DNA of 64,000 bases from positions 3,311-67,310 of the IMG/VR virus record IMGVR_UViG_2690315896_000001; one strand, written 5' to 3'. Position 1 is the first letter of the stretch. Each line of letters opens with the position of its first letter. This document shows positions 1 to 64,000 of the stretch, piece after piece. Below the pieces are notes generated by a model. The model did no database searches. It was given only the letters and a program-made list of their open reading frames with translations, and was not told where the DNA came from. This DNA comes from a virus. Its lineage: Duplodnaviria > Caudoviricetes. The position numbers and the translations under genes are program-made.

Positions 1-119
1 TTCATCGAACAGCTGCATCCCGACTGGTTTCTTGTCTACGACTCGGACGGCGACTTGGTCTACAGCGGTGTCGGCCCCGTGTCCGTGCAGCAGTCAAACG
101 CCCCCTTCTGAGAGCTACC

Positions 120-362
120 ATGCAAAACCCCATTGAGCGCGGCGTAATCGCCAAGGTGCGTGGTGAAGAGATGTCGGCAGCACAACGCCTGTTGCCTGTG
201 GCTGGGCGGGGCCAGCCACAACACATCACCTGTGAGATTGAAACGCTGCTTGCCGGCCGAGTGCGCATCACGTTTGAGTTGCAGCGCTATTCGCATGGCC
301 GCAATCAATTCTGGCATTGGGTCGGGCGCGGCGCCGAGCAACTGGAACAGCCTGCTGGCTGA
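120..362 (+). CDS. Hypothetical protein
   Basis: 80-aa ORF packed between the end of an upstream frame (stop 109-111) and the next ORF. Confidence 0.5.
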   Translation: MQNPIERGVIAKVRGEEMSAAQRLLPVAGRGQPQHITCEIETLLAGRVRITFELQRYSHGRNQFWHWVGRGAEQLEQPAG

Positions 363-367
363 GCGCC

Positions 368-577
368 ATGGCTGATGGCATGACCTGGGGCGGCGCGCCC
401 ACGGCGCCGGGCTGGTATGCGGTCGTGGTGGATTACGGCCGCCTGCCCTTCCCTGCTGCGCGGCGCTGGGACGGCGCCCTCTGGGATGACGAGCGCGGCA
501 TCAGGGCATTCGACGGACCGCACCACTCGGCCGACGCCGCCCTGGACTGGGCCATGGAGCGCTGCCCAGAGGATTGA
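368..577 (+). CDS. Small Trp-rich hypothetical protein
   Basis: ATG 5 bp after previous stop; PTAPGWY..RRWDG motif typical of small phage proteins. Confidence 0.5.
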   Translation: MADGMTWGGAPTAPGWYAVVVDYGRLPFPAARRWDGALWDDERGIRAFDGPHHSADAALDWAMERCPED

Positions 578-586
578 CAGGTTCGA

Positions 587-1048
587 CTACTGCTTTTTCT
601 GCACGCTAATGGATCCGTCGGCCTCCAGGAACATGCAGCGGATTTCTGATTCCTCGCAGTCTGCCTCGCGCAGCGCCTTCTCGATATCGTTGCGCGATAC
701 CCGGTGGCTTTTGCGCGCACCCTCGAAGATCGTTCCATCCCGCCCCAGCAGCACCGCCTCGCCCTCCAGCAGCTTTTCCGCCCCGCGCCAGCGCGCCGTC
801 ACGAAACCCACGGCCGTATTCAACGCAATGAGGATCACGCACACCAGCAGCCCTCCAGGCAGGGACTGATCAGACCCTGTCATTGAGGGCCCCGCCGCCT
901 CGCTCACCAACATCACCACCAGCAGATCGAAAGGCGTGAACTGGCCCACGGTACGCCGCCCCGTCATGCGCATCATCAGCAGCAGCAGGACATAGACCGC
1001 CAGCGCACGCACGGACAACTCAAACGGATGGATGTCCAGGTTCCACAT
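587..1048 (-). CDS. DUF421/YetF family membrane protein
   Basis: MRMTGRRTVGQFTPFDLLV and LEADGSISV motifs; three hydrophobic segments. Confidence 0.85.
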   Translation of the reverse strand: MWNLDIHPFELSVRALAVYVLLLLMMRMTGRRTVGQFTPFDLLVVMLVSEAAGPSMTGSDQSLPGGLLVCVILIALNTAVGFVTARWRGAEKLLEGEAVLLGRDGTIFEGARKSHRVSRNDIEKALREADCEESEIRCMFLEADGSISVQKKQ

Positions 1049-1060
1049 ACCAACGCCCCT

Positions 1061-1657
1061 TCAATTCCGCCCCGCCCAGGGACTACGCGCTGAGATGCGC
1101 ACTGAACACTTGAAGGCCTGTCTCAATTGCCGCAATGCCTGCTGCCGCCGCGCAGGCGTCTCGGCCGCCGTGCAATCGCTGGGCACCCAGACCTCGTAGC
1201 CCGACATGCGTGCATCCGTAGCCGTGAGCATGACGCACATGTCCGCAGCAAACCCCACGATGACCAGCCTGCGCGCATGCATTCTGCCCAGCAGATGCAG
1301 CAGCGGAGTGGAATGAAAAGCCGAATGCTGGGGCTTGAGAATCACCAGATCCTCCGCATCAGGCGCAAGCAGCCGAGCGATCTCGCCACGCTCGCCAGCC
1401 AAACCCTGGCAGGCGGCAAGAATGTCGCTGAACTCGCTGTGCCAAGTGCCGTAGTTATCGTTGGCGTAGATCGTAGCTACGCCCTTTTCGCGAAGCCTGG
1501 CCTTGAGCCGCACAATGCGCCGGGCAGCCCGTACCGCTTCCTGCAGCAAAGGCCCAGCATTGGGAAATTGAAGCGGGTTGATGACATCCACCAGCAACAG
1601 CACCTCCGCGCTGTGAGGCACTTGCGTGGGTTCTAACCACCTCGGCCTAGGCATCAC
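1061..1657 (-). CDS. Isochorismatase/cysteine hydrolase family protein
   Basis: LLLVDVIN, LKPQHSAF and GFAADMCV (D-K-C triad). Confidence 0.88.
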   Translation of the reverse strand: MMPRPRWLEPTQVPHSAEVLLLVDVINPLQFPNAGPLLQEAVRAARRIVRLKARLREKGVATIYANDNYGTWHSEFSDILAACQGLAGERGEIARLLAPDAEDLVILKPQHSAFHSTPLLHLLGRMHARRLVIVGFAADMCVMLTATDARMSGYEVWVPSDCTAAETPARRQQALRQLRQAFKCSVRISARSPWAGRN

Positions 1658-2262
1658 AGCATGGATTCGCGTTGCTGCTCCGCTCGAGATGCGCCGATGG
1701 CAGTTTCAACCTGCTTGACCTCTTCAGGGGGAGGCAGGACTGCTGGCATACCCAAGCTCTGGATCCACAACTCGCGGCACCATCCCTTGGTGTGATACAG
1801 GTGATGATCTTCATCCTTTTCCACTCGAGCGTGAGCCTCCTTGAGGGCCTTGCCCGTCTCACCTGTAGCCACCTCGGCGACCTTGCCCAGAAGCTCCCAG
1901 TTGGCGTGGTCCTTGGTCTCAGCGTGAACCACGCACTCGCACGCCACGAGTTGCGCAGCGGCCGCACTACCACCCCTGAGAGCCAACTCCATCGCCTTCA
2001 CCAGCGATGATCCTATGTGCTTCACAACATCACGGGAAGGCGAAGCTTCGTCCGGGTTGACTCCCAACAGTTCACATGTGGTTCGCACCACGTTCTGGTG
2101 ACTGAGCGTCTCTTCGAGATACTCTTCCCATTCCTTTTTAAGGTCATCGTTCAGGGCACAGGTCAGAGCAGTTCTATACACCTGCTCACCTCCGAGTTCC
2201 GTTTCCATCATCTGCAGCAACAGATCTCTGAGTTGAGAATCGTCATATCGTGGTTTAGCCAT
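1654..2262 (-). CDS. Ferritin-like (DUF892-like) protein
   Basis: ETELGGEQVY, EETLSH, ETKDHANW and EKDEDHH ExxH motifs. Confidence 0.75.
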   Translation of the reverse strand: MAKPRYDDSQLRDLLLQMMETELGGEQVYRTALTCALNDDLKKEWEEYLEETLSHQNVVRTTCELLGVNPDEASPSRDVVKHIGSSLVKAMELALRGGSAAAAQLVACECVVHAETKDHANWELLGKVAEVATGETGKALKEAHARVEKDEDHHLYHTKGWCRELWIQSLGMPAVLPPPEEVKQVETAIGASRAEQQRESML

Positions 2263-2417
2263 TTGCCCACTCCGGTTTTCAGTTGCGGTCCGGCGATGGT
2301 CGGCCAACCTTGGCACTTTGCGCGTAAGCAGCAACTGAAGGGTATGTAGTGCTTCTCGAAAGTTACGTGTACGTCCAAGACCGTCAAATAATGATGGGCG
2401 GACGGCACAATGGCTGC

Positions 2418-2621
2418 ATGAGATTCATCGCGCTACTGATCATCGCTGCAGCCCTGTTTTACGGAGCGTCGCGGATTTCCCACATACAGATCGGTGAGCG
2501 CGCCACAGGCGGCTACGACGGCGCGTCAATGACACCGCAGCAACGCGTCATCCAAGCCGAAAAGGAAGCTCGAGAAGCGGCAGAAGCAGCGCGCGCCGCG
2601 ACGATGAGGCAAGCCGAGTAA
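2418..2621 (+). CDS. Small membrane-anchored hypothetical protein
   Basis: N-terminal hydrophobic helix; CACAAT -10-like hexamer 6 bp upstream of ATG. Confidence 0.5.
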   Translation: MRFIALLIIAAALFYGASRISHIQIGERATGGYDGASMTPQQRVIQAEKEAREAAEAARAATMRQAE

Positions 2622-2639
2622 CACCAGCTGACCCGGCGT

Positions 2640-2760
2640 CTACGGCGTGATCGATCGCGTGCACGCCCTCTGCGCGGCCAGCAGCCGCATCTCGTAGCCC
2701 TCGCGGCGGTCGATCTAGGCCAGTGCCGCGTGCTCGGCATCGGACGGTAGGCGTAGACGA
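2640..2760 (-). pseudogene. Probable relic of a spanin-like lipoprotein C-terminus
   Basis: Minus frame reads AALA*IDRREGYEMRLLAAQRACT with internal TAG at 2715-2717. Confidence 0.35.
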
Positions 2761-3064
2761 TAGCCGCTCAAGCTCACGTGTGCGTAATTCGTGGCTTGGA
2801 TCACGTCAGGGTGGCAGGCTTGGTACGGATCCCAAATGCTACTTTGTGGACTCAGAGACAAGACAAGAACACAGTTCAATTCATAAGCAATGATGAATTA
2901 AATAGCTTTGCTTCAATCAAAAATCCATCAGCAATCACCATTAACTATCGACAGCTTTCATCGAGATGGTGGAAATGGCCAAGAAATTCACAAGTGCAAC
3001 CTGCCTTTTTCAACTAAGATTCACTGCTTCAAATATTTCATGAAGCGCAGCCAAGGAGTATTAA

Positions 3065-4159
3065 ATGAAGAGATTGGTAGCATCAATTACCCTAATGTCA
3101 GCTACGCTAGCCTATGCGGGAACGGACTATTATTATGTCAGCCAGCCAATAAATAATATTGTTGGAAAGACCATATTTAATGCAACCCATTATCCAGCAG
3201 AGAACTTCAACAAACCAATATGGTCTGTTGACAACTCCACTGGATCTATTGATGGTTCACCAGCTAACTTCAGTGGCGAAACAGTGTCTACTTGGAATCT
3301 GGGAGATTTTACTGGAACGAATGTGCCAGCGCCGCTTCAAAATTATCAGCGAGGGAGGCCTGGCGCCAGTTACGGGGGAACGGCTGTGTCGATGCATGAT
3401 GAATTAGATGGAGGCGCTCTCTCAGCCAAGTTTGGCGCAATGCTTAATGCATATAGTTTGCCATGGGCTCCGAATTTAACGGATGAAAGTGGGAATTCGT
3501 ATCTCAACCCCAGAAATATCATGGGGGCAAACTTGCAGTATGCATTTTCTGGAGATATAAATCACAAACCATTCTCTAGAGGTCCCTCCAGCAAATTCCA
3601 CTTCTCAATGATGCTACAAGTTCCAAGCGTAGCTGCCGAGGGAAATATTCGCGCCCATGCCGGCCTATCATTTACCCTTCAAGACACAACAGATCCAGAG
3701 GGTAGATATATATGGTTTGCGCCGTGGGCCTTCGATTACCCATCCGGAAATAATGGGCCAGCCCCATTAGAATCTATCAGCAATGATGTTGCATCAGTCG
3801 CATATATCATAGGTAGCTCTTTCTCACCAAATACAACATACGCGACAATGGAACCAGGCTCTGCAACATCGACAAATCAACCTTGGAACGGGTGGCGATG
3901 GTATGCAATATCGGTGTCCTATGCTCAAATGCAAAAGGCGCTTAGCGATTTAAATTCCGTCATTGCCAATGCAGTAATTTGCAAAACCCCGTCTAGCGAC
4001 CCTCTAATTATTAGAAAATGTACTCCACTTTCCGGCAATCCCTCTGATTATAAGTTGGGAATGCTACACTTAGATTCAGAGATAGCTAGAACAGGACCTA
4101 ACGGTGGCGGCTACATGGGATTAAGCACTTACGGGTGGTGGGCATATTCGACCTACTAA
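3065..4159 (+). CDS. Secreted hypothetical protein (moron, paralog of 54316-55257)
   Basis: Low GC, AAGGAG RBS, signal peptide ending AYA, own terminator. Confidence 0.85.
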   Translation: MKRLVASITLMSATLAYAGTDYYYVSQPINNIVGKTIFNATHYPAENFNKPIWSVDNSTGSIDGSPANFSGETVSTWNLGDFTGTNVPAPLQNYQRGRPGASYGGTAVSMHDELDGGALSAKFGAMLNAYSLPWAPNLTDESGNSYLNPRNIMGANLQYAFSGDINHKPFSRGPSSKFHFSMMLQVPSVAAEGNIRAHAGLSFTLQDTTDPEGRYIWFAPWAFDYPSGNNGPAPLESISNDVASVAYIIGSSFSPNTTYATMEPGSATSTNQPWNGWRWYAISVSYAQMQKALSDLNSVIANAVICKTPSSDPLIIRKCTPLSGNPSDYKLGMLHLDSEIARTGPNGGGYMGLSTYGWWAYSTY

Positions 4160-4172
4160 ATTGATAGAAAAT

Positions 4173-4203
4173 AAATCAGGCCGCCTCCGGGTGGCCTGAT
4201 TTT
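4173..4203. terminator. Bidirectional intrinsic terminator
   Basis: AAATCAGGCCGCC-TCCG-GGTGGCCTGATTTT between convergent genes. Confidence 0.8.
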
Positions 4204-4690
4204 ATCTAAGCGGTCGACTGGCTATCACGGGCCAGGCGGCACCGAGTGTCTGGACATCAGCTGCGTGCCCTGCAGCCGCTGCTGCCATGTCCCCATACGC
4301 TGCGCGGCAGTCGTCGTATACGGCGTTGACGGCAGTGGCGTACTCAAGGACGGCAGCGGGGGGAGCGCTGGCAAGTCGGCGGGCGGCATCTGCGGATTGC
4401 TCGCGCAGGCTGTCAGAGACAGCGCGCAGCTGGTCAAGATCACGGCGCAGCAGCGCCTCGCGGTCACGGGCGGCATTGAGAGCTCCTTGGTATTTGGTGT
4501 TCATGGTCTGCTCAGCGCTGCGCACGCGGGCGTCGGCCGCGCGCTGGGCAGTGCTGACGGCCAGCTTGTCGCTGATGGCTTCGGCCCGGGCCTCGGCCAG
4601 CTCGGCGCCCAAGCGCGCGCCCTGGAACTGCCATGCCAACGCGGCGGCCACGGCGGCGGCTCCCAGATGGGTGTAGAGCGCGGGGATCAC
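4202..4690 (-). CDS. Rz-like i-spanin
   Basis: GTG start with GGAGG RBS, N-terminal TM, Ala-rich coiled coil, last gene of the lysis cassette. Confidence 0.8.
   Translation of the reverse strand: MIPALYTHLGAAAVAAALAWQFQGARLGAELAEARAEAISDKLAVSTAQRAADARVRSAEQTMNTKYQGALNAARDREALLRRDLDQLRAVSDSLREQSADAARRLASAPPAAVLEYATAVNAVYDDCRAAYGDMAAAAAGHAADVQTLGAAWPVIASRPLR
4225..4476 (-). CDS. Rz1-like o-spanin lipoprotein embedded in Rz
   Basis: Nested alternative frame, lipobox LTAC, Pro-rich mature region; true start may be slightly downstream. Confidence 0.75.
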   Translation of the reverse strand: MPPVTARRCCAVILTSCALSLTACASNPQMPPADLPALPPLPSLSTPLPSTPYTTTAAQRMGTWQQRLQGTQLMSRHSVPPGP

Positions 4691-4740
4691 CGCCCTCCCC
4701 TCCACCAGTACCACCACATTGCCCAGAGGATCGGGTTCAT
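4687..4740 (-). CDS. 17-aa Trp-rich microprotein MNPILWAMWWYWWRGGR
   Basis: ATGA overlap with the endolysin stop and GTGA overlap with the spanin start. Confidence 0.55.
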   Translation of the reverse strand: MNPILWAMWWYWWRGGR

Positions 4741-5318
4741 TGCTGGGCCTCCATGCACGCGGCGTGCCGCGCCTGTTGACGGGTCCAGACGCCGCTGCAA
4801 ATCTTGTTGCCGGGCGTGCTGCAGTCGTAGCGCCACCGCGTGGGTCGTCCGTCCGCACCCCACTGGTAGGCGGCGTAGCCCGACAGGGGCTGGGAGCTGG
4901 TCATGAAGCGATATGCCAGGTAGGCGTTGCAGGCGCCGGCATAGTCGCCAGCCCGCGTCCTGGCCAGCATCGAGGAGCCGCGCCAGGCCCCGCACCCATA
5001 CTGCCCGGCGAAGTCCACCGCCTGGGCAAACTCGACCTGGTGCACCAGCGTGTCGCCCAGCGAATCGCGCACGCAAGCCCCGTACTGCTGCTCCAGCAGG
5101 TTGATGGCCAGTTCGCGCGCCCGTTCGCGTGTGATGGGTGGGTCGGCCAGGGTCACGCGCGTTCCGTCCTCGTAGCGAGTGGCGCCATGGCCGATGGTGG
5201 GCACATCGCCGCGAACCGGGATGATCGGGTCTGCGCTGAAGCCTTCTGCGGCAATCCAGGCCGCGAGAATGGCCGCGCCAATGCCCAGGCCTGCGGCTGG
5301 CATGCGGGCCGTGCTCAT
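4737..5318 (-). CDS. SAR-type endolysin (GH24 lysozyme)
   Basis: Ala/Gly-rich N-terminal anchor followed by EG...DVPTIGHG catalytic region. Confidence 0.9.
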   Translation of the reverse strand: MSTARMPAAGLGIGAAILAAWIAAEGFSADPIIPVRGDVPTIGHGATRYEDGTRVTLADPPITRERARELAINLLEQQYGACVRDSLGDTLVHQVEFAQAVDFAGQYGCGAWRGSSMLARTRAGDYAGACNAYLAYRFMTSSQPLSGYAAYQWGADGRPTRWRYDCSTPGNKICSGVWTRQQARHAACMEAQQ

Positions 5319-5626
5319 GGCGCCCCCCAGTCGGTTTCGGGCTCCGGCTTCAGCCCAGCTAGGCGCGCGAGGCGCTGCCGCTGCTGGGCACGCTGATAGT
5401 CCTGGCGCCACTTCCAGACCAGATATCCGGCCTGCAGCGCAATGAAGGCCAGGGACGCCACGACGAGCCAGTCGCTCAGCGGCAGGCCCCAGACCTTGAA
5501 CACCCCGGTCGCGGCGGCGCCCGGCGTGGCCTGCATGATGGCGCCGGCAATGTCCTGCCGCTGCTCTGCGCTCAGGTGCTGGTGGATGCCCATCAGCGCG
5601 AGCAGGGATACGAGGTATTTCTTCAT
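5315..5626 (-). CDS. Holin
   Basis: Hydrophobic helices, basic C-terminus, ATGA overlap with endolysin. Confidence 0.75.
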   Translation of the reverse strand: MKKYLVSLLALMGIHQHLSAEQRQDIAGAIMQATPGAAATGVFKVWGLPLSDWLVVASLAFIALQAGYLVWKWRQDYQRAQQRQRLARLAGLKPEPETDWGAP

Positions 5627-5633
5627 GGCCCCG

Positions 5634-5677
5634 ATGATTCCGGGGCCGGCCCGCGCTGGCGAACCCTACACGGGGGC
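5634..5677 (-). promoter_or_regulatory. Putative late promoter (holin)
   Basis: TAGGGTT-N22-AATCAT-N7-ATG. Confidence 0.7.
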
Positions 5678-7383
5678 TACTCAACCTCTCCCAACGAGTA
5701 GAACGCAGAAGGGTTCGAAAGATTGGCACTTTCGGCTGCGATCCATGCTGCAGGCAGCATCCCGGGATAGAGATACGAATAGCCGATATTCCCGTCCCAG
5801 ACTTCAGCGACCTGGGCATCATTGCAACCGATGTATAGCGAATGGCTACCACCAGAGCCAGGTCGAACTGCTGAGCTCGCAGACGAAGCCGCGAGACTGC
5901 CATTCACATATAGATCCCGCCCGGAACTGCTTTTCTGCACTGCATGCAATCGAGCCGGTGTCTGCGTTCCCGGCGCGCTCGCGTTGTTGATCCAGCTGTC
6001 AGAGCTATTCCAGAATCCCCAGCGGTCTATTGATCGGTATGCCAGCGTTGCACGGTTCACGTTGCCGCCCGCGCCACTGTCAGAGCCGGTGACCGTGTAA
6101 CTCATGATTGCCCGTGAGAGGCCTGTGATCATCGTTGATGCACTGCCGCCCATGGTCCAGGTCAAAAACTGCGACAGTCCGTCTGCGCGGTAGTGACCCG
6201 CCCCAGCGATGTATGCGCCCAATTCGTTTGAGATCAAACGAGGCTGCCGTGCCCGCAGGGTTCTCACCACACCAGCATCCCCCGATGGATCGTGCAGCAC
6301 AAGCAGCGCATCGTCCGTGTGGCTGATGCCCTCATATGACCCGCCGACGATGCCCCAAACCATGCCCTTGACGGTCCCATCCAGCTCCACGCGCACAGTC
6401 TGGTCGGTGTCATCCCGGTTGATGAAGATGGCGCCGCGCCAGAACGTGAGGCCTTGCATGCGCAGCACTGGAGCGCTCAGATTGAGCACCCCAATGAACT
6501 GCTTGGCGGCCATGTCGTACTTCCACAGTCGTGTGCCAGCACCGGTCCACGCGCCAAAATACAGCAACCCATCCGCAGGGTTGTACGCGCACCCAGACAT
6601 ATCAACGCCCGACGGCACGCCGGAGGCATATGTGACGGGCGTGGCATCCACGAATGACAGGTCCGATTTGAGGAACCTGCCGATGTACATGTTGGCGTGG
6701 CCATCCGGGTCCGTGTATTGCTCCATCGGCACATAGATGTGTTCACCAACCACCTCGGAATCTCCCAGGTGGTTTGTGCCGGGGACGCTTGCAACCGGAT
6801 TCGTGTTCTGAGAAATCAGGTTGAAGGAAGAATCGTATTTCTTGATGACATTTGTGCCGATAGCGAAGTAATTCACACCATCCCAGGCGATGCCTTGGTG
6901 GACACCAAGATTCGGCGATGTGCTCGCGCTGACCAGGCCATATACCAATCCACCCGAGACCAGATCAGACCCCTTGCCAGAGCGGTCGGCAAAGGAGTCA
7001 CCCATCATGAAAACGCGGTGAAAAGCGGACCAGACGGCATGCCGCCCATTGGGATCTGTCCACGGCACGGGCAGATCTCCCGCGCCGCCGAAGTGCACAT
7101 AAACCGCCGTTGGGCCGGACGCAGAAATATCGACCTTGGCGAACAACGTACCGGTGCGTGCAATCGGGTTGAGCGACACCAGGTCAAAGGGCAGCTCCGC
7201 CCCTGCCGCAGTCCTCACCCGGATGTCACCACCATCGCGGCGCGCCATGCCATCCCAAAATCCGGCCGGCATGTCATCAAGCCTGATGTACAGCGCATAT
7301 CCCGCGACGGCCACGGGCTGGGCGGCAACAGTGACGGCAATGCGCTTGGAGTGCCGCGACGAAGCGATGATGCCCGCAATCAC
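5677..7383 (-). CDS. Putative receptor-binding/tail protein (DUF2341-like, beta-propeller, LamG-like)
   Basis: DGGDIRV..ELPFD N-terminal motif, HQGIAWDG/MQGLTFW/YEGI propeller repeats, LYVNG..LYIG lectin-like C-terminus; GTG start overlaps upstream stop. Confidence 0.7.
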   Translation of the reverse strand: MIAGIIASSRHSKRIAVTVAAQPVAVAGYALYIRLDDMPAGFWDGMARRDGGDIRVRTAAGAELPFDLVSLNPIARTGTLFAKVDISASGPTAVYVHFGGAGDLPVPWTDPNGRHAVWSAFHRVFMMGDSFADRSGKGSDLVSGGLVYGLVSASTSPNLGVHQGIAWDGVNYFAIGTNVIKKYDSSFNLISQNTNPVASVPGTNHLGDSEVVGEHIYVPMEQYTDPDGHANMYIGRFLKSDLSFVDATPVTYASGVPSGVDMSGCAYNPADGLLYFGAWTGAGTRLWKYDMAAKQFIGVLNLSAPVLRMQGLTFWRGAIFINRDDTDQTVRVELDGTVKGMVWGIVGGSYEGISHTDDALLVLHDPSGDAGVVRTLRARQPRLISNELGAYIAGAGHYRADGLSQFLTWTMGGSASTMITGLSRAIMSYTVTGSDSGAGGNVNRATLAYRSIDRWGFWNSSDSWINNASAPGTQTPARLHAVQKSSSGRDLYVNGSLAASSASSAVRPGSGGSHSLYIGCNDAQVAEVWDGNIGYSYLYPGMLPAAWIAAESANLSNPSAFYSLGEVE

Positions 7384-7748
7384 GCTGTCACACCCATCAC
7401 GTCGAAGATGTCTGTGCCCACTCTTTTGACCGTTACGGTTCCTCCAGTGGGGATCACCAAAGTTCCAGCATAGGGGGCATTGAGCGTCACACCCTCGCCC
7501 GCCAGCAATGTCAGGTTGCCCGCAGCGGCATTTCGCACATGCCACTCACCGTTGAGTGGCAGCGGCTGGACAGACTCTGGCGGGAATGTGCAGGTCTTGG
7601 CCGAAGTCGATGTGAAACGGAGGTATCTTCCCGCCTCGGCTGCGGAAACATCGTGGGTGGTTCCAAGGACCGTCAATACAGGCGCTGGTCGCAGGTCGTC
7701 CTGTGTGGCCAGATCTGCTGCGCTCGATTTGGAGCCGAGATACTTCAT
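7380..7748 (-). CDS. Tail fibre-associated protein
   Basis: Coupled ORF in the tail module with AGNLTLLAGEGVTLN motif. Confidence 0.65.
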   Translation of the reverse strand: MKYLGSKSSAADLATQDDLRPAPVLTVLGTTHDVSAAEAGRYLRFTSTSAKTCTFPPESVQPLPLNGEWHVRNAAAGNLTLLAGEGVTLNAPYAGTLVIPTGGTVTVKRVGTDIFDVMGVTA

Positions 7749-7750
7749 GA

Positions 7751-8473
7751 TCAGCCTGTGATGGTCACCCGGTACTGCCCGGTGGTCGGCGCGACGGCGA
7801 ACGTGAACTGGGCGGTGTTCGCTCCGTTGGCCACCCAGTCGCAGAGCACTCCAGCGTTGGACGACGCTTCGCGCACGCTGACCCCGATGTCCTGCGTGTT
7901 CAGGTTGTGGGTCACGCTGATGGTGGTGGCCGTGCCGTCGCCGACGGTGGCCGACATCTTGCGCGCTACCACTGCCGGGTCCACCGAGATGACACCGCCC
8001 GTGATCGAGATGCCATTGCCGGCCGTATAGCTCGCACCACCACCTACCTGAGCGAACACCAGCGCCGTGGTGCCGATGGTGATGGGAGCATCCGTGGTCA
8101 TGAACCACTGACTGTTGCCGTTGGCCGTGCCCTCGGACACGAAGACGGCCGCGCCCAACACCTCGCTGGAAGCATCGAAGTCGGTGGCGCGCGTCCATGC
8201 GCCAGAGGCGGCCAGGTAGATGCCATTGGCAGAGCCCGCAGTCTGGTTCTTCGCCAGAACCCGGTCGCCCGCGACCACGGACACACCATCGATGGTCTGG
8301 GTGCCGGACAGCGTGATGTTGACCGTGGTGGCCGCACGCACTGGGTCCTTCCATTTGAAACCCTGGACCGCTGCATCCAGCTGAGCCTTGGTGATGGCGT
8401 CCTGCGGGTTGACGGCATCGCCGATGTTCGTCAGGCGGTTGCCGGAGCCGTCGAGGTGGTTTGTGATTTTCAT
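7751..8473 (-). CDS. Virion fibre/structural protein
   Basis: DAITKAQLD, WKDPVRAATTVNITLSGTQTIDGV, GDRVLAKNQT motifs common in phage fibres. Confidence 0.75.
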   Translation of the reverse strand: MKITNHLDGSGNRLTNIGDAVNPQDAITKAQLDAAVQGFKWKDPVRAATTVNITLSGTQTIDGVSVVAGDRVLAKNQTAGSANGIYLAASGAWTRATDFDASSEVLGAAVFVSEGTANGNSQWFMTTDAPITIGTTALVFAQVGGGASYTAGNGISITGGVISVDPAVVARKMSATVGDGTATTISVTHNLNTQDIGVSVREASSNAGVLCDWVANGANTAQFTFAVAPTTGQYRVTITG

Positions 8474-8482
8474 GGCGTGTCC

Positions 8483-8800
8483 TCAGTTGCAGAAAGCGCG
8501 GCCGGTCAGCGGCACGCTGTGGGTGATCTGGACAATGTCGGCATCGAGATACCGGACATCGGGGTAAAGCTGGCCGCCGAGGTTGTCGACGACAGTGATG
8601 GAGGGGTAGCGCCCCAGGTTGTGGGCGATGGTCCAGACGGTGGCCAGGCTGGACTGGGTATGCGTGTAGGTCGCGCCGGCGCCGCCGCCGGGTGGGCCCT
8701 GAATTCCTGGAGGCCCTTGCTCTGCTACGGCCAGGATCTCGATGTCCTCGGCCTGCTCCACGAGGATCTCCTTCTCGCAAACGACGAGCAGGCCGTTCAT
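8483..8800 (-). CDS. Virion structural protein with short collagen-like stretch
   Basis: QGPPGIQGPPG; WTIAHNLGRYP motif resembles the THNL motif of the neighbouring gene. Confidence 0.7.
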   Translation of the reverse strand: MNGLLVVCEKEILVEQAEDIEILAVAEQGPPGIQGPPGGGAGATYTHTQSSLATVWTIAHNLGRYPSITVVDNLGGQLYPDVRYLDADIVQITHSVPLTGRAFCN

Positions 8801-9150
8801 CGTGTGACCTCCGGGCTCACGCAGCAGGAGCCCTGTGCCAAGCGCGTGACCTCGCCGCCGGGATGCACGATTTCCAGATCGAACACCCCGCCGCTCCAGG
8901 CGATGGCCGCCGTGGTGCCCGCATCGACCAGCAGATCCACGGTGCCGGCAGTACCGCCCAGGGCAATGCGCCCGTTCTCGGTGGTCAGCTCCAGCAGCAC
9001 CGCTGCGGAATCGACCTCCTCGCGCACCTGCATACGGGCCGTGCAGCCCGTCAGGTCGATAGGGGTCTTGTCGGGATTGAACCAGCGCAGGCGCCGCCGG
9101 AACGTGGCGCCCTGGTAAATCGTGAAGTTAAACTTGGCCGGCTTGGTCAT
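8797..9150 (-). CDS. Tail-associated Ig-like adaptor protein
   Basis: IYQGATF..PIDLTGCTARMQVR motif; start placed by the late-promoter spacing. Confidence 0.7.
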   Translation of the reverse strand: MTKPAKFNFTIYQGATFRRRLRWFNPDKTPIDLTGCTARMQVREEVDSAAVLLELTTENGRIALGGTAGTVDLLVDAGTTAAIAWSGGVFDLEIVHPGGEVTRLAQGSCCVSPEVTR

Positions 9151-9157
9151 GTCCTGC

Positions 9158-9199
9158 AGTGTCATAGTCGACCTACCATATGGCGAACCCTAGCCGGGG
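9158..9199 (-). promoter_or_regulatory. Putative late promoter
   Basis: CCCCGGCTAGGGTT-N22-GACACT-N7-ATG. Confidence 0.7.
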
Positions 9200-9596
9200 C
9201 ATGCCGGATCAGCTCACAATCTCAAATCATTGGGATATGCTCAGCCACTTCAATAATTCAAAGGAATTCCGCGTGCATCCGAAGATATATCCCGGCGACA
9301 GGGAAATAGAAGAAATATTCCCCATTGAAGTACAAGATTTGATCAAAGCATTAGTTGCTGCAGAAAAAAATCTCAGCATGAAGCAGCGATTACTAAATGA
9401 AGCTTTCCAAGCAAAAATGGCAGTAAACCGCCGACCCTCTCAAACTCAAACGCCTGAAGAGTGTGTATACGACGACGCCGAACGGGAAGTAAGCACAGCA
9501 AATCATGCGCACATACGAATCAGAGATGAAGTTCTCGCACTTTCTTTGCGCGACCCAAAGTATTTGAATTTCTTCGGGGCATACGGGCTGCTATAG
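9180..9596 (+). CDS. Low-GC hypothetical moron protein
   Basis: Antisense to the late operon, AT-rich; start uncertain (9201 or 9237 possible). Confidence 0.6.
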   Translation: MANPSRGMPDQLTISNHWDMLSHFNNSKEFRVHPKIYPGDREIEEIFPIEVQDLIKALVAAEKNLSMKQRLLNEAFQAKMAVNRRPSQTQTPEECVYDDAEREVSTANHAHIRIRDEVLALSLRDPKYLNFFGAYGLL

Positions 9597-10646
9597 CTGT
9601 CGCCCTATAAACCCGTCCCAATCTGTGACATCGCGCTCGCTGCCGCTGTAGCTTCCGCTGGCGCGCACCTGGTTGTTCAGCGTGGTGATCATGTTGCCGA
9701 GGAAGTCCACGATCTCCTGGCCGTTGGCCATCTTGAGCTTTGCCACGTCCACGGCCACATCGCTGATCTGCAGGGCGTCGGCCGTGCTCTTGTAGTGCCG
9801 CTGGGCCGCTTCCTGGGCCAGCTGGGCCAGGCGGGCGCTGAATTGGGCGGGCAGCGCGTAGCTGCGGTTGTAGCTGTCGATCACGGCGTCCTGATCGCTG
9901 ATCCACAGGCCCCTGGCGCGCAGCTTGTCGCGGAAGGCCTGGGCCGTCTGCTGGTGCAACTGCTTGATGCGGTCCATGCGCTGGTCCAGTTCGGCGCGCA
10001 CCAGGCGCATCTTGGTTTCGCGCTCTTCGCGCAGGCGCGCGGCGTGGGTGGCCGCGATGGCATCGGCTGCTGCTCGGGTGCTTTCGGCGTGCAGCCGCGC
10101 GATGGCGTTGTGCGTGGCGCCCGGGGCGAAGCGGTGGCCGCTGGCGGCGGCGGCATCCAGCAGATCCCGCTCCCCTGCCCAGGCGTCCTTGCGCGCCAGC
10201 GCGAAAGCGGTGTCGCCAGCCACGCGGTCCACGTTCTCGATGTAGGTCGTGCCCACCGCAGAGGCCAGGGCAGACTGGATCCAGGCGTCCGCATCGGCGC
10301 CAGCGTCCAGCAGACCCGGGAACAGGTCGTTGACCACGCTGCTGTAGCCCGTGAAGAACGTGCCCACGGCCTGCTCGATGACCTGGGGCAGTTGGCCCAC
10401 AGCGGGGGCCGAGGTCTCGACCGAGGCCGGGCCCAGGGCCGTCAGCACGGCAGACAGGCTGTTGCTGTGCTTGGCCTTGGCCACCTCGGGCTCGCCCGGG
10501 ATGCCATCGATGATCTGGGTGATGGCCGGGCCGATCTTGGACTGCATCCGGCCTGCAGCGTCGTTGATCATCGTGCCGATCTTGTCGATGGCGGTGTAGA
10601 CGATGGCGGCCGACAGGCCCTGCATTGCGATGCCGGTGGTAGCCAT
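9591..10646 (-). CDS. Ala-rich helical virion protein
   Basis: GAGGAG RBS, coupled late gene. Confidence 0.7.
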   Translation of the reverse strand: MATTGIAMQGLSAAIVYTAIDKIGTMINDAAGRMQSKIGPAITQIIDGIPGEPEVAKAKHSNSLSAVLTALGPASVETSAPAVGQLPQVIEQAVGTFFTGYSSVVNDLFPGLLDAGADADAWIQSALASAVGTTYIENVDRVAGDTAFALARKDAWAGERDLLDAAAASGHRFAPGATHNAIARLHAESTRAAADAIAATHAARLREERETKMRLVRAELDQRMDRIKQLHQQTAQAFRDKLRARGLWISDQDAVIDSYNRSYALPAQFSARLAQLAQEAAQRHYKSTADALQISDVAVDVAKLKMANGQEIVDFLGNMITTLNNQVRASGSYSGSERDVTDWDGFIGRQL

Positions 10647-10648
10647 GC

Positions 10649-11635
10649 TTACTCCTCGTAGTTCACGGTGTTGGATTCGGTAGCCTGCGAGTTCACGGAC
10701 ACGCCGGCACTGTTGAGCGCCGCGGCAGAGCCGGTGGACAGGCGGCGCAGGCGCTTGACCTGCTGCTCGACGTTCAGGCCGATGACTTCCAGGGCGCGGT
10801 CGTTCATGGCCTTGACGGTGCGCTGCGAGGCCGCGCTGCCATCCTGGTTGGCCAGGGCCTGGGCATCCCAGCGCTGCAGCTCGGCGCTGGCCACCTGCAT
10901 CTGGGCAGCGAGGGCTTGGTCGTCGCGGCGCACGCGCGTCAGGTACTCGTTGTTGCGGCCAAACACGTCGTACATGATGTTCATGCGCCCGAACACGAAG
11001 TCCATGGCCGTGTCCAGCGCGGCATTGCGCAGGCGTGCCAGCTCGGTGACGGCGTCCACCAGCAGGCGGCGGCGCTCGGCCTCGCGGTCGGCGGTCATCT
11101 GGGCGCCCAGTCGGCCCTGGTACAGGTCCACCACGCCGCCGGCCACGGCCTGCAGCGCTTGGGCCGCGCCGGACGGCACGGGCAGCCCGCGCTGGTTGAG
11201 TCCTCCCAGCACCTGCACGCCCTGCTGCCGGGCCTGGGCCATCCGGTGGTCCTGGCCGACATAGCCCAGGCCGTCCTGGCCGTGCATGGTGGCGCGCAGC
11301 CAGTCAACGGCATTGCGCCAGCCCGGGCCCACGGGCGCCACGATGTCCATCACGCCCTGGAACTCCACGGCCCATTCGTCGGCCACCTGATCCAGCTGCT
11401 TGGCCAGCTCCTTGTCGTGCTGAGCCACCCAGGAGCCCGCATCCGCCGGATCGAATCCGCTGCTGTACTGCGGCAGCCGGTAGGCGCCATTGGTACGGGC
11501 GGGCGTGAAGGATGCCACGGGCGACTCGATGGCCTGGGCCTCGCCGTACTTCTTCAGCGCAATGCCCCAGGCACGGCCCAGCAGCTCGTCAAACAGAATC
11601 GCTGATGGCAGCGCGCGTCCATTGGCCATGGTCAT
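10649..11635 (-). CDS. Ala-rich helical virion protein
   Basis: ATGA overlap with the upstream gene; distantly similar to 9591-10646. Confidence 0.7.
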   Translation of the reverse strand: MTMANGRALPSAILFDELLGRAWGIALKKYGEAQAIESPVASFTPARTNGAYRLPQYSSGFDPADAGSWVAQHDKELAKQLDQVADEWAVEFQGVMDIVAPVGPGWRNAVDWLRATMHGQDGLGYVGQDHRMAQARQQGVQVLGGLNQRGLPVPSGAAQALQAVAGGVVDLYQGRLGAQMTADREAERRRLLVDAVTELARLRNAALDTAMDFVFGRMNIMYDVFGRNNEYLTRVRRDDQALAAQMQVASAELQRWDAQALANQDGSAASQRTVKAMNDRALEVIGLNVEQQVKRLRRLSTGSAAALNSAGVSVNSQATESNTVNYEE

Positions 11636-13719
11636 CCCCTCCCGATCCGGCGCTGGCCCGCGACCACGCCGAAGACGATGTTGTCCAGCTCGGCGGCGCC
11701 CTCGCCCACCAGGTCGAACGTGAAGTAGTTGGCAGCCAGGCCCCGACCCGGATCGAAGCGCTGCACACGCTGCGCCGCATCCACGCGCCGCGCGCGGTAG
11801 TTGTAGGTCTGCTGGCCGTCGCCGATGCGCACATACAGCTGGCCCGTGGCCGAGACGCCGGCATGGACCGACTCCAGCCGCTTGAGCGCCTGGCTGCCAA
11901 AGTCATGCTTGCCCAGGCCCGCGCCCCATTCGATGGGCAGGCCGGCGTCGGTGCTGCCGCCCAGGCTATAGACGCCATCGGCACGCACGCCGAACTGCCG
12001 GCCGCCCACGGTCATGAAGCTGTCGAAGGCGTAGCCCTCGTAGCGGGTGGAGGCGCTGGATTCGGTATTGACGACCCAGGCATGGCCCGGATCGACCAGC
12101 ACAGGCTGGCCGTCCACGACCCGGAACACCAGCGCCCGATAGCGCTCCACGGCGCCCAGGTGCTCCAGCACGCTGGCCACGATGGCCCCGGAGATCTCCG
12201 TCTCGGCCCCGCTGCTGATCTGCTCGTTCACGTCCAGCACCAGACCGGCCGCGCCCAGCGTCAGCGCGCCCGAGGCACCCACGCGCTCGGCAATGACCAC
12301 GGTCACATAGCCGCTGGCCGTCAGCGCCAGATCGGCGCCCAGCAGGTCCTGCGCCCGCACCAGGTGGGTCAGCGCCTCGACATCGGACAGCAGCTGCACG
12401 GGCGCCAGGGCCAACCGGCCCTCGGCATGCCTATCCTGCGAAGCCACGGTGAAGGCCGGGCCCAGGCGCATCTGGTAGTCGTGACCCTGTCCGCTGATGA
12501 TGGCGCCGTTGACCACGGGCGGCGGCACGAAGGCCGTGCCGATGGAGTACTGCGGGATCCAGGCGCCCTCGCCAACCTCGGCCTCGGCCGTGGTCTGCAG
12601 GCGCGCCAGCGTGGGCCGCGCCACGGCGTCATTGCGGGCGTCCGATGCCCGGACCTGGGCGCCGGCCAGCCGTAGCGCGCCACGCGGGATGGGATCGCCA
12701 GCGACGCGCAGGGGCCGCAGCCGCGCCTTGACCTGGGCCAGCGGCCTGTCCGCGGCGAAGAGGTCCAGCGGCTGCAGCCCCATGCGGATCTCCAAGGGCT
12801 CCAGCGCCTGGCCCTCCACCTGCAGCGGCGCCAGGTTCAACACGGCCGTGCCGTCCTGCTCGACCACACCGTCCTGCAGCCGGGGCGAGTCCACGACGTC
12901 ATCACCGGCATACAGCACGGCATCGAGCACATAGGGTGCGGTCATCGCAAAGCGGCCCTTGTAGACGCTCACGTCGTTCAGGAACCATTCGATGCGCCCG
13001 CCTCCGACATGGGCGCGCACCGTGTCATTGCCCGTCATCGAGCCCACGCGCTGCAGCGTGACGCCGGCATGGCGCACGTTGACCTGGCCATCCCCGAAGA
13101 CCAGGCCGTACTCCACATTGGCGAACGATGAACGGCTGACGCGCGGCACCTGGCTGGCCAGGGTGAAGCCCACCACGGCGCCCACGGGCTTTCCGATCAC
13201 GAAGGTGGCCGTGCCGATCCAGTTGGCCGGCAGCTCGCGCAGGCTGTGCGCTCCACCGTTCCAGCCGAAGTGCCAGTCGTAGGTGCGGCGCTCCGGCGTG
13301 GCGACCTTCGGCGGCCGCGCGGGAATAGCGGGCTGGGCGGGGATCACGATGCGCACGTTCTCGCGGCGCATGATCCAGGCGCTGGTCCAGGTCAGGGGCA
13401 CGCGCTGGGCCTCGGCATAGTCGGATGTCTGCACGTAGGCCCAGACATCGCTGTAGTGAGCGGCCGCAGCGCTGAGGCTCGGGTTTCCCACCCGCTCACG
13501 CAGTGCATCCAGCGGCGTGCGCCAGGTCACCAGCCGCCCGCCGTCATCCGTGGGCACTTCGATCCTCTGCATCTCCTGGGACCCGGCCTCCACTCGCACA
13601 TCGCGCCATTCGTAGGTGATGCGCTCGGGAATGGCCGGCTGCCCCGGAAACCCCGGGTCCGCGGGCGTGGCCGGCACGAACTCGACCAGCTTCTTGTTCT
13701 TGATCAGCGCGTTACCCAT
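11632..13719 (-). CDS. Tail/virion structural protein
   Basis: 695-aa coupled ORF, beta-rich; C-terminal DFGSQALKR motif reminiscent of tail nozzle proteins. Confidence 0.7.
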   Translation of the reverse strand: MGNALIKNKKLVEFVPATPADPGFPGQPAIPERITYEWRDVRVEAGSQEMQRIEVPTDDGGRLVTWRTPLDALRERVGNPSLSAAAAHYSDVWAYVQTSDYAEAQRVPLTWTSAWIMRRENVRIVIPAQPAIPARPPKVATPERRTYDWHFGWNGGAHSLRELPANWIGTATFVIGKPVGAVVGFTLASQVPRVSRSSFANVEYGLVFGDGQVNVRHAGVTLQRVGSMTGNDTVRAHVGGGRIEWFLNDVSVYKGRFAMTAPYVLDAVLYAGDDVVDSPRLQDGVVEQDGTAVLNLAPLQVEGQALEPLEIRMGLQPLDLFAADRPLAQVKARLRPLRVAGDPIPRGALRLAGAQVRASDARNDAVARPTLARLQTTAEAEVGEGAWIPQYSIGTAFVPPPVVNGAIISGQGHDYQMRLGPAFTVASQDRHAEGRLALAPVQLLSDVEALTHLVRAQDLLGADLALTASGYVTVVIAERVGASGALTLGAAGLVLDVNEQISSGAETEISGAIVASVLEHLGAVERYRALVFRVVDGQPVLVDPGHAWVVNTESSASTRYEGYAFDSFMTVGGRQFGVRADGVYSLGGSTDAGLPIEWGAGLGKHDFGSQALKRLESVHAGVSATGQLYVRIGDGQQTYNYRARRVDAAQRVQRFDPGRGLAANYFTFDLVGEGAAELDNIVFGVVAGQRRIGRG

Positions 13720-15673
13720 TGGCGGGCTCCTTGGCGCGGTGGTCGGCCATCCAGGGCCGGCCGGGGTTCATGGGCAGCAGCTCGCCGTCGTCGTCGCGCA
13801 GGCTCAGCAGGGGGAATAGCTCGCCACGGTTGAAGTCGAAGCGGGAGTCGTCGATGTCGTAGCCGCTGGAGCCGGGCAGCAGTTGGCCGTCCACCCAGGC
13901 CCAGTACGGCAAGCGCATGCTGTGCGCCGTGGCGCGCCAGCGCTGGCCCCCGTCGCGGCTGGTGTGCAGCTTCACGGCCAGCGGCAAGATGGCGCCGCTG
14001 TCGTCGGTCTGGCGCGGGCCGTAGACGGGGATGGCCAGCGTGCGCTGGTCCAGCGCCACGACAAAGCCCACGCGCTGGGGCCAGGGCTGGGGCAGCATCC
14101 GACGCTCCCACGTGGCGCCGCCGTCGGCCGAGACCATGAGCAGGGCCCGGCTGCCGGGATAGTCGATCACGCCGGGCGATCCCTCGGCATGGATGTACTG
14201 GGGGTCGAACTGGACCCACAGCAGCGGCTTCCTGTCCACGCGCACGCCGCCGCCGTAGCCCACGGCCCAGTAAGGCGGGTAGTGCCGCAGGCCGCCGATC
14301 ACATCGCCAGCATGCAGGCCCGCGCTGAACCGGCTGCCAGGGATGGTGCTGATGCGCGTGGCGCCGGAGCGGGTGAACGCATAGACCTGCACGCTGGCCG
14401 CATCGGGCGCGGGCACCAGGCTGTCCAGCTGCAGGGCCGAGACCAGCAGCAGCGTGTCCTTGTCGCGCGGCACCATGGCGGCGATCACGGGCGCGGCATT
14501 GCCATCCGTGATACCGGTATGCGGCACATGGACCCAGGTGGCGCCGTTATCGTCGCTCCAGAGATAGGCCCAGCCCGCGCTGGCCGCGCCCTGGCTGTCA
14601 CCACCGGGCAGGCGCAGCGTGGTCATGCGCAGGGCCAGCACCAGGGTCTGGGGCGACAGGCGCACCAGGTCCATCTCCACCGGTGCCATGTATTGCCCAG
14701 GACCCACCGCTGCGGGCATGGTGATCTTGGAGGTCTGCACGCCATCGGCCGTGGTGCGTGTGCAGGTCAGGCGGTACAGGCCCGAGGAATCGGGGTGGTA
14801 GCAGTCCTCGGCCAGCCCATGCACGGCGACCAGGCTCAAATAGCTCTTGCCATCCTGCTTGGCCATGGCCGGCTCGGCCACGGCATAGGTGCTGCTGGGG
14901 TCTGCGCGCATGCTCAACAGCACGCGCCCGAACAGCAGGCCCGCATTGGCAGCATAGACCTTGCTCGCGTCGTACAGCCGATCGTCGTCTGCGAAGAAAT
15001 CGATGGAGCGCGACCCAGGATCAAAGCCCAGGCCGCTGTGCACGCCGAACGAGAGCAGCACCTTGCCGCCGGCCGGCCGGTCCGGGTCCATGCGCACCAG
15101 CTCGACGCCCGTGCAGCGGCTGACGCGGCGCACCGGCTGCACGAAGCGATTCATCCCCGCGAAATACCGCGTGTCGCCGGCCGCCGAGACCTCGCGCACC
15201 AGCAGCACCGTGCCGTCGCCCAGGGAGAACAGCCGCCGCTTGCCGTTCTTGGTGGCATGGTCAGCCGTCTCCACGCGGGCCTCGATACGGGTGAAGCGCG
15301 GCACGCGGGTCTGCAGCTTGGAAGCGGCCAGGTTGCCGAAGGACAGCGGCCCCTGCTGCTCGTCCAGCACGGACGCCATGAGCTGCACCCGGGGCACAGC
15401 GTCGGGTGCGCCCGGGGCAGGCGGCGCCACATCGTCGGGCACGGCCTGTGCATAGCCGTCCATCAGGCGGCGCGCGTCCGGCGGCTCCCACAGCGACACC
15501 AGCTGCACGACCTCGCCACCCGTGCGCCGCATGGTGACGAACTCGCCCGAGCGCTGCACCTCGCTGCCGTCGCGCCGGTCGGTCATGAAGGTGTTGCCCA
15601 CGTCCAGCATGCCCTTGAGCGCCTGGTGCTCCGGCCCGCCGGCATCGCCCTTGAGGTCCTTGTGGATCAGCAT
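13712..15673 (-). CDS. BNR/Asp-box (sialidase-like) beta-propeller virion protein
   Basis: Three Asp boxes: SDDNGATW, SADGGATW, SRDGGQRW; TGATG coupling. Confidence 0.72.
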   Translation of the reverse strand: MLIHKDLKGDAGGPEHQALKGMLDVGNTFMTDRRDGSEVQRSGEFVTMRRTGGEVVQLVSLWEPPDARRLMDGYAQAVPDDVAPPAPGAPDAVPRVQLMASVLDEQQGPLSFGNLAASKLQTRVPRFTRIEARVETADHATKNGKRRLFSLGDGTVLLVREVSAAGDTRYFAGMNRFVQPVRRVSRCTGVELVRMDPDRPAGGKVLLSFGVHSGLGFDPGSRSIDFFADDDRLYDASKVYAANAGLLFGRVLLSMRADPSSTYAVAEPAMAKQDGKSYLSLVAVHGLAEDCYHPDSSGLYRLTCTRTTADGVQTSKITMPAAVGPGQYMAPVEMDLVRLSPQTLVLALRMTTLRLPGGDSQGAASAGWAYLWSDDNGATWVHVPHTGITDGNAAPVIAAMVPRDKDTLLLVSALQLDSLVPAPDAASVQVYAFTRSGATRISTIPGSRFSAGLHAGDVIGGLRHYPPYWAVGYGGGVRVDRKPLLWVQFDPQYIHAEGSPGVIDYPGSRALLMVSADGGATWERRMLPQPWPQRVGFVVALDQRTLAIPVYGPRQTDDSGAILPLAVKLHTSRDGGQRWRATAHSMRLPYWAWVDGQLLPGSSGYDIDDSRFDFNRGELFPLLSLRDDDGELLPMNPGRPWMADHRAKEPANG

Positions 15674-16344
15674 CACACCTCCTCGCGCGCCAGCAGGAAG
15701 TCGGTCCAGAACTCGGAGGGGCCGCCCCCGCTGGTGCCGTTCCACCAGAAGGCAGCAAGGCGATCAATGCCGTTGAAGGCCCCATCCGCCTGCACACGGT
15801 CCGTCGCTGAAAGCGCATAGGGCCGCATCTCGTGCCACTCGAATTCCGTGCCAGCCAGTTCAGCTGCCGTGATCTCGCCCAGCAACACCTCGCCGTCGAG
15901 TACCTGGATGCCGCCGCCCAGGCTCACCAGGCGCAGCTCCTGCACCGTCGCAGGCACGTTGACTGGCTTGACCACAGCACCGGCCGCGTCCAGATCGAAC
16001 TCATGCACGCCCGCGTTCGTGGCCTTGTACAGCAGAGTGACATCCGCCGTGAAACTGACGGGCTCACCGGCCCCTGTGACCTGGTAAAGCCCCACGTTGA
16101 TCGTGCGCACCAGCTGGGCCGGAGCGCGGACCTCGAAGTCCGGCGCCGGCGGCAGGCCCAGGTCCAGGAAGCCGCGCGACGGGTTGATCGCGTCCCCGTT
16201 CCAGCCGAACGCCCAGTGCGCCGCATCGATCAGGTCCTGGAAGTCCAGGCCCAGGTAGGGATCATCGGCAGCCACCACGGCCACGAGCAAGTCGGCCTGG
16301 GGAACCAGGGCCCCGGCCTCGTAGACGAGCGTTCCAGCAGCCAT
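15673..16344 (-). CDS. Hypothetical virion protein
   Basis: Coupled late ORF with high-GC3 codon bias. Confidence 0.65.
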   Translation of the reverse strand: MAAGTLVYEAGALVPQADLLVAVVAADDPYLGLDFQDLIDAAHWAFGWNGDAINPSRGFLDLGLPPAPDFEVRAPAQLVRTINVGLYQVTGAGEPVSFTADVTLLYKATNAGVHEFDLDAAGAVVKPVNVPATVQELRLVSLGGGIQVLDGEVLLGEITAAELAGTEFEWHEMRPYALSATDRVQADGAFNGIDRLAAFWWNGTSGGGPSEFWTDFLLAREEV

Positions 16345-16357
16345 GCCCGCGCCCCGA

Positions 16358-16816
16358 TCAGAACGCCGGCAGCGCGATGGAGAAGAAGTTGACCGCCTGC
16401 GGCGCGCCCACCGCCAGGTCCACGCTGGTGATGTTCAGGTCCGCACCCGCGCGCGCCACGGTGCCCTGCAGGCGCGGCAGCGTGATGGACAGGCCTCCGG
16501 CATCACTCGCGCCAACGAAGCGGAAAAACCGCACCGTACCGGACTCGATCACCGTGCCGGTCCAGGTCTGGGTGGACAGCTTCTCGATGAAGCCATCGGC
16601 CGCCGTGGTGCTGAGCGTCAGGCCCGCCGAGGTGCCGTCGCTGTAGATCCGGGCCAGCAGCTTGTGCACGGCAGGGTCGAGCGCGGCGTCGGCCGTGGCC
16701 GGAATCGAGACCTCCGGGCAGCCGTACAGTTCCAGGAAGCCGCCATCCAGGGCCGCCTTGAGCGAGCCCGTGGCGAGCATGTGATTGCGAAGGCCGGTAG
16801 AGGCTTTGGTCGTCAT
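16358..16816 (-). CDS. Virion structural protein
   Basis: STGLRNHML..RLQGTV motif, GAGGA RBS. Confidence 0.7.
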   Translation of the reverse strand: MTTKASTGLRNHMLATGSLKAALDGGFLELYGCPEVSIPATADAALDPAVHKLLARIYSDGTSAGLTLSTTAADGFIEKLSTQTWTGTVIESGTVRFFRFVGASDAGGLSITLPRLQGTVARAGADLNITSVDLAVGAPQAVNFFSIALPAF

Positions 16817-16851
16817 GGTGATGGTCCTCGAAAAGGTCAGGAAGCGGTGGA

Positions 16852-17364
16852 TCAGGAAACGGAGATGAACTGGAAGCCCGCCAGGATCTCCAGGTAGAAG
16901 GCGGGATCGACGGCGCGCGCCACGGGCAGGCGCACGATGGACAGCAACGCGCCGGTGTCAGAGCCCTTGCCCGAGCTGCTGCTCACGAACACGCCGTTGA
17001 CGGTCTGCATGCCGGTGAAAGAAAACCGCGCCAGGCTCAGCTCGTTGCTCACGCCGCCGGCCGAGACGTTGCCTGGCACCCAGGCCTTGCGCGTCGTGCC
17101 GTCGTACTGCGTGACCTCGGTCACCAGCGTGGGCAACGTGGCTGCCGTCTCGGTGCCGTTGGGCACATAGGAGCCGGACCAGAGCCCGATGAACAGGTTG
17201 GCCGGCATGGCCGCGCCCTTGAAACAGGCGTTGGCGATCAGGTCCAGGCCTTCGCCGGGCACGCGGTTGTGCAGGCGCTCGCGCTGCACCAGCGCGTCGT
17301 CGGCGCGGCGCCGCAGCGCCAGGTCGTAGGTGAAGCCGCAGGGAATGGCGTGGTTGGTGTTCAT
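16852..17364 (-). CDS. Virion structural protein
   Basis: ATGA overlap with the upstream gene, in the late operon. Confidence 0.7.
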   Translation of the reverse strand: MNTNHAIPCGFTYDLALRRRADDALVQRERLHNRVPGEGLDLIANACFKGAAMPANLFIGLWSGSYVPNGTETAATLPTLVTEVTQYDGTTRKAWVPGNVSAGGVSNELSLARFSFTGMQTVNGVFVSSSSGKGSDTGALLSIVRLPVARAVDPAFYLEILAGFQFISVS

Positions 17365-18350
17365 GGCTGGGCCTTTCGTACAAGCCGGGCCTGGGCATAG
17401 GAGCCCACGCCGGCCGAAGTGCTGGGGGATTGAGAGAGGGTGGCCACGATGGCGCGCATGCCGTCGGCCTCGCGGTACAGCGTTGCGCCAGCGCCCGAGG
17501 CCTCCATGGCGATGTGCTCGGCCTGCAGGTTGACCAGCGACCCGTCAGGCCGCGCCGAGACAATGCCGCGCGTGCTCATCCAGTGCGCACCGTCCGCGCC
17601 GCCCGTGGCCGCGAGCCGGTAGCCGGCCTGCTGCTGCAGCGCCCCATAGGGCAGCACCGCGCGCATGGACTGCGCCGGCAGGCCGCCGGCCAGGAAATAG
17701 GTCTTGTCCGCCATCACGAACACGCCGGCCTCCACGGCCGCGATGCAGGTGATGGGCGCGGGGAAGATCTCGAAGCCCCGCGACTCGTCGCGCAGGCCCG
17801 GGGTGAACGGCTCGCTGTAGATCAGCGCCGAGCCCACGGCCACCAGCAGCCGGCCGCCCTGGTAGGCAATGCTGCTGCCCGCCGGCATCAGGGAGAACTG
17901 CACATCGCCCACGACCTGCGGCTGGGCATCGAGCCAGCGCGGCGTTGGGCCGGGCACGGGGTGATAGGACCCGACGCGGATGCCGTCGGTGAAGTACACG
18001 GCCTCGTTGACCTCGCAGTACACGACTGGCGTGACCCGGCCGTATCCCGCGGCGACCTGGGTGCGCGCAGTGGCGCCAGCAGCATCCACATCGATGCGGA
18101 AGATGTCGCCGCTGTCGCAGTACAGGCTATAGGAGCTATCGAGCGGCGACCAGCCCGAATGACAGTCCAGGCCCTGCTCCGCCAGCGCATACCCGGCCCG
18201 CGTCTTGAGCGAACCCTGGGCCGTCACATCGACGTTCAGCGCATCACGCAGCAGGTGGCCGGCGCCCTCGGGCAGCCCGAGCTTGAAATCTGGCGCGCGG
18301 TTGTCCATTCCGAGGGGGAACGGGCCAATGGGTTTGGGGGTGGCGGGCAT
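17361..18350 (-). CDS. Tail protein (nozzle/stabilisation-like)
   Basis: GPFPLGMDNR..LRDALNVD N-terminus and GRLLVA..LIYSEP propeller motif. Confidence 0.65.
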   Translation of the reverse strand: MPATPKPIGPFPLGMDNRAPDFKLGLPEGAGHLLRDALNVDVTAQGSLKTRAGYALAEQGLDCHSGWSPLDSSYSLYCDSGDIFRIDVDAAGATARTQVAAGYGRVTPVVYCEVNEAVYFTDGIRVGSYHPVPGPTPRWLDAQPQVVGDVQFSLMPAGSSIAYQGGRLLVAVGSALIYSEPFTPGLRDESRGFEIFPAPITCIAAVEAGVFVMADKTYFLAGGLPAQSMRAVLPYGALQQQAGYRLAATGGADGAHWMSTRGIVSARPDGSLVNLQAEHIAMEASGAGATLYREADGMRAIVATLSQSPSTSAGVGSYAQARLVRKAQP

Positions 18351-18356
18351 GCAAGA

Positions 18357-18398
18357 ATGATTTCGGCCCATCTGTTCCAAGGCAAACCCTAGCCGGGG
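18357..18398 (-). promoter_or_regulatory. Putative late promoter
   Basis: CCCCGGCTAGGGTT-N22-AATCAT-N6-ATG. Confidence 0.7.
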
Positions 18399-18557
18399 CG
18401 ACTAGTCGAGAACGACAAAAGCTGTTTAAATACAAATATATTTCACAAACATCAGAAATAGAATTTATTTAACAAATTTCTCGCATCTTTATTTTCTCAA
18501 AGATTTATTTAACAAAATTCATATCTCTATCAAGATAATCTTCAAAAGCAGGAAAAC

Positions 18558-19586
18558 ATGAATAACTTAGATCAATACAATCTGTATTTAAAAGAACTCC
18601 CTGATCTTAATCGCCTAGAGAAACAAATATGCGATCAGCTAAATCATCTTATCAACACATGGGAGCTAACTCTAGGCGTACCTATTGAAAGCAGAATTAA
18701 GACTTGGCCATCAATAAATGAAAAATTCGAAAGAAAACAAATTAAATCTCGAAAACTATCTGAAATTGGTGACTTAATTGGAATTAGAGTAATATTTCTC
18801 TTTCAGAAAGATCTAGAGAAATTCAACAATGAAATTATTAAAATATTTAACATCATTTCAAACGAAGATGTCTCAGATAGACTACCCGTGGCCCAGTTTG
18901 GGTACATGTCGCAACATTACACACTGCAGATACCTGATACGTGGAAGACTCTTCCTACGATGGAAGGATTGTCCGGGTACAAAATTGAACTACAAGCAAG
19001 AACCATAGCGCAACATATATGGGCAGCCGCCTCTCACAAACTTCAGTACAAACACGAAGCTAGTGTCCCCTTCCCAGTTAGAAGATCTATACACCGTGTT
19101 TCAGCACTATTGGAAACAGTAGATCTCGAGATAGCTCGCGTTCTTTCTGAGCGAGATATTTATATTAATCAACAGTCTCAGAATATTCAAAAGAATGGAA
19201 AACTAGATGTAACAAATATTGAATACATTCTTAATAAAATATACCCAGCGGCGAACAAGTCAGAAAATCAAGAGCCATATGCCGAACTTCTGGAAGATCT
19301 AGAACATTTTGACATCAAAACCAAAGAGGACTTTGAATCATTAATTTCCAAACATTTAGAAACTGTTATGGCGATTGACCGGGAAGAGGTTCATGCAGTT
19401 CGCACAGAGCCAGCAATAAGAGCAACTAGCATGGAAGAATATGAAGAGCTAATGGAAAGAAACAGTAAAAACGTTTACTTTACACACGTTGGTTTAGCCA
19501 GGGGAGCTTTGGGAGAGGAATTCGGCGAGGAGAATTTTAAAAAATGGAGGGAGTCGCAAAGGAAGAAGTACGAAGACGGAAGTTAA
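18558..19586 (+). CDS. RelA/SpoT-domain small alarmone synthetase-like protein
   Basis: SRIKT..SINEK, DLIGIRV, GYMSQHY, ELQART..QHIWA..SHKLQYK motifs; low GC; AGGA RBS. Confidence 0.9.
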   Translation: MNNLDQYNLYLKELPDLNRLEKQICDQLNHLINTWELTLGVPIESRIKTWPSINEKFERKQIKSRKLSEIGDLIGIRVIFLFQKDLEKFNNEIIKIFNIISNEDVSDRLPVAQFGYMSQHYTLQIPDTWKTLPTMEGLSGYKIELQARTIAQHIWAAASHKLQYKHEASVPFPVRRSIHRVSALLETVDLEIARVLSERDIYINQQSQNIQKNGKLDVTNIEYILNKIYPAANKSENQEPYAELLEDLEHFDIKTKEDFESLISKHLETVMAIDREEVHAVRTEPAIRATSMEEYEELMERNSKNVYFTHVGLARGALGEEFGEENFKKWRESQRKKYEDGS

Positions 19587-19611
19587 ACCCATTGCTCATA
19601 CGGGAAAATTC

Positions 19612-22600
19612 TTAGAGCGCACCAACCATTCTGCTAAGTTCTTGTCGCAGGAACTTTGGCGAGTTGTCAGCGATCCGATCGGTCCTGTTTTTGCCCATCT
19701 CGCGCACCTTCTTCCACACGTCGGGCATCTTGACGACGATGGGCTGCTCCGGATTGTTCTTGTTCCAATCGGCCAGCCGTTCGCGCGCACGCACCAGTGC
19801 GCCCTCGTCCTTGCGGAACAGCGCATCCGCCCACTGCGCCTTGATCTCGCTGCTGGTCTGGCTGTAGAAGCTCTTTGCCCGCTGCATGAAGCTGTTGGCC
19901 TCCTGGATCTCGGCCGCGCTCTTGGGCTGAAAGCCGATGGCCTTGGCCACAGCCTCGCCCAAGGTCGTGTCGATCACCTTGTAGCCCTTGGTGTCCTTAT
20001 ACATCCCGCTCGCGGCCATATCCAGGCCCTTGACCGCATTGCGCACGGCCGTGGGAGACACTTCCAGCGCCGCGCGGCCCGCTGCAGACGGGTCAAGATT
20101 CATCACCCCACCCACCAGTTCGCGTCCTGCCGCGAAGCCACGGGACACCAGATCGCCCGCCGGCCCCGCAACCTCCAGCAGATCTCGTTCGCGGCTCTGC
20201 TTCGTCAACAGCAGGCCGGTACCGGGCAGCAGGTTGCCCATGCCCAGGCGCCCGGACACATCGATGGGCGCACCCGGCAGACCCGAAAGCCCCTGCTCCA
20301 TGAACTCTCCCAACTCCTTGCCCACGATGCTCGCGAGCGCCTCCTTCCGCCACTGCTTGGAACTGAGGTTGTAGCCCATCATCTGGCCCACGCCGTCGAT
20401 CAGGTCCTCGGCGTCCTCCATGAAGGGCACGCCGCCGGCGCCGCCCATCAGCAGCAGCATGGCCAGGGCCCAGCCCACGGCGCGTTTTCCTTCCGGGCCG
20501 CCCTGCTTCCACATCCGCTGCATCAGTTCCAAGTAGGAGACGCTATACGTTTTAAACGTAAAAAGAGTGCCGGCTACCGCGCCGCGCGCCCACTGGGGCT
20601 TGTTGGCCTTGGAATAGACGAACTGCGTTTCCAGCACCGCCTTGCGCGCAAAGGCGCCCGGATCATCCATGCCCTGGGCCTTGGCGATGCGGAAGGCCGC
20701 AATGAAAGTAGAGCGCCGGTTGAACTGCTCAGCCAGGGCGAACGGCTGGCCCCATGCCACCTTGGCGCGTTCCCAGGCATTGCCGACCGCAGCGCGCGCA
20801 TCGCCGGCGCGGGTGCCGTCGCCCGAGCGCAGGCCGCCCGCACCCCGGGCCTGGGACATGAGTTGGTGAACTTCCTGTGGCGACACCACGCCATCGTCCT
20901 CGGCAGACTTCAGCGCGTGAGCGAGATCAGTCTCGTACTTCATACCGCGCGTGCCCATGTCCTTCAGGGCCCGGGCCATCTGGCTGCCGGCCCCACGAAT
21001 ACCGCCGAACTGGCTCAGCCAGGGTAGCGTCACCGCAAAGGGCTGCGTCATGTTGACCGCGGCCGAGGCCAGCGAACCGCCCAGGTACTGCGCGAACAGC
21101 ATGCCGCGCACAGCCTGGCCCTCTTCCTGGGGATCGCGGATGTAGCTGCGCAAGCCCATGGCCAGGTCCTTCAGCTCGCCCTGCTCCTTGGGGATGTCGT
21201 TGATCGCGCGATCCATGGCGCCGGCATTCAGGCCCGCCGCGCCCTGGCGCGCATTGCTGTAGATGAAGTTGGCCACCACGCGGCCCACGTCCTGGCTGTA
21301 ACCCTCGATGCCCTTGCGCTGGATCAGACGCTTCAAGGCGCTGTGGTTGTTCTTCGTCAGCTTCAGGTATTCATCGAACACCTTGCGCGTGGCCGCGTCG
21401 GCCTCCTTGCCCACCACCATGTCCTTGAAGATCTCCAGCGTCTCGGGCGTGATACCCGCGAACAGCTTGAAGGACTGCTGGCTCATGGTGCCCTGGGTGA
21501 TCACAGCGCCGGGGAAGGCCTGGGCCATCTGGATCTTGGCCAGGTTGGCATCCTTCATGGTCTCGTACATGCCGAAGTACTGGCGGCTGCCATCCTGGTC
21601 AATCACGTCCAGCGTGTAACGGCCGAAACGCGACAGCGGCGCATACCCGCCGTCCTGCAGATCCTTGGCCGTGGCTGCCCGGTCCACCACCATATTGTTC
21701 AACTGCAGCAGCCGTTCGGCCATGTCCGGCTTGGCCTTGGCATCCTCCTGCAGCGTGGTGGTCAGCAGCTCCAGAGCATCGGACAGCTTGGGCGCGTCCA
21801 GCACCATGTCGCGCAGGCCGGCGTACTCGTCGCCCAGCGCGCGCATCATGTCCGCGCGGGCCGTCATGTCGATGGATCGGTCGATGGCCGCGCGCGCTTC
21901 GCGGTACAGGGCAATCTGATTGGGCGTGGCGCCGAACATCGTCTGCAGCTCGGCGTCCGTCCAGACCGCGCCGGCCTTGAGCATCTTGCTCTCGAAGCGA
22001 GAATTCACCAGCGCTTCGTACTGGGCCAGCGGCAGCCCGCGCCACGCGCGCAGCATCCGGTCGTCCAGGCGGCCGGCGCGCAGCAGCAGCTGGGCCTTGT
22101 CGTCGGCGGGCAGGTTGCCGTACTTCTTGGCCAGCTCGTCCACCAGCACGGCCTTGCCGTCCACGTCCCGGCCCCACAGCAGCGTGCCCTCAAAGAGAGG
22201 CTTCGCCACGGCCTTGTTGTCGGCGGCGGAAACAGGCGTCTTGCGGTTCTTGCCCACGAGGTCGCTGATGGTGTCCACGCGCGGCAGCAGGCGCGGCGCC
22301 CGGTCGGCCGCGTCGTTTGCCAGCATGGACACGTCATCGATGTTGCGCTGGGCCGTTTCGTAGACCGGCTTGAAGGCTGGGGCGCGTTCGGCCAGGTGGC
22401 GCATGGTGCCGATGGTCTTGTCCCAGACAGAGACCTTGCCCGGGTGGGACATCGTCTTCTGGAGATGATCCAGTGCGCTGTCCTTGATCTCCGAAAGCCG
22501 CGAGCGGCTGAAGCTCAGTTCGTCGCCTGCATCGCCTTTGCGAGGATTGCCTTGATCTGCGCGCTCGCCTGCGCGTCGTCCTTCTTCAGCGATTCGATCT

Positions 22601-25600
22601 CGGAGTCGCTGAGCCGGCTCGAAGCGTGCAAGGTACCGGGCTTCAGACTCTGTGAGGGCGTCGAAGCCGTAGCCTGTGGCTGCACGGAATTGGTCTTCGA
22701 GGTCGCCATGTTTTTGCCGGAGAGAGGTCAGAGTTTCGGGAGAGGGCTGGATTTTTGCACTGTACTGCTTGCCGGTCAACGCAACCACGCCCACCACATT
22801 GCCTCCACCTTCACGAATGTGGCTGGCCAGGGCCGCGAACGTGCCGCCCTGCGTGAGGGTGTCATCCACCAGGAGGTAGTCGCCCGGCTCTACGGCGCCC
22901 GCGAAATCGACAGGTGCAAAGATGCGGTCCAGTCCATCCAGGCCGGTGCGCCGCGCGCGATTCGCCTGCACTATGCCCGTCGCAGTTTCGAGGCCCAGGC
23001 GTGCAGCCAAGACCTCGGCCACGGCGCGCGGGATCTTGTTGCGGCCCGAGGATTCCTCGGCGGCCACCGGCAGCACACGCGGCCGCGCACCACCCAGCGC
23101 AGTTGCCACCTTCGCCACCATCTCAGGCGTCACGAGGTCCACGGCCAGCCGCGTGGCCGCCGCAACATCCCCGCCCTTGGCCGCAGCGTAGTCGGGATGC
23201 TTCGATGCGCTGCCCAGCGTGCTGCCAATGATGGCGTCAGGCGTGACGGACGCCGAGTCGGCGCGACTGAACACCGGCTCGATGCGATCGGTTGCTGCGC
23301 GCTGCCCGCGCTCCACGAAATCGCGCGCAGGAAGGATGTAGCCCTGGATGATGTCGGCATCGCTCAGCTTCAGACCCCTGAACCCGGGCACGTTGGCCCG
23401 CAGCCAGTTGCGGATGGCGGCCACGGCACGGCGCACGAAATGCAGCTGCGGCGTCTTCTCGGCCATCTCGGCCAGCACTTCCTCGGCCGCGTGGCGCCGG
23501 CTCAGGTCCGTGACGCCGCGCAGCCCGTACTCCTTGATCTTGGCCGCCACCTCCGCTTGGCGCATGGTGGCCACCTGGTTGAGGATCTTGTTCAGCTCCG
23601 GGCCGAACATGCCGCGCAGGCCGTGGTGGCCCAGCACCTCATGGTGCAGCACACGGGCTGCGTCGGCGGGCGTGTTCAGCTTGCTGGCCAACAGGTAGGC
23701 CTTGCCGCGCCAGTAGAAGCCCTCGGGCGCACCACTGGCGCCGCCACTGCGCTGGCGCAAATCCGCGCGCCGCGCCGCATCGGGCACGGCCGGGTCGTTC
23801 ATGTCGAAGGCCACCACCACCTCGGGGCCGTTGCTCCAGCCCTTGCGGATGGCATCTACCGTCGCGCGCACCTGGCCCACGGCCTGGGCCCGCGCCGCAT
23901 CGGAAAATGCCGCCGGCTCGGGCCGCATGATGCGCAGCAGGTTGGCCATCTGGTCATCGGTGAGGCCCTGGGCCTCCGCCTCGCCGCGCCGGAATGGCAA
24001 CTCCTCGGTGCGCTCCACTGGCCCGGCCTTCAATTCGCGCGCGCTGGGCGGCGTGGCATGGGTACGCTCGCGCACGCCCTGCACATCCTGCCAGCCCGAG
24101 CCCTGCTTCTCCACCTGGCGTACCGTCACGCTCCATACGCCGTCGGCATTGGCGGGCGTGTACGAGACCACGCGGACATGGCTATCCCCGTACCCCTTCA
24201 CGATGTTGCCCGGGGTGAAGTAGTCGGCGCGCGCCGCTTCCTCTGCGGCCACCTTCTTGGCCAGGACGCCGCGAGGCTTCTTCGAGGCAGGCGCCGCGGC
24301 GTCCACGGCTGCAGGTGCTGCAGGTGCTGCAGGTGCTGCAGGTGCTGCAGGTGCTGCAGGTGCTGCAGGTGCTGCAGGTGCTGCAGGTGCTGCAGGTGCT
24401 GCAGGTGCTGCAGGTGCTGCAGGTGCTGCAGCAGCATCGGGCATGGCGGCGGCCAGCTTCTCGCGCACCTTGGGCGCCAGGTCAGCCCATGCCCGGGTAT
24501 GAGCGCCCGCCCGTGCTGGTGCGTTCAGCCCCTTCGCGGCCTTTGCCACAGCCTGGCGCTCGGCCGACGGCATGCTGGTCCAGCGCTCGCTGGCGGCCAG
24601 CAGTTGAGCGCGCCGCGCCTCGTTGCCCTGTTGAGCGATGGCCACGGCCTGCTGCTGACCCGCCGTGGGCGCTGGTGCAGCAGCAGGCGCTACACCGGCA
24701 GCCGGTTCGCTGGCGCCACTTCGGCCAGGTACAGCAGGTTGCATGCCGGCAGCAGGCTGTCCGGCACCTCCCCCTCGCGGCCCAGCAGACTGCGCATCTG
24801 GCGCGCGTCCCGTCGGCTCACCGCCCCCGGCCTCCGCAGCAGGCGCAGGGCCTGCTGGGCGTTCATCTGCCAGCCGTACTGCAGGTGCGGGTGAATCATC
24901 GGTTGCTCCTTGCGGCGCAATGGCGTCCGCGATCTTGAGTTGCAGGTCCGCATTCAGCCGCTCCCAGGTCGCACCGGGGAGAGCCTTCCGGATGACCGGC
25001 TTCAGGCCCTCAAGCCGTCCGGCCAAGGCCTTGCGCTCTGCGGGGGACATGCTGGCCCAGGCCGCGCGCCCGGCGTCGATGCGCTGGGCAGGGGTTTGGA
25101 CTGGCGCTTGAGCTTGCGAGCCTGGCGCCGTACCTGCTTGCGCGCCATCGTGCTGAGACGAGGTGGTGCCATTGGTCAGCCCCTGCGCAGCTGCAGGACC
25201 TGCAACCGGCGCTCTCTGCGCTCCTGCTGCCTGCGAAGATTCCGCGCGCGGCGGCTGGGCTTGATCGGCTTGTGTGCCATCGATGCTTCCTTGCTGGGTG
25301 GATGGATTGGCTGATGCGGCCGGCACGGCGGCCGGGGTCTGCTGGTCACGCTCAGCGCGGCGGCGCGACAGCTCGCGCGCCAGCTGCAGGCGCACGTTCT
25401 TGGCTTGGGCAGAGCGGAATGCGTTGGACAGGTCTTCATCCGTCCAGGTGGCCATGGCCCCGCCCGCGATCTCGCCGGTGGCAGGGTCTGCAGTTACCCG
25501 GCGCTCGGATGCCTTCTTCTTGGCTGGTCCACGTGCCGCCTGCTCTGCGGCCTGGGCCATGGCACTGGCCTGCTGGGCCTGAGCCGCCGCGCCGGAGTCC

Positions 25601-26991
25601 ACGGCAATGGCAGCAGCTGCGGACAGGGAGCCGGCAGCAGGGTCCAGGCCCATGGCCTCGGACGGGCGCAGTTCACCGACGGCAGCGTCTATGCGCGCGG
25701 CATCGAGTTGCGGCGCAGGCGTGATGCCCTGCTCACGCAGCCGTCCTTCATCGATGACCGGCTCTTGCTGGACAGCCAGCTGCCGCATGAATTCATCGCG
25801 CACCTTCGACAGGCCCGAAGGCGTTTCGCCAGCGGGTGGGTTCTCGCTGTCCTGCTGGAACAGATCCGGGCTGAACGCCTGGTGCAGCGAATCCGCCGCG
25901 GCTTTTCGCTCTTCGGGGGACAGGGATTCATCCTGAGCGCGTGCCAGTGCATCTCGGTACTGCTGCTGGTTTTCGGGCCGCACCATCTGGTCGATGGCCG
26001 CTCCGTAGGTTGCAACGTCTGGCAGTCCTGTTGGCTCGGCGTCCGTTGGCAGCTGGTCTGCAGCAGCGGCAGCCTGGCCTACCTCGGCCTCCGCTGCGCC
26101 ACCGTGCCGACCAGTCAGCAGCGACGTGCCGGCGCCAGTAATGCCCCCCAAGGCTGCGCCCATGCCAGCAGCAGCAGCCACGCCCTTGGATGGATCAATG
26201 GTCGGATCGAATGGCATGGCCGCCCGCTGACCCTCGTACTGCGTGACGCCTTCCTCAACAGCCTCCTGAGCCGCCTCGCTCGCCCCCGTCTTCGCCGCGC
26301 GTGCAACAGTGCCGCCCGCGAACCCCTTGCCACCGGCCAGGAGACGCTCCGCGCCAAACGCGCCGCTGACCCCGCCCACAATGGCCGGGATGACACTGGC
26401 GCCGCGCCCCGCAGAGACAGCCTCATCCTCCGTGGCGCCAGCATTCTTGGCGAGGTCATAGGCTGTGCCCGCAGCATCCCCGCCCGCCATCGCCGCGCCA
26501 GCCGCAACACCGCCAGCCTGAGCCGCGCGCTCGACACCCTTCGCTCCAAGGCCGGCCGCGCGCCCAAGAGCACCAGCACCCTTCACCGCCGCGCCCGGCC
26601 CAACGAACGAGCCAGCTGCCTGGGCTGCTGCGAGCACAGGATTGCGGACGATGTACCCGCCCACCGCACCAAGCTCATCCGTCACGCCCTCGGCGCTATC
26701 CACCTTTTGCTTAAAGCGTTGCTTTTCGGCCTGAACGACGGGGCTCTGCTTGGCTTCGCCGGCCTGGATGATGTTCTTGTCGATCCAGCCGGAGACCGCG
26801 TTTCCAGGTTTGATGAAGTTGGCAGCGGAAGAGACGCCGCCGGCCGCCGCGTTGGCGACTTCGATGACGGTGTCGTTTACTGCTTCGAAGCCGCTTCGCG
26901 GTGGCGATTTCTCATGGAAGCGGGCAAACGGGTTTGGGCTCCCGTCAGCGTCTGCCTCGGGATGAAACTTTGCGAATGGGTTCTGTGCCAT
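19612..26991 (-). CDS. Giant PLxRFG-domain polyvalent (ejection/internal virion) protein with metallopeptidase and phosphoribosyltransferase domains
   Basis: 2459 aa; APLSRFG; HHEVLGHHG; LLVDDTLTQGGT PRPP-binding loop. Confidence 0.85.
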   Translation of the reverse strand: MAQNPFAKFHPEADADGSPNPFARFHEKSPPRSGFEAVNDTVIEVANAAAGGVSSAANFIKPGNAVSGWIDKNIIQAGEAKQSPVVQAEKQRFKQKVDSAEGVTDELGAVGGYIVRNPVLAAAQAAGSFVGPGAAVKGAGALGRAAGLGAKGVERAAQAGGVAAGAAMAGGDAAGTAYDLAKNAGATEDEAVSAGRGASVIPAIVGGVSGAFGAERLLAGGKGFAGGTVARAAKTGASEAAQEAVEEGVTQYEGQRAAMPFDPTIDPSKGVAAAAGMGAALGGITGAGTSLLTGRHGGAAEAEVGQAAAAADQLPTDAEPTGLPDVATYGAAIDQMVRPENQQQYRDALARAQDESLSPEERKAAADSLHQAFSPDLFQQDSENPPAGETPSGLSKVRDEFMRQLAVQQEPVIDEGRLREQGITPAPQLDAARIDAAVGELRPSEAMGLDPAAGSLSAAAAIAVDSGAAAQAQQASAMAQAAEQAARGPAKKKASERRVTADPATGEIAGGAMATWTDEDLSNAFRSAQAKNVRLQLARELSRRRAERDQQTPAAVPAASANPSTQQGSIDGTQADQAQPPRAESSQAAGAQRAPVAGPAAAQGLTNGTTSSQHDGAQAGTAPGSQAQAPVQTPAQRIDAGRAAWASMSPAERKALAGRLEGLKPVIRKALPGATWERLNADLQLKIADAIAPQGATDDSPAPAVRLADERPAGPAPAAEAGGGEPTGRAPDAQSAGPRGGGAGQPAAGMQPAVPGRSGASEPAAGVAPAAAPAPTAGQQQAVAIAQQGNEARRAQLLAASERWTSMPSAERQAVAKAAKGLNAPARAGAHTRAWADLAPKVREKLAAAMPDAAAAPAAPAAPAAPAAPAAPAAPAAPAAPAAPAAPAAPAAPAAVDAAAPASKKPRGVLAKKVAAEEAARADYFTPGNIVKGYGDSHVRVVSYTPANADGVWSVTVRQVEKQGSGWQDVQGVRERTHATPPSARELKAGPVERTEELPFRRGEAEAQGLTDDQMANLLRIMRPEPAAFSDAARAQAVGQVRATVDAIRKGWSNGPEVVVAFDMNDPAVPDAARRADLRQRSGGASGAPEGFYWRGKAYLLASKLNTPADAARVLHHEVLGHHGLRGMFGPELNKILNQVATMRQAEVAAKIKEYGLRGVTDLSRRHAAEEVLAEMAEKTPQLHFVRRAVAAIRNWLRANVPGFRGLKLSDADIIQGYILPARDFVERGQRAATDRIEPVFSRADSASVTPDAIIGSTLGSASKHPDYAAAKGGDVAAATRLAVDLVTPEMVAKVATALGGARPRVLPVAAEESSGRNKIPRAVAEVLAARLGLETATGIVQANRARRTGLDGLDRIFAPVDFAGAVEPGDYLLVDDTLTQGGTFAALASHIREGGGNVVGVVALTGKQYSAKIQPSPETLTSLRQKHGDLEDQFRAATGYGFDALTESEARYLARFEPAQRLRDRIAEEGRRAGERADQGNPRKGDAGDELSFSRSRLSEIKDSALDHLQKTMSHPGKVSVWDKTIGTMRHLAERAPAFKPVYETAQRNIDDVSMLANDAADRAPRLLPRVDTISDLVGKNRKTPVSAADNKAVAKPLFEGTLLWGRDVDGKAVLVDELAKKYGNLPADDKAQLLLRAGRLDDRMLRAWRGLPLAQYEALVNSRFESKMLKAGAVWTDAELQTMFGATPNQIALYREARAAIDRSIDMTARADMMRALGDEYAGLRDMVLDAPKLSDALELLTTTLQEDAKAKPDMAERLLQLNNMVVDRAATAKDLQDGGYAPLSRFGRYTLDVIDQDGSRQYFGMYETMKDANLAKIQMAQAFPGAVITQGTMSQQSFKLFAGITPETLEIFKDMVVGKEADAATRKVFDEYLKLTKNNHSALKRLIQRKGIEGYSQDVGRVVANFIYSNARQGAAGLNAGAMDRAINDIPKEQGELKDLAMGLRSYIRDPQEEGQAVRGMLFAQYLGGSLASAAVNMTQPFAVTLPWLSQFGGIRGAGSQMARALKDMGTRGMKYETDLAHALKSAEDDGVVSPQEVHQLMSQARGAGGLRSGDGTRAGDARAAVGNAWERAKVAWGQPFALAEQFNRRSTFIAAFRIAKAQGMDDPGAFARKAVLETQFVYSKANKPQWARGAVAGTLFTFKTYSVSYLELMQRMWKQGGPEGKRAVGWALAMLLLMGGAGGVPFMEDAEDLIDGVGQMMGYNLSSKQWRKEALASIVGKELGEFMEQGLSGLPGAPIDVSGRLGMGNLLPGTGLLLTKQSRERDLLEVAGPAGDLVSRGFAAGRELVGGVMNLDPSAAGRAALEVSPTAVRNAVKGLDMAASGMYKDTKGYKVIDTTLGEAVAKAIGFQPKSAAEIQEANSFMQRAKSFYSQTSSEIKAQWADALFRKDEGALVRARERLADWNKNNPEQPIVVKMPDVWKKVREMGKNRTDRIADNSPKFLRQELSRMVGAL
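24308..24431. repeat. Perfect 9-bp tandem repeat (GCTGCAGGT) x13 plus partial, encoding (PAA)n
   Basis: Read directly from the sequence. Confidence 0.95.
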
Positions 26992-26997
26992 CCCCCC

Positions 26998-27041
26998 ACT
27001 CTCAAGGAGAGGTGCGATGGCGGTCGAACCCTAGCCGGGGG
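26998..27041 (-). promoter_or_regulatory. Putative late promoter (giant protein)
   Basis: CCCCCGGCTAGGGTT-N23-GAGAGT-N6-ATG, just downstream of a terminator hairpin at about 27046-27069. Confidence 0.65.
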
Positions 27042-27092
27042 CGTGAAAAAGCCCCGGCGTGCGGGGCTTGTGGATGAGGCCGGCGCGCCCGG

Positions 27093-27293
27093 CTACTCGC
27101 GGCCCAACTCGGCCAGCGTGTCCTGCAGCGTATTGATCAGCCGCTCCACATCTTCAGGAGGCATATCGACCCAGGTGGTTGCAATATCGAGCCCTGAGGC
27201 AGTCTTGGCCGTGTGCTTGAGGCCGATGAGCGTCTTCCCGTTGAAGACGCGAGTGCGAACGTCGGTGAACTGAAGGAGGGGTGCAGGAATCAT
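27093..27293 (-). CDS. Hypothetical protein
   Basis: 66-aa ORF followed by a terminator. Confidence 0.55.
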   Translation of the reverse strand: MIPAPLLQFTDVRTRVFNGKTLIGLKHTAKTASGLDIATTWVDMPPEDVERLINTLQDTLAELGRE

Positions 27294-27335
27294 GGCGTGA
27301 TAGTGGCACGGAACGCCCGCGCTAGGACGATAGCC

Positions 27336-27632
27336 TCACACGGGCCGCGTCCGCACCTCAGCTGTCCAGGCAGATTGCCCTCGGGGCAGCAACGAGCCCT
27401 GATCCGTTGCAGCGATGTGGAGATATTCGCCCTCTCCCAGCGCGCGAGCCTGCTGCGACAGCTGCTCGCGCACGTCATTGGATTCAGCGCGGAGCTTGCT
27501 GATCACCATCTTGTTCACCTTCAACTCGCGACAACAGCGGCAGGAAAAGTGCATCCACTTTCCATAGTCTTCGAGGTAGGCAGTGCACTGGAGGTTGCAT
27601 AACGGGCACGGGGCTTGGATGGAGTCTGGCAT
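27336..27632 (-). CDS. Small zinc-ribbon-like protein
   Basis: CPLC...CRCC; GGAG RBS. Confidence 0.55.
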   Translation of the reverse strand: MPDSIQAPCPLCNLQCTAYLEDYGKWMHFSCRCCRELKVNKMVISKLRAESNDVREQLSQQARALGEGEYLHIAATDQGSLLPRGQSAWTAEVRTRPV

Positions 27633-27906
27633 GGAGGCACTCCAGGGAATGACTGAGTTCGAAGAAAACGGTAACCCTGTTGTACCCCAGTCGAGCGGCG
27701 AATTCTGACGTGCCGGGTTAGGGCTTGGCCTAGTCTGAGCAGGCACAGAGATTGCCGCCTGTACAGCCTCACAGCCTGGGAGAAGATACATATTGGTACA
27801 AGAGTCAAAAGAAAAGTAGCATGCGCTCACATTCAAACAATCGAAAGCGTACTGACATGCGAGTATCAACAACTCCTGCCGTTGCCAATTCGGCAGAGAG
27901 TCCCCA

Positions 27907-28160
27907 TGGATGAGTGCAAGCCGGGCCAGGACAGCGACCAACAACCCCCGTGGTCGCCTGCGGGTGCACTGGCCCTGCTTATTTTGGCGGCGCTTGCGAT
28001 AGCTGCGGCGATTTGGCTCATGGCGAAGCGGCACCACACCCCGCTATGGCAACTGCGAGCACCCACCATTGCCGCACCGGCGACAGAAGCTTCGCCACCA
28101 GCCGCAGCTGCCGAAATGCAATGCCCAAATCAGAACTGGGCTGTAGGCGAACGCACATGA
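27907..28160 (+). CDS. Small membrane protein
   Basis: Single strong hydrophobic helix. Confidence 0.4.
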
Positions 28161-28235
28161 TGAGCTTCTGGCGCAGGGCTGGGTTCAGAGACGACGAAGC
28201 CCGCCGAAGCGGGCCTGTACAGAACTTGGCCAAGC

Positions 28236-28451
28236 CTACTTGCGCCCGCCCACGTAGTGCCCACCCTTCCCGCTCTTGCCCGATCCGCCGACACGCTTGC
28301 TGCCCTTGCGTCCAGCAGCCTCGAAGGACAGGGACGATTCAGTGGACTTGCCCGAGGCGAACGTAGCGCCTGAACCTTGGCTTGGCAACAGGTCGCCGGC
28401 CTGCGCCGACGTAGCTGCTGCCAGGGCGATTGCGAGGAATGCGATTTTCAT
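28236..28451 (-). CDS. Small secreted basic Gly/Lys-rich peptide
   Basis: AAGGAGG RBS, signal peptide ending AQA, GSGKSGKGGHYVGGRK tail, terminator after. Confidence 0.7.
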   Translation of the reverse strand: MKIAFLAIALAAATSAQAGDLLPSQGSGATFASGKSTESSLSFEAAGRKGSKRVGGSGKSGKGGHYVGGRK

Positions 28452-28672
28452 GGAGAGGCCTCCTTGTTGTGGTCGGGCCATGCTATCGCTGGGCCGGCGC
28501 GTTGCACGAGGGTCGCTTTCCCTACTTGCTTTGACGTGCGTCACGCCGCGGCTTGGCCAAGTCACAAACGACAACGCCGCGCGGGTCGCACACTGTGGGC
28601 AATTGGAAGAACGATGGCCCTCTAGGACTACGATGCGTGCTCCTACACAGCCAACCCGAAAGGGGCAAATCG

Positions 28673-28915
28673 ATGGAGACTCATTCATTCGCTGGGTCGC
28701 GCACCCTGGTGAAGGGCTCCTACAGCCCCGAAACCCATCTCCTTCGCCTGTGGTTTACGAGCAGCCCGGATCGCGCGTATGACTATCCGAGGGTGCCGGA
28801 GCATATTTGGACCGGGTTGAAAGCAGCTCGTTCGCCAGGCGGCTACTACAACGACCACATTCGTGACCAGTTTGGCGAGCCGCACGATCCAGCAAATCAC
28901 TGGCTGCATCGATAG
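28673..28915 (+). CDS. KTSC domain protein
   Basis: GSYSPETHLLRLWF..YDYPRVP..GLKAARSPGGYYNDHIR. Confidence 0.85.
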   Translation: METHSFAGSRTLVKGSYSPETHLLRLWFTSSPDRAYDYPRVPEHIWTGLKAARSPGGYYNDHIRDQFGEPHDPANHWLHR

Positions 28916-29195
28916 CCGCTCTCACCCTTGAAAAATCGACGGTCCAGCTAGTCTCTGGTGCCAGCGGCAAGTCAGGCCGGTCGGTGGCCACGCAGCCACC
29001 ATGGAAGTCGAACTCCCGCCGAGCGAGCAGCAGCACGTCGCGCACATAGGCCAAGTCGGCGTCAGCAGGCCGCGCGCCAGCTTCAGCTCGCCGCGCCGCA
29101 GCCCTCGCACGATGCGCCGCGCACATTGCAACGCAGGCCAAGACGAGCGCCAGGAACAGCGCACCAGAGAGGATGAGGATGGGGAGATGTGCCAT
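28755..29195 (-). CDS. Membrane-anchored hypothetical protein, late-promoter driven
   Basis: N-terminal TM; promoter motif 5 bp upstream; 3' end overlaps the KTSC gene antisense. Confidence 0.5.
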   Translation of the reverse strand: MAHLPILILSGALFLALVLACVAMCAAHRARAAARRAEAGARPADADLAYVRDVLLLARREFDFHGGCVATDRPDLPLAPETSWTVDFSRVRAAIDAASDLLDRAARQTGHECGRCSSRLANELLSTRSKYAPAPSDSHTRDPGCS

Positions 29196-29200
29196 GCCCC

Positions 29201-29242
29201 AGTGTCAGCACCAGGGCGGGACCGCGCGAACCCTGGGCGGGG
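29201..29242 (-). promoter_or_regulatory. Putative late promoter
   Basis: CCCCGCCCAGGGTT-N22-GACACT-N5-ATG, downstream of a terminator at about 29247-29268. Confidence 0.65.
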
Positions 29243-29435
29243 TCGTAAAAAAGCCCGCTGGTGCGGGCCGGTGTCGGCAAGGGCCACTTGCGCCGGGCGG
29301 CGTCCTCCGCCTCCAAGCGCGCTATGCGCTCAGACAGCCCCTCTAAACGTCATTTGGCGGGGGGCTCGGTGCGGCGCCAATGCCAGGTACTTCCGTCATC
29401 ACCCAGTTAAAAATAATCAAAAAAACTTTAACTCA

Positions 29436-30727
29436 TTAAGCCAGCATTAGCTGATATATGAAAATAATATTTTTTCCAATTTCCGCCAAAAAATTTTCAC
29501 TTCCACAGTGAAAAATCAAACCAAAAAAAAGATTAATCCAAGGATAGATATGCAAAAAACAAATTAGAACAGAAAAGAATATAGGCAACCTAGCAATAAA
29601 TTTATAGAATTTGAAAGTTCTATTTATTTCTATTTCTTGCCTGCATTTGAATTGAGTGATTCTCTCAATCTCATCTCGTATAACTTTGCTGAATGTTTTT
29701 TTCGGCTTAGACGACTCTAAAAGATTGAACTCAAAACTATTAAGCAAATTATCAACTTGGTTTTTGTAATGCCTGATGGTTCTAAGTATTATTAAACTAG
29801 CAAACACGACCCCAACCAAACCGATTATAAAACTCAATACGTTTTCAGCATCTTTAATCACAATCAGAACACCAAGAGATGCAGGTATTGCTAGCAGCTT
29901 TGTACCTATCTCACCAATCGCATTATTTAATTTCGTCGTACTTTCAATCAATCCATCGGAAATCTTTTTTCTAGCAGAATCAAAGGAGAAAGAGCTTACA
30001 TAGGCGTGTAGATCATGTAGATACTTTTTTGTTACTCTCCCCAATTTTTCACCAAATACTCAAAATCCACATTATCATCATCACATTCACCTACAGTTTC
30101 AGCAATTGCAGTATTCATCAAAAGAATGCGCTCTTCTATTTGATGCTTAGTCTTACCTTCGAATTGATTTTTAAGCGCATCCAATATTTTAAAACTTGGA
30201 ATTTCGACGGAAATTGCATTGACGGTTAGATTGACTTTCAGGATAGCCGCCTTCTGCGGAGATTTACCATCAGAGGGTTTGAGGAAAATTAATTTATCAG
30301 CTTCAAATGCCTGCACCCGGTCAATTGATATCGAAACAAAACCTCGCAGACTAAAAATGAAGTTAACTACACTACTCAATTTCTCAATTTGCTCTGGCTT
30401 ATTCTCATCACCGTCCCAATAATCAAGATCTCGGATATAGTAATTATCTCTGAGAATACCGCGGGAAAGTGTAGGAGTATTTTGGATGAAATCTTCAAAT
30501 GTCTCGAAGAAAGCACCGCGCTCCGAATTCGGAATTTTTAACTCAAACTCGATTTTTCCACCGTTGCGCAGCGGATCTACGGGGCTAAAGTCCTCTTCGA
30601 CCAGCTGATAAGCTGCCAACGCGTCAGAAACAACATCCGTCTCTTCAACGTCAATAGGAAGACGGGCTCCATTCTTAAATGGAGGCCTTCCGACAGCTCT
30701 ATATAGATCAACGACATTTTTAAACAT
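29436..30727 (-). pseudogene. About 430-aa protein with C-terminal TM helices, frameshifted at a G4 tract
   Basis: ORFs 30032-30727 and 29436-30044 join if one G is added at 30039-30042; low GC. Confidence 0.7.
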
Positions 30728-31837
30728 GTTTGTCTAACTCATCAATTTGCTTATCAGACAATCTGATTCTCAAGTAACCCTCTTCCCTATTGAACTGAAC
30801 CTTTGAATTTACAGAAGTTCCAAAGTCAGATTTTTCAAACTTTATCTCAACATCGTCATCCTTCAGTACAATTCTAGAGTATTTCCTCAGAGACATTTCA
30901 TTTACTGAAAAGCTGACTGGTATTTTGTATTCAGGACCATTTAATATATCCACAAAATCATCAAAGTGCTTTGACAAGTCAACTGGAAAAATTCTTTCCA
31001 CATTTTGCTTCACATCCTCCAACGAGGCCGCCAAACCCGCACCCATTTGTTTCTTCAAATATGTGCATACGGCCTCTTTCACTCTGGAGGCATGTACTTT
31101 GAGCGCTGGGTTTTTTACACAATAATCATACGCAGCCTGTATAACAAGCGCAGTGGATCTCTTCGATGACCTGTGCAACACACATCCCAACGCCTCAATG
31201 AAATATGACGCCGCATCATCTGAGTCTCGGCTAGCTATAAAGGAAAGGTATGATGACAATTCCAAATCATCAACATCGACGCCTTGTCTAAGTTGCTCAC
31301 TTTCATCCTGCATTGATTTCAAGTAATCCGAAACCTTAAACTCGGACGCGTGGCTTAATTTTGTCATATCCACTTGCTCAATATCGACAGGCACATAATC
31401 CTCTGTCAATCTGATTCCGCCCTTCTGCTTAATCATAGCAATTATCAAATTCTGCTCATTGTCATCCCCCTGTACAAGCCAAAAAGTATTTTGGACCCTG
31501 TTGCCAGTCTACTTTTTATGGCCTTACTGACAATCGCGTCAACCGCAACATGCGACAGCGCTAAAAAAACACTTTTATCGGCGAGGTCTGGCTGAGACGA
31601 CACGCATTTCTGAAAGCTATCTGGGAATGGTCCTCGAAATGCATCATCGCCAAATCGACCCCAAGCCAAACTATTCTCTTTTTTCCCAAGGAGCTTAGCC
31701 ACACCCTCTACCAATGAAACTACGGGCGCCTGAGAGACATCTAGAACCTCATTTTTTTTCACAATACCAGACACTGCTTCTGCATATTTCTCTTTATCAA
31801 ATCCGTGAATTACAGCATTAATAATTTCAAAAGGCAT
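30720..31837 (-). pseudogene. NdpA/YejK-like nucleoid-associated protein, frameshifted at a G5 tract
   Basis: NAVIHGFDKE, ATGSKILF, IAMIKQKGG, YLSFI..ASYFIEALGC motifs; one extra G at 31466-31470 gives about 372 aa. Confidence 0.75.
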
Positions 31838-31999
31838 TTGTTTTTCCTGAAGAGTGGTTACGTGTCTGAATGTAACCCATCTCGCCCAAGCTGCCCCCTT
31901 CGTTGTCCCCAGTGCGATTGGCGACTCGACGCCAATCGGCTCCCTCAGCAAACAACCAATCAGCGAACCCCGGAGCACGCCTTTCCTCTGCCTCGCATA

Positions 32000-32015
32000 C
32001 TGTATAAACATACAG
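32000..32015. promoter_or_regulatory. LexA (SOS) box
   Basis: TA-CTGTATAAACATACAG-CA, a near-consensus CTGT-N8-ACAG. Confidence 0.8.
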
Positions 32016-32125
32016 CAAACCCACAAAACACACAATAGGTCGATGGGACTGCCAGCTTCAAGTCATGCTGTGCACGGCTGGCACATCCAGCGACGCTGCT
32101 ACAGTCCCGCCAACAGGAGGGAACC

Positions 32126-32614
32126 ATGGGATCTTTCAGCGCCATTCACTGGCTCATCGCACTGCTTGTCATCGCGCCCGTTGCGGCTCTGATGGTCGTC
32201 CCTGCTTGGCGCATCCTGCAGCGATCGGGGCACAGCGGTGCCTGGGCACTGCTCATGCTTGTGCCTGTGCTGGGCTTCGTGGTGCTGTGGGTGCTGGCCT
32301 TCTCGAAGTGGCCAAACGACAAGGATGGGAAGACCAGCACCAGCGTTCCCGGGATCATCCTGGGCATTGTTCTGGTGCCGCTGTCCATCGGATCGGTGGT
32401 GATGCTGTCTTCGGCGGGAATGCGCGTAGCCGCGCCAACAGGGCAAGCTGCGGCGGCCCCTCAGGGGAATGGCCCAGGGCAGAAGTACCAGGGACATCCA
32501 GCCTCTTCGCCCAATCCGTTTTCCAACCCCGACTACGGGAAGGATGCCGCGGCGCCACGACCCATCCAGCAGAACAATGACGAAGAAAATCCCTTCGCAA
32601 AGTTCCACCGCTGA
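32126..32614 (+). CDS. Inner-membrane moron protein (DUF805-like core) with flexible tail ending NPFAKFHR; candidate superinfection exclusion factor
   Basis: TACAGT -10, AGGAGG RBS, three hydrophobic segments, antisense to the late operon. Confidence 0.8.
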   Translation: MGSFSAIHWLIALLVIAPVAALMVVPAWRILQRSGHSGAWALLMLVPVLGFVVLWVLAFSKWPNDKDGKTSTSVPGIILGIVLVPLSIGSVVMLSSAGMRVAAPTGQAAAAPQGNGPGQKYQGHPASSPNPFSNPDYGKDAAAPRPIQQNNDEENPFAKFHR

Positions 32615-32616
32615 AT

Positions 32617-34248
32617 CTAACGCGCTGCCAGTACTTTCTGAGCAGCCCCCGCACCGTAATACTCATCAAACTGCTTGGCCATGGATGGATTGCTTTTAAG
32701 CAGGGCTACCGAGTCGCTGGTAGGCGTGTAATTCGCCCCCGCTGGACTCTTCGCTCCGGCCGCATCCACCTGCTGCACCTCGCCCGTGACGGCGTTGTGC
32801 CGGATGATGCTGCCCTGGGTTGTTGACCCGTCTGCATTCTTGATGGCCGGCGTGACCGTGACCTTCCACGGCGACGGATCTGCATCGCCCCGAATAGCGC
32901 GCATGGACTGCTGAGCCTGTTGCTTCTGCTGGGGAGTGGCATTGGGATCGAGCAGCGTATTGCGCAGCTGCTCTTCCTGACGCTGGGCCCGGGTCTTGAA
33001 GCCACGCGCTTCGGCCTCGCCCTGCAGGCGCTGCTGCTCGACGCCCACGCGCATGCCCGTGCGCCCGGTTTCCCCGGCCTGCTGCATGGCCTCGCGTTGA
33101 AGGCCACCGGCTTGCTGCATGTCTTCGCGCATGAGGCCAGCGTTCTGGCGCATGGTCTCTGCCTCCATACCTGGCTGGGCCTGGCGCAGTGCTGCATCGG
33201 TCCCCAGCATGGCGCGGTACCGTTGCATGTCTGGGCTGTTCTCGGCGCCACGGCCGCCGAAGCGCCGCGTGTTGGTGATGGAGCTGGCCGAAACTTCGGC
33301 ATTGCGCAGATCGTTGCGGGCTTGCCAGTCGTTGCCCGAGTGGGCGATGGTTGGCGTGCGAAAGCCCGGGAAGCCCAGGCGCGGCTGCTCGACCTCGGTA
33401 CGCTGGCCTGGCGTGAAGCCGCGTGCCGCGTACTGGCTGGCCAGGTTCTCGCCGGCCGCGTCGTTGCGCCGCGATGGCAACCCGCGCGGCTCGTTGCCCA
33501 GCGCCGCGCCCTGTGCGCTGTCGGCGAAGCTGTTGCCCTGCCGGAAGATCCCGGGCTGGATTTCCTGCGGCGCGGCCGAGCTGGGCGGGCCCATGGTGCT
33601 GCCAGTGGGTGGCGTGGCCTGCGGCGTTGCAACTGAGCTTGCTGGAGCTGTGGAGGGCGCGGGGCTCGCCATCGTAGAGGCGGCAGCAGGGGCTGAAGCT
33701 GCGGCGGCACCTCCCCCGATCCCGGCGCCGACCGCAAGTCCACGCGCGGCGTTGGTCCCGGAGTTGATGGCGCCACTGATCGCCCCGCCCGTGCGTCCCA
33801 CAACGGACAGAGCGCCGCCCAGTCCAGCCGGTGCAGCATTTGCCAGATTCGACACATTGCGGCCCAGCTCGGTGTTCATGGGATTGGACTGCGAGCCGTC
33901 TGGAGTCGGCGCCTTGGGGTAGCCGCCCAGAGGGATCTGGTCCTCTGGCGCACCACCATTGGCGAAGAACACCTTGGGCTTGAAGCCGCGCGGCACGAAT
34001 GCTTGCTCGGGCGCTGGTGTGTGGGTGGCATCGACGGCGGCCTGCAGCGCGCCAGCGCCGCCCATGGCGTGCACGGTATCGGGCGGCAAGACGAACTCAC
34101 CCGGCTTGAACATGCCGGGGATGGAGTCGGGCGCCTGGTTCTGGGCCTGGGCCAATGCAGCCCGCTGACCGGGCGCAAAGCCACGGGGCCCTGTGTATTC
34201 GGACGGTTGCTCCATTGCGGAGGCTTTCTTGGGAGTGAATCCGCGCAT
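32617..34248 (-). CDS. Ejection (DNA transfer)-type internal virion protein
   Basis: DSIPGMFKPGEFVLPPDTV motif, A/Q/G-rich, C-terminal LKSNPSMAKQFDEYYGAGAA, located after the adaptor gene. Confidence 0.7.
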   Translation of the reverse strand: MRGFTPKKASAMEQPSEYTGPRGFAPGQRAALAQAQNQAPDSIPGMFKPGEFVLPPDTVHAMGGAGALQAAVDATHTPAPEQAFVPRGFKPKVFFANGGAPEDQIPLGGYPKAPTPDGSQSNPMNTELGRNVSNLANAAPAGLGGALSVVGRTGGAISGAINSGTNAARGLAVGAGIGGGAAAASAPAAASTMASPAPSTAPASSVATPQATPPTGSTMGPPSSAAPQEIQPGIFRQGNSFADSAQGAALGNEPRGLPSRRNDAAGENLASQYAARGFTPGQRTEVEQPRLGFPGFRTPTIAHSGNDWQARNDLRNAEVSASSITNTRRFGGRGAENSPDMQRYRAMLGTDAALRQAQPGMEAETMRQNAGLMREDMQQAGGLQREAMQQAGETGRTGMRVGVEQQRLQGEAEARGFKTRAQRQEEQLRNTLLDPNATPQQKQQAQQSMRAIRGDADPSPWKVTVTPAIKNADGSTTQGSIIRHNAVTGEVQQVDAAGAKSPAGANYTPTSDSVALLKSNPSMAKQFDEYYGAGAAQKVLAAR

Positions 34249-34268
34249 TGCGAACCTTTCAGCACCTG

Positions 34269-34940
34269 CTAGGGCAGATGGATGACGTTGGTGTGTGGCT
34301 GGTCGTGCCGCGTGGCCCGGCGCAGGTCCGAGTCCGGCCGCATGCCGAAGTAGCTTTCAAAGACCGAGTACGACTGCTGCGACTTGCTCGGATCGAAGCC
34401 ATCCGCATCAGGCTGCCCGAACGCGCGGTACAGGGCCCAATGCACAAGATAGGCGTGGTGGGCCCCATGAATCTCGGGTTTGTCGTGGCAATGGGTCAGC
34501 TGTTTGAGGGGCAGCCGATAGGCCTCAAGCCGAAGAATCCCGGCCTCGCGCGGCGTGGGCACCAGGCGAAGCCGCGTCTCGGTCTGGATGGCGAAGCGAG
34601 GCTCATCGCTGCAGCGGTCGCGCCAGTACGGATCCTTGCGATCCAAATACTCGCGCGATACCACTGCCAGCTCTCGACCTTCACTGGTCGATGCGCCGAC
34701 AAACCGCAGATGGGCGATTTCGTAGACCTTGGGGTGCAACTGGTAGCTGGCAATGTCGGCCGCGACGGCGATCTCGCAGACACCCGGCGTGGAATCATCA
34801 AGCAGCAGTCGGCCGCGCACTGCCGCCTCCGACTGGGCTTCATTGAACCAGCCCACGACCTGGGTCTCGCCCCAAAGATACGGCTCCTCCACATCCTTGG
34901 CGTCGGATCGAAACAGGGCGATCAGGTCCTGAAGAGTCAT
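34269..34940 (-). CDS. Head-tail adaptor (tail tubular A/gatekeeper-like)
   Basis: MTLQDLIALFRSD..PYLW..WFNEAQSEA, LRLVPTP and LVHWALYRAF motifs. Confidence 0.75.
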   Translation of the reverse strand: MTLQDLIALFRSDAKDVEEPYLWGETQVVGWFNEAQSEAAVRGRLLLDDSTPGVCEIAVAADIASYQLHPKVYEIAHLRFVGASTSEGRELAVVSREYLDRKDPYWRDRCSDEPRFAIQTETRLRLVPTPREAGILRLEAYRLPLKQLTHCHDKPEIHGAHHAYLVHWALYRAFGQPDADGFDPSKSQQSYSVFESYFGMRPDSDLRRATRHDQPHTNVIHLP

Positions 34941-35386
34941 GGCGCGCTGCCGTACTGGTCGACCATGCCGCGAACCCGCTCGCGCATCTTGTCCAACCCG
35001 AGGTTGCCCGGGAGATCCAGCTTGTAGGTCTGCTTGGTCCAGTCGCGCAGCGCCTGCTTGTCCATATTCTCAATCTGCTGCAGCACGTTGAAGCGGGCCT
35101 CTTCCTGCACGCGCCGCTCGTCCTCGGACTTCTTCGCGGCCTCCAACAGCGCAGCGGTGTCGTCGGGCTGCTGAGTCGGCACCGGCGCTGCAGCCAGTCC
35201 AACGCCCTCCCCTTCAGGCGCCGCCTCCTGAAAAATATCCGAATGGCGCAGGAACCGGGCCGCCAGCGCAATGGGGACCACACGCGTCTGGCCAGGGTCG
35301 AAAGTCAGGCGCGAACGGTAAATGCGGTCGATGAATGGCGTATCCGTTCCCGTGTAGGTGACGGCCTGGGTCTGTGCAACGGTCAT
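34937..35386 (-). CDS. Hypothetical phage protein
   Basis: AAGGA RBS, coupled to the adaptor gene. Confidence 0.7.
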   Translation of the reverse strand: MTVAQTQAVTYTGTDTPFIDRIYRSRLTFDPGQTRVVPIALAARFLRHSDIFQEAAPEGEGVGLAAAPVPTQQPDDTAALLEAAKKSEDERRVQEEARFNVLQQIENMDKQALRDWTKQTYKLDLPGNLGLDKMRERVRGMVDQYGSAP

Positions 35387-35454
35387 GGTGATGTCCTTGG
35401 GTGCTCGATGGAAAGCAGCAGGGCCGCAGCCCTGCCCTTTCAGATCACGGATGC

Positions 35455-35934
35455 TTACTGGTTGCCCAGACGCTCGCCGTGGACGATCACATCCAGGCGC
35501 GAGACCTTAGCGTTGGCCGCGCCGGCGGTCGTGAGCACCAGATAGGCTTCCTTGGGGAGCTTCACGGGCGCCTTGGAACTGGTGGTGCGCAGGCGCGCGG
35601 CAGCGTTCAGCACCAGGCCAGCGCCGAAGTACTCGGGGTCCTGGGGCACGGTGGCGTGATCCACGCCGTCGATATACGTGAAGCCCAGCGAGCCCGTGAC
35701 GGCCGCAGTCATGGCCGTAGACACGATGACCTGGGCATCTTCGAGCAGCATGCCGGCGGGCAGCTTCTCCAGCACGACCACATCGCCAGCAGCGATGGCA
35801 GTGTTGGAATCCGCGCCGATGGCCGCGCCTGCAGCATTGGTCTGCAGCGTGGCGCGCAAGGTGGTGAGGTTGCCGTAGGGAGTGAAGCCGCCGAACTGCA
35901 GCATGCCCAGGCCGGCCTTCTTGATGGTTGCCAT
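35455..35934 (-). CDS. Capsid decoration/cement-like protein
   Basis: Directly after the capsid gene, AAGGAGG RBS, AAGDVVVLEKLPAG motif. Confidence 0.7.
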   Translation of the reverse strand: MATIKKAGLGMLQFGGFTPYGNLTTLRATLQTNAAGAAIGADSNTAIAAGDVVVLEKLPAGMLLEDAQVIVSTAMTAAVTGSLGFTYIDGVDHATVPQDPEYFGAGLVLNAAARLRTTSSKAPVKLPKEAYLVLTTAGAANAKVSRLDVIVHGERLGNQ

Positions 35935-35994
35935 GGTGGCCTCCTTGAAGTTGGGGGAAGTGACGAGGGGCCGGCCGTGGCCCGCCCCGGGGCA

Positions 35995-37287
35995 TCAGCC
36001 GCGTGGCTTGATGATGGGCACGGCGGTATCAAGCACCGTCACACCGTGGTCGGTGAACTGCTTGGTGTCGCCATGGCTGACCGCGAAGCGGATCTTGGAC
36101 ATGCCCAGGATGGCGCCGATGGCGATTTCCATCTTGTCGTCAAAGTCGCCCGGCGCTTCCTTCCAGAAGAAGGGCACGCCGCTGTGGTCGGAGCGGCCAA
36201 AGGCCTGACCCAGTGCCTGGCCACCCAGCAGGATGGCGCGGTCCACGGCGTACTTGTCGGTGAACGATGCGGGCACCAGCACCGACGACTCCTGCTCGCT
36301 GGTGTAGCTTGCGCAGTAGCGCAGCTCGTCGCCAGCGTAGAAGCGGATTGCCTTGGGCATCTTGATGATCAGGATGCCGTTCCACAGACCTGCTTCGCCC
36401 AGGAACAGCGGATGATCCTTGGCCAGCCGTGCGCGTGCCATGGCGTTGCCCTGGAACGCGCGGAAGTTCGGGTCCGTGGCAAAGCCGCTGTACTGAGCCG
36501 GCGATGCCAGGAGCACGCGGATGGGGCTGTCGGTGGCGGCCAGGTCCTCATCGAACTCGACAGGCGGGGGCGGCAGCGGGATCTGGTCCATCCACGAACG
36601 CACGGCATCCACCACGTCCATGCTCAGCGTGTCGGCGCTGGCGATCACCAGCTCGCCCGCGTTGGCCTTGACTTCGCCCACCGCGCCCGCGCCAGCCACC
36701 AGGTGGCGATTGCGCGTCGGCGCCTTCACCCGGTTCACCATGATCTCGGAGAACTTGGGGTGCGACGCCAGCGGCACGCGCCATTCGATCAGGTGATCGT
36801 TGAAGCCGCGCGCGCCGGCCAGGTGAACCAGCGTCGAATGCTCGATGTAGTCGTCCATCAGGCGCTGTGCCTTGGGGCGGCCGAACTTGCGCAGGTCGTA
36901 GGGCGTGCGGATGCGCGACATCTGATCGCCCATGTCGATGGGAAAGCGCGCCTGGTTCACACGGAACCGCGCGTTCTCGTAGCTCATGCCCACGCCCTTG
37001 CCCTCGGCAAACTCGCTGCCCATGATGGGGTAGCTGCCAATGGGCTGGTCGAGTTGGAACTCGACCTCATCGCCCTTGCCCTTGCCCAGGTCCTCGGCAC
37101 GCACGATCGGCATCGTGGGCTTGGTCTGGCGCTTGGTGCCGGCCACGGCATCCGCCTCGGTGGGCATCTTGCCGGTCAGGCGGTTGAGCGTGGTGCGGCG
37201 CTGCATGCAGGTGTGGAACACGCCCACGGCCTGCTGAATCATGGTCCCAGGGTGACCATAGGGAGTGCTGGTCTTGGTGTCGGACAC
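35995..37287 (-). CDS. Major capsid protein (N4-gp56/DUF4043 type)
   Basis: DLGKGKGDEV, VNQARFP, HLAGARG, HPLFLGEAGLWNGILI, DRAILLGGQAL. Confidence 0.9.
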   Translation of the reverse strand: MSDTKTSTPYGHPGTMIQQAVGVFHTCMQRRTTLNRLTGKMPTEADAVAGTKRQTKPTMPIVRAEDLGKGKGDEVEFQLDQPIGSYPIMGSEFAEGKGVGMSYENARFRVNQARFPIDMGDQMSRIRTPYDLRKFGRPKAQRLMDDYIEHSTLVHLAGARGFNDHLIEWRVPLASHPKFSEIMVNRVKAPTRNRHLVAGAGAVGEVKANAGELVIASADTLSMDVVDAVRSWMDQIPLPPPPVEFDEDLAATDSPIRVLLASPAQYSGFATDPNFRAFQGNAMARARLAKDHPLFLGEAGLWNGILIIKMPKAIRFYAGDELRYCASYTSEQESSVLVPASFTDKYAVDRAILLGGQALGQAFGRSDHSGVPFFWKEAPGDFDDKMEIAIGAILGMSKIRFAVSHGDTKQFTDHGVTVLDTAVPIIKPRG

Positions 37288-37299
37288 GGTGGACCTCCT

Positions 37300-38367
37300 T
37301 TACATCTGTTTGTTCAGCCAGGCGGTGATCTGCTCGGGCGTCTTGCCCTCCATCGCGTAATGCAGATCCACGCCACTCAGTTCAGCCATCCGCTCATCCG
37401 GCGACAGACCATCCACGCGCCCACCAGGAATGCTGGAGAGACTTGAGGGAGGATCGGCCCGCACGGCTTGGGTGGCGGCCTTTGCTGCGGCTTTGGAGTC
37501 CGCAGCGGGTTGAGACGAGGGTTTCTCGGTCGCCGCCTTGTAGGCGTCGAACACCTCCACGATTTCGGCGGAGGTACCGCCGGTCTTCGCGTCGAACAGG
37601 CCCCAATAGGCATTGCGGACCACGCTGGGTTGCGAGTCCACCCAAGCCTTGAACTCAGCGCTCTCGACGATGGAGTCCGCGTTGGGGTGCGCCGTGTAGA
37701 TGGCGTCCAAATGGGCATCGGAGGAGGACTTGGACTGCTGCTCACGCAGCGGCTGCAATTCCTTCTTCAGTTCCTGCTGCAGCTCCGCGCGCAGCTCATT
37801 GCGGAGCTGTTCACGAGACTGCTGGTGGAGCTTGAGCAGCCCATCGCGCAGGCCGGCTTCGGAGAAGTCGCCGAAAAGGTCCGCGTCCGCGCCCGCCTCG
37901 ATGGCCGCTTGCGCTTGGGCGGCCATGGTGTCGGTCTTGGTTGGCGCGTGTCCGGCGTCTACCCGCGCCTGGGCTTCGGCCTGCAGAGCGGCCAGCTGCT
38001 GCTGGGCGTTGTCTGCGGTAGCCTGAGCCTCATCACGCTGCTTGCGGATCTTCAGCACCTCGTCAAAGGGAATGGTGTGTTTGCCGTCCCGCGCCAGGAC
38101 CACGGTGTTGTCCGCGGTCTGTTCGGCTTCAGGAACGGCTTTTGCCCCCTCGGTGCCGCCCGCAGCAGGTGCAGTCTGCTGTTCGCTTGTGGTGCCAGCG
38201 TCGACAGCGCCTTTGTCATCCGGTGCAGCGGTGGTCGCGGGCTCGCCACCAGGTTCCGGCTTGTCGCCGGTATCGCCCGATTCCGCCAGGGCCAATGCCT
38301 GGGCGGCCTGCTCCGGCGTCAGTGCGCCATCGATACTGCTGTAGAAACTCTCGTGTGATGTCGTCAT
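37300..38367 (-). CDS. Scaffolding protein
   Basis: Acidic/Ala-rich, DGKHTIPF plus coiled coil, directly upstream of the capsid gene. Confidence 0.75.
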   Translation of the reverse strand: MTTSHESFYSSIDGALTPEQAAQALALAESGDTGDKPEPGGEPATTAAPDDKGAVDAGTTSEQQTAPAAGGTEGAKAVPEAEQTADNTVVLARDGKHTIPFDEVLKIRKQRDEAQATADNAQQQLAALQAEAQARVDAGHAPTKTDTMAAQAQAAIEAGADADLFGDFSEAGLRDGLLKLHQQSREQLRNELRAELQQELKKELQPLREQQSKSSSDAHLDAIYTAHPNADSIVESAEFKAWVDSQPSVVRNAYWGLFDAKTGGTSAEIVEVFDAYKAATEKPSSQPAADSKAAAKAATQAVRADPPSSLSSIPGGRVDGLSPDERMAELSGVDLHYAMEGKTPEQITAWLNKQM

Positions 38368-38509
38368 GCGTGTCCCGCCACATATCGCCGTGGCCGCAAA
38401 GGGCCAGCAATCCGGTGCGGCACCTGGGCGCCGCGCCATCTGCTCTTGAATCTGCAGCGCCGGAGCACTGCAGTCATCGCCGCAACGACATGCGCCACGG
38501 CTTGGAAGC

Positions 38510-38549
38510 AGTGTCAAAAAGCAGGGAACAAAACGCCAACCCTAGACAG
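38510..38549 (-). promoter_or_regulatory. Putative late promoter (scaffold/capsid), with a structured leader of about 135 nt
   Basis: TAGGGTT-N22-GACACT. Confidence 0.7.
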
Positions 38550-38644
38550 AGTGGGAATAGAACTGCCAGCAGGGATCCGCGGCGCTCGGTTATGTCCCGC
38601 AATCGACTACGCTGTGGTGTTTGCACATGTTTGGAAGTCTTCAA

Positions 38645-38926
38645 ATGCCCACTTATAGCTATCGCCCCTACTACAGCGACAAGATCACCTCCCACGAGCA
38701 GTTCATGCAAGATGAACTTTCTGAAGATGAAGCTGCACAAGTAATCGAGCAATTACCATTCGATTTGGAGCACCATTTTGAAGAAGGCGAAGCGGAGATC
38801 ACATGCATTGGCGGGATCCTCCGCGTGACAACGGATGTACCCGAAAACGAGTGCCATCACCGTGTGAAACAGTGCCTGATCAGCCGTAATCTTCGCGCGG
38901 ACAAACTGCCCTCTAACTCGGTCTGA
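38645..38926 (+). CDS. Small acidic hypothetical moron protein
   Basis: Lower GC, antisense, between portal and scaffold. Confidence 0.6.
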   Translation: MPTYSYRPYYSDKITSHEQFMQDELSEDEAAQVIEQLPFDLEHHFEEGEAEITCIGGILRVTTDVPENECHHRVKQCLISRNLRADKLPSNSV

Positions 38927-39007
38927 TCAAGATCTACCTATGCGTCTTCATGGGCAAACGGATGTGAGCAGAAGAGGCATTTCAACATCAGACTGCCCCT
39001 AAGGACT

Positions 39008-41299
39008 TCACCCGAGATTGTCAGCGGTGCTTGATGTCTCGATACCACCCATACCGCGCGCCGGCTCCTGCGGGATGGGAGGAAATGCGGGGCTGGTGTT
39101 CTCGCGCACCTGGGCGATGTCGCCGGCCGCGCCCGGCCCACCGGACTGCGGGGCAGGACCCGCAGGCGCCGCGCCAGGCACTGGAAAATTTGGATCGTCT
39201 CCGCCCGGATTGGGTTTCTGGTAGCCCGCGCCCGTCATGATGGCATCGGCAATAGGCGCGATGGCCGGGTTCATGGCGACCTGTGCCCCGCCCTGCATGG
39301 CCGAGAACGCTGCCTGCACGCCCACCTGGACGGCATCGGCCATTACCTTCTTGATCTGAGCATCGGTCAGGCGCTCCTTCATTTCCAGCTCGCGCGCCTT
39401 GAGGTCATGTCCTGCCTTGACCATCGCAGCCTGCACTTCCTGCTGAATGCGCTGCTCAACCTGCTCGGGAGATTCCTGGGCGGCGGCAGCCTTCAGCGCA
39501 TCCACCAGCTGCCGCTTGAACGGCACATCCATCAGGCTGGCCATCATCGGCATGGTGACGGCCTGGAACTGGGGCGGCATGGACTTGACCACCTCGCTCA
39601 TGGTGCTCAGCTGCTGCGCGCGGAATGTGCTGCTGCTGGGCACATCCTCCAGGCCCACCAGAAGGCGCGTGCGCTGCAGGTCGTTGGACAGATAGGGGAT
39701 GCCCGTTGCGGGATCTTCCTCGGGCTTGTTGATGGTCACAGCCCGGTCTGCCGTGATGGCATCGCCCTCGATGATGATGGTCTGCTCATCCTGGCCCAGG
39801 TCCTGAACGATCATGCTCATCAGCAGCTCGCCCACCATGGTGCGGCTGGTCTTGAAGTTGCCGATCATGTACGCCAGCGACTGGTTGGCCTGCTCCACCT
39901 GGGTCTGCTCCTGCACCCCACTGGTGGCCGTGCCGCGCCGCCCGGAGAACGCACCAGCCGCAGCGGGGTTCACCCGCTCGATCGCGCGCCGGGCGTTCTC
40001 CAACTGCTCCAACTGCTGAGCCGTGGCCTGAAAGTCCCGCTCGACCTTGAACCGCGCGCCTTGCTGCTGCATGTGCTGAGCGTTCAGCACGATGTCGGCA
40101 TCCGGGCGGCCAATGGTGCGCCGGAATTGGTCATCGGTCATGTCCACGGCGCCCTTGGTGCGCTCGGTCCGGAACGCGCCCATGCCCCAGCGAAGCCGCG
40201 AGTTCCCGTTGTTCAACGTGTCCTGCATGTCCAGCAGGTTGCGGATGTAGCCATAGGGCACGTTGGTGCTGTCTTCCCTGAATCCCCAGAACGGCACGTA
40301 CGGGAAGTGGCGGTGGGCATAGGGCGTGGGTCCGTCGAACAGGACATGCGGGCCCAGCCAGTAGCTGCGGCGGATCTTGGCCACCGTGGCGCGCATGGAC
40401 TTCGCGGCCTTGTTCACCAGGGCATAGACATGGGCCGGGTTGTTCTCGTCGTACTCCACCACGCGGCCGTCCGGGCTCTTGAGCACCACCACGTCAGACC
40501 AGCGGCGATACCAAAGCTCGGTCATGCACACCTCCTTGCTGACCGGGTTGTACCAACGGTCCTCCATGGTGGTCCATTCACGCGCCACATCCCAGGCCCG
40601 CGACAGGCCAGTGCTCGCACCCGCATCCATGGTGTCATAGCCGTTCCACCAGTTGACGCCCGCGCGCCCGAACTGGCGCACCAGCTCCTTGTGCTCTGGA
40701 AAGACGCGCGCGATGCGCGACGGGTGCATCCAGCGCTGGCGCCGCAGCCAACCCGCATCGCTGAGGTCGGGCTTGATGGAAGACCAGTCCCAATGGATCT
40801 CATTGCGGTGAATGGCCAGGCATTGGTATGGATAGCCAAAGGGATCATCGGATCGGCTGACCTCGGCCCACCCGATGCCCACGCCGATCTGCGGATAGAA
40901 GGCGTCGCTGCAAGCATCGTCCGCCTTTGCATTGCGCTCGGCCTCGTTCAGCTTGAAGTTGATCGCGTCCGCGACGTCCTGGCCGCCAGGCTGACCATTC
41001 GGGGTCACGCGCCAGTCCGTGCGCGAGGACTTCTCGTAGCCACGGATGCCTTCCAGGCTGCCCGCGATCAGGTTCTCGCGCACGACCGGGATGCCCTGGG
41101 ACTTCATGTGCCGGATCAGCTCCGTCTCCAGCTGGTTACCGTCGGCATAGTCCATCTCGCGGTCGGCAGTGCGGCGCCAGGCCCGGGGCTGTGCATCGAT
41201 CTCTTCGTGAATGGACCGGTACTCGGCAAGGGTGAGAGGCACATCGCCGTCTGGCGTGTCCACGGGGTCAATTTCTGCGTAGTTCTGGGCGGTGCTCAT
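39008..41299 (-). CDS. Portal protein (P22-like)
   Basis: DYADGNQL, FPYVPFWG..PYGYIRNLLDMQD, ATSGV motifs; follows terminase. Confidence 0.88.
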   Translation of the reverse strand: MSTAQNYAEIDPVDTPDGDVPLTLAEYRSIHEEIDAQPRAWRRTADREMDYADGNQLETELIRHMKSQGIPVVRENLIAGSLEGIRGYEKSSRTDWRVTPNGQPGGQDVADAINFKLNEAERNAKADDACSDAFYPQIGVGIGWAEVSRSDDPFGYPYQCLAIHRNEIHWDWSSIKPDLSDAGWLRRQRWMHPSRIARVFPEHKELVRQFGRAGVNWWNGYDTMDAGASTGLSRAWDVAREWTTMEDRWYNPVSKEVCMTELWYRRWSDVVVLKSPDGRVVEYDENNPAHVYALVNKAAKSMRATVAKIRRSYWLGPHVLFDGPTPYAHRHFPYVPFWGFREDSTNVPYGYIRNLLDMQDTLNNGNSRLRWGMGAFRTERTKGAVDMTDDQFRRTIGRPDADIVLNAQHMQQQGARFKVERDFQATAQQLEQLENARRAIERVNPAAAGAFSGRRGTATSGVQEQTQVEQANQSLAYMIGNFKTSRTMVGELLMSMIVQDLGQDEQTIIIEGDAITADRAVTINKPEEDPATGIPYLSNDLQRTRLLVGLEDVPSSSTFRAQQLSTMSEVVKSMPPQFQAVTMPMMASLMDVPFKRQLVDALKAAAAQESPEQVEQRIQQEVQAAMVKAGHDLKARELEMKERLTDAQIKKVMADAVQVGVQAAFSAMQGGAQVAMNPAIAPIADAIMTGAGYQKPNPGGDDPNFPVPGAAPAGPAPQSGGPGAAGDIAQVRENTSPAFPPIPQEPARGMGGIETSSTADNLG

Positions 41300-41309
41300 G
41301 GTGTCGTCC

Positions 41310-42575
41310 TCAGTAATAGACCGGGGCTGGCGCCTCTTGGTATTCGCCGATGGCGGCATTCGTCATCAGGTCCACTGCCTGGCCGATGTAGCGGAACATG
41401 TCCGCGCCGTGGCTGAACTCGTCATGCATGGGGCCCATGGGCTCGTCCGTCTTCTGGTGAATGTCTCGCCGATACCGCCTCAGGCACTCGATCAGCCGTG
41501 CGGTCTTGGTCTCGTCGAAATAGCAGCGGGGGAAAATCATTCGCGCGCCCTTAATGCCCTCTTCCACGTTCATCGCGCTCAGCACGACAACGCTGCGCCT
41601 GCCCATGGCCGTAAGCTGCTGCTGGGTGCTCTTGCCCGTCTGGAAGTTCTTGGTGCGGCCGTCATGCGGCAGGAAGTCGGTGCCCCAGCGGAACGGGCGC
41701 TTCTCGATCTGGGCCACGTACCAGTCCAGGGTCCGATGGCTGTCCTCAATGTAGTCAATGACACGCAGGTCCTGTGGCCCGCGCTGCACAAAGCCGATGG
41801 TCATGGCGTCATTCCAGCCCAGGTCCCAGATCGTGTGAACGGGCAACGTCGGGTCGTACGGCACGGCGCAGATCCGCTTTTGCTCGTATAGGGCCTCGAT
41901 CTCATGGCGGTAGATAGACCCCGCCGACACGCGCCGTGGCTTCCCCTCCCAGATGTTGGGGTAGTCTTCGGGATTCGTGACCTTGAACTTGCGGCGCTCC
42001 TCATCGAGCACCGCCGGAAACCAGGGGTTGTCGCGCCAGTTGACCTGGCAGACCCAGGTGTCCGGGCTGGGCCTGTCGATGAACCGGACATAGGTCTCGT
42101 CCGTGTCCATGTCCGGGTTGAGGGTCATCCATATCTCGGAGCCCTCCTTGCGGATGGTCGGGATCAGCACATCCCAGGACTTCTTGCTGACGCCGTGGGC
42201 TTCCTCCACCCACACCAGGTCCACCCCTTCAAAGGATTTGATCGAGGCCACGGTATGGCTCTGGAGCCCCGTGAACAGGAACAGCGAGCCATTGGCGCCG
42301 CGGATCTCGGTGTCGAGCACCTCGAAGAAGGTCTCAAGGCCCATGCGGCCAATGGCGTCCTTCAGCAGACGATGCACCGAGTCCCGCATGGACTTCTGGA
42401 TCTCGCGCGCGCACAGCACACGCAGCGGCCGATCAGCGGCCATAGCCAGCAACACCGACGCCACAGACCAGGACTTGGCGCCGCCCCGGCCGCCGTGCAT
42501 CACCTTGTAGCGGCGAGGCAGCCAGATGTCCCGAAGCTTCTCGGGCAACTGCAGGAGCGCCTCATTCATCGCCAT
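41310..42575 (-). CDS. Terminase large subunit (PBSX family)
   Basis: HGGRGGAKS Walker A, VWVEEA Walker B, WDLG and SHGADMFRY nuclease motifs. Confidence 0.95.
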   Translation of the reverse strand: MAMNEALLQLPEKLRDIWLPRRYKVMHGGRGGAKSWSVASVLLAMAADRPLRVLCAREIQKSMRDSVHRLLKDAIGRMGLETFFEVLDTEIRGANGSLFLFTGLQSHTVASIKSFEGVDLVWVEEAHGVSKKSWDVLIPTIRKEGSEIWMTLNPDMDTDETYVRFIDRPSPDTWVCQVNWRDNPWFPAVLDEERRKFKVTNPEDYPNIWEGKPRRVSAGSIYRHEIEALYEQKRICAVPYDPTLPVHTIWDLGWNDAMTIGFVQRGPQDLRVIDYIEDSHRTLDWYVAQIEKRPFRWGTDFLPHDGRTKNFQTGKSTQQQLTAMGRRSVVVLSAMNVEEGIKGARMIFPRCYFDETKTARLIECLRRYRRDIHQKTDEPMGPMHDEFSHGADMFRYIGQAVDLMTNAAIGEYQEAPAPVYY

Positions 42576-43320
42576 CCTCCTGGCGAACCGGCGGCTTCAC
42601 GAACTCCACAGTGACACGAGGAGGAGCGCCATCGCCGCAGGGCCCTTGGCCAGGCCCCGTCTTGGGATCCATGCCGAATGCCTGCCGCTCCATGTCCACC
42701 AGGATGCGCAGGGACTCGGCCAAGGTCTTCATGGACTTGCCCCGCTCGGGCAGGCTGATGACCTTCATGTACAGGTCATTGAGCTTGTCCTGGCCGTTGT
42801 CATCGGGCTGGCGCATCAGATCGCCCAGCGCCTCCAGCAGCGCGACGTTCTCGGCACCGACCATCAGCTCCAATTCGTCCATCAGGGAGTTGGTGACCCG
42901 CCGTGCCCGATAAATGTCGCGGCGATGGGCCAGGCGGATGTCGGCGACGGCCTGGGCATTGGCATCAATGACGGCACGTTCGCGAAGCTTGGTATCCATG
43001 GATACCTGGCTGGATACCGCCTCCCTGGATACCAGGGCATCAGCCTTGGCCTGGATCTTCACGCCAAGGTCACGTTCCCATCCATCGCGCTTGGCGCGCT
43101 TGTTGATGGCGCCATGGGTGATGCCGTTTTCATCGGCGATCTGGCGCAGGGTCTTGATGCCGGCGCGGTAGTCCAGTTCAATGCGCTCCCAGTCGGCGGG
43201 GACGCTGGCCGCCGTGCGGCTGGCAGGCAAGGCTGCGCCTGCAGCCGAGTTGGCGGCTGCAGGCTTCTTCGGAACAGGTTTCTTTTGAGGCTCGGACTTG
43301 CCGGCAGGACGTTGGACCAT
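42562..43320 (-). CDS. Terminase small subunit
   Basis: DWERIELDYRAG..LRQIA..GITHGAINKRAKRDGWER HTH; overlaps terL. Confidence 0.85.
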   Translation of the reverse strand: MVQRPAGKSEPQKKPVPKKPAAANSAAGAALPASRTAASVPADWERIELDYRAGIKTLRQIADENGITHGAINKRAKRDGWERDLGVKIQAKADALVSREAVSSQVSMDTKLRERAVIDANAQAVADIRLAHRRDIYRARRVTNSLMDELELMVGAENVALLEALGDLMRQPDDNGQDKLNDLYMKVISLPERGKSMKTLAESLRILVDMERQAFGMDPKTGPGQGPCGDGAPPRVTVEFVKPPVRQEDGDE

Positions 43321-43327
43321 GGCCGGA

Positions 43328-43367
43328 AGTGTTCCGGCATGGCGAAGGGCCGTCGAACCCTAGACGG
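43328..43367 (-). promoter_or_regulatory. Putative late promoter (terS)
   Basis: TAGGGTT-N22-AACACT-N7-ATG. Confidence 0.7.
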
Positions 43368-43475
43368 GTCATGAACTACTCAGCAATTCCCCAAAAGCAG
43401 CCGACCGAGCTATCTAAATTTTTGCGCGACGAACCAGCTCAGTTGCACGCACCAGATATTCACCAACTCGAGAGG

Positions 43476-43742
43476 CTATGGCTTGGCCGCACGACGAGCT
43501 TGAATATCGCCAACCCACTTGTTCAAAGCAGTCGCAAGTTGTATTAGGTCGTTCTCCGTCATCACCATGGTGGGGTGAAACTTGCTCGAGGTCCATTGGG
43601 CTCGGATCTCGTACTCCCAGTTCTGACCCAGTGCATCAACCGATGCGAACAAATCCAACACTCGATTCTTGTGCTTAGAGCTTGCAAGATCAATAGAAAT
43701 GTATTCAGCATCAAAGTCAGAAGTTTTCCCTGTCTTAATCAA
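43476..43742 (-). CDS. Low-GC hypothetical protein
   Basis: GGGAG RBS before TTG. Confidence 0.5.
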   Translation of the reverse strand: MIKTGKTSDFDAEYISIDLASSKHKNRVLDLFASVDALGQNWEYEIRAQWTSSKFHPTMVMTENDLIQLATALNKWVGDIQARRAAKP

Positions 43743-43876
43743 ATCGATCTCCCGCAGTTATGACAAACCAAAAAAGTTACTAAAAAAATCGGCAACTCAC
43801 GAACAATGTAACACATAGAAACATGCCAACAGCCTGATCGCAAAAGCCAATCGCTATTGACTTGATTGCCCTCTTA

Positions 43877-44662
43877 GAGTGGCTAACACCACTTCGTCAC
43901 AGGCCCCCGCAGAGCAGTTATGCTCGCTGCCCTCATAGCAAGACGACCGGTTAGCAAAGAACTGTGGCGACAGCTACAACCCCTGATCCCAGCCGTCGTG
44001 CCTTCTGCCAAAGGCGGTGCGTGTAAGCTCGCAGTCAGCGATGAGGCCGCCCTCAACGGCATCTTGTTCGGACCGCAAACAGGCATTGCATGGGAAGACC
44101 TTCCCCAATCCCTGGGCTACGGCAGCGGCATGACTTGCTGGCGGCGCCTGCGCGACTGGAACGCCGCTGGTGTCTGGGAGCAGCAGCACCAAGCCATGCT
44201 GACTCGCTTGCGTGAACATGACCAAATCGATTGGAGCCAGGCCAGCCTTGATGGCTCCTCGAAGCCCCAGGCGGCCAGGAAACGGGCCCAAACCCCACGG
44301 ACTGAGGCAAGCTCGGCTCCAAGCGGCACAACGTGGACGCGATTCCTGCGATTGCAGGCTTGGGAGGGCCGCCCCGCAAAAGACCATCGAAGTTGCACGC
44401 CGACAAGGGCTATGACTACAAGTGTTGCCGTGCGCATTTGAGACAACGGGGCATCGCCAGCCGCATTGCCAGGCGAGGCGTTGAGAGTAGCGAGCGACTG
44501 GGCAAGCATCGCTGGGTGGTGGAGCGGACCCATGGATGGTTTGCAGGCTTTGGCAAGCTGCGAATCCGCTTTGAAAGACGACTGGATATCCACGAAGCGC
44601 TGCTGAAACTGGCAGCGGCGATCATCTGTGCACGCTTCGTGGATCGGTGGTGTTAGCCAGTC
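43877..44662 (+). mobile_element. IS5-family insertion sequence with internally deleted transposase
   Basis: Terminal IRs GAGTGGCTAACACCAC / GTGGTGTTAGCCAGTC, TTA direct repeats, GMTCWRRLRDW, ADKGYD and RWVVER motifs; middle segment missing. Confidence 0.88.
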
Positions 44663-44856
44663 TTAAGCGGTAGCTTATGATTAGACAGCTTTAACCACTG
44701 AAGCGGATTCAGTATTCAATCGTTCCATTATTCAAGGACAATGTTGGCTAGTGGTGGGCCAATCAAATTCCAGTTAATATGCCGAAATATCCTAAACCCT
44801 CCCGCCAACACTCCCAATCAGTCATTCATAGAAAATAAAAAATCGAGAATATTAAT

Positions 44857-45829
44857 ATGTACAGCCCAAACCCAAACAAACCGACAAAAATCCACAACGA
44901 GCATGACCTCATGGAGATTCCCGAAGCATATCTCAGACAGGTCCATTATGATGAAAGATCGCAGCGACAGTTGCTAGAAGAACGTGAAAAATTAAAGATT
45001 ACCTCGCGCTCCCATCCCGACAGCGCTGGAGAAAGTACCGAAGAGATTTTTGCCTCGTTAGTCAGAAAACTCATTCCCAATGAATTCAAAGTTGTAACTC
45101 GAGCAAGAATTGATTTTGATGATTTAACAGATTCCCCCAACTAGATCTCGTTATCCTAAAACCAGGTGGAGAAAAGCGTCTCAATGATCTAAAATCGTAC
45201 CATCACTCAAGTGTCTTGGCAGCATTCGAATGTAAGCTAACCCTCCGCAAGCGCGATTTAGAGAAAGCGGCAGAGACGGCAAATGCAATTAAATGCGACT
45301 TCGCTAATGGCATGGCGTACTACAGAAACGATTCAGGAGAAAAAAACATAGGGACCTGCAGGCCATACTTCGGCATCCTTGCTCTGGGATGGGAACAGGG
45401 GGCAATCTTGATTTGGTCAAGGAACTAGCCAGCACATTTCTCGATTGCTTTCGAAACCGCCCTATCGGTCGTCAAGTTGACATTGTTCTAATCCCAGATC
45501 TATCTTTTTACTGGATGCATCACGAGAATGACCATTTCGACCAAGGTATCGATCTTTGGGTGAGTTATGAAACTATTTATAAACTTTATCATTGGCCTGA
45601 TGGCCGCGACTACCCAGCTCCACCACTCGAAATGATAAAAGGCGGCATAAGTTGTCCGTATACCCTTACCAGGGTCTCGCATCAAAACCCGCTTACTGGC
45701 TTTGCATACTACTTGGCTTGCGTGATAGATGAGTTTTCACCAAACTATTCGCATATGGCGAGTCAATTGTCATACTACCTACAGTATAGGGTGGGCACAG
45801 CCAAACCTCACTCCCCACCCACATCTTAA
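44857..45829 (+). pseudogene. DUF6602-like PD-(D/E)xK nuclease, two homopolymer frameshifts
   Basis: AGESTEE..LIP, SP(Q)LDLVI, AAFECK; one C at 45134-45138 and one G at 45398-45402 restore about 324 aa. Confidence 0.7.
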
Positions 45830-45986
45830 CCCTGAATCAGGGTACTCCGCACGTCATGCATGATATAAATAATAAGCAAGTTGACTAACTTCAATGAGGC
45901 TAATTTTAGCCACTTCAGAAGTACATTCTTCAGTGTCTATTTTCTATTTCAGGTCGTGGGCAAAATTAGTTCCTACCGAGATAACA

Positions 45987-46529
45987 TTATTCATTCATAT
46001 GGAGATCAGCTTGTCGATGATCATGCTTCTTTAAGTTCTTTAGGGCTTTAACCTGTCTTTCTAGCACTCGTCGCTTCACAGCTTCTTCCAACAATTGGTC
46101 TTGCAGCTCAGTGACCCGTGCCAACGCCGTGTGCTCCAGGGCCACGCCCGCCAGTCCTTGGCCGAGGCGGGCAGCCTCGGAGCGGACGAGGTGTAATACG
46201 TGATCTCCGATCTCCACCAGGGTTCGTCCATCGTTGAGGTGCACGATGACGACATCCCGCGCGGGCCCGTGCTGGTGCACCGGGCGGTAGCATTGCTTCA
46301 CCGCCGCGATCATTCCCTCGCCGCGCAGCACCTTGATGCGGTCGTCCACTGTGGTGAGGTTCAGGCCCGTCATCTTGTGGATGCGGTCGCGCGTGGGCTC
46401 CTCGCCGGCCTCGTGCAGCTGACGAATGGCTTCATAGACCTGCGTCAGCGTGGGCACGGCCTCTACCACGCCCGTGTCCGGATTGCCGCCGGCTGTCTTG
46501 TGGATTGTGCTGGTGGTGGCTTGGTTCAT
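45987..46529 (-). CDS. Winged-helix protein, last early gene; candidate late activator
   Basis: PTRDRIHKMTGLNLTTVDDRIKVLRGEGMI HTH-like segment. Confidence 0.65.
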   Translation of the reverse strand: MNQATTSTIHKTAGGNPDTGVVEAVPTLTQVYEAIRQLHEAGEEPTRDRIHKMTGLNLTTVDDRIKVLRGEGMIAAVKQCYRPVHQHGPARDVVIVHLNDGRTLVEIGDHVLHLVRSEAARLGQGLAGVALEHTALARVTELQDQLLEEAVKRRVLERQVKALKNLKKHDHRQADLHMNE

Positions 46530-47053
46530 GCGGTTTCACTCCAGAGTGGCAGGCGTTGTGGCCATTGGCCGGATTCGAGGATGGTGTGGCGGGTGATGCG
46601 ACCCCATTCGAGTCCATAGTCCCGGTGGGCTTCGCGGCCGCCGTCAACAAGGCGGTATTGGTCGTATGCGACGTGGCAGCCCTCGATGTCGGGGCGCGTG
46701 CAGCACAGAGGGAATCCGGTGCGGTCGTCGGTCTTGAGCGCGAAGCCCTTGCCGAGGTTGAGGTGTGCGTGCTGAGAGAAATCGCAGATGCCGCACCAGA
46801 TGCAGGGCAGCGCGGCGACGGCGCGGCGGTAGGCTTCGCATTCGAGGATCTCGGCCTTGGGCACGACCAAGCCCGTGCTGGCCGCGCCCATCACTACGAC
46901 GCTGGTGCACACCATGCCGGCAGTCGCTCGGGCACTGTCCATGGCGCGGGCCGCGCGCTGAGCCAGAAGGTCCTCGCGGTCCTCGACCTGGGCGGCTGAT
47001 GGCAGCCGGCGGCCAAAGGTGCGGCGGGGCCAGGTGCTCCGGTTCTGGATCAT
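46526..47053 (-). CDS. DUF968/DUF1364-like Zn-binding putative nuclease
   Basis: LPCIWCG..QHAH..KTDD..PLC..CH. Confidence 0.7.
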   Translation of the reverse strand: MIQNRSTWPRRTFGRRLPSAAQVEDREDLLAQRAARAMDSARATAGMVCTSVVVMGAASTGLVVPKAEILECEAYRRAVAALPCIWCGICDFSQHAHLNLGKGFALKTDDRTGFPLCCTRPDIEGCHVAYDQYRLVDGGREAHRDYGLEWGRITRHTILESGQWPQRLPLWSETA

Positions 47054-47307
47054 CGGATGTCGCCCTCCACATCCACCTGCACCAAGAAGCCGTGGTCGTT
47101 CATCACGCACACGCGCGTGGGGCCGTACTGCTCAAGGCGGCAGCAGCGGTTTTCCGACCAGACGGAGAAGCGGTAGCGCCCCAGGGCATCGGGGCCGTCG
47201 ATGCGCTCGCGCGTGCTGGCGCCGCGCCACAGGGGCGGGTGCTGGGACACGGCACGCACGGGGCCGCGCTGGCCACGGCGCGGAAGGTCGGGCCGGAAAT
47301 CAAGCAT
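47050..47307 (-). CDS. Hypothetical protein
   Basis: Coupled overlaps on both sides. Confidence 0.55.
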   Translation of the reverse strand: MLDFRPDLPRRGQRGPVRAVSQHPPLWRGASTRERIDGPDALGRYRFSVWSENRCCRLEQYGPTRVCVMNDHGFLVQVDVEGDIR

Positions 47308-47620
47308 GGGCACCGCCCTCCCCTGCGCCGGCATCGAAGTCCTGCACCTCCATACCCAGGTCCAGGGCCAGGCCGTGCTCCACGCGCGCGCCCTTGGAGC
47401 CGCGCCAGCCGGGCAGCATGTAGACCGCATCGCAGGTGCACAGCTGCGGTAGTGCCAGGCGCATGTATCCGGCCCAACTGCCGCACGCTGGCGCGGGGTT
47501 CTCGGCAGGGTTCTCGACGTGGTGGCCCTGGGCGCGCAGCGTGGCGGCGGCGCGGTTGAAAGCTGGGTAATTGAACTGGGGAAGTCCTGTCATCGGGCCG
47601 GCGATGTAGATCCGCTTCAT
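47300..47620 (-). CDS. DUF4406 (nucleoside deoxyribosyltransferase-like) protein
   Basis: RIYIAGPMTG..NYPAF..NPAE..LPGWRGSKGARVE. Confidence 0.88.
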   Translation of the reverse strand: MKRIYIAGPMTGLPQFNYPAFNRAAATLRAQGHHVENPAENPAPACGSWAGYMRLALPQLCTCDAVYMLPGWRGSKGARVEHGLALDLGMEVQDFDAGAGEGGAHA

Positions 47621-48084
47621 GGCCGGGCCCTCCGGAAGGACCACGCGATCATTGCGGCGTCACGCTGGTGCTGATTGCTGCGGCCGGCCCAGCCGGTCAG
47701 GCGGCTGAAGGTGGCGGCATCGATCTTGGCGCCGTGGGCACTGCCGGCCTTCGCACTGGGCGCCAGGCCGAAGCAGGCAATGCCGAGGCTGGCGCACAGG
47801 GTTTCGATCAGCACGCACCATGCATCGATCTCGCCCACATTGCGCGCCATCTTGGCCCGCGCCGCGGCGCTGCCCTGGCCGGTCCAGGTCCGACGGGCTT
47901 GGCGGCTGTCCTCGAAGATCACCAGCGTGGGAGCCCTGCACTGCAGCGTCTGCAGGATCTGCGCAGGCGCGATCTCCTCCAGAGCCTGCAGATGGCCATC
48001 AACGATCCAGGCCAGGCCCGTGTGCTTGCCCGGGTCCATGCCCAGCACAGTGATCGGGCCCTGGTGGCCAGCAGGCACCGTCAC
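47617..48084 (-). CDS. RuvC-like Holliday junction resolvase
   Basis: VLGMDPGKHTG, IFED, NQHQRDAA. Confidence 0.75.
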   Translation of the reverse strand: MTVPAGHQGPITVLGMDPGKHTGLAWIVDGHLQALEEIAPAQILQTLQCRAPTLVIFEDSRQARRTWTGQGSAAARAKMARNVGEIDAWCVLIETLCASLGIACFGLAPSAKAGSAHGAKIDAATFSRLTGWAGRSNQHQRDAAMIAWSFRRARP

Positions 48085-48308
48085 GCGCGTGGCGGCGGGC
48101 GCCAGGCGAGCGCCTGCAGCTGCTGCACCACCTGCTGCTCGATGTCCACGAACAGCCGGGACTCGTCCCTGTCCAGCTCCCTGGCCCTGGCCTTGACGTA
48201 CTCCCACCACCCGGGTTGCTGGGCCAGCTTGACGAGGTGCGCCACGGCTGCCGCGCTGAGATTGATTTGTTGTTGCTGCCATTGGTGTTCAGACGACGAT
48301 GAATTCAT
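48081..48308 (-). CDS. Hypothetical protein
   Basis: Coupled small ORF. Confidence 0.5.
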   Translation of the reverse strand: MNSSSSEHQWQQQQINLSAAAVAHLVKLAQQPGWWEYVKARARELDRDESRLFVDIEQQVVQQLQALAWRPPPRA

Positions 48309-48795
48309 GGGTGTCGCTGCCGTGGCTGTTCACCAGCAGCTCGCGCAGACGGCGTTCGGTCGCGCGGTGCGCGCGGATGAAGGTGCGTGCCGGGATCACC
48401 TCAAGCACCTGGCCGTAGGCCTCGCCGAACTCGACCAGGTGCCCCAGTTGGACGGCGTTCAGACGCATCTCCTGGCCGTGGCCGTGCTTGCGGCCCAGGT
48501 CCACGACGGCCGCCACAGCATCGGCAAACAGGCTCTGCGCCTCGGGCTCTGTGAAGACGCCCATGCCCAGCAGCGTTTCGGACAGGTTCGCGGCGTCAGC
48601 CAGGTCGCGCCAGTGCTGCACCGTCGGAACGGCGTAGCCCACGGCATGCACGGCAGCCAGGACTGCAGCGGCCAGAGGCTCGCGCTTGCGCTGGTGGAGC
48701 GGCTGCCGCTCACTGGCCGACAGCTCCTGTGCCAGCGTGTAGGTGTAGGGCAGCGTCAGGTAGTTGCGGGTCACGGAGGGGTGGATGGTCGTCAT
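48289..48795 (-). CDS. Hypothetical phage protein
   Basis: ATGA overlap with the loader gene. Confidence 0.65.
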   Translation of the reverse strand: MTTIHPSVTRNYLTLPYTYTLAQELSASERQPLHQRKREPLAAAVLAAVHAVGYAVPTVQHWRDLADAANLSETLLGMGVFTEPEAQSLFADAVAAVVDLGRKHGHGQEMRLNAVQLGHLVEFGEAYGQVLEVIPARTFIRAHRATERRLRELLVNSHGSDTHEFIVV

Positions 48796-49568
48796 GCGCC
48801 CCTCCCGCGATAGCTCTCCCACTGGAACGGCAGCACGTCACCACCGTCTTCGCGCAGACGGTCCATGACGCGCTCGCCCAGGTAGGCAGCCACGTCGGCG
48901 ATGGGCAGGTTCGACAGGAACAGCGTGGGCTTGCGGCGCTCGTAGCGCTCGTTGAGCACGTCGAACAGCAGGTTCTTTTCGAAGTCGCTGCCGAACTGCA
49001 CGCCCACCTCGTCCAGGATCAGCAGGTCCGGGAACACCATGGCGGCAATGGCCTCGCCCTCGGACTCGCCGCTCCGCTTGGACCAGGTGTCCTTGATGCG
49101 GCGGACAGCGCGCGCAACGGTCGTGAACAGCACCGATGCGCCATGCGTGTGCATGACCTGCAGGCCGATGCCGATGGCAAGGTGCGTCTTCCCTGTGCCG
49201 ACGTTACCCACGAAGATGGCGCCGCTGCCCTTGCGCTGCACGTCATCGAAGCTGGCCGCATAGTCCTTGGCGAATTGCAGCGCGGCCTGCTGCTCCGGGG
49301 TTTCCGCGATGTAGGTCCGCAGGCGGCAGCTCTGGAAGCGCTGGGGGATCGCGGCCGTGCCCAGACGCTTCTCCCACTCTTCGCGCGCTTGGCGCTTCTG
49401 CTCGTCCTGGGCCTGGGCCAGTTCCTTGGCCTTGGCCTCCTCGGCGCACAGGTTGCACTTCGTCCAGATGTCGCCCAGATGGCAGCTGCTCAGGTACAAC
49501 CCATGCCTGGGGCATGTGCTCTCGCGCGTCAGCGGCGGGCGGTGGATGCGGGATGCGAGGAGGTCCAT
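48792..49568 (-). CDS. DnaC/IstB-like helicase loader ATPase
   Basis: CPRH..CNLC Zn motif, GNVGTGKT, LLILDEVG, LGERVMDRL. Confidence 0.92.
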   Translation of the reverse strand: MDLLASRIHRPPLTRESTCPRHGLYLSSCHLGDIWTKCNLCAEEAKAKELAQAQDEQKRQAREEWEKRLGTAAIPQRFQSCRLRTYIAETPEQQAALQFAKDYAASFDDVQRKGSGAIFVGNVGTGKTHLAIGIGLQVMHTHGASVLFTTVARAVRRIKDTWSKRSGESEGEAIAAMVFPDLLILDEVGVQFGSDFEKNLLFDVLNERYERRKPTLFLSNLPIADVAAYLGERVMDRLREDGGDVLPFQWESYRGRGA

Positions 49569-50401
49569 CAGATCTTCCTCGCCTGGCCGTAGTTCACGCC
49601 GCCGAAGTTGTCGGGGGACGGCGTCTTCGCGGCCTTCACTGTCCGGCCAGCAAAGTCCGAGGGCTTGAGCCAGTCGGCCTGCAGTCCCTGCGTGCCACGG
49701 AAGCACCAGATCTGCAGGAAGTCCTCCAGCGACAGCTTGGCCTTGTCCGCCTCGTTGACCGCCATCCGCAGAACCGTTTCCGACACCGGCGCGTTCTTGC
49801 CGTTTCGCAGCGTCAGCCAATCGGTCCAGGTCTGCTCGGTCACGCCGTCAGGGCGAATGATGGCGTTCGCAGCCGTGCGCGCGCCTTTCCCTTTTCCTTG
49901 TTTATTCTTTGTAGGTTCTTTGTAGGTTATGGCGGCAGGATTTGCCGGGGTCCCCGGCAGATCTTGCCGGGGGGTGTTGCAGATATTGCCGGGGTCCCCG
50001 GCAGAATCTGCCGGGGTTTGAGGGGGCGGCAAATCCTGCCGGGGTGCAGAATCTGCCGGGGGTTCCGGCGCGCAGGAGCGCATGATCATCTGGTCGTATT
50101 CGGTCAAGCGCGGGCGCTTGGACAGGCATTCATATACCGCCGCGCGCAGCACCTTCAGATTGATCTGGTACTCGGAGCTCCAGCCAGTGCGCTGAATGCG
50201 CTGCACCAGCCCCTGCTCTTCCATGGCGGCCACGTGGCCACGCACAGCGCGGACCGACAAACCGCACTTGTCTGCCAAGGTCTGGATGGACGGGAAGCAG
50301 TTGCCCGCGTCGTTGGCGTTGTCGCACAGGGCCAGGAACACCAGGCGTGGGCCTGACTGCAGTTCCGTGCGCCATGCGAGGGTCGTGTAGTCGGAACTCA
50401 T
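49568..50401 (-). CDS. Replication initiator (lambda O-like, N-terminal wHTH)
   Basis: LALCDNANDAGNCFPSIQTLADKCGLS; internal iterons. Confidence 0.85.
   Translation of the reverse strand: MSSDYTTLAWRTELQSGPRLVFLALCDNANDAGNCFPSIQTLADKCGLSVRAVRGHVAAMEEQGLVQRIQRTGWSSEYQINLKVLRAAVYECLSKRPRLTEYDQMIMRSCAPEPPADSAPRQDLPPPQTPADSAGDPGNICNTPRQDLPGTPANPAAITYKEPTKNKQGKGKGARTAANAIIRPDGVTEQTWTDWLTLRNGKNAPVSETVLRMAVNEADKAKLSLEDFLQIWCFRGTQGLQADWLKPSDFAGRTVKAAKTPSPDNFGGVNYGQARKI
49890..50061. repeat. Replication origin: six iterons (GCAR-N4-TGCCGGGG) plus adjacent AT-rich tract
   Basis: Copies at about 49934, 49956, 49978, 50000 (22-bp period), 50028 and 50045; T-rich 49890-49930. Confidence 0.85.
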
Positions 50402-51114
50402 GCTTGCGCACCCTCCTGCGCCAGGCGGGCCTGGTGCTGGCCCCACAGGCCGGCTACCCAGTTCACGCCCTTGGGGGTGAACTTCGTGGCGTTGAAGGCA
50501 TGCTCGTTGACCTGGGCCACGCCCGTCTTCACGACAAAGCGGCCGGCATCGATGTGGCACTGGTGCGCAGTCCACTCGCCACCCAGGCGGTACATGATCT
50601 TTTCTTCCTGCAGCCAGGCCCGGAATGCGTGCTCGTTCGCGCCCAGCAGCTTGGCCACCTGACGGAAGCCCTTCGCGCCGTTGGCGGCCACGTAGCGGTC
50701 CACGTATTCGGCCTTGGGCGCGGCCAGGGCCAGGGCGGCCTGCTGCTGCTCGATCTGCTCGGCCTGTTCAGCGGCCAGGCGCAGCGCCTGAGACATCGTG
50801 CGCGGCACGGCTGGAGCGGCCTGGGCCTCCAACTCCTGCCACCGCTTCACCACCTTCATGCGCGCCACGGCGTCGTAGCCCAGCAGCAGGGTCAGGCAGG
50901 TGTCGCGGTCCAGTTCGTACTGCGAGTAGCGCTGGCCGTTGGCGCCCGCGTAAGTCGTTGTTTCGCAAACAGGATTCAAATTTGAAGCCTGCAGGTCGTC
51001 CAGCATCGTACGGATGTCGCGCATCACGTTGCCGTGGTCGCGGCCCGTCAGCTCGGCGATTTCGCGGCTGCTCATGGTCAGCACGGCGGCGGAAATTGCA
51101 GTGATCGCGTTCAT
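50398..51114 (-). CDS. Rha-N + KilAC antirepressor-family protein
   Basis: TMSSREIAELTGRDHGNVMRDI; APKAEYVD..FTPKG. Confidence 0.9.
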   Translation of the reverse strand: MNAITAISAAVLTMSSREIAELTGRDHGNVMRDIRTMLDDLQASNLNPVCETTTYAGANGQRYSQYELDRDTCLTLLLGYDAVARMKVVKRWQELEAQAAPAVPRTMSQALRLAAEQAEQIEQQQAALALAAPKAEYVDRYVAANGAKGFRQVAKLLGANEHAFRAWLQEEKIMYRLGGEWTAHQCHIDAGRFVVKTGVAQVNEHAFNATKFTPKGVNWVAGLWGQHQARLAQEGAQA

Positions 51115-51539
51115 TGCCCGGGCCCCCAGAATTTCCGGGCCGGAAATGGGCCTGTCAAATGCTCCCGCAGGTCCATAGCATCAGCGTCATGCAACGCTTT
51201 TTCCGCAACCATCAACGTGTAAGTCTTCTCGTGGACCAGCAGGTAAATGCAGTCCCGCTGGCAGGCCGACGCGTTCTGTTTGCGCATGGCCGCACGACGC
51301 CTGAAAAGCTCCGCAGTGCCACTGTCAACCCACGTCTTCATGCAGGTGTCCAGAGCGCCATTGGGGCCAGCGATACCGCGGGCAAACATCACGTCGCCAC
51401 CTTCAGCCTCGTCCAACCGGGCCTGGACATGGGCCAGAACACGCTCCGCTTCCTCGGGGGCCAGCCCCTTCAGCGCCTTGAGGATTCGATCTGCCGCGTC
51501 AATTTCCGCGCGGCTCAGTACTTGGGGGGCGTCACGCAT
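51111..51539 (-). CDS. Hypothetical (CII-position) protein
   Basis: GAGGAG RBS, coupled to the antirepressor. Confidence 0.55.
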   Translation of the reverse strand: MRDAPQVLSRAEIDAADRILKALKGLAPEEAERVLAHVQARLDEAEGGDVMFARGIAGPNGALDTCMKTWVDSGTAELFRRRAAMRKQNASACQRDCIYLLVHEKTYTLMVAEKALHDADAMDLREHLTGPFPARKFWGPGQ

Positions 51540-51636
51540 GCGGACTCACTCCTCGGCTTGTTTTTTGAAAGGGGTGCCCGCCACCTCCCGGAGCAGAATG
51601 GGAGTTCCTACACAACCATTCCCGAGAGGGGCGGAC

Positions 51637-51849
51637 ATGAAACAAGAACTGATCGGGCCCACAGCAACTCTTGCTGGAGCGATGCTCTCGAAGATCGAGT
51701 TGGAGTACAGCGACTTCACGCGGGGCATCGTTGCCAAGACGTTCGAAGACGCTTACTACGCACTGCTGGAAGGCATTCAGCGCGTGGACACTGCAGAAGA
51801 AGCCCGGCGTGCGGGGCAGGCACAACACCCCACCCAAGACGGAAGCTGA
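51637..51849 (+). CDS. Small antisense moron protein
   Basis: CAGAAT -10 and GAGGGG RBS; leader shared with the KTSC gene. Confidence 0.65.
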   Translation: MKQELIGPTATLAGAMLSKIELEYSDFTRGIVAKTFEDAYYALLEGIQRVDTAEEARRAGQAQHPTQDGS

Positions 51850-51979
51850 CGCGTACCGGCAACCTTCCCAGACGTGCGTCCTGCTGCGCTGCAGGGTCAC
51901 AAAGAACGCCGACCCTCGGCACCAACGCTTCCCCGAAAACCTATTGCTCGTCGGCTGGGCCTCGACCAAGCGGTACGGC

Positions 51980-52159
51980 TTACACATGGCCCAGCTCCGC
52001 GGCTGGCAGTTGCAGTGCAGCCATCGTTTTCCGCATGGCCGCGTGGAGGTTCAGGCTGGCCTTGTGCCAAGCCTCCATAAGGCGTTCCTGGCGGGAGCGG
52101 TACAGGCGCTTCTGGTGCGGCAGCGGGCCCGACCGCTTGGACTTGCGGGGGCTATGCAT
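51980..52159 (-). CDS. Small basic protein downstream of cro
   Basis: AGGAG RBS, overlaps the cro stop. Confidence 0.5.
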   Translation of the reverse strand: MHSPRKSKRSGPLPHQKRLYRSRQERLMEAWHKASLNLHAAMRKTMAALQLPAAELGHV

Positions 52160-52403
52160 GGCCTGGCTCCTGGGCGGCGGACTGGGCAAGCTCAGGCCAG
52201 ATGTCCTGCCAGTCGTTGGGGCGCAGGTCTCGTCGCGAGACAGCTCCTTGCGTAGCCAACTCGATAGCTACTGCCGATTTCTCTGGAACAACGCGCTTCC
52301 CTGAGGCCCAACGGGACACATCAGGCCGGTGCGCGCCGATCTGATCAGCCAGATCGCCGATCGACCCACGCCCCTTTTTGGAGATGTACTCATGGAGGTT
52401 CAT
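52152..52403 (-). CDS. Cro/YdaS-like repressor
   Basis: VSRWASGKR..IELATQGAVSRRDLRPNDWQDIWPEL. Confidence 0.9.
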   Translation of the reverse strand: MNLHEYISKKGRGSIGDLADQIGAHRPDVSRWASGKRVVPEKSAVAIELATQGAVSRRDLRPNDWQDIWPELAQSAAQEPGHA

Positions 52404-52414
52404 GAGCAAATTAT

Positions 52415-52475
52415 TAGCGATACGCTACATACCGTCAATAGCGCCTCGCGCTTTGCCAAAAGTAGCGTTTTGCTA
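52415..52475. promoter_or_regulatory. OR operators (three sites at 24-bp spacing) with PR/PRM
   Basis: TAGCGATACGCTA (52415), TAGCGCCTCGCGC (52439), TAGCGTTTTGCTA (52463); minus-strand TTGACG-17-AATAAT. Confidence 0.85.
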
Positions 52476-52487
52476 AACCATCGCCCG

Positions 52488-53222
52488 ATGGACCCGATCG
52501 AAGTGACCCGCCGCCGCCGCCTTGCCATCCTTGTCGATGAAGCAGGATCTCAGGCCGCACTTGCTGAAAAAATAGGTAAGGCTCCTGCTCAGATCAGCCA
52601 GTGGATACGCGCGTTGCCAGATTCAAAAACAGGGAAGCCGCGTTCAATGAGTAAGGAGGCTGCACGCGAAGTCGAGGCGCGCGTAGGAAGACCTTCCGGA
52701 TGGATGGACCAGCCAATTTCGCAAGATGCAGCGATGGTAGAGATGGCTGCTGCATCCCACCCCTCCATACCGTTCTGGCATGCGCCCGATGCCGTTCGCG
52801 TCCCCCTTTTGGCGAACTGTGCCAGCATGGGACCAGGCGAGGTGCTGCTTGAATCTGACGTGATCGTTGGAGACTTAGCCTTGTCCCCACATTGGATCAA
52901 TCAACATATTCGCCCTCAGAACCCGAGCGAGCTTCGGTTTATTCATGCCTATGGAGACAGCATGGCGCCAACGTTCACTGACGGTGATGTCCTCCTAGTT
53001 GATACTGGCCCAGGCGCGAAAGACCCGCATACACGCGAAGGCGTATATGTGCTCCAGGCAGGCGAAAAAAACTATGTCAAACGAGTAAGCCCCACGTTTG
53101 ATGGAAAGCTGCAAGTCACAAGCGACAATCCAAGCTCGAAAATAGTCCAGATACTGAACGGAGATCATCAGGTCACCGTCGTTGGACGCGTGGTTTGGGC
53201 CTGGAATGGCCGGCGCCTTTGA
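52488..53222 (+). CDS. CI-like repressor (HTH + S24 peptidase)
   Basis: SQAALAEKIGKAPAQISQW; GDSMAP and VKR catalytic S/K; apparently leaderless. Confidence 0.93.
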   Translation: MDPIEVTRRRRLAILVDEAGSQAALAEKIGKAPAQISQWIRALPDSKTGKPRSMSKEAAREVEARVGRPSGWMDQPISQDAAMVEMAAASHPSIPFWHAPDAVRVPLLANCASMGPGEVLLESDVIVGDLALSPHWINQHIRPQNPSELRFIHAYGDSMAPTFTDGDVLLVDTGPGAKDPHTREGVYVLQAGEKNYVKRVSPTFDGKLQVTSDNPSSKIVQILNGDHQVTVVGRVVWAWNGRRL

Positions 53223-53249
53223 GTTCATATTTTTATGGAGAGGTAGTTC

Positions 53250-53489
53250 ATGACCCCTCAAGACACGGGACAGCGCAACAGAGTATGGTCTTTTGCTTTT
53301 CAAGTGCTCGCTTTCTGTATCGGTTGGGGAGCCGCGCTGGATAGTGATCACCCCTTCGGGGCTTTCATTTTGAACTGGGCCCTCTGGGCTTTGGTATTTT
53401 GGTTTGTTGGACTACTTTTATCGAAAAGTGCCAAAGGCCGACCGAGCGGAGAAGGACCCGGATCTGGTAGCGCGGGCGGCGGGGGTTGA
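53250..53489 (+). CDS. Small two-TM protein cotranscribed with cI
   Basis: GGAGAGG RBS, hydrophobic, terminator at about 53553-53577. Confidence 0.6.
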   Translation: MTPQDTGQRNRVWSFAFQVLAFCIGWGAALDSDHPFGAFILNWALWALVFWFVGLLLSKSAKGRPSGEGPGSGSAGGGG

Positions 53490-53728
53490 ACTCCAGCATC
53501 GAAGATGCCTCCTTCTGAACCGCACAGCCTCTACACCCCTGCCCACCCCCTGCCCGCCCTGAGCGGGATTTTTTTTGCCCGCGCGACACGCCTAGTGAGC
53601 GGGAAATCAGGACATCGCCGCGGAAGAGGCACTCTTTGAAGTTCGCTTCGCGTGACACTCCCGACTTCCTCCTCTGTACAGACACAACCACCTCCGCGCG
53701 ACCTCCACACCATCTGTATGCGAAAAAT

Positions 53729-53771
53729 TAGCGATGCGCTATTGACCAAAATAGTAGCGATGCGCTAATCT
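53729..53771 (+). promoter_or_regulatory. OL operators and PL promoter
   Basis: TAGCGATGCGCTA at 53729 and 53755; TTGACC-18-TAATCT. Confidence 0.88.
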
Positions 53772-54206
53772 TCACCTAACAACTCAGCAACCGCACATGC
53801 GGACAGGCAGGGAAGTTGGGCACCACGGCATCGACCGGGCAAGCCCCGGTCTTTCACAAGTTGCACGCCGATGTTGCTTGCCCCACCCGAGGGGCATTCG
53901 TCCGGCGCAATGGCGCTCCTGGGCATGGGCCAGGTCAGCGTGCCGCGTCTCCGCGCGGTTGCCAGTCCGTCAAAGCACGGTTCACGGCATAGGGAAGGAA
54001 CTGCGGGCGGGATGCCCTGTAGAGAGTAGGCGGGAGGCTGTGAAGGGTGCGCGCCAGCGCATCTGGAGCCGACGATGGAACACCGCCCTGGCATTCCGGT
54101 GACGAACGCAGTGAGATGACACCACGGAGCAAAAAAACGGTGCGGCATGTTAATGCCGCGCAGCTGCTACCAGATGCAGCACGCCCTCCCCGAGCGCATC
54201 GGGGCG

Positions 54207-54243
54207 AAACAAAAAAGGCCTCCCACGAGGCCTTTTTTGTTTC
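54207..54243. terminator. Bidirectional intrinsic terminator
   Basis: AAACAAAAAAGGCCTC-CCAC-GAGGCCTTTTTTGTTT. Confidence 0.85.
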
Positions 54244-54315
54244 CGCCACACCACCGCAGGCTATTTCCGCGTGAGAACACCTTTGGGGCACAGCTGTAGC
54301 GGCTGGTTGTGACTA

Positions 54316-55257
54316 TTAATAATCAGTGTAGAGATGGATGCCTGCGAATCGACTCGTGTACCAGCCTGCACCTCGCTGGAGAAATGGGGTGCTGAGGTTG
54401 CCGATTTCCGAAGAAATTTGCAAACCAGTTACTTCATAGTTACCAGCATCCAGGTCAAGATGGGTTTGTGAATTACCATTTTTTGAGTTCATAGCATTGA
54501 TAGCCGCTGACAATTGAGCCTTGGAAATGCACATGCCATACCATTTCAAATTTTCACCTTTCGAGCCATTAACGGAGTGACTAAATGGCATCAACGAGAG
54601 GAAATTACTACTCTCCGCGTATGCAGTCCCAACATAGTACCCAGATATACCCTCGTCATAAAAAGCACTCTCATCCATATTGAGATTTGGCCATCGGCTA
54701 TCCCAGCTCTTTATGCTGTAGTGGAATTGTCGCCCATTTTTATCCATGAGCCATAGCGCTACCCCATTGTAAAATACCGCCCCCTCATTGTAGCTATCTA
54801 CAACGGTTTCCGAATGCTCCAAACACATCTTTGGATTTGAACCAAACTGACCTGCCCACGGCTTTTTGTTAATTTGGTGTCCCCAGCCCATGTAGTACCA
54901 CCCCATAGGAGACGGAGTGGGCAAACTATATGAATGAAGATGCAAAGTCACTTGAGCACCCTGTTTCTGAACCGATGTCGAACCATAACCATTTGGATTG
55001 ATTGAAGCTTGAAAATCACTCAGGGGATTCGGTGTATTTAAGTGTGAAAAATCACCAACATTCCAATTAGAATGTCTCTGCAGAGTGCCACCAAAACTGT
55101 ATGTATAAATCCCATCCGCACCACCCGCAACGTCATTTGCCACCACCACATCTTTAAGATTATTATTCTTTGGTTCAACCCAAAAGTGTTGTGCAGCATT
55201 GACGCTCAATACTGGAACTGCCAGTGTCACGATAGATACCAATTTAGAAAGAATCAT
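54316..55257 (-). CDS. Secreted hypothetical protein (moron, paralog of 3065-4159)
   Basis: Low GC, signal peptide ending VNA, antisense to the PL operon. Confidence 0.85.
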   Translation of the reverse strand: MILSKLVSIVTLAVPVLSVNAAQHFWVEPKNNNLKDVVVANDVAGGADGIYTYSFGGTLQRHSNWNVGDFSHLNTPNPLSDFQASINPNGYGSTSVQKQGAQVTLHLHSYSLPTPSPMGWYYMGWGHQINKKPWAGQFGSNPKMCLEHSETVVDSYNEGAVFYNGVALWLMDKNGRQFHYSIKSWDSRWPNLNMDESAFYDEGISGYYVGTAYAESSNFLSLMPFSHSVNGSKGENLKWYGMCISKAQLSAAINAMNSKNGNSQTHLDLDAGNYEVTGLQISSEIGNLSTPFLQRGAGWYTSRFAGIHLYTDY

Positions 55258-55465
55258 AAATACTCCCATAGTATTAAATAAATGACTCTATTCCGTTCGG
55301 AAAAGAGTATTTGTAGTCTATAGCATTCTTTCAAAGCCGTATTCGAAAATAGTCTTCAACTCCACAAGCTTCTTCGCTCGCGGCCTTCGTCTTTAGCGGG
55401 GCTGCTCTCGCGGCATTTGGCCCGCCCTGCAGTGATGTGGGGCGGGCACTTTTTGGGAGTCCACC

Positions 55466-55663
55466 ATGACCACCAGATTCCACCGACTTCGCGGCGAACG
55501 CAATGTAGCTGCTTATGAACCGCGCTCTCTTGCCGAATGGAAAGAAGAAGAGCGCCAATTGGCCGAAGCTGCAGCCCAGCGCCGACAGCAACAAGCAGCA
55601 ACCTCACCGAATCCGCCTCATGGCGGATTTGTCGTTTCAGGAGAGCCGAAATGCAGCGAGTGA
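55466..55663 (+). CDS. Hypothetical early protein
   Basis: GGGAG RBS. Confidence 0.5.
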   Translation: MTTRFHRLRGERNVAAYEPRSLAEWKEEERQLAEAAAQRRQQQAATSPNPPHGGFVVSGEPKCSE

Positions 55664-55962
55664 TCCCCACCGAACTTTTCAACCCCGACCCCGATGCGCG
55701 CTTCCTCCGCGAGGCCTCGCGCCCTGGCCCTGTGGCCGAGCCGGGCCCGGCGCCCACGCCCGGCAGCTGGCTGCTGCTGTGCCTTGTCCTGCTGGTGGCC
55801 ATCGTGCTCAGCGCCTGCGCGGATGCCGGCGCGGCCCAGGACCCCGTGGCCAGCGCAGCGGAAGTGCAGCGTGCCCACAGCGCTGCACAGGCGTGCCCGC
55901 CCAGTCACGCAGTCGTGTGGACCGGCCCGCAATCCATGGAATGCCTGCGCGAGCTGCCATGA
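55651..55962 (+). CDS. Membrane/lipoprotein-like early protein
   Basis: AGGAG RBS; hydrophobic helix ending LSAC. Confidence 0.55.
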   Translation: MQRVIPTELFNPDPDARFLREASRPGPVAEPGPAPTPGSWLLLCLVLLVAIVLSACADAGAAQDPVASAAEVQRAHSAAQACPPSHAVVWTGPQSMECLRELP

Positions 55963-56067
55963 GCAAATTTTTCGGCTTTTTCCTCTGGTCGGCCTACTCG
56001 GCCTTCTGCATTGCTGCTGCGGTCGCCATGTCCGGAGCACCCCTTTTCTGACCTGGAGCACCAGCTC

Positions 56068-56376
56068 ATGAGCCACACGGAAACCACCTGCCAGGCAGGC
56101 CCGCAGACCATCCCCAGCATCGGGCCGAACGGCCACGCGCACGCCATGGCCCATGTGGCGGTGCCGATCCTCGACATCCTGAACGGCTACAGCGAACACA
56201 GCGGCAACGCCGGTGCCCTCCACGGCGGGCTGTACGCCATGGGCTGTGCCCTCGCCACTGCCGGCGTGGAGTTGAGCACCCAGGTTGCCGACGCGAGCGG
56301 CCCGCTGGCGGCGCTGTTCGACGGCTACGAAACGATGCGCCAGGCCCTGGCCGTCACCGACGAACCTGCAGCCTGA
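56068..56376 (+). CDS. Hypothetical early protein
   Basis: GGAG RBS; hairpin plus T-tract after. Confidence 0.55.
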   Translation: MSHTETTCQAGPQTIPSIGPNGHAHAMAHVAVPILDILNGYSEHSGNAGALHGGLYAMGCALATAGVELSTQVADASGPLAALFDGYETMRQALAVTDEPAA

Positions 56377-56448
56377 CACCCCCCTGTTTCATCCACCGGC
56401 CCGCCACGCGCGGGCTTTTTCTTGTCCCCTTCCACCGAAAGCAAAAGC

Positions 56449-56973
56449 ATGCATAGCCACCGCAGTCCCCTGAACAGTCTTCTCGCCCTGGCCCTCCTGG
56501 GCGCCGTGCTGGAGCGCCAGCGTACCGAGCTGACCTCGCGCAGCCCGTCCAGCGGCACCTCGCCCACGACGCCCACCTCGCCCACGGGTGATGCCGCTCA
56601 GCAAGCCCCCGAACAGCTCGGCGTGGGTGCTCTGCTGGGCGAGATTTTGGGGGTCAAGCCCCCGGCTGCGGCGCCGGATGCCCAGGGCCAGCAGGCCAAT
56701 GGCTGCGGCGGTTGCAGCGGCTGCCAGGAGGGGCAGGCTGTAGAAATGGTCGTTCCAATCCCTTCGCACATCGCGGATGCGGCGGGCATGAACATTCCTG
56801 GCTTCGACCCGAACAGTCCTTCGGGCCGGGTCATCACCCTGCTGGCCGCCGCACAGGCTCAGGTGCTGGGCCAGTGCGAATCCAACCCGATTGGCCTGGA
56901 AGTGAATCGCTACAAGCACGCCAGCGCCTGCATCGGCGTTGCCATCGGAATGATGGGCCAACAGGCACTGTGA
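56449..56973 (+). CDS. Hypothetical early protein
   Basis: Codon bias; CGGCSGC motif. Confidence 0.55.
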   Translation: MHSHRSPLNSLLALALLGAVLERQRTELTSRSPSSGTSPTTPTSPTGDAAQQAPEQLGVGALLGEILGVKPPAAAPDAQGQQANGCGGCSGCQEGQAVEMVVPIPSHIADAAGMNIPGFDPNSPSGRVITLLAAAQAQVLGQCESNPIGLEVNRYKHASACIGVAIGMMGQQAL

Positions 56974-57057
56974 CCGCGCAGTTTGACCAAGCCGAGGGCC
57001 AGCAAATCTAAGCCCGCCCGCTACAGAGCACATTTTTTTGTCCCCAAGGAATAAGGC

Positions 57058-57492
57058 ATGTCCTCCACCATTCCCACCCCCGCCAAAGGCCCCAACCCCG
57101 GCTCTGGCACTGCGCCGGCCACCTCCAGCCCCACACCGGGCCAGGTGGCGGCCAACAGTTCCGCGTCCTCCCTGGTGAACGATCCCACCGAGGTGCTGGG
57201 AGAGTTCGACGGCGGCCAGTTCATGCTGATGCTCTCCCGTGCTCTGGGCTCCGTGAGCGCCGCTGTCGTGGACAACGAGCGCAAGGGAAAGATCACCATC
57301 GAGCTGGACATCAGCAAGATCAAGAAGACCCACCAGGTCACGATCAAGCACGCCATGAAGTTCTCGCGCCCAACCCTCGACGGCGAGGCCAGCGAGAAGG
57401 TATCCCGCGAGACCGTGATGCACGTCGGCAAGTTCGGCAAGCTGACCGTGATGCCCGAGGCCCAAATGGACCTCATCCCCCGAGGCGCGTAG
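57058..57492 (+). CDS. YfdP-like prophage protein
   Basis: LGEFDGG..KGKITIELD..ETVMHVGKFGKLT, usual partner of DUF2303. Confidence 0.75.
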   Translation: MSSTIPTPAKGPNPGSGTAPATSSPTPGQVAANSSASSLVNDPTEVLGEFDGGQFMLMLSRALGSVSAAVVDNERKGKITIELDISKIKKTHQVTIKHAMKFSRPTLDGEASEKVSRETVMHVGKFGKLTVMPEAQMDLIPRGA

Positions 57493-57576
57493 CCGCCTCC
57501 CCTGTCGCTTTTCCCGCTTCCTGCTCGCCGCTCCAGAAGCCGCGGGCTTTTTTTTCGCCCAAACCGAGGACTTTTC

Positions 57577-58452
57577 ATGTTCGATCAATCCGCAATCCAG
57601 CAGCTGACCCAGGCCGAAGCCACAGCACAAAGCAACGAGTCCGTGCAGCACGCGCTGACTGCCGGCCAGCCGGTCGTGGCCCTGCACGACGAATTCAACC
57701 TCACCAGCCTGGAGTCCTATCTGCCGCTGCGCCGCCGCGCTCGCAACAGCATGAGCACCTCCTACGTCGAGGACTTCGCCCGCTACGTGCGTCAGCACCG
57801 CGAGAACGGTTGCACGATCTATGTGAATGCCGAGGGCATGGCCGCGAAGGCCGTCCTGAACCAGGGCACTCCAGCCGCGCCCGGCCATGGCGACAACACG
57901 GCCCTGTTGAAACTCAAGGCCACCGCCCTATACACCTCGCTGCGCAACCTGGTCAGCCAGAACCGGGGCCAGAAAGCCCTGGCCGAATGGCTGGAAGAGT
58001 GGCGCGACCTGGTGCAACCCTTGGACAAGGATCTGGCGGACCTCAACATCGGCCATGTCGTCGCCGGCATCCGCAGCGTCAGCATCGAGCAGATCAACAA
58101 CTCCACGACCTCCGTGGAAGCGCTGTCTGCCGAGCGCTCGGAAATGGAAAGCGTGTCTGCCAAGACCAACCGCGCTGACGCCGTGCTGCCGGCATACCTC
58201 AGGCTGACCACCAAACCCTACAAGGAGCTGGCCGAGCGCACGTTCTACGTCCGCGTGTCGATCCTCACATCCCAGCGCGAACCCACCTTCTCCCTGGGCA
58301 TCCTGGGGCTGGAGCTGCACGAGGAGCAGATGGCCGAGGAATTCGCCCACGTCGTGCGCGCCAGCTTCGCGCCGGTGGCCGATGGCGATGGCGTGGTCCC
58401 TGACCAGCAAATCCCCGACGTGCTGATTGGCGCCTTCTCGGTCAACAGCTGA
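57577..58452 (+). CDS. DUF2303 (YfdQ-like) protein
   Basis: SLESYLPLRRRAR, PGHGDNTA, QKALAEWLEEW. Confidence 0.85.
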   Translation: MFDQSAIQQLTQAEATAQSNESVQHALTAGQPVVALHDEFNLTSLESYLPLRRRARNSMSTSYVEDFARYVRQHRENGCTIYVNAEGMAAKAVLNQGTPAAPGHGDNTALLKLKATALYTSLRNLVSQNRGQKALAEWLEEWRDLVQPLDKDLADLNIGHVVAGIRSVSIEQINNSTTSVEALSAERSEMESVSAKTNRADAVLPAYLRLTTKPYKELAERTFYVRVSILTSQREPTFSLGILGLELHEEQMAEEFAHVVRASFAPVADGDGVVPDQQIPDVLIGAFSVNS

Positions 58453-58515
58453 TCACCAGGTGGCCCACCCGGGCCACCCCTTCGGCTCCCGCAGCTCATC
58501 TCAAGGAATACCGAC

Positions 58516-58809
58516 ATGACAACCTACAAAGACCTGCTCGCACAAAAAGCTCAACTCGAATCCCAGATTGCCCAGGCCCAGGCCGAGCACAAAGCCGAGG
58601 GCATCGCCCAGGCCCGCGCGCTGATCGCAGAGCACGGCCTGACCGCTGCCGATGTCTTCCCCCAGGGCAAGGCTAAGGGCAGCGTGGGCGCCCCGAAGTA
58701 CCGCGACCCCGCCACCGGCGCGACGTGGACCGGCCGGGGCAAGCCGCCGAACTGGATCAAGGACAAAGACCGCGCGGAATTTCTTATCCCGGAAAAAGCA
58801 GGCGCTTAA
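58516..58809 (+). CDS. H-NS family DNA-binding protein
   Basis: N-terminal coiled coil plus PKYRDPATGATWTGRGKPPNW. Confidence 0.92.
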   Translation: MTTYKDLLAQKAQLESQIAQAQAEHKAEGIAQARALIAEHGLTAADVFPQGKAKGSVGAPKYRDPATGATWTGRGKPPNWIKDKDRAEFLIPEKAGA

Positions 58810-59054
58810 ACGTCAAACTCGCTCAACCTACAGCGAATGCGATCTTGAGTAGCGCTGTCCTCAGGATTATCGACTTCGATAACCAACAGGTGATAGGGAA
58901 ATTCGATCCCGACAGGTGATGAAACTGGAGGAGCAACCGCAGGTGCCTCAAATATGGGCACTCCAATTGCTTCTCCGGGTTTTGCAAGCACCACCATGCT
59001 CGCGTGCCAGACATGCATAGCCTGTAGCTCAGGTTCGCGTATCCGAAGGTCCAT
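58806..59054 (-). CDS. Hypothetical moron protein
   Basis: GGAG RBS, lower GC. Confidence 0.5.
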   Translation of the reverse strand: MDLRIREPELQAMHVWHASMVVLAKPGEAIGVPIFEAPAVAPPVSSPVGIEFPYHLLVIEVDNPEDSATQDRIRCRLSEFDV

Positions 59055-59153
59055 GATGAGATCTCCAAAAAAGCTTGGCTGAATCACCACCGGCCCCCAA
59101 GCATGTAATCCTGGGGGCCGGCGAACTACGGAATCAGTACATCAAGCGAAGGA

Positions 59154-59888
59154 TTACTTATGTTCCTTGCCAGTTGTTCCTTGTTGACCAGAGGCTGAAC
59201 CGGAACCACCGCTCTTGTCGCTGCCGCGTTGAGCGTCGCGCTCTGTGCGCCACTTGTTGAACTCGTCAGAGAACTTTTTGTAGCGATCGTTTCGCCAGTT
59301 GCGGTAATCCTCATCCAAGGCGTCAACTTGTTCCTGACGCCACTGATGATAGTCAGGGTCGAACGGTTCACTTGTCCGGCCCTGACGTACATATTGCTGG
59401 TCAGAATTGCCGTAATTGCTTCCACCCGCTCCACGATCCCAGCCTTGAGTATCTCGGCCAAAGTCACTGCGTTCATGGCCGCCCCATCCGCCTTGCTGCG
59501 AATGGCGCGAGTAGCCTTGATCTTGTCGAGAACGACCATAGCCTTGGTCGCCGTATCCGCTACCGCCGCCGTATCCGAACTCCCGACGACCGGGCGCTGG
59601 CCCGTATCCGCCGCCGTAGCCACCTTGCTGCTCGCCTTGGTACCCCTGATAGGCGGACTGCTGCCCGCCAGGGTAGCCCCTTTCGGGGTATCCACCGCCT
59701 TGCTGACTACCTGAGTAGCCGCTGCGATTTCCTTCCCACTGGCCCTCATCGCGCCACTGGTCCTGCCCGCGTCCTGCGTAGGAGCGGCGGCTTTCGTCAA
59801 ACTGATCGCGTCGGCCGTTTCCGTCGCCAGAGTCCTGCTGCTGTTGACGGTTCTGACCTTGTCGGCCGTGGTCTTCATGCTGTGCCAT
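59154..59888 (-). CDS. G/Q/Y/R-rich low-complexity protein with aromatic helical C-terminus
   Basis: AAGGA RBS; DPDYHQWRQEQ..LDEDYRNWR..FSDEFNKWR. Confidence 0.75.
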   Translation of the reverse strand: MAQHEDHGRQGQNRQQQQDSGDGNGRRDQFDESRRSYAGRGQDQWRDEGQWEGNRSGYSGSQQGGGYPERGYPGGQQSAYQGYQGEQQGGYGGGYGPAPGRREFGYGGGSGYGDQGYGRSRQDQGYSRHSQQGGWGGHERSDFGRDTQGWDRGAGGSNYGNSDQQYVRQGRTSEPFDPDYHQWRQEQVDALDEDYRNWRNDRYKKFSDEFNKWRTERDAQRGSDKSGGSGSASGQQGTTGKEHK

Positions 59889-60084
59889 TGCTGGTTCCTT
59901 TCATGAGCTTTGACTTCAGGCTCGGAAATTCAAGCCTGCCAACTCTCTGAGCAATCAGCATTCCTACCCAACATCCAAGAAACATAACCTCACATTTCTT
60001 TAAACGCGAAACATTTGCCCCCGCATCCCTTTCTGTTTGTGCTTTGAAACTCAGGACCACACAGCGCGCATGGGACACCTGTCC

Positions 60085-60372
60085 TTACACGTCAAGCAAC
60101 GAAATCTGGGGAGCCAGTCCTGCTGCCAACTTCAACGAAGCGATACCGTGGATCTGCTCCCAATTCTTTTTATAGGAATCAAGGCAGCCGGCACGAAGAC
60201 CAGCATCTCCGCCTGCCAGCCTGTCGAGTGCATCCCCAGAGATGGTGCCGCTGTAACGCCCATCTTCTACCCAGAAGTTAAACGATACCTGCCGGAGATC
60301 CATTTTGTATTCGGCATCAGGGTCGCACCGGTCCATCTCTGCTCCTTTTTTGTAGAGCCCTAATTTCACCAT
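60085..60372 (-). CDS. DUF1488-like protein
   Basis: VSFNF..GTISGDAL..NWEQIHGIA; GGAGG RBS. Confidence 0.55.
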   Translation of the reverse strand: MVKLGLYKKGAEMDRCDPDAEYKMDLRQVSFNFWVEDGRYSGTISGDALDRLAGGDAGLRAGCLDSYKKNWEQIHGIASLKLAAGLAPQISLLDV

Positions 60373-60452
60373 AAGCCTCCGACCACGGAGGCAATCCCGA
60401 AGCCGCCCGGCCCTGCCGCGAGCGGCTTTTTTTGGCCCAAAGGAATCCCCCC

Positions 60453-61409
60453 ATGGCGACAAAGCACGTCATTTCTGTGAGCGGCGGCAAAGACAGTACA
60501 GCCGTGCTGCTGCTCGCCCTGGAGCGCTGCCCGCCCGGCAGTGTCGTCCCGATCTTCTGCGACACCGGTAACGAGCACCAGGCTGTCTATGACTACTTGG
60601 CCTATTTGGAGCAGGCCCTGGGCGTGACCATCCACCGGCTGCGCGCGGACTTCAGCCGCCAGCTGCTGGCCAAGCGCATGTTTATCGCCCGTGACGTGCG
60701 CACGGGGCGCGACAAGGCCGGCCGCCGCCTGCGCTGGTCGAACAAGGCCAAGCGCCGTGCCCTGGCCGTGATGCACCCGAGCGGCAACCCGTTCCTCGAT
60801 CTGTGCATGTGGAAGGGCCGTTTCCCGTCTCGCATGGCCCAGTTCTGCACCGAGGAATTGAAGCGCAACTTGGCCGTAGGCTTCCAGATGGATCTGATGG
60901 ACGCCGGCTATTGCGTCATCAGTTGGCAGGGCGTGCGCCGCGACGAATCCCAGCGCCGCCGCAATGCCAAGAAGGCCGAGCGCGTGGCACCGCGGCTGCG
61001 CATCTTCCGGCCCATCGTGGACTGGACAGCCGCCCAGGTGTTCGAGCTGGCCGCCTCCCGGCGCGTGCAGCCGAATCCCCTCTATCTGCAGGGCATGGGC
61101 CGCGTCGGCTGCATGCCCTGCATCAACTGCGGCAAAGACGAGCTGCGCCAGATCGCCGTACGTTGGCCCGAGCACATCGAACGCATCGCCGTATGGGAGC
61201 GAATCGTCAGCGCGTGCTCGAAACGAGGTGGATCAACCTTCATGACAGACGCCCACCTCGGGCAGGACCGGCGCCAGGTCTTCGCAGATCTGCACATCTG
61301 GTCACGCATCGAGTGGGCCAAGACCACGCGCGGAGGCCGGCAGTATGACTTGCTGGCCGGCCTCGACGAACCGACCGCATGTGCATCGGCCTACGGCCTG
61401 TGCGAGTAG
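60453..61409 (+). CDS. PAPS reductase-family protein
   Basis: SVSGGKDS PP-loop, DTGNE, FCTEELK, GVRRDES..RR, RVGCMPC. Confidence 0.9.
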   Translation: MATKHVISVSGGKDSTAVLLLALERCPPGSVVPIFCDTGNEHQAVYDYLAYLEQALGVTIHRLRADFSRQLLAKRMFIARDVRTGRDKAGRRLRWSNKAKRRALAVMHPSGNPFLDLCMWKGRFPSRMAQFCTEELKRNLAVGFQMDLMDAGYCVISWQGVRRDESQRRRNAKKAERVAPRLRIFRPIVDWTAAQVFELAASRRVQPNPLYLQGMGRVGCMPCINCGKDELRQIAVRWPEHIERIAVWERIVSACSKRGGSTFMTDAHLGQDRRQVFADLHIWSRIEWAKTTRGGRQYDLLAGLDEPTACASAYGLCE

Positions 61410-61413
61410 CTGT

Positions 61414-62349
61414 TCAGTGAGGATGCTTCGTTATCCTGGCCCGATGGAGTGCCAAATATGCCTTCTGCTGGGCACGGAAGGGGCCGACATTCATTTGTGG
61501 ATCCAACCCCCAGGCAATCATTGCCTTCACCACCCATGCCCCAGCAGGGATGATCTGCCCCTCATCCGTAAAGCTGATTAGGTGGCGATCGAATAGGCGA
61601 TCCACATGGGGCGACAGCAGCAACCCATTGTGTCCATCCAGCCGCTCGTCGTTCGTGGATTCCTTCCAGGGCTTGATGTGGCTGGCCACCAGCAGCCGTG
61701 GGTCTGAAACCCCAGTGAGGCGGCAGCGCTTTTCAATCTGCATGAGGTTGGTGCGATAGATGCCCTGGCCACGGCGCGCTTTCACCAACTGCTCGATCTC
61801 TGTGGATGAAAGCGTGGGCGATGCGCTGAGCTCCTGCTGAACCTGGTCTTCCTCCAGTTCCACGAGCTGCTCATCGTGTAACTCCAGCGCTGCGTCATTG
61901 GCCTTGCCTGCCAGGTCCAGGATCTTCTCGCCCAGTGCCTGAGACACCGATGCAAGGTACACCCCCTGGTTGCCATCTCCGCTGGCACGGATAGGCGAGT
62001 ACTTCTCCGGGAGATCACCGGCCAACATACCCATGTGGTGCTTAGGCCGAACCGGGCTTTCGAGCAGTTCCCACGCAACAGGCACCAGCCAACCATCTGC
62101 GTGCCATGCGTCGCCGGCCTTGCCGAAATCTTCGGGCTTGCCCTCGTCTCGGTATCCGGACGTGGCCACGCCAATCGCTTTGACCTGGCCATCTGCATAC
62201 GAAATCACCGTGTCGCCTTTCTTCACCAGGCGCAGGTTTTCATAGGTCTGGTTGTACCCGCCGTTGGCCTTGCGCTGGGGGCTCCAGATGTACCCGCCTT
62301 CGATCTCGGAATTGAAAGTCTGTTTGTGATTGACCCACCAATACGCCAT
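61414..62349 (-). CDS. EVE/PUA-like reader + HNH endonuclease
   Basis: YWWVN..GGYIWSP..VKKGD N-terminus; RRGQG..CRLTG..ASHIKPW..NGLLL..DRLFD. Confidence 0.88.
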   Translation of the reverse strand: MAYWWVNHKQTFNSEIEGGYIWSPQRKANGGYNQTYENLRLVKKGDTVISYADGQVKAIGVATSGYRDEGKPEDFGKAGDAWHADGWLVPVAWELLESPVRPKHHMGMLAGDLPEKYSPIRASGDGNQGVYLASVSQALGEKILDLAGKANDAALELHDEQLVELEEDQVQQELSASPTLSSTEIEQLVKARRGQGIYRTNLMQIEKRCRLTGVSDPRLLVASHIKPWKESTNDERLDGHNGLLLSPHVDRLFDRHLISFTDEGQIIPAGAWVVKAMIAWGLDPQMNVGPFRAQQKAYLALHRARITKHPH

Positions 62350-62669
62350 TGCCCTCTCCTTTTCGGCAGAGAGGGTAAGCCATTTGCCCCGCCGTCGCCC
62401 GCGAAAGCGGACCTTTTCCATATTTGCCCTCATGACCTTTACTCGAACTCCACCCGGCGAGCTGCTTCAACACGCCGCTCACGTCATCAACGGCCTGGGC
62501 ACACCTAAGTCGCCCAAGTGATAAAGGAGATTTGAATGGCCAGCAAGAAACCCAAGCACTGGCGCGACAAGCGCGCGCCGCTCCCCGACAACGACGAACC
62601 ACCCACCTGGCCCGCACCCGCGGGCCTTTTCACGCCTGGCACCAACCGCAGGCAATCGAGGAGCACGCC

Positions 62670-62984
62670 ATGACCAAAAAAGAAAAAATCGAAGCTGCCA
62701 GCGGCGGGGACGCGCTGGCCATCGTGACGATGCGCCCCATCTCGATCAGCCTTCAGGAGGCAGCGCGGGCGGTGGATCTGTCCGAGTCGCAGATACAAAA
62801 GCTGGTGCAGACCGGCGATTTCCCCAGGCCTCGGCAGCTCAGTGCGCGCCGCGTGGGCTTCATCGTTGCAGAGGTGGAGGCCTGGGTGATGTCGCGGCCA
62901 CCATCCGAGTGCCTGCCGGCGCCAGACAGCGGCTACGGCCGCGCAGGGAAACCTGGCAAGTCCGCCTCACCACCTCCTGGCTAA
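62670..62984 (+). CDS. AlpA-family excisionase
   Basis: GDFPRPRQLSARRVGF..EVEAW; convergent with integrase. Confidence 0.85.
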   Translation: MTKKEKIEAASGGDALAIVTMRPISISLQEAARAVDLSESQIQKLVQTGDFPRPRQLSARRVGFIVAEVEAWVMSRPPSECLPAPDSGYGRAGKPGKSASPPPG

Positions 62985-64000
62985 GCGGGCAGGCCCTCAA
63001 GCTTGCGCACGGTCTCGTACAGCCTCTGCACCCAGACCTGCTTCTGGGCGTCGAAGGTGTGGAGGTTGTAGCTGGCCACCATGACCCCGGGTTTGTGGCC
63101 GATGATGGCCTCACCCACATCCTCCGGGCAATCAATGGCGCTGAGCAGCGTGCGCGCCGTGCGCCGCAACGCATGGGGTGACCAATCCACCACAGGGCAG
63201 ATCAGCCCTTCACCCGCTCGCCGCTTGGCCTTGGCGGACTCCGGCATCAACGAATAGACGTAACTGGAGAACGTGTTGCGGTGGTACGGCCGGAACTTCC
63301 CACCCCGGCCCGTGAAGAACAGCCATCCCTCCCAGGCGCCGGACACGCGGCGCTGCACGATCTCCAGCGCCTCACCGAACAGCGGAACGCGGTGGTCCAC
63401 AGTGTCTGCATCCCGTTCCATCTTGAGCAGGTGGGCGGGGAACGTGATCCACCAGCCATCCTCCTCCTGCGACACGTACTCAGTGCGCAAGGCAAAAATC
63501 TCAACACCCCGCATGCCGGTGTAGAGGTAAAGCAGCAGCCCATCCAACGCGCTCTGCGACATATTGGCCCGGGCCCATGGAAGGAGCTTGCGCAGCTCCG
63601 CCTGAGACAGCACCCGGCGCCGAAACCCCACATGCTCCCCCCCGACGATTTTCCCCTTTGAACGCAGTTGGCCCTTGAGAAGGCTACGCCACCAGTTCGG
63701 CGCCGCGCCATCGATCTTCCCTGCATCGAGCCCCCAATCCCACGCCTGCCCCAGCAGTGCCCGTAGCTTCTTGGCTGCCGCAGGAAGGTCTCGCCGCTTG
63801 TCGAGCACGTCGTAGGCTTGGGCGCGGGTCACGTCACGCGGCGCTGTCCTCGCAAGCTCCGGCTCCTCATCCAGCATTCGCTCCAAAGCGCTCCAAGCCC
63901 GGGCCGCGCCCTCGGCTTGACGCAGCCCCGCCAGGTGATCGCGGAAGCCTTCCAGCAGCGCACGCACGGTTGTCGCCACTGCTGGGCCGTTCTTGGCCAT
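62981..64000 (-). CDS. Tyrosine integrase (5' truncated by the window edge)
   Basis: TGMRGVEI, HALRRT, IIGH, Y catalytic motifs. Confidence 0.93.
   Translation of the reverse strand: MAKNGPAVATTVRALLEGFRDHLAGLRQAEGAARAWSALERMLDEEPELARTAPRDVTRAQAYDVLDKRRDLPAAAKKLRALLGQAWDWGLDAGKIDGAAPNWWRSLLKGQLRSKGKIVGGEHVGFRRRVLSQAELRKLLPWARANMSQSALDGLLLYLYTGMRGVEIFALRTEYVSQEEDGWWITFPAHLLKMERDADTVDHRVPLFGEALEIVQRRVSGAWEGWLFFTGRGGKFRPYHRNTFSSYVYSLMPESAKAKRRAGEGLICPVVDWSPHALRRTARTLLSAIDCPEDVGEAIIGHKPGVMVASYNLHTFDAQKQVWVQRLYETVRKLEGLPA

Follow-up and report, generated by a model that had tools for sequence, protein, structure and literature searches.

A prophage-encoded protein predicted to reside in the envelope ends in a copy of the N-terminal peptide of the giant virion-type protein of the same phage, and among related prophages original and copy vary together. 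This pattern suggests that a resident virus may have a novel means of excluding its kin. The window (the whole 64,000-nucleotide stretch that was analysed, positions 3,311 to 67,310 of IMG/VR record IMGVR_UViG_2690315896_000001) comes from a temperate podophage of the F116 type that is integrated as a provirus; the preliminary description had set it in the frame of P22, whereas its closest named relatives are F116-like podophages. The features on which the argument turns are, in positions of the window:

19612-26991, minus strand: giant 2459-aa PLxRFG/IVP-D-like protein of virion or ejection type (ORF, profiles)
26914-26982, minus strand: hypervariable N-terminal peptide of the giant protein, candidate docking peptide in two tandem copies (NPFAKFH at 26962-26982, NPFARFH at 26914-26934)
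32000-32015, plus strand: LexA-box-like palindrome CTGTATAAACATACAG, located 111 bp before the start codon of the carrier
32096-32120, plus strand: candidate extended -10 element CTGCTACAGT (32096-32105) and ribosome-binding site AGGAGG (32115-32120), read from the sequence
32126-32614, plus strand: carrier ("moron") gene, carrier family 1, 162 aa (ORF, translation)
32456-32875, both genes: swapped cassette relative to the related locus L002, made up of the tail of the carrier and ~86 codons at the 3' end of the 543-aa gene (breaks in blastn homology)
32507-32539, plus strand: second, heterotypic tail motif SPNPFSNPDYG, carrier residues 128-138, of the class of the L017 giant N-terminus
32588-32608, plus strand: C-terminal decoy motif NPFAKFH, carrier residues 155-161, identical to giant residues 4-10
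32617-34248, minus strand: 543-aa protein of the F116 gp58 family (phrog_11341), candidate binder (profile match)
32620-32709, minus strand: C-terminal specificity module of the 543-aa protein, its last 30 aa (co-variation)

The giant protein opens with MAQNPFAKFHPEADADGSPNPFARFH, followed by an N-domain (phrog_18222, residues 31-317), and closes with a PLxRFG domain (residues 1781-2448; NCBIfam NF032893, 777.9 bits against a cut-off of 100). Two further profiles, phrog_21376 and phrog_11358, match it with E = 0, and over its C-terminal 40% it shares 56-57% of residues with F116 p60 and related proteins (p60 itself, 56.6%). Passages of PMC4819975 and PMC5217972 describe the homologue in H66 as a structural protein, and by analogy the giant protein would be packaged in the virion and ejected. 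For the F116 group, passages of PMC4819975 relate the PLxRFG region to T7 IVP-D (gp16) and report no identifiable IVP-A or IVP-B candidates. The duplication of the peptide is common among relatives, as a significant tandem repeat is present in 22 of the 33 distinct giant N-terminal peptides from the loci.

The carrier runs opposite to the neighbouring genes, inside the late structural operon region, and its stop (32614) lies 2 bp from that of the 543-aa ORF (32617), as had been described. Its earlier placement between two ejection genes holds on one side only, since it adjoins the 543-aa gene while between it and the start of the giant gene lie seven ORFs of the minus strand (27336-32035). In the AlphaFold2 model three hydrophobic helices (residues 6-34, 38-60, and 74-97) are predicted to span the membrane, and the tail of ~65 aa that begins at residue 97 is predicted to be disordered (pLDDT < 50 for residues 97-153); it contains SPNPF and terminates in ENPFAKFHR. 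The positions of the motifs, the ORF lengths, and the tail contents given in the preliminary description are all borne out by the ORFs and translations. We found 15 homologues of this family, in which the transmembrane part is conserved and the tail hypervariable. The protein had no PHROG or PADLOC match and none in Pfam above threshold (the best score in the local copy was DUF6814, 18.9 bits, under a cut-off of 25); DUF805, the NCBI name of the homologue P0008, gave no above-gathering-score match in the same copy, tblastn against 50,697 phage records returned nothing, and PADLOC-DB 2.0 matched neither this carrier, the two other carrier types described below, nor the 543-aa protein. A positive-inside count (loop 1, K+R 2.0 and no acidic residues; loop 2, K+R 2.75 and D+E 1.94) slightly favours a cytoplasmic tail.

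In all nine loci that have both a family 1 homologue and the giant N-domain, the motif of the locus's own giant protein recurs in the carrier tail (eight distinct motif pairs). A ranking of the 33 distinct giant peptides against 15 carriers chosen by homology only (nine membrane proteins and six from a secreted family treated below) placed the own giant N-terminus first for 12 carriers and second for the remaining three, where it was beaten only by a peptide of the same class. Not one of 100,000 re-pairings reached the observed summed score, and eleven motif classes were covered. The preliminary description had proposed checking whether the tail co-varies with the giant N-terminus among related prophages, and it does so to a greater degree than had been anticipated. 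The pattern also holds in a wider library, where 92 of 104 distinct tails (13/16 membrane, 79/88 secreted) score higher against one of 120 giant N-terminal peptides than do at least 99% of the shuffles of the same tail; the threshold was set by shuffles of each tail, as a pooled threshold was underpowered, with the exact match of the window falling below the pooled 99th percentile. Several tails (L005, P0028, P0074, P0077, P0116, P0134, and P0137) stack two or three classes, which fits defence against several types of kin rather than a role in the phage's own assembly. The decoy is not universal, being absent from the examined flanks of 21 of 39 loci with the giant N-domain, and the domain itself was present in only two of 401 searched genomes of one family. 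One MAG, which may mix strains, holds two such prophages: the tail of the first covers the class of the second, while the reverse does not hold for the decoy of the second, which is of the WWKK class, a pattern compatible with exclusion but no test of it.

A third partner changes along with these two. The 543-aa protein, taken for an ejection protein in the earlier account, is assigned by profile to the gp58 family of F116 (phrog_11341: E 1.9e-107 for the 543-aa protein, E = 0 for F116 p58, E 1e-134 for the L002 homologue, which also finds F116 p58 by BLASTP at 4e-25). Over 18 loci the similarity of its C-terminal module is correlated with that of the giant N-terminal peptide (Mantel r 0.745, 0/20,000 permutations), and the correlation is retained when the protein body is controlled for (partial r 0.741; body alone, r 0.20), in line with the earlier expectation for this C-terminus. 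Peptides of the same class go with the same module even on unrelated backbones (L049/L055, L005/L043, L044/L058), and module and peptide co-vary also where a carrier is missing (L043, L058). The mapping is not one-to-one, as L023 (DSFGG class) has the same module type as L004 and L047, which belong to the EWWKQG class.

The carrier stop lies -4 to +9 bp from the gp58-family stop in nine of nine loci, and compared with L002 the carrier tail and the module have been exchanged as a single block. In contigs of runs X22, X23, and X24, positions 32121-32757/32764 are replaced by 770 or 919 other letters. RNA-library runs contained 0.05-0.07 of the sampled words (maximum over all runs, 0.27), with relatives kept as contigs; as such contigs cannot show transcription of the carrier, only the joints of the replaced block were taken from them. 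Since tail and module adjoin, their mutual co-variation could be linkage alone, and only co-variation with the giant N-terminus, ~5 kb away, is free of this objection. The single swappable cassette proposed at first thus stands for the tail and the module, while the giant peptide is exchanged separately.

Taken together with what is described for T7, where the N-terminal part of gp16 (a "molecular tape") holds the flexible gp15 C-terminal domain steady in the periplasm (passages of PMC8954989), these patterns point to the following mechanism. The giant N-terminal peptide would dock onto the C-terminal module of the gp58-family protein while the ejected proteins assemble a DNA conduit across the envelope, much as gp16-N tapes the gp15 domain into the periplasmic tunnel. 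The carrier would be a membrane-anchored protein with a free C-terminal tail that copies this peptide, and, if present in excess in the envelope of the prophage-carrying cell, its decoy could fill the docking module of a superinfecting phage of matching class. The giant protein of that phage could then not join and DNA delivery would fail, i.e., superinfection exclusion by competitive peptide mimicry. We consider it rather probable, judging from comparative sequence data, that an exported decoy peptide covers the gp58-like module of the incoming phage in this way and blocks assembly of the ejectosome. The likeness to T7 lies in a giant protein with an IVP-D-related PLxRFG region whose N-terminus varies in concert with the C-terminal end of the protein encoded before it; gp15 and the 543-aa protein are likened by role, not by sequence, and the joint here, unlike that of T7, consists of a short linear motif and a ~30-aa module in many interchangeable versions, with no decoy known for T7.

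Tails that stack several classes would widen the range of exclusion, whereas a phage might escape by exchanging peptide and module for those of another class, and the two tandem keys of the giant protein may be a counter-measure based on avidity. The broader proposition, to which we give even chances, is that F116-like temperate podophages have a programmable "ejectosome incompatibility" with a dozen or more lock-and-key versions of peptide and module and with swappable, stackable decoys. Kin phages would then be engaged in an arms race at the level of peptides, in which binder module and decoy are inherited as one ~0.4-kb cassette.

The giant peptide could instead dock a host protein of the periplasm or inner membrane that is needed for DNA entry, with the carrier tail blocking or down-regulating this host site and the module co-varying only through the same swapped block of DNA. 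The contiguity of tail and module lends this some weight, since linkage could account for some of the three-way signal, and so does the module type that L023 has in common with a different peptide class. We nevertheless hold it to be unlikely, given that at least 11 peptide classes occur in prophages that are close relatives and come from a few related host genera, a diversity that as many host receptors could hardly match, and that module and peptide co-vary without a carrier and on unrelated backbones.

The same tail classes are found on a second carrier family, unrelated to the membrane proteins (117 homologues). Its members have a signal-peptide-like N-terminus, four invariant cysteines, and a core that ends C-R-R-L-Y-D-E, after which the hypervariable tail begins (DEENPFAKFHR is among these tails); the secreted carriers of L039, L044, L047, L049, L052, L054, and L077 each match their own giant protein. 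With this signal the tail would be exported to the periplasm, a compartment in which incoming proteins alone could encounter it. If the tail of the membrane family is cytoplasmic, the same peptide would be displayed on opposite sides of the membrane in the two families. AlphaFold2 predicts the secreted carrier to be a soluble helical domain of ~90 residues (four helices, pLDDT 78.3), for which Foldseek found no match in the PDB with E <= 0.001. Most rows of the family have the precomputed label PF28034, which the local Pfam copy did not reproduce, and the NCBIfam four-cysteine family VF_A0006 scored 39.4 bits against a cut-off of 65. On a third anchor, in L042, the tail ends in the NFFDQFD motif of its giant protein. 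Under the competitive model, the peptide would be offered by a membrane protein, a secreted four-cysteine protein, or this third anchor.

Upstream of the carrier, the preliminary description had noted a promoter and a ribosome-binding site of its own. The latter is there as a strong AGGAGG; a scan for the sigma-70 consensus gave no promoter on the plus strand upstream of the gene and missed the CTGCTACAGT element, a TGnTAnnnT-like sequence common to six of nine related loci. An exact CTGT-N8-ACAG box precedes the carrier in three of nine loci only, L005 and L020 among them, and occurs twice in the whole window, a count not above chance (16 of 100 shuffles reach two). Such a LexA-like box hints that the carrier is under SOS control and not expressed constitutively in the lysogen.

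Expression during induction would suit a carrier that acts as a sensor and not as a blocker, i.e., an exported protein that captures the ejected proteins of a kin phage and passes on a signal for lysis inhibition or the control of induction, a logic comparable to that of T4 RI. The location inside the late structural operon region is in keeping with it, and the three modelled helices of the membrane form could transmit a signal. We regard this as quite improbable, because the secreted family offers a small soluble domain with no output part and because the same tails occur on three unrelated anchors, so that the anchor seems interchangeable and a passive decoy fits better.

Less credible still is a shared targeting or processing tag, recognised by a phage chaperone, protease, or packaging adaptor during the phage's own morphogenesis. 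The peptide does sit at the extreme N-terminus of a virion protein, and in other phages N-terminal tags direct internal proteins into capsids; the carriers, however, are membrane-anchored or have an export signal and so leave the compartment in which capsids are assembled, and tails that stack the classes of other phages would be purposeless in self-assembly.

At the level of residues, the heptapeptide NPFAKFH of the carrier is identical to giant residues 4-10 while four of its seven codons differ synonymously (AAC CCA TTC GCA AAG TTT CAT versus AAT CCC TTC GCA AAG TTC CAC). It is expected by chance at a frequency of 1.2e-10 per position, no other 7-mer of the carrier recurs in any other six-frame ORF of >= 100 aa in the window, and among 200,000 composition-preserving shuffles of the carrier only one shared any 7-mer with giant residues 1-26. 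Over all aligned pairs, different codons are used at 74 of 124 identical residues (60%; nucleotide identity 367/606), which argues for selection on the peptide. The codon comparison and the shuffles agree with the earlier view of a match kept at protein level and not a recent DNA copy. Chance, low complexity, or a recent DNA copy of no protein-level function (e.g., an inverted repeat for recombination, as the inverted orientation of the two motif-coding stretches ~5.6 kb apart might suggest) is rejected as practically inconceivable by the shuffles, the re-pairings, and the codon differences, the more so as the pattern recurs on three unrelated carriers.

Prophage envelope proteins that block DNA entry by way of the tape measure protein include Ltp of phage TP-J34 and gp15 of HK97, both from siphophages, and we know of no peptide mimicry or co-varying cassette in either. 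P22 SieA resembles the carrier in being a prophage inner-membrane superinfection-exclusion protein encoded by a temperate podophage; the passages describing it contain no ejection-protein mimicry, by which description the carrier is set apart, and they give two compared SieA sequence types the same target specificity, whereas that of the carrier would reside in a swappable terminal peptide of at least 11 classes. T4 Imm is, in passages of bioRxiv 10.64898/2026.03.06.709160, an exclusion protein that binds the channel-forming tape measure protein of the incoming phage; it differs in belonging to a myovirus and in being a binder, not a mimic of a partner peptide, and the same passages describe no modular specificity classes. 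Full-text searches of the openly accessible literature returned no account of mimicry of this kind.

Passages of PMC10883804 treat the way in which SieA and other exclusion proteins halt the ejection proteins of podophages as unresolved, and outside T7 little is known of how these ejection proteins meet in the periplasm. In this case, sequence comparison by itself points to an interface between the giant N-terminal peptide and the gp58-family module, and to a simple competitive block. Should it hold true, it would be the first case of exclusion by mimicry of a docking motif of a virion protein, and the variants would amount to a natural map of a protein-protein interface of the ejectosome. With specificity readable from sequence, exclusion ranges in the F116-like group could be predicted, the ejectosome joint would gain an experimental handle, and the short orthogonal peptide-module pairs could serve as a set of tools.

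F116 itself shows a related arrangement. The gp58 of Pseudomonas phage F116 (Hollowayvirus), of the same PHROG as the 543-aa protein (phrog_11341), has a C-terminus of the module type of L054, and the giant gene that follows it begins with two W-containing motifs; unlike that of the window, this giant gene is split in two (gp59-gp60), and its N-domain is a different one.

The 67,310-base provirus record of which the window is part encodes two proteins with a common heptapeptide, NPFAKFH, i.e., a 2459-aa protein of the minus strand (the giant), whose N-terminus reads MAQNPFAKFHPEADADGSPNPFARFH, and a 162-aa protein of the plus strand (the carrier), whose C-terminal tail contains SPNPF and has ENPFAKFHR as its last residues. 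The minus strand of the window carries a head and virion module, in which the carrier gene alone is listed here from the plus strand:

41310-42575, minus strand: large terminase
39008-41359, minus strand: portal
35995-37287, minus strand: major head protein
34269-34940, minus strand: SU10-adaptor-like protein
32617-34248, minus strand: 543-aa protein
32126-32614, plus strand: 162-aa carrier, then seven small ORFs of the minus strand
19612-26991, minus strand: giant, then further structural genes

The N-domain of the giant (residues 31-317) is phrog_18222, its C-terminal PLxRFG domain matches NF032893 (778 bits; cut-off, 100), and Pseudomonas phages F116, phiC725A, 8P and relatives have proteins that are 56-57% identical to it over its last 40%. 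For the F116 group, the PLxRFG region is grouped with internal virion protein D of T7 (gp16), no IVP-A or IVP-B candidates are reported, and the architecture is likened to N4 gp50 (PMC4819975), a likeness also stated for phiC725A (PMC5217972). The 543-aa protein and F116 gp58 are both members of phrog_11341. A long Ala-Pro-Ala run, with PAAPAA about a dozen times, separates the N-terminal and central parts of the giant (residues about 890-930, window 24200-24330). In each of two neighbouring minus-strand ORF pairs, the members match consecutive halves of one family: 31445-32035 and 30720-31448 match phrog_3767, the NA37 nucleoid-associated family (positions 2-112 and 121-335), and 30032-30727 and 29436-30044 match phrog_5023 (positions 70-237 and 239-383). 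Gene splitting, a frameshift or a natural two-gene arrangement could account for either pair (30720-32035; 29436-30727).

The composition of the carrier tail, the identity of the heptapeptide in both ORFs with different codons at four of the seven positions, and the 2 bp separating the carrier stop from that of the convergent 543-aa gene are all as the preliminary description had them. Three helices are predicted by AlphaFold2 (6-34, 38-60 and 74-97), with low confidence from residue 97 on, and the carrier found no PHROG, no PADLOC and no above-threshold Pfam match. NPFAKFH has an expected frequency of 1.2e-10 per position, and no other 7-mer of the carrier recurs in the window's remaining long six-frame ORFs; only one of 200000 shuffles of the carrier has any 7-mer in common with giant residues 1-26.

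Loci for comparison were drawn from viral, genome and metagenome contigs. The membrane part of about 100 aa is nearly invariant among 15 carrier homologues, but the tails are unrelated. In all nine loci with both a membrane carrier and a giant N-domain the tail bears the N-terminal motif of its own giant, where it usually stands in two tandem copies. Co-variation of the carrier C-terminus with the giant N-terminus was the comparative test that the preliminary description had proposed for superinfection exclusion by mimicry, an interpretation that this outcome, at the level of sequence, supports.

N-terminal motifs of giants and tails of membrane carriers in five of the related loci
L002: giant IDEFLKNAPQ + VDAFLADAPP; carrier tail IEEFLRDAPPQ
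L004: giant NEWWKQGATTVE (twice); carrier tail DEWWKKGSTLV
L017: giant NPFSDPSYG + NPFADPNFG; carrier tail NPFLDPNFG
L020: giant ISYEEAFGLPP; carrier tail ITYEEAFGLPA
L023: giant DSFGG (twice); carrier tail DQFGG

With the giant N-domain as query, 33 more viral loci were added, and the N-terminal peptides of their giants are hypervariable. Several of them (L039, L044/L046, L047, L049, L052 and L054) have no membrane-carrier homologue and encode instead, on the strand opposite the giant, a protein of about 110 aa with a signal-peptide-like N-terminus, four invariant cysteines and the locus's own motif at its end; in L042, a third type of anchor terminates in the NFFDQFD motif of its giant. This secreted family has 117 homologues, whose tails, after a conserved C-R-R-L-Y-D-E, fall into the same classes (one is DEENPFAKFHR, i.e., the tail of the window's carrier). 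Two or three motif classes are stacked in several tails. Altogether, a carrier is present in 18 of 39 loci, including a doubtful 47-codon remnant in L055, and none lies within the flanks fetched in the other 21. The phenomenon extends well beyond a single gene: it involves three or more unrelated carriers, no fewer than 11 motif classes for which in-locus pairs exist, and a candidate binder module that co-varies.

Some copies appear incomplete. The L055 frame (8226-8366, minus strand) lies directly beside the stop of the gp58-family gene and terminates in an FDP-type motif, that of its own locus; it has neither an anchor nor a clear start, and may be a carrier remnant. Tail-less secreted-family copies of 48-67 aa, which may be decayed decoys, co-occur with a membrane carrier in L005 (oriented coordinates ~9484-9756) and L038 (~5396-5497), and similar short proteins are annotated elsewhere (P0139-P0141). 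One MAG (G003) harbors two prophages of this family that differ in class, L005 (contig C12) and L077 (contig C43); the three-motif tail of L005 includes the L077 class, and the L077 tail does not include that of L005. Other giants (P0160, P0165, P0166, P0182, P0184 and others) bear a second kind of N-terminal extension, about 40-50 aa long and resembling a small folded domain more than a short motif in tandem, and no carrier tails of this kind were seen.

The pairing was also assessed by ranking, using 15 carriers chosen by homology only (nine membrane, six secreted), leaving out L046 (a duplicate of L044) and the truncated secreted-family copies of L005 and L038. The own giant's peptide ranked first of 33 distinct peptides for 12 carriers and second for the remaining three, and the observed summed score was reached by none of 100000 re-pairings. 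Against a library of 120 distinct giant N-termini (33 from the loci and those of the 91 among 150 listed representatives with a usable N-terminus, duplicates removed), 92 of 104 distinct tails outscored 99% or more of the shuffles of the same tail; for six, more than 10 of the 200 shuffled versions reached the score of the tail itself. An internal tandem repeat was significant for 22 of the 33 distinct locus peptides, and the same was true of 49 of 87 additional representatives. Given that identical aligned residues of tail and giant use different codons at 74 of 124 positions, the likeness is kept at the peptide level, and a recent DNA copy as its source is rejected.

The peptide class is tracked by a third element, the C-terminal ~30 residues of the gp58-family protein, which behave as a replaceable module; in several pairs with the same module the remaining protein is dissimilar.

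Peptide classes of giants and loci with one module type at the gp58-family C-terminus
N-[PF]-F classes: window, L017, L042
IDxFL class: L002, L006, L007
DWxKGxL class: L005, L043
KPFxGxLDGE class: L044, L052, L058
FDPxxA class: L049, L055
EWWKQG class: L004, L047, L077

In a comparison of 18 loci, the more alike two modules are, the more alike are the peptides (r 0.745, 0 of 20000 permutations), as against an r of only 0.20 between peptide and gp58-family protein body (partial r 0.741). A notable exception is L023 (DSFGG), whose module is of the EWWKQG type. A GGDP...W module occurs in two tandem copies at the N-terminus of some giants (P0209, P0220, P0222 and P0225) and at the gp58-family C-terminus in L054 and F116 (L071, F116 p58); in some lineages, the two halves of the proposed lock-and-key pair may have changed places.

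The carrier and gp58-family stops lie -4 to +9 bp apart in nine of nine loci, and linkage alone could explain the co-variation of tail and module. It gives no account, however, of why either should follow the N-terminus of the giant, 5 kb distant, nor of the module-peptide link in carrier-less loci. DNA homology to L002 is interrupted at 32456-32875, a segment made up of the carrier tail and the final ~86 codons of the 543-aa gene, and again around the first ~35 codons of the giant. Three public runs have contigs in which the stretch that starts just upstream of the carrier's ATG and reaches 47 codons into the 543-aa gene is exchanged for 770 or 919 other letters. As breaks and block replacement span both together, module and decoy form one cassette, and judging from the separate break, the key on the giant is exchanged independently; the single swappable cassette originally envisaged thus holds for binder and decoy and not for the peptide.

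We consider it fairly probable, from these patterns and by analogy with T7, that the carrier gene is a superinfection-exclusion determinant acting by competitive mimicry. T7 gp16-N is described as a "molecular tape" stabilising the flexible C-terminal domain of gp15 in forming the periplasmic tunnel (PMC8954989). Likewise, the tandem N-terminal peptide of the giant would dock, after ejection, onto the gp58-family C-terminal module. An exported protein ending in the same peptide could meet incoming proteins only, and in excess would cap their modules such that the joint fails to form; stacked tails would widen the range of excluded phages. For the membrane carrier, the positive-inside count mildly favours a cytoplasmic tail; the signal-peptide-like N-terminus of the secreted family points to the periplasm. 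The tails of L006 and L007 hold the decoy motif between two cysteines nine residues apart, which could close a disulfide loop, fitting a periplasmic location.

Exclusion at the DNA-entry step is of a known kind, and we rate the proposed mechanism and the protein families as new. Mutations that escape P22 SieA are reported to lie in two ejection proteins, gp16 and gp20, in the C-terminal region of each, and two compared SieA sequence types show no specificity difference (PMC10883804); T4 Imm binds the tape measure protein (bioRxiv 10.64898/2026.03.06.709160). The abstracts of both accounts are silent on any virion-protein motif mimic, interchangeable specificity peptides or linked binder-decoy cassette. 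No PADLOC family matched the carriers, and no description of such a system was found in searches of the main text of largely open-access articles.

Of the promoter and RBS attributed to the carrier gene, the latter is borne out by AGGAGG 5 bases upstream of the ATG, and a sigma-70 consensus scan upstream was negative for the former. A TGnTAnnnT-like element is common to six of the nine loci at this place. Upstream of the carrier, the divergent intergenic region also contains a LexA-box-like palindrome, CTGTATAAACATACAG (window 32000-32015); with the exact CTGT-N8-ACAG upstream of the carriers of L005 and L020, it is present in three of nine loci, and may place the carrier or the minus-strand genes under SOS control.
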